Shown in pieces: positions 1 through 43,775 of a DNA stretch of 43,775 nt. Below the pieces are notes generated by a model. The model was not told the origin of the DNA. It was given only the letters and a program-made list of their open reading frames with translations, and ran no database searches. Origin of the DNA: an uncultured Methanosarcinales archaeon (GTDB lineage: Archaea; Nanobdellota; Nanobdellia; Woesearchaeales; JACPBV01); NCBI GenBank assembly GCA_964492935.1, contig CAZBLF010000005.1:1-43775 (forward strand), given 5' to 3'. Made by a program: the position numbers and the translations under genes. How positions within the stretch are numbered: position 1 is the first letter of the stretch; each line of letters opens with the position of its first letter.

Positions 1-1
1 T

Positions 2-2440
2 ATTCTTGGTGGTGGCGCTAGTGCGGTTACGTTTGGCGTTGCTTTATTTGCGATTGGTGCGGGTTTAGCGGTTGGATTAGGAGCTGTTTCTGCAATTGGG
101 CAGGGTATTGCTGCTTCAGCCGGTATCGAATCGGTTGCTAAAGATGATAAGGCGTTTGGAAAGTCTATTTTATTTTCCGTGTTGCCTGAAACTCAGGCCC
201 TTTATGGATTCTTGATTGCTATTTTATTGTTAGTTGGAGCTGGTGTGTTAGGTGCGGCTCGTTCTGGTATAACGACGGCAATGGGTGTTGTTGCTATCGG
301 TGCTGGATTGGCTGCTGGAGTTGCTGGTATCTCGGCGATTGGACAGGGTATTGCGGCATCATCTGGTATTCGTGCGGTTACTGCTAAACCTAAATCTTTT
401 GGTAAGGCGATCTTATTTTCGGTTCTTCCTGAGACGCAGGCTCTTTATGGATTTTTGATTGCTATCTTGCTTCTTGTTGGGGGCGGCATTTTAGGTGCTG
501 CTAAGGTTGGTTTATCGGTTAATGTGGGTTTGATTGCTGTGGGAGCTGGATTGGCTACTGGTTTAGCTGCGGTTTCTGCATTAGGACAGGGTTTCGCGGC
601 TTCGTCAGGTATTGAAGCTGTTTCTCGTGATGAGAAATCTTTTGGTAAATCTATTCTGTTTTCGGTTCTTCCTGAGACGCAGGCTCTTTATGGATTCTTG
701 ATCGCTATTTTATTGTTAGTTGGAGGCGGCTTATTGGGAGCGGTTAAACAAGGCATTTCGATGTCTGTTGGTTTGATTGCTATTGGTGCTGGGTTAGCTG
801 CAGGTTTGGCTGCGATCTCTGCACTTGGCCAAGGTATTGCTGCTTCATCTGGATTACGTGAAACGGCTAAGAACCCTAAGGCATTTGGTAAGTCGATTTT
901 GTTTTCGGTGTTGCCTGAAACACAGGCATTGTATGGGTTCTTGATTGCTATTCTTTTGTTAGTAGGTGGTGGAATCCTTGGCGGTTCATCTGCTAGCGGT
1001 TTGACGTCTGGTGTAGGCCTCATTGGAATTGGTGCAGGTATTGCTGTTGGTTTAGCTGCTGTCTCGGCTATCGGTCAGGGTATGGCTGCGAGTTCTGGTG
1101 TGAGTGCTACGGCGGCTGATGGAAAGATGTTTGGTAAATCTATTTTGTTTTCGGTGTTACCTGAAACACAGGCATTGTATGGATTTTTAGTTGCTGTTTT
1201 ATTCATGATTGGCGGAGGATTATTTGGTGCGGTGCAAGTCGGTATTACGACGCCGGTCGGACTTATTGTTATTGGAGCTAGCTTATCGGTGGGGATTGCA
1301 GGTATCTCTGCGATTGGACAGGGTATTGCTGCTTCGTCTGGTATTGATGCTGTTGCTGGCGATGAGAAGTCGTTTGGTAAGGCAATTTTGTTTAGTGTGT
1401 TGCCGGAAACTCAGGCATTGTATGGATTTTTAGTTGCCATTCTCTTGTTAGTGGGTGGCGGATTGTTGGGTGCGGTTAAACAGGGCATTACTTTATCAGT
1501 AGGTCTTGTTGCGATTGGAGCTGGTTTAGCAGCTGGTTTAGCTGCGGTTTCTGCACTTGGACAGGGTTTCGCGGCTTCGGCTGGTTTAGCTGCAACGGCG
1601 CGCAATCCTAAATCTTTTGGTAAATCTATCTTATTTTCGGTACTTCCTGAGACGCAGGCATTGTATGGATTCTTGATTGCTATCTTATTGTTAGTGGGTG
1701 GCGGAATCCTTGGTGCGGTGAGTAGTGGTTTAACGGTCGGTATCGGTTTAGTTGCTGTTGGAGCTGGATTAGGCGTTGGATTAAGCGCGTTCTCGGCTGT
1801 TGGACAGGGTATTGTTGCTAGTACGGCTGCAGATGTGGTTAGTACGAACGAGAAATCATTTGGTAAGTCGATCTTATTTTCGGTGTTACCTGAAACGCAG
1901 GCGTTGTATGGGTTCTTGATTGCTATTTTGCTTATTGCTTCGGGCGGTTTGATTGGAGCTGCTACTAGTGAGATTCCGATGTCTATTGGTTTGGTTTCGG
2001 TTGGTGCTGGTTTAGCTGTTGGAATTGCTGGTTTATCAGCACTTGGACAGGGTATTGCTGCTGCATCTGGTGTTGGATCGATTGCGGAGAAGGATAGTGT
2101 CTTTGGTAAATCTATCTTATTTTCGGTGTTGCCGGAGACGCAGGCATTGTATGGAATTATTATTGCTGTTTTATTATTGACTGGAGTTGGATTGTTAGGT
2201 ACACTCAAGACTGGCATTAGTTTGGTACAGGGATTGGGCGGAGTAGGAATTGGATTAACGATGGGACTTGCAGCGGTAAGTGCTGTTGGTCAAGGTATAG
2301 TGTCTGCTTCTTCGATTGGAGGGGTTGTGAGAGATAGTAAGTCTACGGGAAAGAGTTTGGTGTTAAGTGTTATTCCCGAGACATATGCAATATTTGGATT
2401 ATTGATAGCAATACTTTTGCTTATCGGACTACAATTGATA
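2..2440 (+). repeat. Intragenic tandem repeat, 243-bp period (one 246-bp unit)
   Basis: The Pro codon of the PET motif falls at 185, 428, 671, 914, 1160, 1403, 1646, 1889, 2132 and 2375. Confidence 0.95.
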
Positions 2441-2443
2441 TAG
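2..2443 (+). CDS. atpK: A/V-type ATP synthase subunit K (c, proteolipid), multi-hairpin concatemer; 5' end outside the window
   Basis: The frame is open from nt 2 (ILGGGASAVTFGVALFAIGAGLAVGLGAVSAIGQG...). It has ten ~81-aa repeats, each with helix-1 SAxGQG and helix-2 PETQALYG (the last is PETYAIFG), and lies directly upstream of atpE. Confidence 0.96.
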   Translation: MLGGGASAVTFGVALFAIGAGLAVGLGAVSAIGQGIAASAGIESVAKDDKAFGKSILFSVLPETQALYGFLIAILLLVGAGVLGAARSGITTAMGVVAIGAGLAAGVAGISAIGQGIAASSGIRAVTAKPKSFGKAILFSVLPETQALYGFLIAILLLVGGGILGAAKVGLSVNVGLIAVGAGLATGLAAVSALGQGFAASSGIEAVSRDEKSFGKSILFSVLPETQALYGFLIAILLLVGGGLLGAVKQGISMSVGLIAIGAGLAAGLAAISALGQGIAASSGLRETAKNPKAFGKSILFSVLPETQALYGFLIAILLLVGGGILGGSSASGLTSGVGLIGIGAGIAVGLAAVSAIGQGMAASSGVSATAADGKMFGKSILFSVLPETQALYGFLVAVLFMIGGGLFGAVQVGITTPVGLIVIGASLSVGIAGISAIGQGIAASSGIDAVAGDEKSFGKAILFSVLPETQALYGFLVAILLLVGGGLLGAVKQGITLSVGLVAIGAGLAAGLAAVSALGQGFAASAGLAATARNPKSFGKSILFSVLPETQALYGFLIAILLLVGGGILGAVSSGLTVGIGLVAVGAGLGVGLSAFSAVGQGIVASTAADVVSTNEKSFGKSILFSVLPETQALYGFLIAILLIASGGLIGAATSEIPMSIGLVSVGAGLAVGIAGLSALGQGIAAASGVGSIAEKDSVFGKSILFSVLPETQALYGIIIAVLLLTGVGLLGTLKTGISLVQGLGGVGIGLTMGLAAVSAVGQGIVSASSIGGVVRDSKSTGKSLVLSVIPETYAIFGLLIAILLLIGLQLI

Positions 2444-3007
2444 GTGATGAGAATGGATGGTAGCGAACATATAAAAAAGGAAATGCTTGGGGAGGCTCAA
2501 CAAGAAGTTGAGAAGATCGAGAAGGAGGTAGCTGAGAAAGTTACTAGTATGAAGAAAGAACATGCTGCTGCGCGAGAGGCGTATGAAAAACAGCGGACGC
2601 TTGAGAGTAAGCGTGCGGTGCAGCTGTTTAGCGATAAAACGTTAGCACAGTCTCGGTTGCAGGTGAAGAGAAACTACTTGATTGAGCGTGAAAAAGTGGT
2701 TGAGAGCATGGTAAAAAGTGCCGCGAGAATTAGTCATGCTGACAAGGAGTATCAGAAATTTTTGAAAGGGCTTGTGAACGAGCATAAGGGTAGTTTGGAT
2801 GGGAAGATTACGATTCACTGCAATAGCAAAGATGTTTCGTTTGTCAGCGGATTGGTTGATGGTATTGCAGTTGAGGAGGCGGATATTTCTGGTGGTATTA
2901 TCGTCGAAAATGAGGCTGGTAAGAGGATTGACGAGCAGTTATCTGAATCTATTGAACGCGGCATGGACACGATTAGGGAGGTTGTTGTTAAACACCTAGG
3001 AAAATGA
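2444..3007 (+). CDS. atpE: A/V-type ATP synthase subunit E
   Basis: N-terminal coiled coil, C-terminal ISGGIIVE motif, and operon position. The start may be ATG 2453, after GGTGA. Confidence 0.88.
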   Translation: MMRMDGSEHIKKEMLGEAQQEVEKIEKEVAEKVTSMKKEHAAAREAYEKQRTLESKRAVQLFSDKTLAQSRLQVKRNYLIEREKVVESMVKSAARISHADKEYQKFLKGLVNEHKGSLDGKITIHCNSKDVSFVSGLVDGIAVEEADISGGIIVENEAGKRIDEQLSESIERGMDTIREVVVKHLGK

Positions 3008-4038
3008 TTGACGTTACGGTACCTATGGTTGTTTCTGGTGTAACAGTAGCTAGCTTAGTAGTCATTGCTCCAATAACGAAGTATGCCCTAGATATGTATC
3101 CTTACCTGTATGCTAACACGCGCTGTGCGAGTCGTGCTGGTTTATTGTTAACGAAGAAGCATTATGATGATTTGCTGAGTGCTGGATCGATTGAAGAGGT
3201 GTATGGTGGACTGGAGGATAGTTCGTATGCTGGTATTGTTGAACATCACAAGGATTTTTTCTCGTTTTCACGGGCTTTGGAGACGGATTATGGTGAATCT
3301 TTGAAGTGGATGTTGGAGATTAGTCCGAGTGCGGTGAAACAGGTTATTGTTGCGCTTCAGAAAAGAGGCGAGATTAATACGTTGAAGGAGATTATGGGAA
3401 GATTGAAGGAAAAGCAGGAGTTGCCTTCGCTTGCTGGTATTCAGAGCGATGCGCTTCGTGTTAAGTTAGAGGGCATAAAGGATATGCAGGGCTTTCAGGT
3501 TGCATTAGAGGGAAGTAGTTATGGTTCATTATTACAGAGTCTTGATCTTGAGAAGATGGCTGAAATTAATACTTCATTAGATCGCTATTATCTTGAACAG
3601 TTACAGGATGCTATTCTTTCGGTAAAGGATGGCGATGTGAAGGCAGCTTTCACTACCTATGTTACGGTTCTCATTGATTTGTTTAATGTTCGTTTGGCTT
3701 TACGTTCAAAGGGGCAGGTTGAGTATGTTGAGGGTGGTGTGTTGGATGCCGAGGCGTTAGCAGGTGCAACGGATGCTACTCAACTAGAATCGGTCTTTGC
3801 TTCAAGTGTGTATGGCGAAGGCATGAATGGTTTTTCGATGTCGAAACTTGAGCAGGCGTTCTTTGAATATTTAAGGAAGCAGGCCGAGGTGATTGGGGTT
3901 AAGTATACTCTTAAAGCGGGGATGTTGCTTCGCTATCTTATTCAAAAGGAAATTGAGATTAGGAATGTGAACACACTTGTTAAATTAAAGTCGGAGGGGT
4001 TTGATGCGGATGCCATCAGATCGTATGTGGTGATATAA
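3004..4038 (+). CDS. atpC: A/V-type ATP synthase subunit C (d), with a hydrophobic N-terminus
   Basis: YLYANTR, IDLFNVRLALR and KEIEIRNV motifs; ATGA overlap with atpE. Confidence 0.9.
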   Translation: MIDVTVPMVVSGVTVASLVVIAPITKYALDMYPYLYANTRCASRAGLLLTKKHYDDLLSAGSIEEVYGGLEDSSYAGIVEHHKDFFSFSRALETDYGESLKWMLEISPSAVKQVIVALQKRGEINTLKEIMGRLKEKQELPSLAGIQSDALRVKLEGIKDMQGFQVALEGSSYGSLLQSLDLEKMAEINTSLDRYYLEQLQDAILSVKDGDVKAAFTTYVTVLIDLFNVRLALRSKGQVEYVEGGVLDAEALAGATDATQLESVFASSVYGEGMNGFSMSKLEQAFFEYLRKQAEVIGVKYTLKAGMLLRYLIQKEIEIRNVNTLVKLKSEGFDADAIRSYVVI

Positions 4039-4331
4039 TGGAGATAGGGATATTAGCAGATCAGGATACGCTGATGGGTTTTCGGGTAGCTGGCGTTACG
4101 AGAAGCGCTCTCTACAATCCAGAGACGTTGAAAGAGGACTTGAAACAGTTGGATGATGTGGCTATTCTTTTGGTTACGGAAAAGGTGGCTGTGGAAATTA
4201 GGAAATTAGATGTTACGATTACGCCGGTACTGGTGGACGTTCCGGATAAGGACGGAAGTACTGGAAATGCATTATTAGAAATAGCTAGATTGTACGAAGA
4301 GGCAATTGGTGTAAAACTCAAGGAGAACTAG
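4038..4331 (+). CDS. atpF: A/V-type ATP synthase subunit F
   Basis: IGILADQDTLMGFRVAGV and PVLVDVPD motifs; TAATG coupling to atpC. Confidence 0.93.
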   Translation: MEIGILADQDTLMGFRVAGVTRSALYNPETLKEDLKQLDDVAILLVTEKVAVEIRKLDVTITPVLVDVPDKDGSTGNALLEIARLYEEAIGVKLKEN

Positions 4332-4343
4332 GAGGGAAATACA

Positions 4344-6104
4344 ATGGTAGAAGGAATAATCATTAAAATATCAGGACCTGTTGTTGTTGCAAAAGACATG
4401 GCAGGGGTAAAGATGTACGAGGTTGTACGTGTCGGAAAGGAGGGTCTTATCGGCGAAGTTATTGAGCTGTTTAAGGATAAGGCTACGATCCAGGTCTACG
4501 AGGAAACTTCGGGCATGGAGCCGGGCGAGAAGGTTGTGTCGCAGGGGCAATCGTTGTCGGTTGAGCTAGGACCAGGCATTATGGGTAATATCTATGACGG
4601 TATTATGCGACCGTTGAAGCAGATTCAGAAGAAATCGGGTGCGTTTATGGCCCGAGGGATTGACGCTGATGCAATTGACCATAAGAAGAAATGGAAGTTT
4701 GTTGCTACAGCTAAAAAGGGTGACAAGGTAACTCCAGGACAGATTATTGGTGAGGTTGCTGAAACGTCTGCGGTTGTGCATAAGATTATGATCCCGCCGC
4801 GTGTTTCGGGTGAGATTAAGCGTATTGCTAAATCTGGTGAACATACGGTGACTTCTAGTATCGCTACTATTAAGACTGCGGATGGGGATGTTGAGGTTCA
4901 ACTATCTCAGAAATGGCCTGTAAGAAATGCAAGACCTGTAGCTTCGAAAGAGGAGCCTACGATTCCTTTGATTTCTGGACTACGTATCTTGGATACGTTT
5001 AATCCGGTTGCTAAAGGGGGAACTGCAGCTACGCCGGGTGCATTTGGTACTGGAAAAACGGTTACTCAGCAATCACTTGCAAAATGGAGTGATGCAGATA
5101 TTATTGTTTACATTGGATGTGGTGAACGAGGTAATGAGATGACTGATGTTCTGAAAACATTCCCTGAATTGGTTGATCCGCGATCTGGAAAGCCGTTGTT
5201 AGAACGAACAGTTATTATTGCTAACACGTCGAACATGCCGGTTGCTGCAAGAGAGGCTTCGGTATACACCGGTATTACGATAGCTGAATATTTCAGAGAT
5301 ATGGGATATGATGTTGCGCTGATGGCAGATAGTACTAGTCGATGGGCAGAAGCTATGCGTGAGATTTCCTCTAGGTTGGAGGAGATGCCAGGTGAGGAAG
5401 GATATCCAGCTTACTTGTCGACTCGATTAAGTCAGTTTTACGAGCGAGCTGGTAGAGTTAAGCCGCTAGGTGGTGGATCTGGTTCGGTAACTATTATTGG
5501 GGCTATTAGTCCCCCTGGTGGAGACTTTTCGGAACCGGTGACACAGAATACGTTGCGTGTTAACAAGACGTTCTGGGCCTTGGATAAGTCACTTGCATCA
5601 CGAAGACACTTTCCAGCTATTAACTGGTTGACCTCGTATTCGTTGTATTTAGAGACGTTAACGGCGTGGTTTAATGAGCATTCTGGTAGTGATTGGAGAC
5701 AGATGCGTGATACTGCTATGGAATTGTTGCAGAAAGAGGAACAATTGCAGGAGATTGTGCAGTTGGTTGGACCGGATGCGTTGCCAGACAATGAGAGAAT
5801 CATTTTGGAAGTTACGAAGATGTTGCGAGAGGATTTCTTGCAGCAGAATGCGTTCCACGATGAGGATGCGTACTGTCCGATTGAGAAGCAGTATCTGATG
5901 CTGAAGATTATTCTTGAGTTTAATGAAATGGCTCAGGCAGCATTGGAGAAAGGTGGTAAGACTGAAGCGATTGCTAAGATTGAGGTTAAGCAGAAGATTG
6001 CTCGAATGAAGGAAGCTAAGAATGCTACGTTTGGGGATCATTACAAGGAGATGAAAGCCGAAATGAGCTCACAGTTTTCAAAAATCGGAGGTGATGCACA
6101 ATGA
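4344..6104 (+). CDS. atpA: A/V-type ATP synthase catalytic subunit A
   Basis: Walker [18 protein letters not shown] and [17 protein letters not shown] Shine-Dalgarno (SD). Confidence 0.98.
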
Positions 6105-7483
6105 GTAAAGGAGTAGAGTATACTAGTATTCAGGAGATTGCAGGACCTCTTTTGATTGTAGAAGATGTTAAGGATGTTGCCTTTGGGGAACTTGTTGAGA
6201 TTAAGCTTGCGAATGGTGATAAAAGGACTGGTCAGGTTTTGGAGGCTCGAGATGACTTAGCGGTTGTGCAGGTGTTCGAGGGAACTCGAGATCTTGCAAC
6301 GAAGGATATTTCTGTTCGTTTCACAGGAGAGACGATGAAGATTGGGTTATCTAAGGACATTATTGGTCGTATTTTCAATGGAGTAGGTAAGCCTATCGAC
6401 GGTGGACCGGCTATTATTCCGGAGAAGCGAGTGGACGTGAATGGATTGCCTATTAATCCTACGGCGCGAGAATTTCCGGATGAGTTCATTCAGACTGGTG
6501 TAAGCACGATTGATGTGATGAATACTTTGGTTCGTGGTCAGAAATTGCCTATCTTTTCGGAAGCAGGATTGCCGCATAACGAGCTTGCTGCTCAGATTGC
6601 GCGTCAGGCTAAGGTTAAGGGTGATGGTGGTAACTTCGCAGTTGTGTTTGCAGCTATGGGTATCACGTTTGAGGAAAGTCAGTTCTTTATGAAGGATTTC
6701 GAGCGGACTGGTGCCATTGAAAACATGGTTGCTTTCATGAATCTGGCAGACGATCCAGCAATTGAGCGTATTATTACACCTCGTATTGCTTTGTCTGCAG
6801 CTGAATATCTTGCATTTGAGCACGATATGCATATTCTGGTAATATTGACTGATATGACCAATTATTGTGAATCGTTGCGAGAAATTGCAGCGGCTCGAAA
6901 CGAGATTCCTGGTCGTCGTGGTTATCCGGGATACATGTATACGGACCTGGCTATGAATTACGAGCGTGCTGGTAAGATCAAGGGCAAGAAGGGTTCTGTA
7001 ACTCAGATTCCGATCTTGACGATGCCGCAAGGTGATATTTCACATCCGATTCCAGACTTGACGGGATATATTACTGAGGGTCAGATTGTGTTGTCTAAGG
7101 AATTGCATACGAAGGGTATCTATCCTCCGATTAATCCGTTGCCATCTCTTAGTCGTTTAATGAACGAGGGGATTGGTGAAGGTAAAACTCGAGATGATCA
7201 CTCCGGTGTTTCGAATCAGCTGTATACGGTGTATGCAGAAGGTAATGACCTGCGAGACTTGGTTGCGGTTGTTGGTGAGGAAGCTCTATCGGATAGAGAT
7301 AAGACGTTCTTGAAGGGCGCTGAGGCGTTTGAGAGTAACTTTGTGACGCAATCTAAGGACGATAACCGGGATATTGATGCATCCATTGCTATTGGATGGG
7401 ATATCTTCAAATTGATTCCTAAAGCTGAGTTGAAGAAGCTTAAACAGGAACATATTGATGAGAACTTGGGTAAGGGTGAATGA
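6101..7483 (+). CDS. atpB: A/V-type ATP synthase subunit B
   Basis: [24 protein letters not shown] and THP-like [15 protein letters not shown] motifs. Confidence 0.98.
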
Positions 7484-7529
7484 AAATGAGTGAGCGTCTT
7501 CGAATCCAGGCAGATGGTGAAGTTGAATA

Positions 7530-8153
7530 ATGGCATCTAAACTGCAGGCGGCAACTCGAATGGAGATGCTGCGGCTTAAGAAGAAGGCTAAGCTAGCTCA
7601 GAAAGGTCACAAATTGCTGAAGGAAAAGCGAGATGCTCTTATTTCGGAGTTCTTTTCTTTTATTGATAAGTTAAAGGCGATTAGAACGGAGATGGAAGGT
7701 AAGCTTGCGAGTGCATACAAATCTCTTATCTTGGCTCAGGCTTTGTCTGGGGCAGCTGAGATTGAGCGGGCTGCATTAGCTTCGAGCGCTGCGTATTCGA
7801 TTGAATCCTCTACTAGTAATATCATGGGTGTTGAGGTGCCTGCGTTCACGGCTGAAGAGAAGAGTTCGGAGGCTGGGTACAGTAAATTATCACCTTCTTT
7901 GGAATTGGATGAGGCAGTTACTAATTTTAAGGAGGCTCTTGCGATTATTATTACCTTGGCTAGTGCTGAGGCTACGGTTCGTAAATTGGCTGCTGAAATT
8001 AAGAAGACGAAAAGGAAAGTGAATGCTTTGGAGAGAATTTTGATTCCTCGGATTAATAACGATATTATCTACATTAAGGTTCGATTAGAGGAGATGGAGC
8101 GAGAGAATTTTGCTCGATTGAAGGTCGTTAAAAGACGTATTGAAGCTCAATAA
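7530..8153 (+). CDS. atpD: A/V-type ATP synthase subunit D
   Basis: TRMEMLRLK, GHKLLKEKRDAL, KTKRKVNALE and LEEMERENF motifs. Confidence 0.97.
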   Translation: MASKLQAATRMEMLRLKKKAKLAQKGHKLLKEKRDALISEFFSFIDKLKAIRTEMEGKLASAYKSLILAQALSGAAEIERAALASSAAYSIESSTSNIMGVEVPAFTAEEKSSEAGYSKLSPSLELDEAVTNFKEALAIIITLASAEATVRKLAAEIKKTKRKVNALERILIPRINNDIIYIKVRLEEMERENFARLKVVKRRIEAQ

Positions 8154-8308
8154 TGGTAAAACCGATTCCCATCTGGCACCGTTGGCAGAAAGATCCTGTG
8201 AAACGTGAACGCATGTTCAAGGTGTTCTTTTTTATGATGGTCTCGGTTAATATTATGATTGTTGTTGGCTTCTTGATTTTTGTTTATTTGTTGGTTAAAA
8301 GGTTGTAG
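8153..8308 (+). CDS. Small single-TM protein, 51 aa (not in the ORF track)
   Basis: MVKPIPIWHRWQKDPVKRERMFKVFFFMMVSVNIMIVVGFLIFVYLLVKRL; its ATG overlaps the atpD stop (TAATG). Confidence 0.7.
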   Translation: MVKPIPIWHRWQKDPVKRERMFKVFFFMMVSVNIMIVVGFLIFVYLLVKRL

Positions 8309-8769
8309 TCTATTAATCACTACTATCTGGGGACAATGACCGAAAGGTTTATATAAGCTTTGAGGGTTGGGATTCAGTTGATGATCTTTTTGAGGCAGAA
8401 GGTGGGAGAGGAGTCTTCCTAAGGCGTGCTTTTAGAAATTATTTCCGTCAAAAGTACGGAGTGGAAAACGAACTCAATCCGAAGAGACTTGAAAGGGAAG
8501 AACTATTCTACAAGAGTCCGGATTTAGATCGTAATAGGCTTGCTGGCGATACACTATCAAATTTCTAAGTTATGAGGTATAAGTAAGTAGATTTATTCTT
8601 TTTCGACTCAAATTCTCCGTAACCTATAAATATGAGTTTAGTTTCAATGTGTTTATGAGTGACATTATTATTAAGATTAAGACCCTTTCTACTAGATGTA
8701 AGACTATGCATTGCTGAAAAGCACCGCATTATCCATTCTCATATACAAAACTAACACGAGGTGAGCGCT

Positions 8770-8868
8770 ATGAACATACAATACGAAAGTAAAAAAATAA
8801 AATCGGCATTTGACGAGTTTGTCTTTTTTGACGTCAACGACCGAGCTGAATCATTTAAGGAGAAATAA
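8770..8868 (+). CDS. Putative micro-protein, 32 aa
   Basis: GAGGTGA SD at 8758-8764 precedes MNIQYESKKIKSAFDEFVFFDVNDRAESFKEK. Confidence 0.4.
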   Translation: MNIQYESKKIKSAFDEFVFFDVNDRAESFKEK

Positions 8869-8966
8869 AAGTGAAGAAAAATAACATGAAGAATAAACAG
8901 ATGTGTACCCGTACTAGATGTAGATCTAGATTTCATACTTACTGAATTTTCTTTTTATAGATAGAA

Positions 8967-9314
8967 TTATTCTATATCTAAAGCTTCCATGATTTTGTTG
9001 AGCTTTTTGTTAATGGTATCTAGATCGTGATTTGAGGGAGCACTGGATACGGGTGCTCTGGGTGCAGCTGAGCGATCGTCGTTCTTGAAACAGTCTCTAC
9101 AGAAGACGGGTTTTCTGGACGTTGGTTTGAAGGGTACTTTAGTGTCCTTACCACAAGCTGCACAGGTAACGTCGGTCATTTGGAGATCCCTTTTACCTTC
9201 ACCGTAGCGTGACTCTCTTTTAAAATCTCTATCAGAATTACCTCTACGGGGTTTACCGCTATAGCTGCGTCTACCTCGTGATTGTTTCGCTTTGTGATCT
9301 TCATATCCTGGCAT
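8967..9314 (-). CDS. CxxC-x17-CxxC domain protein
   Basis: Arg/Gly-rich N-terminus, CAACGKDTKVPFKPTSRKPVFCRDCF, and a C-terminal INKKLNKI coiled segment. Confidence 0.88.
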   Translation of the reverse strand: MPGYEDHKAKQSRGRRSYSGKPRRGNSDRDFKRESRYGEGKRDLQMTDVTCAACGKDTKVPFKPTSRKPVFCRDCFKNDDRSAAPRAPVSSAPSNHDLDTINKKLNKIMEALDIE

Positions 9315-9358
9315 AACGTTTGAGACGTGTGCTTTCTATATAACTGTATGTAAAATGA

Positions 9359-9366
9359 GAAAAAAA
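9359..9366 (-). terminator. Oligo-T terminator after tRNA-Gln
   Basis: The A-run on + is a T-run on - immediately after the discriminator base. Confidence 0.55.
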
Positions 9367-9478
9367 TAGCCCCACCCGGACTTTCAAATCGGCTGCAATA
9401 ATTAACATGCAGTTCGATATTTGAACCGAGGTCCTTCGGCCCAGAACCGAAGATGATTGGCCGCTACACTATGGGGCT
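9367..9478 (-). tRNA. tRNA-Gln(CUG) with a 39-nt intron in the T-loop (9381-9419); CCA not encoded
   Basis: Minus strand reads AGCCCCA TA GTGTAGCGGCCAATCAT C TTCGG TTCTGGG CCGAA GGAC CTCGG TTCAAA[intron]T CCGGG TGGGGCT A. The A1-U72 pair is typical of archaeal tRNA-Gln. Confidence 0.93.
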
Positions 9479-9560
9479 ATAGGTTTTCGAAATTGGGTTT
9501 TCTTTAAATAACTTTCATTCTAACTAGATATGAGAACATAGTGTAGCGGTTGTTTAGAAT

Positions 9561-10274
9561 TTACTCTTCTGCTGCTTCTTCGCCAAAGCTTTCTGAATCG
9601 TCAGGGTGGGCTTCTGGGACAGGTACATCTTCTTTGATGTCTTCTTTTACTTCTTCTTTCTTAGGTTCTGCTTTTCTTGCTTTAGCTAGTTTCTTTCCCT
9701 TGGTTTTTCTTTCTTCTTCAAGGTGAACTGCTCCTACTTCGCAGATTTTGATGGGGTAAATTTTGTGTAGTCCTTTTTTGATGTCTTTTTGGAAGCTGGT
9801 GTTGATGATTCCTTGTACAAGCTGTTCAAGGGTTTTGTTGGCTACCATTTCGGATACGATGCCTTCTGTGTGTTTTAGAATGGCTGCTCCGGTGGTTCCT
9901 CGTACTTTGGTGATTGGAACTACAATGGGCTTGATTCTGACTACTTTGCCATCTTTTGTTTTGCAAAGGATAGATAGTGAGATGCGCTCTTTTCCTCGTC
10001 TTACGAAGCGTCTAATCTGATTTGCTAGAATTTTGTATCCATGTAATTGGGTTGTTGCCTTGTTTTCGGCTACTTTGTCAACGGTGAAGGTGATATCCAT
10101 ATTTTGCTTTCGCATGTCGTTTAATAGAGTCATGCCAGAACAGGATACTTTCTTTCCTACTAGGGTTTGTGGATCTTCAAGAGGAATTTCTCCAATAAGT
10201 CCGCCATTAAAGGCTTTTGGAGCCATAATCTGGATCCAGGATTTCCTCTTTACTCTTGATTTTGATTCAGCCAT
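9561..10274 (-). CDS. rps3ae: 30S ribosomal protein S3Ae (eS1) with an acidic C-terminal tail
   Basis: KSWIQIMAPKAF, RRFVRRGKERI and KIYPIKICEV motifs. Confidence 0.9.
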   Translation of the reverse strand: MAESKSRVKRKSWIQIMAPKAFNGGLIGEIPLEDPQTLVGKKVSCSGMTLLNDMRKQNMDITFTVDKVAENKATTQLHGYKILANQIRRFVRRGKERISLSILCKTKDGKVVRIKPIVVPITKVRGTTGAAILKHTEGIVSEMVANKTLEQLVQGIINTSFQKDIKKGLHKIYPIKICEVGAVHLEEERKTKGKKLAKARKAEPKKEEVKEDIKEDVPVPEAHPDDSESFGEEAAEE

Positions 10275-10300
10275 ACTTACTCTTGAGAAATTCTAGGGTG

Positions 10301-10308
10301 TTTATAAA
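10301..10308 (-). promoter_or_regulatory. TATA box of rps3ae
   Basis: TTTATAAA lies 26 nt upstream of the ATG. Similar spacing is seen at rpl10e, pyrF, proA and other genes, suggesting leaderless mRNAs. Confidence 0.6.
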
Positions 10309-10316
10309 TGTTAGTG

Positions 10317-12260
<1,944 letters not shown>

Positions 12261-12395
12261 TTAGAAAATTGACGTTCTCTGTGTGTTCTTAAGCGCCTGA
12301 AACTATATAAAAGTTTGCATTAAATTTTGGTGTTTTAAGGCTTAAGAATTAAGAATTTGAGGGTTTCAGCTCCTCGATAAAAGCATATATGAACT

Positions 12396-13076
12396 CTAAC
12401 TCATGAACAGTCTGATAACTTCCATTACCTCCTGGACATCAGTTATCTCGCCGGATTTTAATTTAGAAAGGACACCCATAACTTCTGGAAGATCAAACTT
12501 GCCGTCTGAATCTGTGTCGAACTGGGTGAGTTCTGGAGCCAGGTTTGATTCACACTCCAGCTCAAGTGCGCATGCTGGGTTGGTGCAGTCAATATTCGAT
12601 AGGTCGCAGGCATCTTCATCCTCACAATCTGTGCATAATGCCTCTTGATTTTCTATTTCATTACAGACCTGGTCAAAGTTACAAACTAAGGGCATATCGC
12701 AGGAATCTGGGTCTGTACAGGCAGGATCTCGGTATGGGTTGGAATCAATAACAAATTCTCCTCCTTTTTGGAAAAAACTTACCTTTCCCTTGATTTGATC
12801 TCCTGAGGATGGTGAATCAGAGAGCTCATAGGTTATCTTGCTAGGAAGACCATTCCCAATAACCAAGTCTTCGATTGTTTGTGGAGGATTAACTGCATAG
12901 ACGGCGAAGATGTTACTCCCAGACTTAAGGACCGTGTCAGTTATTTCATCGTCATCGATGTATGCTTTGAACGAACCTGGAACTATCTCTACGGAAGTCT
13001 CTGCTACTGATTCTGAAAGTATCATAATTTCGTTGTAATCAAACTGATTCCTGTCGTATTCGAAGTAAATAGTCAC
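12396..13076 (-). pseudogene. Probable 5'-truncated surface/secreted protein with Cys-rich repeats and a C-terminal EF-hand/dockerin-like loop
   Basis: Cys-rich segment followed by DTDSDGKFDLPEV. There is no signal peptide or ATG start, and the frame runs into the opposing ORF. Confidence 0.5.
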
Positions 13077-13077
13077 T

Positions 13078-13353
13078 TTGTTCCCTTCTACTCGTCCATG
13101 TGGAGTGGGAGAAACTTTGTGCAGTGGAAGAGGATCTGGGAGTGGATTGTGTTGTAATACTCTATATCAGAGGTGTACAAACAGTGTTGATGGAGCACCA
13201 CATTGTCGACAGAGATGTGGAACTAGCTTTTTGATGCCTGGGGAGAGATGTTGTCGGGGAAGAGGTAGGCGTGCTGGTATATCTACTATATGTCCGGAGA
13301 ATAGGGTTTGTGGTCATTCTTTTTTAGGCAATCCTCGGTGTAGGAGAAGTTAA
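13078..13353 (+). CDS. Cys/Arg/Gly-rich protein fragment, probably 5'-truncated
   Basis: Repeated C...CC...C patterns; TTG start only, with an in-frame stop at 13066 and no promoter space. Confidence 0.45.
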   Translation: MFPSTRPCGVGETLCSGRGSGSGLCCNTLYQRCTNSVDGAPHCRQRCGTSFLMPGERCCRGRGRRAGISTICPENRVCGHSFLGNPRCRRS

Positions 13354-13364
13354 TTCTTGAAGAT

Positions 13365-14408
13365 TTATACTAAAACTATATTCTCGCTTTTTATGATGAC
13401 TTTGTTTCTTTTTCCTTTCAACGCTTTCACTTCATCTGCATTATAGTCTACAACACCTTTCGCGATGTTATTTATTTTAACGATATCGTTTTTCTTGAAG
13501 TTGCCTTCAACGCTGTCTATTCCGATGGCTAGGAGGCTTACTTTTCCCTCTTTTAGGATGTCATGGGCGCATTCGTTTATTTTTATCTTTCCTCGTTCTT
13601 TTGCGAATTTGATGAAACGTTGTTTCGCTGAGAGTTTTGCTGCAGGAGTGAAGTGTGTTCCTGCTTGCCCTGTTAATGCGTTCTTGATGGCCTCCTTTTT
13701 TGTTCCATTCGCTATGACCATTTCAAATCCTGATTGCATTGCTATCTTTGCAGCTTTAATTTTGGTGAGCATGCCGCCAATAGCGAATGCAGATCCTGAT
13801 TTTCCAGCTGCTTTTTCAATTTCTTTTGTTATTTTGGTAACGTTTCTGATGAGTTTTGCATCTTTGTTTGTTTTTGGATTCTTATCGTATAATCCATCGA
13901 TATCTGATAACATTAAGAGGGTGTCGGCATTTACTTTTGACGCTACTAAAGCAGACATTTTGTCATTATCTCCAAAATTGGTTCCAATCTCTTTGGTTGA
14001 GATGGGATCGTTCTCGTTGATGATGGGGATGACGTTTAATTCTAAGAGTTTGTTTATGGTGTTTCTTAGGTTTAGGTACTTATTACGGTCTGAGAAATCT
14101 TCATACGTTACTAGAATCTGGGCTACGTTGATGTTGTGTTGAGAGAATGCGTCGTGATAGTGGCGCATGACCATGCTTTGTCCTATAGCTGCTAATGCTT
14201 GTTGTGTTTTTAATTCTCTAGTCTTCTTTGTCTTTAATTCTAATGCGCCTGCTCCAATAGCTCCAGAGGTGATGATGATGATTTCGTGTTTGTTCTTATG
14301 AAGTTCTGCAATTTGTTTGGTGAGTTGTTTGATGATGGTTGTGTTTAATCCTATTAATTTCTCTGTCAGTACATTTGTTCCTATCTTGATGACTATTCGT
14401 TTCGGCAT
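13365..14408 (-). CDS. proB: Glutamate 5-kinase with PUA domain
   Basis: RIVIKIGT, TSGAIGAG, PIINEND, FGDNDKMSA and GGMLTK motifs. Confidence 0.96.
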   Translation of the reverse strand: MPKRIVIKIGTNVLTEKLIGLNTTIIKQLTKQIAELHKNKHEIIIITSGAIGAGALELKTKKTRELKTQQALAAIGQSMVMRHYHDAFSQHNINVAQILVTYEDFSDRNKYLNLRNTINKLLELNVIPIINENDPISTKEIGTNFGDNDKMSALVASKVNADTLLMLSDIDGLYDKNPKTNKDAKLIRNVTKITKEIEKAAGKSGSAFAIGGMLTKIKAAKIAMQSGFEMVIANGTKKEAIKNALTGQAGTHFTPAAKLSAKQRFIKFAKERGKIKINECAHDILKEGKVSLLAIGIDSVEGNFKKNDIVKINNIAKGVVDYNADEVKALKGKRNKVIIKSENIVLV

Positions 14409-14559
14409 GGGTTGGATGTTAGTTTAGTGTTTTTAAAAGTAGTGGTGCTCGAACTTCTTTTTGTCGCGAGTTGAGGACAAATTTTCGAAGAAAGGCTTAA
14501 ATATGTGGTTTATTCGTTGTTCTTATGCATTTTTTTCTAAGCGCATGGAGGCGGTTGTT

Positions 14560-15609
14560 ATGAATAGTAGACCAGAGGTAGCACGATTAGCAGTCTATGG
14601 AGCAGGTATTAAGGATGGTGATGGTTCTAGTGAGAATCCTATTGTGGCAACGAGTCCAGTAGATCAGATTAAATATGCTAAAGATATGGGTTTTAGTGCT
14701 GTGCAGTTGAATATTTCTCCAGGTGACCTCGAGGGAGCTGATTTAGATTCTTTTGCGGAGGAGATTGAAGATGCTTCTCGAGCGCATGGCGTCTACATTG
14801 TTGGTTTTGGGAGTGGGAGTCCCGGACCGTGGATTTTTGATTCTAATGAAAAGGGTTTCGATGATGCTAGAAGGTATGCTAGGGAAGGTACAGGTTTCAT
14901 TGATGTGAAAACTCATCCCGTTACAGGTGAAGATGCTCCTGAATCGTGGCTATTTGAAAATAAAGTTATGGCTGCAAATGAAATTATTGAAATTGGGGGC
15001 AGAGTTGGACAGGGCCGTGTTTTTAGTGCGCATGCAGGTCACTTTCTTGATGAGTATGGTTCAAGTGATGGTCAGGAAGCTTCTCAACACGAAAAAGATA
15101 ATTATGAAATGATTAGGGAAGCCCTTAACTCCTTTGCTGATACTTCTCGTGATGAGGGTATGTATATTGGTATTGAAACTGGGCCTGATACCCTTAGGGC
15201 GATGACGCATACTACAGATATTGATGACGAGAGTTTGTTATACCAATTTGATACTGCCAATGAGGCAATCTGAGGTAACCCGGCGGATTATCTTGTGATG
15301 TTGGGATATCTTAAGGCGACGAACAAGATTGTTTCGGTTCATCTTAAGGGTCAGGCTGCTTTAGAAGGGGATGTTTCTGAAGGTTCCTGGCAGGCGAGAG
15401 AGGTTGATCTTGATGACGGAGATAATCGTGTCGATCTGGATCAGGTTTTGTACCATGTTAGAGATATTGTAACGCCGTTTGGAGATCCTGTTTCGTTAAG
15501 TATTGAGGGGGAGGTTCCTGCAAAGAGTTTGAGTGATCGGATTGAGGCGTTATCTAGAGTGAGAGCTTTTGTTGAAGGGAGAATGAATCATGTTGGAGGG
15601 TATCAGTAG
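14560..15609 (+). pseudogene. Xylose isomerase-like TIM-barrel (sugar phosphate isomerase/epimerase) interrupted by an in-frame TGA at 15271-15273
   Basis: ORFs 14461-15273 and 15295-15609 share a frame. The E (IETG), D (FDTAN), H (VHLK) and E (SIEGE) metal motifs span the stop. GGAGG SD precedes ATG 14560. Confidence 0.72.
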
Positions 15610-15621
15610 TTTTATTTTTAT

Positions 15622-16227
15622 TCAATCGACTAAGAACTCTTTAACGTGGCGGAGGTGTCTCTTTTCATCTGCAAAGAACCATCCGTCGCCGACAACGTCG
15701 CTAAAGCCGTTTTCGTGGTAGACTACAGGTAGGATGCGGTTTCTCATTGTTTTTTCTCCTCTTCCTTCTATTGGAGCTACCTTGAATGTTCCCTTATCGA
15801 GAGGGTGTATTCCTTGGGCACTGAAATCTGTTTCCTCGCTTTTTGCTAGTAGGGCGAGATAGAGGTCAACATGATCTGGTCCTTCTCTATCCACTCTTAG
15901 TAAATAGGGATGCGTCTCTCCGTTATCGGTGCTTGCGGTGCCCATTACCATCTCGGAGAGTTTGGAATTCACCAATTTCGTGTCGTAATCTTCAACTGCT
16001 TTGCGACGTATGGCGTTAAAGTCTGCATCGTCTGGATGTTGTTGCAATAGCTTCATCAGTTCTTCGCTTTGTTGAGGTGTGAGATCTCCAAAGTTACCAA
16101 GATCCCCTTTCCGTAGCGCTGTTGCTGATTTGACGGTAAGATGATCACTAAGCGCTTTTATTTTACTTTTTGCTTCAGGTTCGGTGATGTGTGGAGCAGC
16201 TGAGTAATATGTGTGTGAATAAGCCAT
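15622..16227 (-). CDS. Hypothetical protein
   Basis: 201-aa ORF with an ATG start and an upstream TTTAAAAA TATA box. Confidence 0.7.
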   Translation of the reverse strand: MAYSHTYYSAAPHITEPEAKSKIKALSDHLTVKSATALRKGDLGNFGDLTPQQSEELMKLLQQHPDDADFNAIRRKAVEDYDTKLVNSKLSEMVMGTASTDNGETHPYLLRVDREGPDHVDLYLALLAKSEETDFSAQGIHPLDKGTFKVAPIEGRGEKTMRNRILPVVYHENGFSDVVGDGWFFADEKRHLRHVKEFLVD

Positions 16228-16269
16228 ACCTTCAAGAATCAGAGTGCTTTTTTAAATCTTATACTTTTT

Positions 16270-17583
16270 TTATTTCTTCTTATGTGTAAATTTCTTTTTG
16301 CCTTTGGCGTAGTCGTCTACGATGTGGTCGATGCCGCGGAGAATGAATTTTGTTATTACTAGGCCTTCTAAGCCAACGGGACCGCGCGCATGGACTTTAT
16401 TTGTGGAGATACCGACTTCGGCGCCTAGGCCGTATCTGAAGCCGTCTGCGAATCTTGTAGATGCATTGTGGACTACTGAGGATGAGTCAACGAAATTGAT
16501 GAACATTTGAGCTTCTGCTTTTTCTTCGGTTACGATGGCGTCGGTGTGATGGGATCCATGCTTGTTGATGAAGTCTACGGCTTCGTTGATGGTATCTACT
16601 ACTTTGATTGAGATGATTTCTTCGTTGTACTCGGTTTTCCAGTCTTTTTCTGTTGCTTTGTGGATTTCTCGTAGTGGAATGGTCTTATTCTTCTTGATGA
16701 TGTTGAATGATTTGCTATCTGCGCGAACTTCGACGCCCATTTTCAGAAAGGTGTTAGTGATTTTTGGGATAAATTCTTGAGCTGCATCTTTATGGACCAC
16801 TAGGTTTTCCATTGCATTACAGACAGCTGCGTACTGGGTTTTCGAATCTACGGCGATCTTCATTGCTTTATTGATGTCGGCGTGCTTGTCTACATAGACG
16901 TGGCAGATGCCATCGGCATGGCCTAATACTGGAATCTTGGTATTGCTCTGGATGTATTTTACTAATTCGTTGGATCCTCTGGGTATTAGGAGATCGATGA
17001 AGTCGTCCATTTTGAGGACTTGCTTTACTTCCTCACGTGTTTCTAGTAATTGTACGGTGTCGGCAGGCATGCCTTGGTTGTCTTCGATGGAGGTTCGGAT
17101 GACTTCTACTAGTGCTAGATTTGAATTGAGTGCTTCTTTTCCTCCTTTGAGTAAGACTGCATTCCCGGATTTTATTGCTAATGCTGCTATTTGCACTACG
17201 ACTTCTGGTCTCGATTCGAAGATGCAGCCGATGACTCCGATGGGCACGGTTATTTTTTGTAAGGTGAGTTCTTCATCTAATTCCATCTCGGAGATGGTTT
17301 TTCCGGTGGGATCTTCTTGTTTTGCAACACTTCTCACCATGTCGCACATTTCTTTTATCTTTGCGTCGTTGATTTCTAATCGTTTGAGCATTGCTGCAGG
17401 TAGTTTTTTGTTTGCGCTTAGGTCCTTTTTATTTGCGGCTATGATTTGTTTGCTGTTCTTCTTCAGATCATCTGCTAATTCGTCTAGAACGATGTTTTTT
17501 ACGTCGGTATTTACTGCTGCGATTTGTAAAGCAGCTTCTTTAGCACGCTCACACTGATTAAGAACGGTTTCTTTTAATGACAT
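16270..17583 (-). CDS. proA: Gamma-glutamyl phosphate reductase
   Basis: IFESRP, KSGNAVLLKGG, IPRGS, VCNAME and GLGAEVGISTNKVHARGPVGL motifs. Confidence 0.97.
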   Translation of the reverse strand: MSLKETVLNQCERAKEAALQIAAVNTDVKNIVLDELADDLKKNSKQIIAANKKDLSANKKLPAAMLKRLEINDAKIKEMCDMVRSVAKQEDPTGKTISEMELDEELTLQKITVPIGVIGCIFESRPEVVVQIAALAIKSGNAVLLKGGKEALNSNLALVEVIRTSIEDNQGMPADTVQLLETREEVKQVLKMDDFIDLLIPRGSNELVKYIQSNTKIPVLGHADGICHVYVDKHADINKAMKIAVDSKTQYAAVCNAMENLVVHKDAAQEFIPKITNTFLKMGVEVRADSKSFNIIKKNKTIPLREIHKATEKDWKTEYNEEIISIKVVDTINEAVDFINKHGSHHTDAIVTEEKAEAQMFINFVDSSSVVHNASTRFADGFRYGLGAEVGISTNKVHARGPVGLEGLVITKFILRGIDHIVDDYAKGKKKFTHKKK

Positions 17584-17624
17584 GTGTGTTTTAATGAGAT
17601 GGAGATATATAAAGGTATGTGAGC

Positions 17625-18881
17625 TTAGACCAAATTTACCTTTTTCTCTCCGTTCTCGACTTTGCCGATTACTATTGCATTCTTGAGAATGGATTTTGCT
17701 TTTTTGAGGTCTTTCTTGTTAATGATGATTATGAAGCCGATACCCATATTGAAGACGCGGAACATCTCTTGTTCTGGAATGTTGCCGAGTTCTTGGATTA
17801 ATTGGAAGATTCCTGGTGTGGTCCAGGTGTTCTTGTTGATTTCAACTGAGGTGTTGCTGGGTAGGATTCTCGGGATGTTTTCGATTAAACCTCCTCCCGT
17901 AATATGGGCCATTCCTTTTATTTGGATTGCTTTTTGGAGTTGGGTAATGGTTTTAAGATAGCTTCTATGGACTTTTAGTAATTCTTCTCCTAACGTGCAG
18001 GTGAGGTGCTTTGGTTTTTGGTTGAGTTTAAGTCCTGCATGATCTAGAAGCACTTTGAGTGCGAGCGAATAGCCATTCGTGTGGAGGCCGTTGCTCGGGA
18101 GACCAAGGACGAGGTTTTCTTGTTTGATTGCTTGACCGGTGATGATGTTCTTTTTCTTTACCTTGCCCACGATACAGGATGCTAGATCGTATTCGCCGTC
18201 TTTATAGACGCCGGGCATTTCGGCGGTTTCTCCTCCGATTAATGCTGCACCATTTTCTTTGCATGCCTTTGCTAGACCTTTCACGATCTCGGTGATGGTG
18301 TTGGGTTTTAATTTTCCTGTTCCAATGTAGTCTAGGAAGAAGAGTGGTTTTGCACCCATGACTAAGATATCATTAACACAGTGATTTACGAGGTCTTGGC
18401 CGATGGTGTTGTGTTTGTTGGTTGCGAAGGCTACTTTTAATTTTGTGCCTACACCATCGGTGCTTGCTACTAATGCATTGTCGCGATCAATACTGTAAAG
18501 TCCTCCGAAGCTGCCTACGTTTGAAAGTACGTTATCGTTAAAGGTTTCCTTGACGTACTTTTTCATCTGTTGTACGGCTATATTGGCTGCATCGATATCT
18601 ACGCCGGCTGCTTTATAGGAGAGCGGGACTACTAGTTTTTTGAGTGAGGGTAATAGCGGATGTTGTGCTTGTAAGGTGTAATAGAGGGCGTTCGCTCGCT
18701 TTTCTGATGTTAAGAGACCCATGCTTTCAAGATCTTTGAGTGCATCGCAGAGTATTTTAGGTGAGAGCGATGTTTTCTCTAGGAGTTCGTTGACGTAATA
18801 GGGTTTTGGTTCAGCAATAAAGACTGCTAGGATCTCGGTGTACTTTCTTTTGAGTAGCGTTTCACTTTTTGACATTATCAT
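17625..18881 (-). CDS. purM: AIR synthase (phosphoribosylformylglycinamidine cyclo-ligase) with an N-terminal winged-HTH fusion
   Basis: SYKAAGVDI, TDGVGTK, GGETAEMPG, SNGLHTNGYSL, HITGGG and FNMGIG, preceded by ~85 extra wHTH-like residues. Confidence 0.94.
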   Translation of the reverse strand: MIMSKSETLLKRKYTEILAVFIAEPKPYYVNELLEKTSLSPKILCDALKDLESMGLLTSEKRANALYYTLQAQHPLLPSLKKLVVPLSYKAAGVDIDAANIAVQQMKKYVKETFNDNVLSNVGSFGGLYSIDRDNALVASTDGVGTKLKVAFATNKHNTIGQDLVNHCVNDILVMGAKPLFFLDYIGTGKLKPNTITEIVKGLAKACKENGAALIGGETAEMPGVYKDGEYDLASCIVGKVKKKNIITGQAIKQENLVLGLPSNGLHTNGYSLALKVLLDHAGLKLNQKPKHLTCTLGEELLKVHRSYLKTITQLQKAIQIKGMAHITGGGLIENIPRILPSNTSVEINKNTWTTPGIFQLIQELGNIPEQEMFRVFNMGIGFIIIINKKDLKKAKSILKNAIVIGKVENGEKKVNLV

Positions 18882-18938
18882 GTAGAAATGTGTAATGATA
18901 TATAAAGCTATTGGAATTTAATCGTTTACAAGAGAATG

Positions 18939-19988
18939 TTATACATTATTCGCGGGGTTTTGGTCAGTATTAGTACCGAGAATGATTCTTGCAACGTTTC
19001 TTGTTTCACGAGTCATGATCTTCATGGAGTCTACGATTCTGCTTTCTACGATAAAGGACCGGGGTTTAATCTTATCTTTTTCTCCCTTGAGGTATTGATT
19101 AATGTAGGATTCGAATCCATTGTCGAGTTCCTGAAGTAGCTTTCTGGTACTTACCTCAATATCAAGTGCGATGGCTTTGTTGGTGGCGTAGTAGGCCTTC
19201 ATCGCATCGAGGTAGCGTTGTTGGATGACTTGGAATAATTCGCAGAGTATTCTTTTGGGTTTGCCGACAAGCATGATGTTTAGGAGATCCTTTGCTATGC
19301 TCTTGGCTTGGTCGGCGATGCGTTCGATGCGGATGGTGAGGCTGCGATGGTCTTGTAATTCTACTGGAGTCATGCCGATTTTGCTTTGATAGGCTGGATT
19401 CTCCATTGCTCCGCGTACCACCCTGTATGCGAGAAAGTGAAGTCTATTGACGTCCTCATCGCGATTGTCGATGTTGGTGACGAGCTCTCTTTGCTCTGGC
19501 TCCTTATTTTTCCCCTCGAGAGCGAGGCAGGTGAGAGTATCTTCGATCATGGAGCGCGTAATGATGTCGACTCTTCTGACAATGGTTTTAATGGAGACCT
19601 CGTTGATATCCATGAGGTCTTTTGCGATAATCTTGTATGCAGTTTGTTCTAGAATTTCCATTCCGGAAAGACTGAGTAATTCATTGATGATCGCTCTTGC
19701 GTCGGTGATGATGCTTTTGCTTACAATTCTGATGGCGGAGTAATTTTGGAGGTAGGCGGTAAAAATGAGGGCCTTAGTCATCTCGTGTGTTTTCTTATCG
19801 GCGTCTATGGTGATGGACTTTACCTCTTTTGGAGCGGAGGTGTGCAGGGGCGCGATAATCAGCGTATTATCGTTCTGGTCAACGTCGACGGTATCCCCCT
19901 TTTGGATTTTTTGTTTGCTTGACCAGCTCTTGGGTAGCGTGATGGCTAGAGAATTCTTCCCAAACCCGATTACCTTTCTGGATTCCAT
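18939..19988 (-). CDS. AbrB/SpoVT-PhoU family regulator
   Basis: RKVIGFGKNSLAITLPKSW...GDTV AbrB N-terminus; PhoU-like DEDVNR and IERIAD motifs. Confidence 0.88.
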   Translation of the reverse strand: MESRKVIGFGKNSLAITLPKSWSSKQKIQKGDTVDVDQNDNTLIIAPLHTSAPKEVKSITIDADKKTHEMTKALIFTAYLQNYSAIRIVSKSIITDARAIINELLSLSGMEILEQTAYKIIAKDLMDINEVSIKTIVRRVDIITRSMIEDTLTCLALEGKNKEPEQRELVTNIDNRDEDVNRLHFLAYRVVRGAMENPAYQSKIGMTPVELQDHRSLTIRIERIADQAKSIAKDLLNIMLVGKPKRILCELFQVIQQRYLDAMKAYYATNKAIALDIEVSTRKLLQELDNGFESYINQYLKGEKDKIKPRSFIVESRIVDSMKIMTRETRNVARIILGTNTDQNPANNV

Positions 19989-20219
19989 ATAATTATCCTT
20001 GATTTATATAAAATTTAATTACTCTATACATTCGAATATACCTTCCCTGGCATATATATGCCATATATGGTATATGGCGCGGTATTATATAAATTTTTGC
20101 TATATATCTTATTGTGTCTCGTTTACATTGGGGGATGGGAAAACAAGCGTGGCCATATTCGTATGAAGCTGCTTGGTTGGAACATCTCCGCGAGACATTT
20201 TTGTCACGGGGGTGGAATT

Positions 20220-20399
20220 ATGGAAATGGGAAAACCGTTAATGGAAAGTTTGCCGGGTGGAGACGCGCTTTATCTGGATGTACCGGAGGCTGCAATCTAT
20301 TGTGGTGGGTGTATGGCGGAAATGAAAGTACATCATGACTCAAATTTCGGCTGCCCGATTTGTGGAAGAATCTACGATGAGGCGAGGGCTGGTTTTTAA
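20220..20399 (+). CDS. Small zinc-ribbon protein, 59 aa
   Basis: CGGC...CPICG; GGTGG SD before ATG 20220. Confidence 0.6.
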   Translation: MEMGKPLMESLPGGDALYLDVPEAAIYCGGCMAEMKVHHDSNFGCPICGRIYDEARAGF

Positions 20400-20786
20400 A
20401 GAGGGTTTTGATGTTCAGCGATCGTTACGATGGTTGTGAGTTAAGACTTAATAGATGGATGCTTAGATACAAAATGAGGTGTTTTGAAATGGCACCTCTT
20501 CAAATACGTCAGAGGTGGTTTGCATGATCGTATGTAGAGAGGGGATGTGTGTTGATTTGGAGAAGATGGGAATTTTGGATGACGAACAAAGCGAGATGGT
20601 TGTGTAATCAGAGGTGATGGCATGGAATCGGACTATTGGATGGAATTGTATCTTAACTTTACCTTGAATACGGCAGGGGAGGAGTTATCGGATAAGTAGA
20701 GGGCGTTGGGTCGGGATTAAAATTTCGACCTGAGTGTGCTCTGAAAACAAACATATTTAAATAACGGTCGGATAACATTATTTTTG

Positions 20787-21713
20787 ATGGTTAGCAGTTC
20801 ATTTAAGGGACGTGATGTTCTCTCTATCAATGATTTTTCTCGTGAGGATTTATTGCATTTATTGAAGGTTGCTGGAGAGTTAGAAAAAAAGCCGCGACCG
20901 GACTTGTTGAAAGGTAAGATTATGGCTTCCTTGTTCTTTGAACCGAGTACTCGTACTAAGCTGAGTTTTGCAGCTAGTATGTTGAAATTGGGCGGCCAGG
21001 TTATCGGTTTTGCGGATGCGGGTACGACTTCGGTTAAGAAAGGGGAGACGTTATGGGACACGACGCGGATGGTGGAGGCTTACAGCGACGTTATTGTGAT
21101 GCGGCACTCTGTGGAGGGAGCACCTCGTTTAAGCGCAGAGGCGGCCTCTATACCGGTTGTCAATGCAGGAGATGGTGCTAATCAACATCCGACACAGACA
21201 TTGTTGGATTTGTATACTATTCAGAAGGAGCATGGAGACTTTGATGGGATGACGATTGGTTTTGTAGGAGATTTAAAGTATGGTCGCACGGTGCACAGTT
21301 TGGCTGTAGCGTTAAGTCATTTTAAGTGTAGTATGCATTTTGTTGCTCCTAATGCATTGAAGATGCCGGATTCGTATATTTCGATGTTGAAAGAGAAGGG
21401 CATAGTGGTTACGGAGACGGATGATTTAGAGGGTGCAGCGAAGGAATTTGATGTGCTGTATATGACTCGGATTCAGGAAGAGCGCTTTCCGGACCCGATT
21501 GAGTATCAGAAGTATAAATCGGTGTATCGGATTGATAAGAAGATTCTGAAGCTTTGCAAGGAGTCGGTTAAGATTATGCATCCTTTACCGCGAGTAGGGG
21601 AAATTGATCCGGCTCTTGATGAAATGGAACAGGCTATCTACTTCAAGCAGGCTGCAAATGGGATTCCGGTTAGACAGGCGATCTTAGGATTAGTCTTGGG
21701 GAAATTAGAATGA
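20787..21713 (+). CDS. pyrB: Aspartate carbamoyltransferase catalytic subunit
   Basis: FFEPSTRT, HPTQTLLD, GDLKYGRTVHS and MHPLPR motifs. Confidence 0.98.
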   Translation: MVSSSFKGRDVLSINDFSREDLLHLLKVAGELEKKPRPDLLKGKIMASLFFEPSTRTKLSFAASMLKLGGQVIGFADAGTTSVKKGETLWDTTRMVEAYSDVIVMRHSVEGAPRLSAEAASIPVVNAGDGANQHPTQTLLDLYTIQKEHGDFDGMTIGFVGDLKYGRTVHSLAVALSHFKCSMHFVAPNALKMPDSYISMLKEKGIVVTETDDLEGAAKEFDVLYMTRIQEERFPDPIEYQKYKSVYRIDKKILKLCKESVKIMHPLPRVGEIDPALDEMEQAIYFKQAANGIPVRQAILGLVLGKLE

Positions 21714-22165
21714 GCGGTAAAACATTGCGGATAGCTGCGATTAAAGAGGGTACGGTGATTGACCATATTCCTGCTGAAAAGATCTTTTCTGTTGTTCGCT
21801 TTTTGAAATTGGATAAAGCAAGCGGTCCGGTCTCGGTTGCCACAAACTTGATGAGTAAGTTGCTCGGTAAGAAAGGTGTTATCAAGATTTCGGGTCGAGA
21901 GTTAACGTCGGTTGAGGTTGAGGAGATTGCTTTATTGGCTCCGGAGGCGACGATTAACATTATCAAGGAGTATGATGTGGCACAGAAGCGGCAGGTTACG
22001 TTGCCGAAGCAGATTAAGGGGTTTGTCTGTTGTATGAATCCGAATTGTATTACGAACAAGCAGCCGGTTTCTACTCGGTTTTCTGTGAAAAATCAGGATG
22101 GATTGAAATTGAAGTGTAGTTATTGTGAACGCGAGATGGGGCAGCGGCAAATACGGATTATATGA
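21710..22165 (+). CDS. pyrI: Aspartate carbamoyltransferase regulatory subunit
   Basis: IKEGTVIDHI; Zn ligands CMNPNC...CSYC. Confidence 0.96.
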   Translation: MSGKTLRIAAIKEGTVIDHIPAEKIFSVVRFLKLDKASGPVSVATNLMSKLLGKKGVIKISGRELTSVEVEEIALLAPEATINIIKEYDVAQKRQVTLPKQIKGFVCCMNPNCITNKQPVSTRFSVKNQDGLKLKCSYCEREMGQRQIRII

Positions 22166-23550
22166 AATCGACGTTATTGAAGAATTGTAAGGTGCTTGTT
22201 GAGGGTGAATTGGTGAAACGTCACCTGTTTTTAGAGGATCACAAGATTGCTCATGTTTCTGAGGATATTATTGCTGCGGATATGGTTGTTGATATTAAGG
22301 GGAAGATTGTGATTCCGGGATTAATTGACTGTCATGTTCATTTTAGAGATCCTGGGATGACGCAGAAGGAGGATTTGCATTCTGGTGGTAAGGCGGCAGT
22401 AAAGGGTGGCATTACTACGATTATGGACATGCCGAATACCATTCCTGCGATGATGACGCTGAAGCGGTTAGAGGAGAAGAGGAAGCTGGCGGTGGGCATG
22501 TTGTGTAATTATGGATTTCACTTTGGAAGTAGTCTCGGTAATTTACAGGAGATTAAGCAGGTTAAGAATATTCCTTCGGTTAAAATTTATATGGACAGTA
22601 CGACAGGAGATTTGCGGATGACGGACATTGATGCGGTTGCGCAGGTTGTTGAGCACAGTGCGTTTTGTTCGTTCCATGCTGAGCAAAAGAGTTTGGAGAA
22701 GGCAATTGATATTGTTAAAGAGTTGAAGAAAAAGATGTATGCGTGCCATGTTTCCTTAGCTTCGGAGGTTGCTTTAATCAAGAAGAATAAGAATCGCGTT
22801 TTCATGGAGGTGTGTCCTCACCATTTGTTCTTGACGGAAGCAGATAATGAAAGACTAGGGATGTTACAGCATGTGAAGCCGACATTAAAGAAGCAGACAG
22901 ATCAGGATGCGTTGTGGGATGCTATCGATAAAGGATTAGTAGATACTATTTGTACGGATCATGCACCTCATTTGAAGTCGGAGAAATTGGAGAAGGTTAC
23001 GTATGGTTTTCCCGGTGTTGAGACGATGTTGCCTTTACTTTTGGATGCGGTAAATAATGATCGTTTAACGTTGGCTAGAGTTGTTGAATTGACTTCTACG
23101 AATGCTGCTAAAATATTTGGTTTGAAGACGAAGGGAAAGATTGAGGATGGGTATGATGCTGATTTGACTGTGGTGTCGATGGAGCTTTCTCGCATAGTTA
23201 AGGCGGAGAATTTAGTTTCTAAATCCGGGTGGAGTCCGTTTGAGGGAAAAACATTAAAAGGATGGCCGATTGCCACGTATGTAGCCGGAAGGTTGGTTTA
23301 TGATGGCACGTTTCACAATCATCCCGGTAAGGAAATTACTGTGGAGCGGCCGAAGGAACGGTTTAAGAAGAAAGTTGTTGTTGAAGAGACCGGATTGAAT
23401 GAGGATTTTCATGATGGGCATGTTGAAGAGCAGGAAAAGAGTGAAGGAGAACTTCCTGAGGAACAGGAAAAGAGTGAAGGAGATATTCCTGAAGATCAGG
23501 AAAAGGAAGGTGAGATGAATGAGCAAGGAAATAGCACAGTCACTGAATGA
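22162..23550 (+). CDS. pyrC: Dihydroorotase with an acidic repeat tail
   Basis: PGLIDCHVHFRDPG, DMPNT, EVCPHHL and TDHAPH motifs; lies within the pyr operon. Confidence 0.93.
   Translation: MKSTLLKNCKVLVEGELVKRHLFLEDHKIAHVSEDIIAADMVVDIKGKIVIPGLIDCHVHFRDPGMTQKEDLHSGGKAAVKGGITTIMDMPNTIPAMMTLKRLEEKRKLAVGMLCNYGFHFGSSLGNLQEIKQVKNIPSVKIYMDSTTGDLRMTDIDAVAQVVEHSAFCSFHAEQKSLEKAIDIVKELKKKMYACHVSLASEVALIKKNKNRVFMEVCPHHLFLTEADNERLGMLQHVKPTLKKQTDQDALWDAIDKGLVDTICTDHAPHLKSEKLEKVTYGFPGVETMLPLLLDAVNNDRLTLARVVELTSTNAAKIFGLKTKGKIEDGYDADLTVVSMELSRIVKAENLVSKSGWSPFEGKTLKGWPIATYVAGRLVYDGTFHNHPGKEITVERPKERFKKKVVVEETGLNEDFHDGHVEEQEKSEGELPEEQEKSEGDIPEDQEKEGEMNEQGNSTVTE
23425..23514 (+). repeat. 33-bp tandem repeat (about 2.7 copies) in the pyrC tail
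   Basis: EEQEKSEGELP / EEQEKSEGDIP / EDQEKEGE. Confidence 0.8.
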
Positions 23551-24124
23551 CGCTGGAGTCATGAAATTTGGTTTGTTTACGTTAGCTTCTAATAGAACCT
23601 CTCCCGTTTATATTGATATTAGAATTTTACCTTCGACGCCTAAGGCGTTTGATGCTATAGTAGATGCTTTGGTTGAGAAGGTTAAGGCATTGAAGGTTGA
23701 TGTGGTTGCTGGTTGTGAAACGGCTGGCATACCGATTGCGGCTGCGATTGCGATTAAGGCAGGGATGCCGATGATTTATGTTCGAAAGCGTGCTAAAGGT
23801 TATGGCACTAATAGTATGATTGAAGGTGTGTTAAAGAAGGGCCAGAAAGTTGTTTTGATCGATGATATGATTACGAATGGCAAGTCTAAGATTGGGTTTG
23901 TTGAGGGTGTTCGTAAGGAGGGTGCTGTCGTTTCTGATTGTTTAGTTATACTAGATAGAGAACAGGGCGGTTCTGATACGTTGGCCGAGGTTGACTTAAA
24001 GCTGCATTCGTTGATTACACTTAATGAATTTCTAGAGTTTATGAAGGAGTCGGGTGGTGTTGATGAGGACAATTACAACATCACCAAGAAGTATTTATCT
24101 AATCCTGAGCAGTGGAGTAATTAG
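23519..24124 (+). CDS. pyrE: Orotate phosphoribosyltransferase
   Basis: FTLASNRTSPVYID, YVRKRAKGYG and the PRPP motif VVLIDDMITNG. Confidence 0.95.
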   Translation: MSKEIAQSLNDAGVMKFGLFTLASNRTSPVYIDIRILPSTPKAFDAIVDALVEKVKALKVDVVAGCETAGIPIAAAIAIKAGMPMIYVRKRAKGYGTNSMIEGVLKKGQKVVLIDDMITNGKSKIGFVEGVRKEGAVVSDCLVILDREQGGSDTLAEVDLKLHSLITLNEFLEFMKESGGVDEDNYNITKKYLSNPEQWSN

Positions 24125-24438
24125 ATTAGGGGAATATCTTCGTCCAGTGGCTTGTACAATACGGCATTGGCGTAGTCTCCATTATCGTCTGGTACATCAA
24201 AATATCTGATACTTTCGAAGGAGCCGCCAGGGATTCCTCGTTTTCTAAGGTTGGCGTTTAATATATCTGCGAATCCATATGACTTTCCAGGGATATTGGA
24301 ATTATGTTGTAGGTGTTTTGGCAAATGAGGGTCTTGTGTGCGGACTTCAGGAACTTGATTTGTTAAGAACAGATCCACTATAAGCTGTGCCAGATCTCCA
24401 AATGTCTGGTCTTTTTTGAGGCCGTCCTGAATACTTGC
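24121..24438 (-). CDS. Hypothetical protein; start codon possibly damaged
   Basis: The frame extends upstream of GTG 24378 (ASIQDGLKKDQTFGDLAQLIVDL...) to a TAG located where a leaderless ATG is expected. Confidence 0.45.
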   Translation of the reverse strand, partial: ASIQDGLKKDQTFGDLAQLIVDLFLTNQVPEVRTQDPHLPKHLQHNSNIPGKSYGFADILNANLRKRGIPGGSFESIRYFDVPDDNGDYANAVLYKPLDEDIPLI

Positions 24439-24472
24439 CTAGTGTGAGGAGAAGAGGACTTACGTTAAAAGA

Positions 24473-25531
24473 TTACTTCTTTTTTGGATCTAAATGCACA
24501 TCTACCTGTGGGTAGGGGATTTCGATCTTGTTCTTGTTGAGTGCGTTGTAAATTTTGCAATTGAGAAGTTCTTTTGTTGAGAAGCGGTCTTTGTAAGAGG
24601 TTAGCCAGACGTAGGCTTTGAAATTTAAGGAGGAGTCTGCCATTTCTAGGAACATGACTTTGGGTTCGTTTTCTTTGTCGAGGTTTTTGATCTTTTTAAT
24701 TTCTTCCATGACTATTTTCTTTACCTTATTGATGTTGACGCCGTAGGCAACGGAAAAAGGGATGATGATTCTTGCTTTGGGATTTGGCAAAACGTAATTG
24801 AGGATGACTTCGTTTGCTAATTCTCCGTTGGGGATGATTTTTACCTCGTTGTCCCAGGTTCTAATTCTTGTAGCTCTCAGTCCTATATCGATGACTTCGC
24901 CATAGGTATCTGTTCCGATCTTGATGACGTCGCCGACACGTACGCTGCGATCTGCGATAATCGAGATTCCACCAAAGATGTTGCCTAAGGTTTTTTGGAG
25001 ACCAAAAGCGATGGCAACTCCTACGACTCCGATGGATGCTAATAGGGGTCCTACTTCGACGCCCCAGATTTGGAGAATGAACATGCCTGCTACAATCACG
25101 GTGATGAAACGTGTTGCTTTGTGGCCGAGGCTCAGAATTTGATCATCTGCCTTTGAATCGGTTGCTGCTGTTAAGCGTTTTCCCCAGTGTTCTATCACTA
25201 AATCGAGAAAGATAACGCTGATGTAGGAGATGATGATGACGGTGATTGAGGAGAATACTTTTTGGAGGCCTGCTGCGATTGCGCCGGCGAGTTGTAGTGG
25301 TACGATGGCTAATTTTGTTCCGAAGAGGAGGATGAGCAGTGCTACAGGAGCTTCGGATTGCTTAAGCAGTTTATCATCAAAAGTGGTTTTGGTTTTTTCT
25401 GTTAGTTTGATGAGATATTTCTTGAAGATCATGTATGCTAGTTTTGCTATGACGAAAAAGAGGACTAATGTGGTTAGTGCTACCACGTATTTGTTTGAGA
25501 GAATACCTTGTGCAAGTGCGTTTAGAGGCAT
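24473..25531 (-). CDS. Small-conductance mechanosensitive channel (MscS family)
   Basis: TM helices, GVAIAFGLQKTLGNIFGG, IGLRATRIRT, IPNGEL and IEIPYP motifs. Confidence 0.94.
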   Translation of the reverse strand: MPLNALAQGILSNKYVVALTTLVLFFVIAKLAYMIFKKYLIKLTEKTKTTFDDKLLKQSEAPVALLILLFGTKLAIVPLQLAGAIAAGLQKVFSSITVIIISYISVIFLDLVIEHWGKRLTAATDSKADDQILSLGHKATRFITVIVAGMFILQIWGVEVGPLLASIGVVGVAIAFGLQKTLGNIFGGISIIADRSVRVGDVIKIGTDTYGEVIDIGLRATRIRTWDNEVKIIPNGELANEVILNYVLPNPKARIIIPFSVAYGVNINKVKKIVMEEIKKIKNLDKENEPKVMFLEMADSSLNFKAYVWLTSYKDRFSTKELLNCKIYNALNKNKIEIPYPQVDVHLDPKKK

Positions 25532-25577
25532 AGCTGGTTTGGAAGTGTTATTGTTTAAAAAGGTTTCTAAGGTTTGT

Positions 25578-25701
25578 AACTGCTAACAGCTTCAAAACTC
25601 TCGCTCTTCAAATTGAAAGCTCGGCGACCCGGATGGTGCAACCCCCGCTACGAGTCTTCAGTCGAATAGTAAGGAGTTTTGACTTTATGCTGTTAGCAGT
25701 T
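25578..25701. repeat. Long imperfect inverted repeat / structured element (attC-like ends)
   Basis: AACTGCTAACAGC (25578-90) pairs with GCTGTTAGCAGTT (25689-701). TCAAAACTC pairs with GAGTTTTGA. Inner stems are also present. Confidence 0.75.
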
Positions 25702-25710
25702 TCTAAGAAG

Positions 25711-26283
25711 TTACTTTTTGGTTTCAGGTTCTTTCTTTGGTGCAGGTTTTTTCTTAGGTAGTTCTTTTATTTCTTGAATAAGTTGAGTGGAACACGGTAG
25801 TTTTTTGCCTGCCTTAGAAAGTGCTAGTTTTGCAACTGCTATTTTGCTTTTAGGGACGCCTGCGGTAAAGAGAACGTCTCCTTTCTTTACACGGATTGCA
25901 TTTCCAATAGGTTTTCCAAAGGCCTTCTGCATTCCTGTAGAGAATCGGTCTGCTCCTGCTCCACTGGCTAGAGGATTTTCTCTCAATACATGATGGGGAT
26001 ATTTTCTGACTTGGAAAAAGTAGCCTTTCTGACCTAATTCTCTTTCTAGCGTTCTATTAGCGGTCATTCTCGCCGATTCTAGTGCGTTATCTCGAATTTG
26101 AAGATCTCTTTTAGAATGTAGATGGAAGTAGACAGGATAGGTCTTTTTGGTGTTTCCTGATACAAATTTTACAATGCGCTTGTGCGGAGAGGCTTTGATG
26201 AACGACTTTTTCTTGAATTTTGAGATTCTTGTATAGGGTCGTTCAAGCTTTCTGTATGCGGAAAAGCGTCTAATTCTTGCCAT
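25711..26283 (-). CDS. rpl10e: 50S ribosomal protein L10e (uL16)
   Basis: QIRDNALESAR, YPHHVLREN and GADRFSTGMQKAFGKP motifs. Confidence 0.96.
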   Translation of the reverse strand: MARIRRFSAYRKLERPYTRISKFKKKSFIKASPHKRIVKFVSGNTKKTYPVYFHLHSKRDLQIRDNALESARMTANRTLERELGQKGYFFQVRKYPHHVLRENPLASGAGADRFSTGMQKAFGKPIGNAIRVKKGDVLFTAGVPKSKIAVAKLALSKAGKKLPCSTQLIQEIKELPKKKPAPKKEPETKK

Positions 26284-26326
26284 GTCTTTGAGAATCTCAG
26301 ATTCCTTTTTAAAGGTTTGTAATGGA

Positions 26327-28111
26327 TTAGCTTAGGCTGAAGGTCTGGTTGGTTGGGGTGAAGACCCAGTAGCCTTTCCCGGGTTCTAGTGTTGAAAGGG
26401 TGTTTAGTGTAGTGGTGCGGTCTTGGTACGATGTCCAGGTGTTGTTGGTGAAGGTGTAGATGCGTTCGATGTCTGAATTAGTGGTGAGGCTTGAAATTGT
26501 CTTGGTTTGGGTTGAGGGATAGGCTATGAGATTCCAGCCGGAGATGGTGTGTATGGAATTGGTTGTTGCCTGTCCGGTTATTTCGTGAAGGACTGGTTCT
26601 TTCATTTTTATTAGGAGTCCATGGGAGAGGTTTAATTGAGTTAGGGTTGCGGTGTTGGGTGAGGTTGGATCGAAGATGAAGGTGGTGCCATTATTATCGA
26701 CGTATTGGATGAGGGTGATGCTGTTTTCGATGCTTTCGAAGATTCCGGGAAGGGAGGTGTTGACGTCTAGCGGCAGGGAGATGATATTCCAGCCTTTTGA
26801 GAGATTCAGAGTTATGGTTTTTTCTACTATGCCGAGTGCTGCGCTCAGATTGATTCTGGGATAGGATCGTTGGGTTGAGGCGTCGAAGATTAAGGTGCCT
26901 GTGGTGTTTAATAGAGTTAGAATTTGGGAGTCGTTGATATTGGGATTTGCTTGTTTGATGAGTGCTATTGCTGCAGCAACATGCGGTGTTGCTTGTGAGG
27001 TGCCGGACTTGGTTCCGTATTGATTGTTGATTGCGGTTGACTTGATTAATCTTCCCGGTGCCAGAAGATCTAGGTTTTTGGCGCGGTTAGTTACTGAATG
27101 CAAGCTGTCATCGGGATTGACACTACCGACGGAGGTTGCGTTGGGGAGACATGCAGGTGCTGAGATTCCGGAGGTTGATCCACTATTGCCTGAGGCTGCT
27201 ACTACGCTGATATTTGCTTTTGCTGCTAGGCTTACTGCTTCTGCCTCGGCGCCATTGCTTGCTTTGCAGGAGGCTTCTGTGCTGAAGATTCCCGTGCCTA
27301 GGCTCAGAGACATTGCTGCGATGTTGTAGGTTGCTTTTTGTTGGGTACACCATTCTATGCCTGCGACAATATCAGAATCTGGGCAGTTTCCGGTGCTGCT
27401 GCAGACTTTGATTGCTAGCAATTTTGCGTCTGGTGCTACGCCGATATGGGATTTGCTTGAGGAGGTGAATGGTTCAGAGACAGCAATACCTGCTACATGG
27501 GTTCCGTGGCCATTGTCATCTAGAGGGTTGTTATCGTTATTGAAAAAGTCGTGGCCGGCTGGGATTTTTGTGCAGTTTCCTGCGAGAAACGTTGCTTCGG
27601 TGCAGTTTCCTAGGGATTGGTGACGGTAGTCGACTCCTGTATCTATGCTGCAGATTACTTGATTAGTTCCGGTGTAGCCGAGATTGTGGACGATGTCTGT
27701 GCCAGTTTGGGGGATGGATTCTGAAAGGAAGATGGTTGCGACGCGATCCTTCTTGATGTTCTTTACTGCTTTGTTGTTTTGGAGTTTTTCTAAGGCATCT
27801 TGTGTTATGGTTGCAGCTATTGCGTAGATGCTTTCGTATTGGTATTTGATGTCTATTTCTTTTTCGAGGAAGAGAAAATTTTGTTCTCGGATGTTGGCAA
27901 GTGCTTGTTGCTGAGCAAGCTCGACTTTAGTTGCTCTGGTTTGGTCGATTCCTATGAGTTCAAGTAAGGGATTATTTGGGATGTGTTGTAGTTCGATGAT
28001 GACTTTTGCTTCATTCGTTGTTTCAAGATCTTCTAGCACTTCTGGATCTACGTCTGCTGCTAGGGCTGTAGGGATGAGAATGAGTACTAGTAGTAATAGT
28101 CGGAGATACAT
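26327..28111 (-). CDS. Secreted subtilisin-like (S8) serine protease
   Basis: Signal peptide, propeptide, catalytic DTG / HGTHVAG / GTSQATPH, and C-terminal GWNIIS/GWNLIA repeats. Confidence 0.93.
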   Translation of the reverse strand: MYLRLLLLVLILIPTALAADVDPEVLEDLETTNEAKVIIELQHIPNNPLLELIGIDQTRATKVELAQQQALANIREQNFLFLEKEIDIKYQYESIYAIAATITQDALEKLQNNKAVKNIKKDRVATIFLSESIPQTGTDIVHNLGYTGTNQVICSIDTGVDYRHQSLGNCTEATFLAGNCTKIPAGHDFFNNDNNPLDDNGHGTHVAGIAVSEPFTSSSKSHIGVAPDAKLLAIKVCSSTGNCPDSDIVAGIEWCTQQKATYNIAAMSLSLGTGIFSTEASCKASNGAEAEAVSLAAKANISVVAASGNSGSTSGISAPACLPNATSVGSVNPDDSLHSVTNRAKNLDLLAPGRLIKSTAINNQYGTKSGTSQATPHVAAAIALIKQANPNINDSQILTLLNTTGTLIFDASTQRSYPRINLSAALGIVEKTITLNLSKGWNIISLPLDVNTSLPGIFESIENSITLIQYVDNNGTTFIFDPTSPNTATLTQLNLSHGLLIKMKEPVLHEITGQATTNSIHTISGWNLIAYPSTQTKTISSLTTNSDIERIYTFTNNTWTSYQDRTTTLNTLSTLEPGKGYWVFTPTNQTFSLS

Positions 28112-28156
28112 ACCTTAGGAGAGTGGCAGAACGTATAAAAAGATTGTTGTGTTTGT

Positions 28157-28855
28157 TTATCCAAGCGCTTTGACGTATTTTTCAGCGGCTTTGGTGATGT
28201 TCTTTGCGTTGTATAGTCCTCGGCCGATGATTGCGTGCCATCGATCGCCGGCTACTTTTCCGGATTCGGATAGTTTTCCGCCTTGCTCGATTAATCCTGG
28301 AGAATAGAATGTGGGTTTTAATCCGAAACTTTCTAGGAATCTTCGGTATTCCTGGATCATGAATGGTTTATTGCCTGGGACTACGAAATCATTAACACCG
28401 AGATTTGCTGCTATCTTGTAGATTTTCTTTGGCGCCATGTTTTCGATGAAGCCGCCTGATCGCTGAAGGTAGCCTTTATGCGTCATGTCTCCTCCGACAA
28501 GCACTCCTAATTTTTCTTTGAATGCGGCTTTAATCCATTTTTCTTCTGTAATGGGGCCGGCCATTGGGAAAAGAATAACGATATCAACACCTTTTATGGC
28601 TTTCATGAAGCGTTCTCCCATTTCGGGGATGTCGGTGCCTGCTTTTTGGTGATCATAGATGATGGGTAGATCTGAATGTTTCTTAATGGTTGCAAGAACC
28701 TCTTTCATGCCAAATCTAAGCACTAATTCGAAACCTATTTTGTAGGCTCCGATTCCTTTTACTTTGCAGGTGCCTTTTACAATGCGTTCAAGTTCTTTTA
28801 ATGTAGAAACATCGCACGAGGGGATGATACTTCGTTCGAGCTTAAAGGTAGCCAT
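28157..28855 (-). CDS. pyrF: Orotidine-5'-phosphate decarboxylase
   Basis: YKIG, DHQKAGTDIP (DxKxxDI variant), SPG..EQGG and IIGRGLY motifs. Confidence 0.85.
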   Translation of the reverse strand: MATFKLERSIIPSCDVSTLKELERIVKGTCKVKGIGAYKIGFELVLRFGMKEVLATIKKHSDLPIIYDHQKAGTDIPEMGERFMKAIKGVDIVILFPMAGPITEEKWIKAAFKEKLGVLVGGDMTHKGYLQRSGGFIENMAPKKIYKIAANLGVNDFVVPGNKPFMIQEYRRFLESFGLKPTFYSPGLIEQGGKLSESGKVAGDRWHAIIGRGLYNAKNITKAAEKYVKALG

Positions 28856-29040
28856 ACCCTATTTGTTAATTTACTCCTTTAAATAGTTTTTTAATTATTA
28901 GTGAAGGACAAACTTATTCAAATTGTGTCCGTTACTCCATAAACAAGCGACCTATCTGTTCGCTTGTTATAGTATCTGGGAGTGTCAATTGGGCCATAAC
29001 CTTTATTAAGGTGTAGTCTCTATCAGATTTGGGTGATTTT

Positions 29041-29799
29041 ATGGCAATACTATTTGGTGGATATTGGATGTGGATTTTGGTTTTTATTGTAGTTTCCGGC
29101 TTGAAGGTTGTGAAGCAATATGAGCGTGGTGTTCGATTTACGTTGGGGAAGTTTTCTGGTAGTATTGAGCCTGGATTGAGATTTGTTATTCCTATTTTGC
29201 AGACATGGGAGAGAATAGATGTTCGTGTAAAGACGGTGGATATTCCGTCACAGGAGGCTGTGAGTAAGGATAATGTTTCGTTGAAGGTTAATGCTGTGTT
29301 GTATTACAAGGTTATTGATGCGTCTAAAGCAGTATTGGAGGTTGAGGCGTTTAATTTTGCTGTCTCTCAGCTTGCGCAGACTACGATGAGAAATATTGTT
29401 GGTGAGTTTGAGTTGGATGAAATTTTGCAGCAGCGAGAGGATATTTCTAATAAGATTCAGCAGATTGTTGATAAGGATACCGATCCTTGGGGCATTAAGG
29501 TTGAGAAGATTGAGATTAAGGATATTGGATTGCCGGAAAATATGAAGCGTGCGATGGCTAATCAGGCTGAATCGGAGCGAGATAGAAGAGCTAGAGTTAT
29601 TCTTGCGAAAGGTGAGGAGCAGGCTGCTGTTGCTCTTGCAAAGGCTGGTGCGATGATTGGTAAGGATCCTGCATCATTGCAGTTAAGGCTTTTCCAGACG
29701 ATGACTGATATTGCATCGGAGAAGAATAGCACGATTATTTTGCCGGTGCCAACAGAGCTTATTGAGTATCTTAAGGTCTCTGCAAACTTGAAGAAATAA
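29041..29799 (+). CDS. SPFH/band-7 (stomatin/slipin) protein
   Basis: N-terminal TM, QLAQTTMR, WGIKVEKIEIKD and AMANQAESER motifs; GGTGA SD. Confidence 0.94.
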   Translation: MAILFGGYWMWILVFIVVSGLKVVKQYERGVRFTLGKFSGSIEPGLRFVIPILQTWERIDVRVKTVDIPSQEAVSKDNVSLKVNAVLYYKVIDASKAVLEVEAFNFAVSQLAQTTMRNIVGEFELDEILQQREDISNKIQQIVDKDTDPWGIKVEKIEIKDIGLPENMKRAMANQAESERDRRARVILAKGEEQAAVALAKAGAMIGKDPASLQLRLFQTMTDIASEKNSTIILPVPTELIEYLKVSANLKK

Positions 29800-30128
29800 T
29801 GCTTGATGTAGCGACGTTTGTTTGCGATAGAAGGTGTGGTGAATGCTGTAAGCGGCTTACTGTTGTGGTTTCGCCATCCGATATTACACGCATTGAGGCG
29901 TTAGGACATTCTGATTTTGTTAAATTTTCTGGTGATGTGCGTGAGGGGCGCGTTATTTTGAAGCATTCTAGGAATGGGTGGTGTGTTTTTCTGAAACAGG
30001 ATGTGGATGGATTGTATGGTTGTTCTATACATGACTCTCGTCCTGAGGTGTGTCGAAAGTATCCTTTTTTTGGTGATCCGATTTCTGATTGTCGGCCGAA
30101 GGTGTTTGGGGAAGGTGGCTCTCGATAA
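29799..30128 (+). CDS. YkgJ-family cysteine-cluster (putative Zn/Fe-S) protein
   Basis: CxRxCGECC, CVFL and CSIHDSRPEVCRKYPF motifs. Confidence 0.88.
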   Translation: MLDVATFVCDRRCGECCKRLTVVVSPSDITRIEALGHSDFVKFSGDVREGRVILKHSRNGWCVFLKQDVDGLYGCSIHDSRPEVCRKYPFFGDPISDCRPKVFGEGGSR

Positions 30129-30130
30129 TC

Positions 30131-30212
30131 TGCTAATCATGCCGAGGCACGGTGTACTTATGAGCTTCCCCTGGAATCTCATACACCTCGATGGGCGTCG
30201 GCATGATTAGCA
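30131..30212. repeat. Long inverted repeat / hairpin
   Basis: Perfect 15-bp TGCTAATCATGCCGA / TCGGCATGATTAGCA arms plus inner GGTG/CACC, TATGAG/CTCATA and TTCC/GGAA stems. Confidence 0.78.
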
Positions 30213-30294
30213 ATATTGATGATGTATTAATAGGTAACATTTTTAAAGCATCTCTTGTTTCTGAGATTACACTTACTTACGGAGGTAATTATAC

Positions 30295-30879
30295 ATGGCA
30301 ACATTCAAATTAACGATAGCGGACCCGAAAGAGTCTAAGACATACCAGAAAGAGGTAAAGGATGCTGAGGCAGCTGGCTTTCTTGGTTTAAACATAGGTG
30401 AATCTATCAAAGGCGATGGATTTGGGTTAGAAGGATATGAATTTGAGGTTACTGGCGGTTCTGATTTTTGTGGATTCCCTATGAGAAAGGGTATTCTTGG
30501 TGTTCGTAAGAAAATTACGTCTATTGGAGGGGTTGGCTTCCCAGGATTGAAGGGCGGTAAGAAATTAAGGCGAACGGTTTGTGGACAGAAGATTAATGAT
30601 AGCATTACACAGGTTAACATGAAGGTTACGAAAGCTGGAAGTAAGAAGCTTGCAGATGTTGCTGGTGCTCCTGCTGAGGATGCTGGTGAAGGCGATGCTA
30701 AAGAGGATAAGAAGGCTGAAGAGAAGCCTAAGGAAGATAAGAAGGAAGCTCCTAAAGAAGAAAAGGCTGAGGCTGAAGAGAAGCCTAAGGGCGACGATAA
30801 GAAAGAAGAGAAGCCTAAGGAAGACAAAGCTGAAGATAAAAAGGCTGAAGAGAAGCCTAAGGCTGAGGATAAGAACTAA
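30295..30879 (+). CDS. rps6e: 30S ribosomal protein S6e with a low-complexity K/E/D tail
   Basis: VTGGSDFCGFPMRKG, RRTVCG and ITQVNMKV motifs; repeated KAEEKPK. Confidence 0.95.
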   Translation: MATFKLTIADPKESKTYQKEVKDAEAAGFLGLNIGESIKGDGFGLEGYEFEVTGGSDFCGFPMRKGILGVRKKITSIGGVGFPGLKGGKKLRRTVCGQKINDSITQVNMKVTKAGSKKLADVAGAPAEDAGEGDAKEDKKAEEKPKEDKKEAPKEEKAEAEEKPKGDDKKEEKPKEDKAEDKKAEEKPKAEDKN

Positions 30880-30887
30880 CTCTAACT

Positions 30888-32132
30888 ATGCCTACGAAAC
30901 AAGATGCACCTGAAGGAAATCAACCTGAGGTAAACATCGGCATCGTGGGTCACGTGGATCACGGTAAGACTACATTACTAGAACAATTAAGTGGTAAGTG
31001 GGCAGATACGCATTCTGAGGAAATTAAACGAGGTATTACTATTCGTTTAGGGTATGCTGATGTACAGTTTTACAAGCACAAGAAGGACGGTAGTTTTGCT
31101 ACGGAACTTGTTGCTAAGAAGACTGAGGGTGTGTATGAGAAGAGTAGAAAGGTTAGTTTCGTTGACGCTCCGGGACACGAGTCGCTGATGGCTACGATGC
31201 TGGCCGGTGCTACCATTATTGACGGTGCGATTTTATTGATTAGTGCTACTGAGAAATGTCCGCAGCCGCAGACCAAGGAACATATTATGGCTTTGGAGAT
31301 TATTGGCGTTAAAAATTTGGTTGTTATTCAAAATAAGATTGATTTGGTTACTGAGGAAGAGGCCATGAAAAATTACGTGCAGATTCAGGCTTTTTTGAAG
31401 GAGACGCCGTTTAAGGGTGCTCCCATTATTCCGTTATCGGCGCAGCATGGCGCGGGAATGAGTGCGTTGATTGGTGCCTTGGATGAGGTTATTCCTACTC
31501 CTGAACGAGATGTGAAGGCGGATCCTCGCTTTTTGGTTGCTAGAAGTTTTGATATTAACAAGCCCGGTACGCCGATTGAGAAGATGGTTGGTGGGGTATT
31601 GGGTGGTGTCTTAAAGCAAGGTACGTTTAAGCCGGGTGATGAAATTGAGATTAAGCCGGGATACGATAAAGAGGAAAAGAATCAGCGGATTTGGATTCCG
31701 GTTACTACTACTATTACAGCTGTGCACAGCGGTGGAAAGGACTTGAAGGAGGCGGTGCCAGGTGGTTCGATTGGGATTCAGACGTTGCTTGATCCTTCGG
31801 TTGTGAGTTCTGATCGCTTATCTGGCTCGGTTGCTGGATTGAAGGGTAAGTTGCCTGCGGTGTGGCAATCGTTGAAATTAGAGGTTCATTTGCTTGATCG
31901 GGTTGTGGGTGTAAAGAAGGATCAGAAGGTTGAGCAGATTATTCGTGCGGAGACGTTGATGTTGAATGTGAATTCGACTGCTACGGTTGGTCGAGTGCAG
32001 CTGGTCAAAAAGGGCATTACTGATGTGTTGTTGAAGTTGCCGGTGTGTGCTGATGTGGGTGCACGTGTAACTATTTCTAGAATGGTAGGAAACAGATTTA
32101 GATTAATTGGTTACGGAATTATTAAAGAATAA
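30888..32132 (+). CDS. eif2g: Translation initiation factor aIF2 gamma
   Basis: GHVDHGKT, RGITIRLGYA, DAPGHE, QNKID, RSFDINKPG and RLIGYG motifs. Confidence 0.97.
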   Translation: MPTKQDAPEGNQPEVNIGIVGHVDHGKTTLLEQLSGKWADTHSEEIKRGITIRLGYADVQFYKHKKDGSFATELVAKKTEGVYEKSRKVSFVDAPGHESLMATMLAGATIIDGAILLISATEKCPQPQTKEHIMALEIIGVKNLVVIQNKIDLVTEEEAMKNYVQIQAFLKETPFKGAPIIPLSAQHGAGMSALIGALDEVIPTPERDVKADPRFLVARSFDINKPGTPIEKMVGGVLGGVLKQGTFKPGDEIEIKPGYDKEEKNQRIWIPVTTTITAVHSGGKDLKEAVPGGSIGIQTLLDPSVVSSDRLSGSVAGLKGKLPAVWQSLKLEVHLLDRVVGVKKDQKVEQIIRAETLMLNVNSTATVGRVQLVKKGITDVLLKLPVCADVGARVTISRMVGNRFRLIGYGIIKE

Positions 32133-32213
32133 TCACTCTTCTTCGTCGATTGGGAATGGACTTGCTATCTTCTCTTGCATTTTTTCCCAGGTGTAAAAGT
32201 TATCCATGTTCAT
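32133..32213 (-). CDS. Putative micro-protein, 26 aa
   Basis: MNMDNFYTWEKMQEKIASPFPIDEEE; ATGA overlap with the upstream small ORF. Confidence 0.45.
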   Translation of the reverse strand: MNMDNFYTWEKMQEKIASPFPIDEEE

Positions 32214-32347
32214 GCCCCCATGTAGCCTTGCATAAAGCCGGCTTCTTCTGATGAGATCTCTCCATCTTCAACCATTTCATTGATGCTTTCGCCGTAGATC
32301 CCGTCTTCGGTTATTTCGATTTCGTAAATTTCTTCTGTTTCTTCCAT
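32210..32347 (-). CDS. Small acidic protein, 45 aa
   Basis: MEETEEIYEIEITEDGIYGESINEMVEDGEISSEEAGFMQGYMGA; upstream TATA-like sequence. Confidence 0.65.
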   Translation of the reverse strand: MEETEEIYEIEITEDGIYGESINEMVEDGEISSEEAGFMQGYMGA

Positions 32348-32507
32348 TTCAAAACATGATAATCCCCGTTTTAATCTATAGTATAGAGAAGTTATGTCTT
32401 TTATATATTTAACGCTTAAACTTTATAATTATTATATAAACAGAAAGACTTATATAAGGTTTCAGAGTTCATTCATTTCATTATATTAACTTTAAGGGTG
32501 CTTAACC

Positions 32508-33431
32508 ATGAGACGAAAAGTTATACAAATTGCAAATTCTACACAGTTAGTTTCTTTACCTAGGAAATGGGCTTTAGATCAGGGGATTAAGAAAGGAGAT
32601 GAGGTTGAGGTAGCTGTTGATGGGTCTACTGTAGTTATTAGCACCGAGACAGGAACTAAAATGGATGAAATTTTCATTGATGTTTGTGGGCTTACTCCTC
32701 GACTTGCAGATCGCTTGGTTACTCGAGCTTATCAGAAGGGATATGATGTATTGAACATCAAATATGATAGTCCATTCATTATCAAGGCCATTCAGGATAA
32801 AATCCAGGAGCTTATTGGTTTTGAAATTATGGACAAGAGTAAGAGTGACTGTCGCATTGAGATTATCTCTTCTAAATTGGATATCAATTTTGATGCGTCA
32901 TTTCGAAGGGCATTTCTTACCGTGATTGATATGGCCCAGGAGGCTTCATCGGGGTATGGGACTAATGATGAGTCCCTGGTGGAAACTTTATTGATGCAGG
33001 ATACTGAGGTCAATAAATTTTGTTATTTTTGCTTGCGCTATATTAACAAAGGGGAGCGTCATGAATTTGGCAACTTCGCATTGCACTACCTTATAGAGTC
33101 TCTTGAGGACGTAGGAGATGAGCTCAAAATTCTTGCGAAGGTTTTAATTCATACAAAAAAGAAGATTCCGCTGATTAGTGATTTGCTCAATCAAATAAAT
33201 ACCATGGTCAAGAATGCCTATGATTTTTATTATAAGCCGGATAAGGAGAAAGCATTAAGGGGTTCTGAATTATACAGTAGTATCGAAGCCAAGGTTCAAG
33301 AGGGGTTGAAAACTACTGATTCCAATGAAATTAAGGCGTTGATTAGAATTTGGGATGTCGCTGAGCTACTGTACAAATTTCCTACTATTCAGCTTGATAT
33401 GCTGAAGCTGGTCGAAAAGAAGAGTTCTTAG
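32508..33431 (+). CDS. AbrB/SpoVT-PhoU family regulator (second paralog)
   Basis: RRKVIQIANSTQLVSLPRKW...KGDEV; DTEVNKF and LEDVGDE motifs. Confidence 0.88.
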   Translation: MRRKVIQIANSTQLVSLPRKWALDQGIKKGDEVEVAVDGSTVVISTETGTKMDEIFIDVCGLTPRLADRLVTRAYQKGYDVLNIKYDSPFIIKAIQDKIQELIGFEIMDKSKSDCRIEIISSKLDINFDASFRRAFLTVIDMAQEASSGYGTNDESLVETLLMQDTEVNKFCYFCLRYINKGERHEFGNFALHYLIESLEDVGDELKILAKVLIHTKKKIPLISDLLNQINTMVKNAYDFYYKPDKEKALRGSELYSSIEAKVQEGLKTTDSNEIKALIRIWDVAELLYKFPTIQLDMLKLVEKKSS

Positions 33432-35857
33432 AAATGGATGGCATCTTCTACGATGTTTCCCTTAATATGTATAGGGGTATCATGATACTCTCTTTCTCTC
33501 TGTAATTGATAGCAAGTTCTTAGCCAATTTAGCTGGTTTGTTGGATTGTATCGAGTTGATCCTAATTCCGCTACTGTTTCTTGCCGGTCCCAATTTCTCA
33601 GCTCAATATTCTTAGGATCAACTCCTTCATCGACAAAAGCAAATAATAGGCCTCTCTTTTCGGTTTCGTAGTTGAGGTCTGTTACTATGGGGCCCACATA
33701 TACACCTACTGAGGGATACTCTCCATTTTGTATGGTGGATAGACTTAGAGTTCTAAAAAGAGATCCATTATTGTGACTTCTATCTCCCGCAGTGTAGAGT
33801 GCTCCGTATCCTGCCGTGAATAATAATGATTGGATTGCAGTTCGTGTAACTTCGAGGTTGGGCATCTGCAGGTAGACAATATGAGCTTCTGGGCGCGCTC
33901 CATCTACATGGAGTACCTCTACTCGGGTCTCTTGGAGAAGTGTTCTATCTGAAGCTATATCTGGATGGGTGGCAAGGACATTTTCCTTAAAATTGAGATA
34001 TACTCTTTCTCCACCTTCCAATGCAGTCTCTAGATCAGCCATACTTGTAATTCGAGGGGGCGAGTACTCTCTTGCTTCGATAAGGGCGGGATCGTTTACA
34101 ACCGACATGCTTCGCTCGAGTGTTGCGTCTCTCCTTTTTGTGTGGAATTCATTCAATGCTACTGGATTTCTTTCCTTTCGTGTCATCTCTTGCCAACACC
34201 GAACAATATTTACTATTTCCTGTGCAGCTAACATTCCTTCCCCCACATAGGATTCCGGGGGAGCCTTGCTTATTCGTTCGATATCTGCATTATATACTAG
34301 CAGTTCTATGGGACTTTCTCCATGGTAGTGTCCGTCATAAAATTTTTGAAAATCGGGTCCGATTTGGTGAAGTCTACTCTGGCTGGAAGGGGTGCCATCT
34401 TCATTTTCTCTCCATTTTATTGCTTTAACTAATTCCGCGGTCGGTTCAAAAAGATGGAAATCTAGAACCGGTAGCCTGTATTCTTCAGCAAATAATCTTC
34501 TTAGTTTGGGCGAGGGCCAGTTAATGATGGGTATTTTGTTTTCGCGCAGGATGTCATTTACTCCCAATATTCTGATCTCCCCTTCATCGTCAAGTTCAGG
34601 AAATTGGTGATTGTTGGCTCTGAGCCAGCCATACTCATGGTCTTTATATATGAGTGAGAAGGGTATGTCTCTGTTTTCCAGTAAGGCTTTGAATTGCTCT
34701 CGGCTAAGCTGTCTTGTCCCTGAAAGAGCATCCTCCTCTCCCGGCTTCCCCGATCGCTGGCCGCGAGTGGTTATATACGCTACATAATGCATTCCTGGGA
34801 GATCGCCGATTTCCAGACCAGATAGTTTTAGTGTTATTGAGGTCTTTCCCGATCCGCTCGTTCCCCGTAGGGTGATGATGCTAGGATAGTGATCGATGAA
34901 TTCCGTTGGTGACTGTCCCCTCATGTCATAAATATGTTTTGTATACTTTTCGCGCTCTCTTAGTGCTGCCTCAGCAAGTCTCATAAATTGAGTCTCAATA
35001 AAAATATCTGGATCGTGAATTCCTTCTCCTTTTTTATCGAATCTCCAGGGTTCGACTTTTATTCCGGGGTAGATTTCGGTTCGCGCGTGTCGCCCTAGAA
35101 ATTCCTGCAGTCTTGCAGTATTCCCCTCGTCTTGTAGAAAGTCTGAGTGGTGTGCCCTAGTCATTCCCATAAGGACGCTGGCATAAGGTACTGTTTTTTT
35201 TAATTGAGGTAGCGCTCTCTTGAGAAGAGCCTCGGCCTGACGACTGTAGTCTTCAGGAGTATATATTAGCAGTATCTCTGATTCGAATCGTTCTGGATGT
35301 TTTATCAACTGTGTTATCGAGTAGTTTGGATTAAGTTTGAAAGGAGTTCCCTTAACTGATCTCTTTTTAATTGCGTTCCAAATTTCAGAACGGAAAGCTC
35401 GTGATCCGGCAATTGCGACCTCGATGGGATTGCCTGGAACAACGGGGATATTTACTTGATGATAGTAATCACTGACAAATGTTTCCAGTTCTGATGTGGT
35501 ATGGATCCTAAGGGCTGGGTCATCAAGATCTGCTAACTTCTGTATCACTTCCTCTTCCCGGTTAATTGAATTTCCGAGAATCAGTGCTGCTGAGGATTCC
35601 CAGGAATTCTTCCCTAAAAATTCATCTCCCGAAAGCTTGATTGTGGGTTCGAACTCACTACGAACTAACTTGCTCAAATCATCTACTGCGGCTGCCAATT
35701 CATCGTTGCCCTGATCTCCGATCACATATACTGGTGGCTTTAACGTTCTTTGCAGCTGCGTGGCAAATCTAAGGTCATTCATGGCCATTGTTTCTAGTGC
35801 AGAATGCAGTGCATAGTAGCCGGCAACTATCTCATCTCTCGCTGTAGTGTCCTTCAT
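33428..35857 (-). CDS. Large multidomain protein with a central guanylate kinase/PhnN-like P-loop domain
   Basis: GTSGSGKTS, YITTRGQR..PGE and HEYG within an ~810-aa ORF. Confidence 0.72.
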   Translation of the reverse strand: MKDTTARDEIVAGYYALHSALETMAMNDLRFATQLQRTLKPPVYVIGDQGNDELAAAVDDLSKLVRSEFEPTIKLSGDEFLGKNSWESSAALILGNSINREEEVIQKLADLDDPALRIHTTSELETFVSDYYHQVNIPVVPGNPIEVAIAGSRAFRSEIWNAIKKRSVKGTPFKLNPNYSITQLIKHPERFESEILLIYTPEDYSRQAEALLKRALPQLKKTVPYASVLMGMTRAHHSDFLQDEGNTARLQEFLGRHARTEIYPGIKVEPWRFDKKGEGIHDPDIFIETQFMRLAEAALREREKYTKHIYDMRGQSPTEFIDHYPSIITLRGTSGSGKTSITLKLSGLEIGDLPGMHYVAYITTRGQRSGKPGEEDALSGTRQLSREQFKALLENRDIPFSLIYKDHEYGWLRANNHQFPELDDEGEIRILGVNDILRENKIPIINWPSPKLRRLFAEEYRLPVLDFHLFEPTAELVKAIKWRENEDGTPSSQSRLHQIGPDFQKFYDGHYHGESPIELLVYNADIERISKAPPESYVGEGMLAAQEIVNIVRCWQEMTRKERNPVALNEFHTKRRDATLERSMSVVNDPALIEAREYSPPRITSMADLETALEGGERVYLNFKENVLATHPDIASDRTLLQETRVEVLHVDGARPEAHIVYLQMPNLEVTRTAIQSLLFTAGYGALYTAGDRSHNNGSLFRTLSLSTIQNGEYPSVGVYVGPIVTDLNYETEKRGLLFAFVDEGVDPKNIELRNWDRQETVAELGSTRYNPTNQLNWLRTCYQLQREREYHDTPIHIKGNIVEDAIHF

Positions 35858-35932
35858 TTTCAAACTATTAGTTACTATTGGGAAGGCACAATCTTTTTTA
35901 AACCTATCTTGAATCTCTCTCAGAAAACGCTA

Positions 35933-36247
35933 TTATTGCTCTTGTCTAGGGAGTCCTGGTTTGACAATCTCTACAAGCTCATTATTTTTGAGCCATCCTA
36001 ACACCTGTTGATAATTCTGCTGTAAAACTGCAACTCTATAGTGAGCTGTCCCATTATCTGATAGATCGACCACTCCTTGGGTTCCATGTAACTCTCTTAC
36101 TTCGTCTGCGATTGATTCTGGTGTGGGGGCTTCTTTTACTGGCGTTCCACACCGAAGAAAATAGGTATCTGGAAGACTGTTCACTTCGAACTCAATAGAT
36201 GCAAGCCGTTGTGAACTTCCTGCTTGTGGTCTGTCTCTTACTGCCAT
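35933..36247 (-). CDS. Hypothetical protein
   Basis: 104-aa ORF with an ATG start and an upstream TATA-like box. Confidence 0.6.
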   Translation of the reverse strand: MAVRDRPQAGSSQRLASIEFEVNSLPDTYFLRCGTPVKEAPTPESIADEVRELHGTQGVVDLSDNGTAHYRVAVLQQNYQQVLGWLKNNELVEIVKPGLPRQEQ

Positions 36248-36440
36248 TTTTGATCTTATTTGAATAAAACTTGGATTTGCTTTTAAACCTAACGGTATTA
36301 AGCCTTTACTCTGAGAGATATTCTCCTATATAATCATTGTGCATATAGTGTATATAATGGTTAGTTTTGAATGTTGTGGTTGAGGTTGCTAGTCAGTTAA
36401 AAGCAAAGGTTTTTTATAATTAGTTCTGGCCATTGATGTT

Positions 36441-37685
36441 ATGCAGAAGGTATTGAAGGAGGCTCTTGCGATTGTGAAGCCTACAAAGGATGATGAAGCT
36501 CAACATCGAGATATGGTGGAGTCTAAGCTTTCGTTGTTAAAGAAGGCGGTAAAGGGTGCTACGGTTATTCTCGGCGGTTCTGGAGAGAAGGGGACGTGGT
36601 TACGCGAAAGTACCGATGTTGATTTGTTTGTGCAGTTTCCGTATGCTAAGTTTAAGGACAGAAGCGATGAGCTGGCTGATTTGTTGGAGAAAGGTGTAAA
36701 AAAAGCATTTCCTAAATTCGATCGGGTGCATGGGAGTCGAGATTACTTTCAGTTTTTTGAACATGAGCGGACGTTTGAGGTTATTCCGATTCTTAAGATT
36801 TCGAAAGCGGAGCAAGCTAAAAATATTACTGATGTTTCTCCATTACATGCGGCTTGGGTGAAGAAGCAGGGTAAGGAGTATTTGGATGAGATTCGTTTAT
36901 TGAAAGCCTTTTGTAGAGCACACCGCATTTATGGAGCTGAATCGTTCATCAATGGCTTTTCTGGGTATGTGTGTGAGGTGTTGGTGATTCACTTTGGTGG
37001 TTTTAGGAAATTAATTACGGCTGCTAAAAAATGGGGCGAGAAGGTGGTGTTGGATCCTGCTGATTACTGGAAGGGCAGCGATGTGATGATGGAATTGAAT
37101 AGTTCTAAGACGACTTCGCCTTTAGTGATCGTGGATCCGGTGCAGGCTGATAGAAATGCTAGTGCTGCGATTGGTGCTGATGCTTTTGCACAGTTTATTG
37201 CTGCATGTTCTGCTTTTATTGCGAAGCCTACGGTTGAAGCTTTTATTGAGCGGAAATTGACTAAAACTGATTTAGAGAAGAAGGCTGGAAGGAATGATCT
37301 TATTTTGATTGATGCGTTGCCGGTCGAGGGTAAGGTTGATATTGTTGGATGTAAATTGGTTAAGGTGTTGGATTTTTTTTCTCGTTCACTGGAGCGGTAT
37401 GGGTTTACGGTAGTCGATAAGGGGTTGTCGTTTGATGGCAATGCGTTATTGTACTTGATTGTTAAAAAAGAGAAGATGAGTAAGCTGATTGAGATTAGTG
37501 GTCCGCCGTTAGCGGTTATTGCTCATGTTAAAGCTTTTAAGAAGAAGCATAAAAAAACTAAAGTAAAAGGGAAAAAGTTATTTGCTTTTGAGAAAAGGAA
37601 GTATTTTGATGGTGCCTCTGTGATTAGTGATTTGAAGAAGGATGAATACTTGAAGGAGAAGGTTAAGAGGTTTACTCTCTTATGA
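36441..37685 (+). CDS. cca: Archaeal (class I) CCA-adding enzyme
   Basis: GGSGEKGTWL...DVDLF, YGAE...GFSGYVCE, DPVQADRNAS and GPP motifs. Confidence 0.95.
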   Translation: MQKVLKEALAIVKPTKDDEAQHRDMVESKLSLLKKAVKGATVILGGSGEKGTWLRESTDVDLFVQFPYAKFKDRSDELADLLEKGVKKAFPKFDRVHGSRDYFQFFEHERTFEVIPILKISKAEQAKNITDVSPLHAAWVKKQGKEYLDEIRLLKAFCRAHRIYGAESFINGFSGYVCEVLVIHFGGFRKLITAAKKWGEKVVLDPADYWKGSDVMMELNSSKTTSPLVIVDPVQADRNASAAIGADAFAQFIAACSAFIAKPTVEAFIERKLTKTDLEKKAGRNDLILIDALPVEGKVDIVGCKLVKVLDFFSRSLERYGFTVVDKGLSFDGNALLYLIVKKEKMSKLIEISGPPLAVIAHVKAFKKKHKKTKVKGKKLFAFEKRKYFDGASVISDLKKDEYLKEKVKRFTLL

Positions 37686-38155
37686 TTTCTGATGTTCTTA
37701 ATGTTGCTTGGATTACTTTGTTGCCGTTCTTAGAGTTGCGTGCTTCTATTCCGTATGGGATTGTTAAAGGGATGTCTGGTCCTCTTGTGTTCTTGGTTGC
37801 TAGTATTGTTAATATTGTTTTGGGGTTATTGTTGTATCCTCTTGTTGGATGGTTGGTTCGGATGGGAACTTCCGTTTCGTTTGTTGATTCTTTGTATCAG
37901 CGCTATGTAATTAAGATTCAGAAGAAATTGCATTCGTTAACTGAGAAATATGGTGAATGGGCAATTGCTGCTTTTATTGCTGTGCCTTTACCGGGTTCTG
38001 GCGTTTATTCGGGTGCATTGGCTGCGTATTTGATTGGTCTTTCTTATCGTAAATTCTTGGTTGCGTGTATTGTTGGTGTTACGATTGCTGGTGTTTTGGT
38101 GACGTTAATCTCTCTATCTGGCGTTGGTGCTGCATTATTTCTGAAACAGATCTGA
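37682..38155 (+). CDS. Small multidrug export-like membrane protein (COG2426)
   Basis: LPFLELRASIP and AVPLPGSGVYSG motifs. Confidence 0.88.
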   Translation: MISDVLNVAWITLLPFLELRASIPYGIVKGMSGPLVFLVASIVNIVLGLLLYPLVGWLVRMGTSVSFVDSLYQRYVIKIQKKLHSLTEKYGEWAIAAFIAVPLPGSGVYSGALAAYLIGLSYRKFLVACIVGVTIAGVLVTLISLSGVGAALFLKQI

Positions 38156-38316
38156 TTTTTATAAATATTATATAAAAACGATAGCTTTAAAAATAGGGCT
38201 TGTATTCTGTATAGTATTGAAATCGGGTAGAATTGGCCGTTTTTCGATCTTTTGATTTGGCCGAAAGATTCTGTAGGGTTTTCAATTTCAGAGACAAACA
38301 CACACATGTGATTATT

Positions 38317-38775
38317 ATGACAGGAACAATGGAAACTGGGAAAAAGGCGCCTGAATCGAGGAAGGAGTTAATGGCTCGTATGGCTGAGAGAATCGAATTG
38401 GATTTTACGAGTTTTGGGCCGGGTAATGGGGCTGCGACTCCCGTTCAGTATTCTCAGTCTTATGGATTGTCAGAAGATGGACTCCATATTTCTCCAGTCT
38501 CCGCATTGGTTACTTATGCGCGTTCCCTGGAGAATATGAATTTACATTACAGGCCCGTTGGAGATGAAAATCTTGGTTGGAAACCCGTGGACAATGCAAT
38601 AGCAATGCTCACAATGGAATTGGTTGGCGGTTCCCAATTGGAGATTGGCTATGAATCCAAAAATGGTTCTCCAGCAGACGCACAAAATACTGGTGAAATT
38701 TCTGATACTGTCTCGGAAATTTTGATGGGCAATCAAGAGACCATTGCTCGAGTCAATCGATTGCGCAATCGTTAA
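38317..38775 (+). CDS. Hypothetical protein
   Basis: Open frame; the likely start is ATG 38317 or 38329. Confidence 0.6.
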   Translation: MTGTMETGKKAPESRKELMARMAERIELDFTSFGPGNGAATPVQYSQSYGLSEDGLHISPVSALVTYARSLENMNLHYRPVGDENLGWKPVDNAIAMLTMELVGGSQLEIGYESKNGSPADAQNTGEISDTVSEILMGNQETIARVNRLRNR

Positions 38776-38808
38776 TCTTATATATTCATTAATAATTGAG
38801 TTGATTCT

Positions 38809-39822
38809 ATGTCATTCGAACAATTGAAAAATAATTTACTGGCGAAGGAGCCGTTTACGGATATTTTGGGTCAGGGAAGTACTAAGAAACAGCTTATTTC
38901 TACTTTATTGGCTAACAGACACGTTATTGTGGTTGGACCGCCCGGTATTGGGAAGACTACGTTGGCTAAGAACGTTGCACGTTTGTTGCCGGATATGGAG
39001 GCGTTGAACGATGGATTTCATTCTGATCCGAAGCATCCTTTATTCCCGGATGACAAATCGCATAAGACGGTTTCGGTTAAGGGTGAGGATCGGTTTATTC
39101 GAATCCAGGGTTCGCCAGATCTAACTGCTGAAGATCTGTTAGGGGATATTGATCCTATTAAAGCTCTTAAATTTGGTCCTTTGTCACTTGAAGCTTTTAC
39201 ACCCGGAAAGATTTTCAAGGCTAATAATGGAATTTTGTTTTTTGATGAGTTAAATCGATGTCCTGAGCGATTGCAGAATGCTTTACTTCAGGTATTGGAA
39301 GAGGGTAAAGTTACATTAGGAAGTTATGATATTGATATTCCGGTTAATTTTGTGTTTATTGCTACGATGAATCCAGAAGATAGTAGCACGGAGAAATTGT
39401 CGGATGTTTTACTTGATAGATTTGATGTTATTTACATGCCGTATCCTAAGACTCTAGCATTAGAACGGGAAATTGTTGAGAAGAGTGGCAAGAAACAGGA
39501 TGTTGAGTTTCCGGGTTCTCTTTTGGATTTAGCATTGACGATTGTTCGCAATTTGAGAGAAAGTGATAAGGTTGAGAAGAAGCCTTCTGTTCGAGCTTCG
39601 TTAGGATTGTATGAGCGGGCGCAGGCGAATGCTGTAATTGCTGAGCGTAAAAAGGTTGTGATGAAGGATGTTGAGGATGCTACGGTTTCTGTACTGAGTC
39701 ATCGTATTCGATTAAAACCATCGGTTAAGTATTTGAAAGAGCCTAGCACGTTTGTGCGAGAGGAATTTCAAAAGACGGCTGAGTCGCTAGAAGATGCGAC
39801 GGATGAGGGTGGAGATCCCTAA
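38809..39822 (+). CDS. AAA+ ATPase, MoxR/ChlI-like
   Basis: GPPGIGKT, LFFDELNR, QNALLQVLEE, ATMNP and LLDRF motifs. Confidence 0.92.
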   Translation: MSFEQLKNNLLAKEPFTDILGQGSTKKQLISTLLANRHVIVVGPPGIGKTTLAKNVARLLPDMEALNDGFHSDPKHPLFPDDKSHKTVSVKGEDRFIRIQGSPDLTAEDLLGDIDPIKALKFGPLSLEAFTPGKIFKANNGILFFDELNRCPERLQNALLQVLEEGKVTLGSYDIDIPVNFVFIATMNPEDSSTEKLSDVLLDRFDVIYMPYPKTLALEREIVEKSGKKQDVEFPGSLLDLALTIVRNLRESDKVEKKPSVRASLGLYERAQANAVIAERKKVVMKDVEDATVSVLSHRIRLKPSVKYLKEPSTFVREEFQKTAESLEDATDEGGDP

Positions 39823-41005
39823 TGTTAGTGAAGAAAAAGTTGAGATAAAGGAAGTTTCTGAGGCGTACGAGGCTGAAGGCAAATTAAAGAAGCAGTCTGA
39901 AGAAAATAAGTTAATGAATTCTGTTTTAGAAAATGATAAGGATACGATTCAGGAAGGTAAGCTGATTAAGGAGGCTTTGAATCAGGGTATTGGTGGTTTT
40001 TCTCCAGATTTGTTGTTTGAGCAGTTGGTTAAGAATTATTCTATGGCGACTAAGATTTATGGTCCTTCTCTGTTACGTTTGTTAACTAATTACAGTCCTG
40101 ATTATTTGAAGCGGAATGTTCAGGTTCCGGAATTTCGTAAAGAGCTTCGGAAGAATATCGAGGATAAAGTAGAGCAGTTGAAGGAAGATGGATATGTTGC
40201 TAAGGATGGTGCAATTAAGGAGCAGGGTGTGCGTTTAGCATCTTTGATTCTGTATACTGAGGAACTGGATAAAATCATTCCGAAAGGTTTTACTGGAGAT
40301 AAGGTGCAGAAGAAGGATAACCGGTATGGGGATAGAGATGATATTAAGCCGTATAGAAGAGATGATAGATATAGAGACATTGCGATTAAGAAATCTTTAA
40401 AATTGGCAGTTAGACGAGGTCATTCTACGTTAGGGGTAGCTGATTTGAAGACGTTTACGCGCCAGAAGAAGGGGCAGATTGATTTAATCTATGCTTTAGA
40501 TGCTTCGGCTTCGATGAAAGGGCGTAAGATCGAGCAGTGTAAGAAGGCTGGCATTGCTTTGGCGTTTAAGGCGATAGAAGCAAAGGATAAGGTCGGATTG
40601 TTGGTGTTTGGTTCGGACGTTAGATCGGCTATAGAACCGACGAATGATTTTCCTAAGTTGTTGATGGAGATTACTCGTGTTTCGGCTAGGACGCAGACGA
40701 ATATTGCAGCTACGTTACAGAAATCTATTTCACTTTTTCCCAACACTGAAAGCACGAAGCATTTATTGCTGATTACTGATGCATTGCCTACGGAAGGGGA
40801 TGATCCTTTACAGGAAACACTGGATGCGGTGTCGGATGCTGTTAATCATGGCATTACGACCTCGATGGTAGGTGTTGGTTTGGATGAGGCTGGTAAGGGA
40901 TTGGCGAAGCAGATAACTGAATTGGGTAATGGTCGATTGTTTGTTCTTAAAGATGTAGATGATTTAGATTTAGTGGTGCTAGAAGATTATCACGCATTAT
41001 CCTAA
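39794..41005 (+). CDS. vWA (MIDAS) domain protein, ChlD-like partner
   Basis: LDASASM, TNIAA and LITDA motifs; adjacent to the AAA+ gene. Confidence 0.9.
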
Positions 41006-41811
41006 CGCAACATCGAGAATCATCATTACGGTAAAGCCTACGAGTGCTGCCATTGTTGCTAAATCTGCATTTCCGCCTTGCTGGGATTCTGGGATGAGTT
41101 CTTCTACGCAGACGAAAATCATTGCGCCTGCGGCAAAACTTAATGCATAGGGAGGATTGATCTTGAAGAAAGTACTAGCCATGCTCCTAGGACTGCGGCG
41201 AAGGGTTCTACTACTGCCGATAATTGGCCGTACCAGAAACTTTTGAGTCTTGATACGCCGGCTCTTCGTAATGGGAAGGATACTGCTGCTCCTTCTGGGA
41301 AATTTTGTAGTCCTATTCCAATTGCTAGTGCGATTGCGGCTGGAATGGTTGCTGATTTAAAGCCTAGTGCGGCTGCACCAAATGCTACCCCAATTGCTAG
41401 CCCTTCTGGGATGTTGTGGAGGGTGATTGCTAACACTAATAATGTTGACTTTCTCCAAGGTGTTTCTACTCCTTCTGCTTCATCCATTTTCAGTCCGGGA
41501 TGGAGGTGGGGTAGAAATTTGTCGATGACTCTCAGAGTAATGCCTCCGGACAGGAAGCCTATTGCTGCAGGAAGCCAGGGAATCATGCCTTGCATGGCTG
41601 CATATTCTATAGAAGGTGCTAATAGAGACCAGAAACTAGCTGCAATCATGACGCCTGCACCGAAACCGAGCATTGCATCAAGCAGCTTTCGGTTCATCGT
41701 TTTTGTGAAGAAGACTAAGGCTGCTCCAGCTGCAGTTACAAACCAGGTAAACAGCGTTGCTAGCAGTGCTTGGTAGAGGGGGCCTATAGTATAAAACCAG
41801 GAAAGGAACAT
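40997..41811 (-). pseudogene. ZIP (ZupT/GufA) metal transporter with a 1-nt frameshift near 41151
   Basis: LHNIPEG and QNFPEG in the first frame; the C-terminal [21 protein letters not shown]...LDVALG continues in another frame. Confidence 0.88.
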
Positions 41812-41888
41812 GTGTTGCTCTTCGCATCCGAAGTATAAAAGGGTTTCTAACCTAAAAGATTAATAAAGGAAATCGGCTTCGCTTTAAT

Positions 41889-42305
41889 ATGCCTTACAAC
41901 GCATTGGTCGTAGATAAATCAGAGAATGAATTTGCAGGATATTCTATCTCGTATACAACACATATGCAGTCTGTGAGGGACACAGCGATTCATTTACATC
42001 GATTGGGTCATAGGGCTCGCATTGTCACTGCATTATGTGATATGACTGAGGCAGCCTATACTGATTCGGACTTGGTTTTGGCCCATGTCATGGGGGAGAA
42101 GGCTCGAAGAATAAGAGCATATCACAAAAAACATCCTCACGTAGGTCTTATTATGACCTCCGGAGATATCTTTCCGGGTGAAACTGATATTTCGAGAATG
42201 TGGGATGATGGGATCTATTTTTTGGAGAGACCTGCAACGGACGAACAATTGGAGGTGGCCATCCGCGAAACGATGCAATTCGCTCGTCCTGAGGCTAATA
42301 AATAA
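41889..42305 (+). CDS. Receiver (CheY-like) domain protein, degenerate
   Basis: ALVVD, DLVLAH, LIMTSG and FLERP follow the receiver-fold pattern. Confidence 0.55.
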   Translation: MPYNALVVDKSENEFAGYSISYTTHMQSVRDTAIHLHRLGHRARIVTALCDMTEAAYTDSDLVLAHVMGEKARRIRAYHKKHPHVGLIMTSGDIFPGETDISRMWDDGIYFLERPATDEQLEVAIRETMQFARPEANK

Positions 42306-42337
42306 GACTTATATATGAGTTCTTAAGTTGCTAGTAT

Positions 42338-42943
42338 ATGAAGATTTTATTTTTTGTGGATTTGCATGAAAGCAAGAAGGCTTTGGAGCAGTTGAAGAAA
42401 AAGGCTAAACGGGCTGACTTGATTGTGTGTGCGGGTGACTTTTCTATTTTTGAAAATAAGATTAAGTGGATATTGCGGGAGATTGATAGATTGGGGAAGG
42501 AGGTGTTGTTAATTCCGGGCAATCATGAGACTCTAGGTATTACACGAAAGATCTGTTCGGCAAGTAAACATTTGAGAGATATTCATGGACAGGTCTTCAA
42601 GAAGGGTGAATTGTTATTTGTTGCGTACGGCGAGGGAGGATTTTCGGATACCGATCCTGGTTTTGAGAAATTTTGGATGAAAAAGAAGCAGATTATTTTG
42701 GATTTGCAGAAGAAGGGTTTGAAATTGATTTTTGTTACGCATGGGCCTCCGCATGGGACGACGGTGGATGATCTCGGACAGAAAGATTATGTTGGGTGTA
42801 AATCTTATACTAAGTTTATCAAGCGGCACAAGCCGTTGTTATCGGTATCTGGACATTTACATGAGAACGCTGGCAAGGAGGCTTGGATAGGACGGACATT
42901 GGTCTTTAATCCGGGACCGAAAGGTGTCTTTAAGGAAGTATAG
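42338..42943 (+). CDS. Calcineurin-like metallophosphoesterase
   Basis: DLH, AGDF, PGNHE, THGPP, GHLHE and NPG motifs. Confidence 0.93.
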   Translation: MKILFFVDLHESKKALEQLKKKAKRADLIVCAGDFSIFENKIKWILREIDRLGKEVLLIPGNHETLGITRKICSASKHLRDIHGQVFKKGELLFVAYGEGGFSDTDPGFEKFWMKKKQIILDLQKKGLKLIFVTHGPPHGTTVDDLGQKDYVGCKSYTKFIKRHKPLLSVSGHLHENAGKEAWIGRTLVFNPGPKGVFKEV

Positions 42944-42969
42944 GTTCCAAGCTCGAAACGCATATAAAG

Positions 42970-43491
42970 ATGAAAGATATAAAAACTAAAATGGAACTGA
43001 AGGATGCCCTAGAGGTATTGGAAACTGATTCTGGATTTCAGGAATGGAAGAGCAGTAATGAGGATTCTTTTTTGGCGCACGCTTTTACGATGGTGGATGG
43101 GGATCATGATGGTAACTATCAGTTTGGGTTCTATAATAAAGATGATACGATGACTACGTTTGATGCTGGTGCAGGTGGCGTGGTACAAGGTGCGTCGGAT
43201 GAAATCTTTAAGAAACCTGAAAGTACTATTCATCCTCTGGCGAAAGAGGATATTCAGATTCCGTTTGTGAAGGCTCTTTATGCAGCTGAGAAATTACAGG
43301 CTACTGAGTTTGCGGGTGAGTCGCCTTTGAAAATTATGGTCATATTGCAACATCTGCCTGAGCATGGGGCCGTTTACAATATTACGTATATTACGAATGC
43401 GATGAAAGCTCTTAACATGCGTGTTAGTAGTGTGGATGGGTCGGTGGTTAAGAAACAATTGACGCCGTTGACTGAGTTTAAGACCGAGTAG
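42970..43491 (+). CDS. Hypothetical protein
   Basis: 173-aa ORF with host-like codon usage. Confidence 0.75.
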   Translation: MKDIKTKMELKDALEVLETDSGFQEWKSSNEDSFLAHAFTMVDGDHDGNYQFGFYNKDDTMTTFDAGAGGVVQGASDEIFKKPESTIHPLAKEDIQIPFVKALYAAEKLQATEFAGESPLKIMVILQHLPEHGAVYNITYITNAMKALNMRVSSVDGSVVKKQLTPLTEFKTE

Positions 43492-43675
43492 GTTATCGGC
43501 TTCGAAATCTAGATATTTTCCTTGTAGGCTGACATTCTCCGGATGAGACAACCCTCTTGTCAGTTTGATCTCTACTATGCAGGATTTCGATTGGATGCTG
43601 ATAACCTCATAGTGTTTCTAAAGTATATATTGCAGACTAACATTCTTTATTAAGGAGTTTATTCAAGGTTTACTC

Positions 43676-43775
43676 ATGGTTGATGTTTCTGTCAAAAAGG
43701 TTCACACTGATGCTCAGATTCCTGTTTATGCACACGAGGGTGATGCTGCTTTTGATTTGCATGCTATCGAGGAAG
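43676..43775 (+). CDS. dut: dUTP diphosphatase, partial (runs off the window)
   Basis: MVDVSVKKVHTDAQIPVYAHEGDAAFDLHAIEE matches the trimeric dUTPase N-terminus and motif 1. Confidence 0.82.
   Translation, partial: MVDVSVKKVHTDAQIPVYAHEGDAAFDLHAIEE

What the first reader, a model, noticed from the sequence alone, without database searches (positions are those of the whole stretch)
2..2443. Candidate single-polypeptide c-ring: ATP synthase subunit K with 10 or more fused ion-binding hairpins
Seen: one open frame with ten 81-aa c-subunit hairpins, all keeping the essential Glu. The first residues (ILGGG) are an inter-hairpin linker, so at least one more unit lies upstream. Known: c/K subunits normally have 1-3 hairpins and oligomerise, and the 13-hairpin Methanopyrus kandleri subunit is the classic exception. 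The helix-1 Q plus helix-2 E-T-Q..Y match the Na+-site ligands of Enterococcus hirae NtpK. Inference: the whole rotor is one protein with genetically fixed ion/ATP stoichiometry, probably Na+-coupled, in a DPANN-like archaeon. It may be an independent origin of a monomeric rotor.
Basis: partly seen in the sequence, partly recalled or inferred. Interest (0 to 1): 0.92.

Follow-up and report, generated by a model that had tools for sequence, protein, structure and literature searches.

The report
Single-chain 13-hairpin ATP synthase rotor
A tiny marine DPANN archaeon encodes the whole membrane rotor ring of its ATP synthase as one protein of 13 fused hairpins, 12 of them with a sodium-type ion site, a design described in print only for Methanopyrus kandleri.

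Summary

The window starts at a contig end. The 5' part lies at the end of contig C14: subunit I, a 60-residue tail, then 3 hairpins. Public contigs from four runs bridge the two pieces directly. The gene is 1109 codons with 13 hairpins, like the intact genes of relatives.

Hairpin 1 lacks both site residues (Ala and Gln in place of Gln and Glu). That leaves 12 Na+-type sites, or 4 ions per ATP if one chain closes the ring.

A rule links each Glu to a Tyr in the preceding hairpin. It wraps from the last hairpin to the first, which argues for ring closure. An AlphaFold model has pTM 0.82, but its coordinates could not be inspected.

The internal hairpins expanded separately from those of Methanopyrus. 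The operon type is spread patchily across 12 family codes of the order (Woesearchaeota/Nanoarchaeota labels).

A monomeric ring and Na+ coupling remain inferences. This scan had already noted the same design on other genomes. I found no paper describing it outside Methanopyrus.

The parts
2..2443 (+). 3' part of the subunit K (atpK/ntpK) gene: residues 297-1109 of the 1109-residue protein, hairpins 4-13, plus the stop codon. The 5' part is on G000 contig C14, 25878-26777.
   Evidence: Open frame. Pfam ATP-synt_C in 10 stretches. In-frame join with C14.
20..262 (+). hairpin 4 (Gln helix 1; E-T-Q..Y)
263..505 (+). hairpin 5 (Gln; E-T-Q..Y)
506..748 (+). hairpin 6 (Gln; E-T-Q..Y)
749..991 (+). 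hairpin 7 (Gln; E-T-Q..Y)
995..1237 (+). hairpin 8 (Gln; E-T-Q..Y). The linker before it is one residue longer.
1238..1480 (+). hairpin 9 (Gln; E-T-Q..Y)
1481..1723 (+). hairpin 10 (Gln; E-T-Q..Y)
1724..1966 (+). hairpin 11 (Gln; E-T-Q..Y)
1967..2209 (+). hairpin 12 (Gln; E-T-Q..Y)
2210..2440 (+). hairpin 13, the last (Gln; E-T-Y..F). It keeps its own Glu but lacks the Gln and Tyr that would serve the blank site of hairpin 1.
2444..3007 (+). subunit E (peripheral stalk)
   Evidence: Pfam vATP-synt_E, E 4.5e-9
3004..4038 (+). subunit C (AC39/d, the socket on the ring)
   Evidence: Pfam vATP-synt_AC39, E 3.4e-37
4038..4331 (+). subunit F
   Evidence: Pfam ATP-synt_F, E 6.9e-13
4344..6104 (+). 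catalytic subunit A
   Evidence: Pfam ATP-synt_ab and flanking domains. In the A-subunit tree it groups with the other multi-hairpin genomes.
6101..7483 (+). subunit B
   Evidence: Pfam ATP-synt_ab, E 2.2e-77
7530..8153 (+). subunit D (central stalk)
   Evidence: Pfam ATP-synt_D, E 5.5e-60

Best explanation
The frame is the larger part of the subunit K (proteolipid c) gene of an A-type rotary ATP synthase/ATPase of a marine Woesearchaeota-type DPANN archaeon. The whole gene spans the end of contig C14 and window 2-2443.

Shown by sequence: it encodes one 1109-residue chain. The chain has a 60-residue N-terminal tail rich in N-X-S/T sequons, then 13 two-helix hairpins joined by short Gly-rich linkers.

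Inferred mechanism:
- One chain folds into the complete 13-hairpin (26-helix) rotor ring, so ring size is fixed by the gene.
- Each ion site is built from Glu (helix 2) and Gln (helix 1) of hairpin n, plus Thr, Gln and Tyr of hairpin n-1.
- Hairpin 1 has Ala and Gln instead of Gln and Glu, and hairpin 13 has lost the matching Gln and Tyr. The site at the seam where the chain ends meet is therefore blank.
- The ring carries 12 Na+-type sites, which gives 12 ions per turn and 4.0 per ATP.
- The tail lies outside the cell.

The direction of work is open. No respiratory or other primary Na+ pump was found in the 85%-complete genome except a membrane pyrophosphatase. ATP-driven Na+ export in a fermenting symbiont is therefore at least as likely as ATP synthesis.

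The blank first hairpin is inherited from ordinary 2-hairpin V-type K subunits. The 11 internal hairpins arose by amplification within this lineage, separately from the Methanopyrus array.
For: Gene identity and operon:
- Pfam ATP-synt_C matches 10 stretches in the window and 3 on C14.
- NCBIfam names it V-type ATP synthase subunit K.
- The operon order is I-K | E-C-F-A-B-D, preceded by a 102-aa ORF with no Pfam match.
- tblastn found no other K-like gene in G000.

One gene of 13 hairpins:
- The C14 end and the window start share 13 bases, in frame, giving 1109 codons.
- In each of four runs, a 778-base public contig covers window 1-445 with no difference and runs 333 bases further upstream. 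Its paralogous fits show 6 and 4 differences.
- The last 333 bases of C14 before the overlap reproduce exactly those 6 and 4 differences. The next-best offset gives 59.
- All 13 of 13 hairpins are best matched by the same-numbered hairpin of the intact same-genus gene.
- Nine of the 10 intact relatives' genes have 13 hairpins: G001, G022, G032, G078, G330, G348, G045, G261 and G268. G317 has 12.

Selection: dN/dS against G001 is 0.06 overall and 0.03-0.10 per unit, blank hairpin included.

Site pattern and Na+ motif:
- The pattern is shown.
- It meets the published Na+ criterion of Gln/Glu in helix 1 and E[STQ][STQ]xxY in helix 2 (passages).
- It aligns to NtpK (2bl2) so that NtpK's G-T-Q..Y, A-Q-G and E-T-Y match the blank-type, helix-1 and last-type motifs.

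Ring closure:
- In 124 multi-hairpin K proteins, 36 of 36 internal hairpins without Glu follow a hairpin without Tyr. 826 of 839 hairpins with Glu follow one with Tyr.
- The same link wraps from the last hairpin to the first in 21 of 21 thirteen-hairpin rows: 15 are blank/no-Tyr and 6 are Methanopyrus-type Glu/Tyr.
- Controls with hairpin n+1 or the same hairpin show no such link.
- These rows are kin, and 3 are duplicates.

Ring size:
- The fused 12-hairpin proteins P0017, P0019 and P0030 read as two 6-hairpin units in tandem.
- Solved V/A rings of single hairpins have 12 chains per entry (132 chains in 11 entries).

Fold:
- AlphaFold2 with an 18-row alignment, run on the intact G001 ortholog (93% identical), gives pLDDT 80.4 and pTM 0.82, with the tail disordered.
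- Two adjacent hairpins of the model superpose on NtpK at rmsd 1.4 over 152 columns.

Origin:
- In the careful hairpin tree, the 33 internal DPANN hairpins form one side of a branch (98/90), Methanopyrus hairpins 2-13 another (97/85), the first hairpins another (100/96) and the last hairpins another (91/90).
- Pairing the 11 internal hairpins by position with Methanopyrus is rejected (delta lnL 305, p-AU 3e-66).
- The blank hairpin 1 of the 2-hairpin K of same-family genomes clusters with hairpin 1 of the 13-mers (SH-aLRT 99).

Habitat: the four laid runs are labelled marine, aquatic or hydrothermal-vent metagenomes.
Against: - No experiment or inspectable structure shows that one chain closes the ring. 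The tools return no coordinates, so the distance between hairpins 1 and 13 in the model is unknown. The single-sequence model was useless (pLDDT 41).
- The seam rule holds equally for head-to-tail contact between two chains, as must happen in the 6-hairpin forms.
- The counts behind the rule are not independent events.
- The four runs that bridge the contig gap are each flagged as a possible source of this DNA. They confirm the reads, not a second population.
- Ion specificity is read from a motif only.
- AU tests of single positional clades could not reject orthology with Methanopyrus: last hairpins p 0.54, hairpin 2 p 0.33. Concerted evolution after a shared origin would give the same tree.
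- The groups tested were named after I had seen the tree.
- Some database 12-hairpin proteins equal a 13-hairpin protein minus exactly one unit. Unit counts from short-read assemblies can therefore be wrong by one.
Confidence: 0.7

Rival explanations
1. The 13-hairpin chain is real, but two or more chains assemble head to tail into a larger ring of 26 hairpins and 24 sites. The gene would then not fix a 13-hairpin rotor.
For: The seam rule (last hairpin without Tyr next to a blank first hairpin) is also obeyed by 6-hairpin proteins, 71 of 72 rows, whose seam must lie between chains. The solved E. hirae K ring holds 10 chains of 2 hairpins, or 20 hairpin equivalents (50 chains in 5 entries). 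A/V rings larger than 13 hairpins therefore exist.
Against: Chain lengths cluster at 6, 12 and 13 hairpins. Three 12-hairpin proteins are tandem copies of the 6-hairpin pattern. This points to a ring of 12-13 hairpins in all these lineages. A 26-hairpin ring would exceed any ring seen in the PDB listing. The count of 13 is kept across 63-93% identity, as expected if the number itself matters.
Confidence: 0.1
2. The same single-chain ring works with protons, not Na+. The motif would be a relic, or would bind H+/H3O+ in vivo.
For: Ion choice is inferred from sequence only. The papers read say that Na+ ligands are partly kept in some H+ enzymes (passages of PMC2359735) and that borderline motifs exist. 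The membrane pyrophosphatase of the genome passes the NCBIfam cut-offs of both a 'sodium-translocating' and an 'H(+)-translocating' model, so it does not settle the coupling ion.
Against: Twelve sites keep the complete ligand set, in every relative examined. Where a site is given up, its Tyr partner decays at once (36 of 36), so the ligands are under selection as a set. The DNA occurs in marine and vent metagenomes.
Confidence: 0.15
3. The long chain is cut after translation, or translated from internal starts, into single or few-hairpin subunits that then form an ordinary oligomeric ring.
For: Nothing in the data excludes processing. No protein-level evidence exists for any multi-hairpin K of this kind. 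Even the Methanopyrus case is 'deduced from its sequence' (title as cited).
Against: The linkers are short Gly-rich turns like the uncut loop of 2-hairpin K subunits. No Met recurs at unit boundaries. The first and last hairpins are specialised as chain ends and conserved as such across 2-, 6-, 12- and 13-hairpin forms. That would be pointless if the units were released as equal pieces.
Confidence: 0.04
4. The array is an assembly artefact or a decaying pseudogene.
For: The gene is split over two contig ends of a metagenome-assembled genome. One-unit collapses do occur in database entries.
Against: The units are only 47-77% identical in DNA. There is no stop in 1109 codons. dN/dS is 0.06. Other assemblies hold intact collinear genes on contigs of up to 636 kb. 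Separately assembled public contigs bridge the gap.
Confidence: 0.01

Closest known systems
Methanopyrus kandleri A-ATP synthase subunit K (1021 aa, 13 hairpins; Lolkema & Boekema 2003, seen only as cited in PMC2359735, PMC10839748 and bioRxiv 10.64898/2026.10.01.756066)
   Same: One gene, 13 hairpins of about 80 residues, Na+-type ligands, and a position between subunits I and E of an A-type operon. Relatives from Methanopyrus (P0028, P0031) match the window protein at 49-50% identity.
   Different: The Methanopyrus-type proteins keep Glu, Gln and Tyr in all 13 hairpins and have no blank seam and no N-terminal tail. Their hairpins 2-13 form their own clade, and positional orthology with the window protein is rejected. 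They give 13 sites (4.3 ions per ATP, as stated) against 12 here (4.0).
Enterococcus hirae V-type Na+-ATPase subunit NtpK (PDB 2bl2), and the 2-hairpin K of same-family Woesearchaeota genomes (G009, G010)
   Same: NtpK is the best solved relative by sequence (E 5e-14) and by fold (TM 0.88 to the chain, rmsd 1.4). The layout of the chain ends is the same: a first hairpin without the carboxylate but with T-Q..Y, and a last hairpin with Gln in helix 1 and E-T-Y. The blank first hairpin is homologous.
   Different: NtpK has 2 hairpins and 1 site per chain, with ten chains per solved ring. Here 11 complete hairpins lie between the two end hairpins, and a single chain is ring-sized.
Six-hairpin K subunits of Methanomicrobiales, Undinarchaeota and Thermoplasmata (database entries P0046-P0120; no paper found), and their 12-hairpin tandem forms
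   Same: The first (blank) and last hairpins are orthologous. The seam rule is the same, and so is the Na+-type motif.
   Different: These have 6 hairpins and 5 sites, presumably two chains per ring. Their internal hairpins form separate clades. Some carry N-terminal PKD domains instead of the short tail.
Methanocaldococcus jannaschii triplicated K subunit (3 hairpins), as described in PMC2359735. That it has two sites is my recall.
   Same: A fused multi-hairpin A-type proteolipid.
   Different: It has only 3 hairpins and must oligomerise. I did not analyse it here.

Membership tests
A/V-type ATPase proteolipid subunit K/c (Pfam PF00137) | Match to the ATP-synt_C hairpin model above the curated cut-off | tested here: met
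   540 bits against a cut-off of 24, with 10 stretches in the window. 166.9 bits with 3 stretches on C14. NCBIfam V-type ATP synthase subunit K models are above their cut-offs.
A/V-type ATPase proteolipid subunit K/c (Pfam PF00137) | Position in an A-type operon between subunit I and subunits E, C, F, A, B, D | tested here: met
   Subunit I (V_ATPase_I) ends where K starts on C14. E, C, F, A, B and D follow K in the window.
A/V-type ATPase proteolipid subunit K/c (Pfam PF00137) | Ion-carrying carboxylate in the middle of helix 2 | tested here: met
   Glu is present in 12 of 13 hairpins. Hairpin 1 has Gln.
Single-polypeptide rotor ring of the Methanopyrus kandleri kind | A ring-sized number of hairpins (13) in one uninterrupted reading frame | tested here: met
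   1109 codons without a stop after the in-frame join. The join is confirmed by public contigs. Nine intact 13-hairpin genes were found in relatives.
Single-polypeptide rotor ring of the Methanopyrus kandleri kind | Every hairpin keeps a complete ion site (13 sites) | tested here: not met
   Hairpin 1 has Ala and Gln, and hairpin 13 has Tyr and Phe in place of Gln and Tyr. This leaves 12 sites.
Single-polypeptide rotor ring of the Methanopyrus kandleri kind | Common descent of the 13-unit array (hairpin i orthologous to hairpin i) | tested here: not met
   The identity matrix shows no diagonal, 1 of 13. The positional tree is rejected, p-AU 3e-66. Single-clade AU tests were not decisive.
Single-polypeptide rotor ring of the Methanopyrus kandleri kind | One chain closes the ring | tested here: inconclusive
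   The seam rule wraps from the last hairpin to the first in 21 of 21 rows, and AlphaFold pTM is 0.82. No coordinates could be inspected, and the rule also fits contacts between chains.
Na+-binding c/K subunits (sequence criterion of bioRxiv 10.64898/2026.10.01.756066, section 2.3; Mulkidjanian et al. 2008) | Glu in helix 2, Gln or Glu in helix 1, and E[STQ][STQ]xxY in helix 2 (in multi-hairpin chains the T-Q..Y comes from the neighbouring hairpin) | tested here: met
   Hairpins 2-12 carry the whole motif. Hairpin 13 has Gln and Glu and borrows T-Q..Y from hairpin 12. The motif aligns to the NtpK ligand positions.
Na+-binding c/K subunits (sequence criterion of bioRxiv 10.64898/2026.10.01.756066, section 2.3; Mulkidjanian et al. 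2008) | Na+ dependence of binding, transport or activity | not testable with these tools
   This needs biochemistry.
V-type 2-hairpin, 1-site K subunit (E. hirae NtpK type) | Four helices (2 hairpins) and one site per chain | tested here: not met
   The chain has 13 hairpins and 12 sites. Only the two end hairpins follow the NtpK pattern.

The most novel reading that the evidence does not exclude
A second single-chain rotor ring, evolved independently of the Methanopyrus one, exists in Woesearchaeota-type DPANN archaea. In this reading the ring size is frozen at 13 hairpins, while the number of working ion sites is set by point knock-outs: Glu to Gln, with loss of the partner Tyr. Relatives carry 12, 11, 10 or 9 live sites. 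The ion/ATP ratio would thus be shifted from 4.0 to 3.0 without changing the ring. The whole operon would move between lineages, since two genera hold both operon types, letting tiny symbionts swap 'gearboxes' to suit their energy budget.
Probability: 0.4. Interest if true: 0.8.

Novelty: new variant of a known kind. Interest (0 to 1): 0.62.

Why it matters
The ion/ATP ratio of a rotary ATP synthase is set by the number of sites in its c-ring. What fixes ring size is an old open question, because normal rings self-assemble from many copies.

A ring written out in one gene removes that uncertainty. Stoichiometry can be read from the sequence, each hairpin can be mutated on its own, and the blank seam gives a built-in angular marker for single-molecule and cryo-EM work.

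The family found here also offers natural variants with 12, 11, 10 and 9 live sites on the same 13-hairpin scaffold. These are a ready-made series for testing how site number and blank steps affect torque, coupling and direction.

It also shows that the 'unique' Methanopyrus design arose more than once and travels as an operon among DPANN archaea. The field's reviews still list only M. kandleri.

Tried and rejected
- A single-sequence AlphaFold run of the intact ortholog gave pLDDT 41 and pTM 0.33, which is uninformative.
- The better model could not be checked for ring closure, because no coordinates reach the script box.
- Foldseek against the PDB found only 2-hairpin chains, with no match at E <= 0.001.
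- AU tests of single positional clades with Methanopyrus were not decisive (p 0.54 and 0.33). A third test did not finish in time.
- My first regular-expression count of hairpins miscounted. I replaced it with HMM segmentation.
- Assembly-expanded repeat: rejected.
- Extra units hidden between C14 and C5: rejected.
- Window bases 1196-1500 had no contig laid on them. This says nothing either way.
- The internal blank hairpins of relatives (positions 6, 9, 10) might have been fossil chain seams. I rejected this because they keep Gln in helix 1 and group with internal hairpins, not with the first-hairpin clade.
- Searches of the own genome for Rnf/Nqr, oxaloacetate decarboxylase beta, complex I/Mrp antiporter-like subunits and haem-copper oxidase found nothing in an 85%-complete genome.
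- The rhodopsin search rang in no control genome, so it shows nothing.
- Six literature searches found no description of multi-hairpin K subunits in DPANN or Woesearchaeota.
- I did not use complex prediction. Any two hairpins would be expected to pack, so a pass would not separate the rivals.
Full report
**What is in the window**

Window 2-2443 (+) is an open frame of 813 codons with no start; it runs off the 5' end. A 243-base tandem period covers it. Pfam ATP-synt_C matches ten times, E 3.7e-166.

The next genes are subunits E (2444-3007), C (3004-4038), F (4038-4331), A (4344-6104), B (6101-7483) and D (7530-8153) of an A/V-type ATPase.

I built a hairpin HMM from the 13 units of an intact ortholog. 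It cuts the frame into ten units of 81 residues, 77 for the last. All ten have Gln in helix 1 and Glu in helix 2.

**The missing 5' part**

The window is the first 43,775 bases of contig C5 of a 1.15-Mb, 57-contig genome, 84.8% complete. tblastn of the frame against that genome finds only one other place, the last 700 bases of contig C14.

C14 ends with the following:
- a 102-aa ORF with no Pfam match;
- subunit I (647 aa, V_ATPase_I);
- a K start codon overlapping the subunit I stop;
- a 60-residue tail;
- three hairpins, running open to the contig end.

C14's last 13 bases equal the window's first 13. Joined there, the frame is continuous: 1109 codons, 13 hairpins.

Three results support a direct join with nothing missing.

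1. Each of the 13 hairpins is most similar to the same-numbered hairpin of the uninterrupted gene of a same-genus genome (G001, 93% identical; 13 of 13 on the diagonal).
2. In each of four public runs, a 778-base Logan contig covers window 1-445 without a difference and continues 333 bases upstream. That upstream part gives paralogous fits at window 635-684 (6 differences) and 1129-1195 (4 differences).
3. The 333 bases of C14 before the overlap give exactly 6 and 4 differences at those places. The next-best offset gives 59 in total.

The four runs are each flagged as a possible source of the DNA. This is therefore a second assembly of reads, not an independent population.

**Real gene or artefact**

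- The units are 47-77% identical in DNA (median 67%), and the longest exact repeat is 38 bases.
- Against G001, dS is 0.80 and dN 0.048 (ratio 0.06). Every unit lies between 0.03 and 0.10, including hairpin 1.
- Intact genes lie inside long contigs of other assemblies.

An assembly-expanded repeat or a pseudogene is excluded.

**The blank hairpin and the seam rule**

Hairpin 1, on C14, has Ala where the others have the helix-1 Gln, and Gln where they have Glu. The last hairpin keeps its own Gln and Glu but has Tyr and Phe where the others have Gln and Tyr.

The published sequence criterion places the Glu on one hairpin and the [STQ][STQ]xxY on the neighbouring one in double-hairpin subunits (passages of bioRxiv 10.64898/2026.10.01.756066). 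The alignment to E. hirae NtpK shows the same split.

I tested this across 124 multi-hairpin K proteins. They were the 120 listed hits, three genome-derived copies, and the joined protein. Rows with a truncated unit were dropped.

- Every internal hairpin without Glu (36 of 36) follows a hairpin without the Tyr.
- 826 of 839 hairpins with Glu follow one with the Tyr.
- Hairpin n+1 and the same hairpin show no such link.
- The rule wraps around. In 15 of 15 thirteen-hairpin rows of the DPANN type, the first hairpin is blank and the last has no Tyr.
- In 6 of 6 Methanopyrus-type rows, the first has Glu and the last has Tyr.

The rows are related, and three are duplicates. G001 equals P0002. G022/P0005 and G032/P0003 share length and tail. 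The counts therefore overstate independent events. However, the replacing residues differ between lineages (Met, Phe, Ser, Ala, Asn).

The rule means that the last hairpin sits next to the first, so the array closes on itself. It cannot say whether the neighbour belongs to the same chain.

**One chain per ring?**

Indirect evidence favours it.

- Complete chains cluster at 6, 12 and 13 hairpins.
- Three 12-hairpin proteins read as two 6-hairpin patterns in tandem (Q-E5-Q-E5). This implies a 12-hairpin ring made of two 6-hairpin chains.
- Solved V/A rings of single hairpins have 12 chains per entry, and the E. hirae ring has 10 chains of two hairpins.
- The count of 13 is kept in 9 of the 10 intact relatives' genes.
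- AlphaFold2 with an 18-row alignment, run on the intact G001 protein, gives pLDDT 80.4 and pTM 0.82 over 1109 residues, with only the tail disordered.
- Adjacent hairpins of the model superpose on NtpK (rmsd 1.4 over 152 columns).

I could not read the coordinates, so closure in the model is unverified. I put the monomeric ring at about 0.75.

**Consequences**

With one chain per ring there are 12 Na+-type sites per turn and 4.0 ions per ATP. This compares with 4.3 inferred for M. kandleri.

Relatives keep 13 hairpins but differ in live sites:

| Live sites | Genomes |
|---|---|
| 12 | G000, G001, G022, G348 |
| 11 | G032, G078, G261, G268 |
| 10 | G330 |
| 9 | G045 |

Every loss is Glu to Gln, together with loss of the partner Tyr.

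**Host and direction of work**

- Same-order genomes with this gene carry the labels Nanoarchaeota, Candidatus Woesearchaeota or Nanobdellota.
- The four laid runs are marine, aquatic and vent metagenomes.
- In the own genome I found a membrane pyrophosphatase. NCBIfam names it sodium-translocating, which is a name and not a test.
- I found no Rnf/Nqr, oxaloacetate decarboxylase beta, complex I/Mrp-type subunit or haem-copper oxidase. The genome is 85% complete.

The enzyme may therefore run mainly as an ATP-driven Na+ pump. This is inference.

**Origin**

In the careful hairpin tree (76 rows, 79 columns), four groups each form one side of a branch:
- the 33 internal hairpins of three DPANN 13-mers (98/90);
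- Methanopyrus hairpins 2-13 (97/85);
- the first hairpins of the 6-, 12- and 13-hairpin forms (100/96);
- their last hairpins (91/90).

I named these groups after seeing the quick tree.

Forcing the 11 internal hairpins of the window protein to pair by position with those of Methanopyrus P0028 costs 305 log-likelihood units (p-AU 3e-66). Weaker single-clade constraints were not rejected. Complete concerted evolution after a shared origin cannot be excluded.

The blank first hairpin groups with the blank first hairpin of the ordinary 2-hairpin K of same-family genomes. It is therefore inherited, not a new loss.

**Distribution**

In 401 genomes sampled from the order, 150 have a K match. Thirteen of these, in 12 family codes, have the multi-hairpin gene.

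The 12 other such genomes are exactly the 12 best matches of the window's A subunit (68-79% identity). Same-family genomes reach only 62-64%.

In an A-subunit tree of 27 rows, the 13 multi-hairpin genomes form one side of a branch (100/99). I left out three unpublished genomes.

Two genus codes (g172, g155) contain both operon types. The operon type is thus a lineage of its own, spread patchily, most simply by operon transfer.

Among 185,579 species genomes, 20 loci have K matches of at least 2,800 bases. Ten carry Woesearchaeota-type labels. The others are labelled Thermoplasmata, Methanobacteriota, Thermococci, Undinarchaeota and Methanopyri.

The tallies include four unpublished genomes (G005, G145, G220, G325). 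No specific claim rests on them.

**Literature**

- Passages of PMC2359735 and of the October 2026 preprint 10.64898/2026.10.01.756066 name only M. kandleri for 13 hairpins.
- PMC10839748 cites Lolkema & Boekema 2003 in its reference list.
- PMC3639240 and PMC9171764 were seen as search listings only.
- Passages of bioRxiv 10.1101/2023.04.11.536006 discuss loss and transfer of the ATP synthase in DPANN, but not K architecture.
- Six searches found no description of multi-hairpin K in DPANN.
- I did not read Lolkema & Boekema 2003 itself. I opened no supplementary files.

Earlier notes of this scan describe the same 13-hairpin design and the 6-hairpin relatives on other genomes. I re-derived their main points here.

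**Verdict**

This is a real and complete single-gene rotor. It is a new variant of the Methanopyrus kind: a blank seam, 12 sites, an extracellular tail, a separate origin and a mobile operon. It is common in databases but not in print. Interest 0.62.

Noticed in passing
G000 contig C14 25878-26057 (N-terminal tail of K); also P0001-P0019: The tail before hairpin 1 is rich in N-X-S/T sequons: 3.9 per 100 residues against 0.13 in the hairpin body, over 54 proteins. The own tail has 2 in 62 residues. AlphaFold predicts it to be disordered. This suggests an extracellular, possibly N-glycosylated tail, one per ring. Some 12-hairpin and 6-hairpin relatives carry a signal-peptide-like start and a folded or PKD domain there instead.
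   Followed up: partly
P0010 vs P0005; P0015 vs P0012: Two database 12-hairpin proteins are 100% identical to a 13-hairpin protein except for a clean 81-residue deletion of one unit. This is either assembly collapse or real unit-number polymorphism. It means 12-hairpin counts from short-read assemblies, such as G317, need checking.
   Followed up: partly
P0028 (Methanopyrus sp., 1021 aa): Hairpins 6, 9 and 12 read P-E-T-R instead of P-E-T-Q, a period-3 pattern also seen in P0025, P0027, P0031, P0033 and P0035. This sits oddly with the statement in PMC2359735 that all 13 hairpins keep the complete Na+ ligand set.
   Followed up: no
P0052, P0055, P0056 (561 aa); P0044; P0029: Apparently complete 7-hairpin K proteins have blanks at hairpins 1 and 5. 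There is also a 9-hairpin form and a 12-hairpin form with blanks at 1, 7 and 10. Multi-hairpin K architecture is more varied than 6, 12 and 13.
   Followed up: no
G201 vs G261 (genus code g172); G330 vs G169, G236, G392 (g155): Genomes of one genus code carry different ATPase operon types, 13-hairpin against 1-2-hairpin K, with A subunits on opposite sides of a 100/99 branch. This implies recent operon replacement.
   Followed up: partly
G000 contig C2 144-2087 (L130): A membrane-integral pyrophosphatase (885 bits to H_PPase; NCBIfam 'sodium-translocating pyrophosphatase' above its cut-off) is the only other primary ion pump I found in this genome.
   Followed up: partly
L053 and L058: Two records labelled 'uncultured Methanosarcinales archaeon' carry the Woesearchaeota-type 13-hairpin K at 76% and 65% identity. 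Their contig lengths equal those of P0005 and P0012. The organism labels look wrong. L070, a 5-kb contig with a multi-hairpin K, is labelled Halanaerobiaceae bacterium and is probably mis-binned.
   Followed up: no
window 20784-24124 and 28157-28855: There is a pyrimidine biosynthesis cluster (pyrB, pyrI, a dihydroorotase-like amidohydrolase, a phosphoribosyltransferase) with OMP decarboxylase nearby. Glutamate 5-kinase with a PUA domain and an aldehyde dehydrogenase lie at 13365-17583. This is more biosynthesis than is often assumed for DPANN.
   Followed up: no
window 33428-35863 (-), 12396-13076 (-), 15622-16227 (-): An 810-aa ORF and two ORFs of about 200 aa have no Pfam match at E <= 1e-5. 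Two proteins with a MazE/AbrB-like N-terminus lie at 18939-19988 and 32508-33431, the first also with a PhoU domain. A MoxR AAA plus VWA pair lies at 38809-41005.
   Followed up: no
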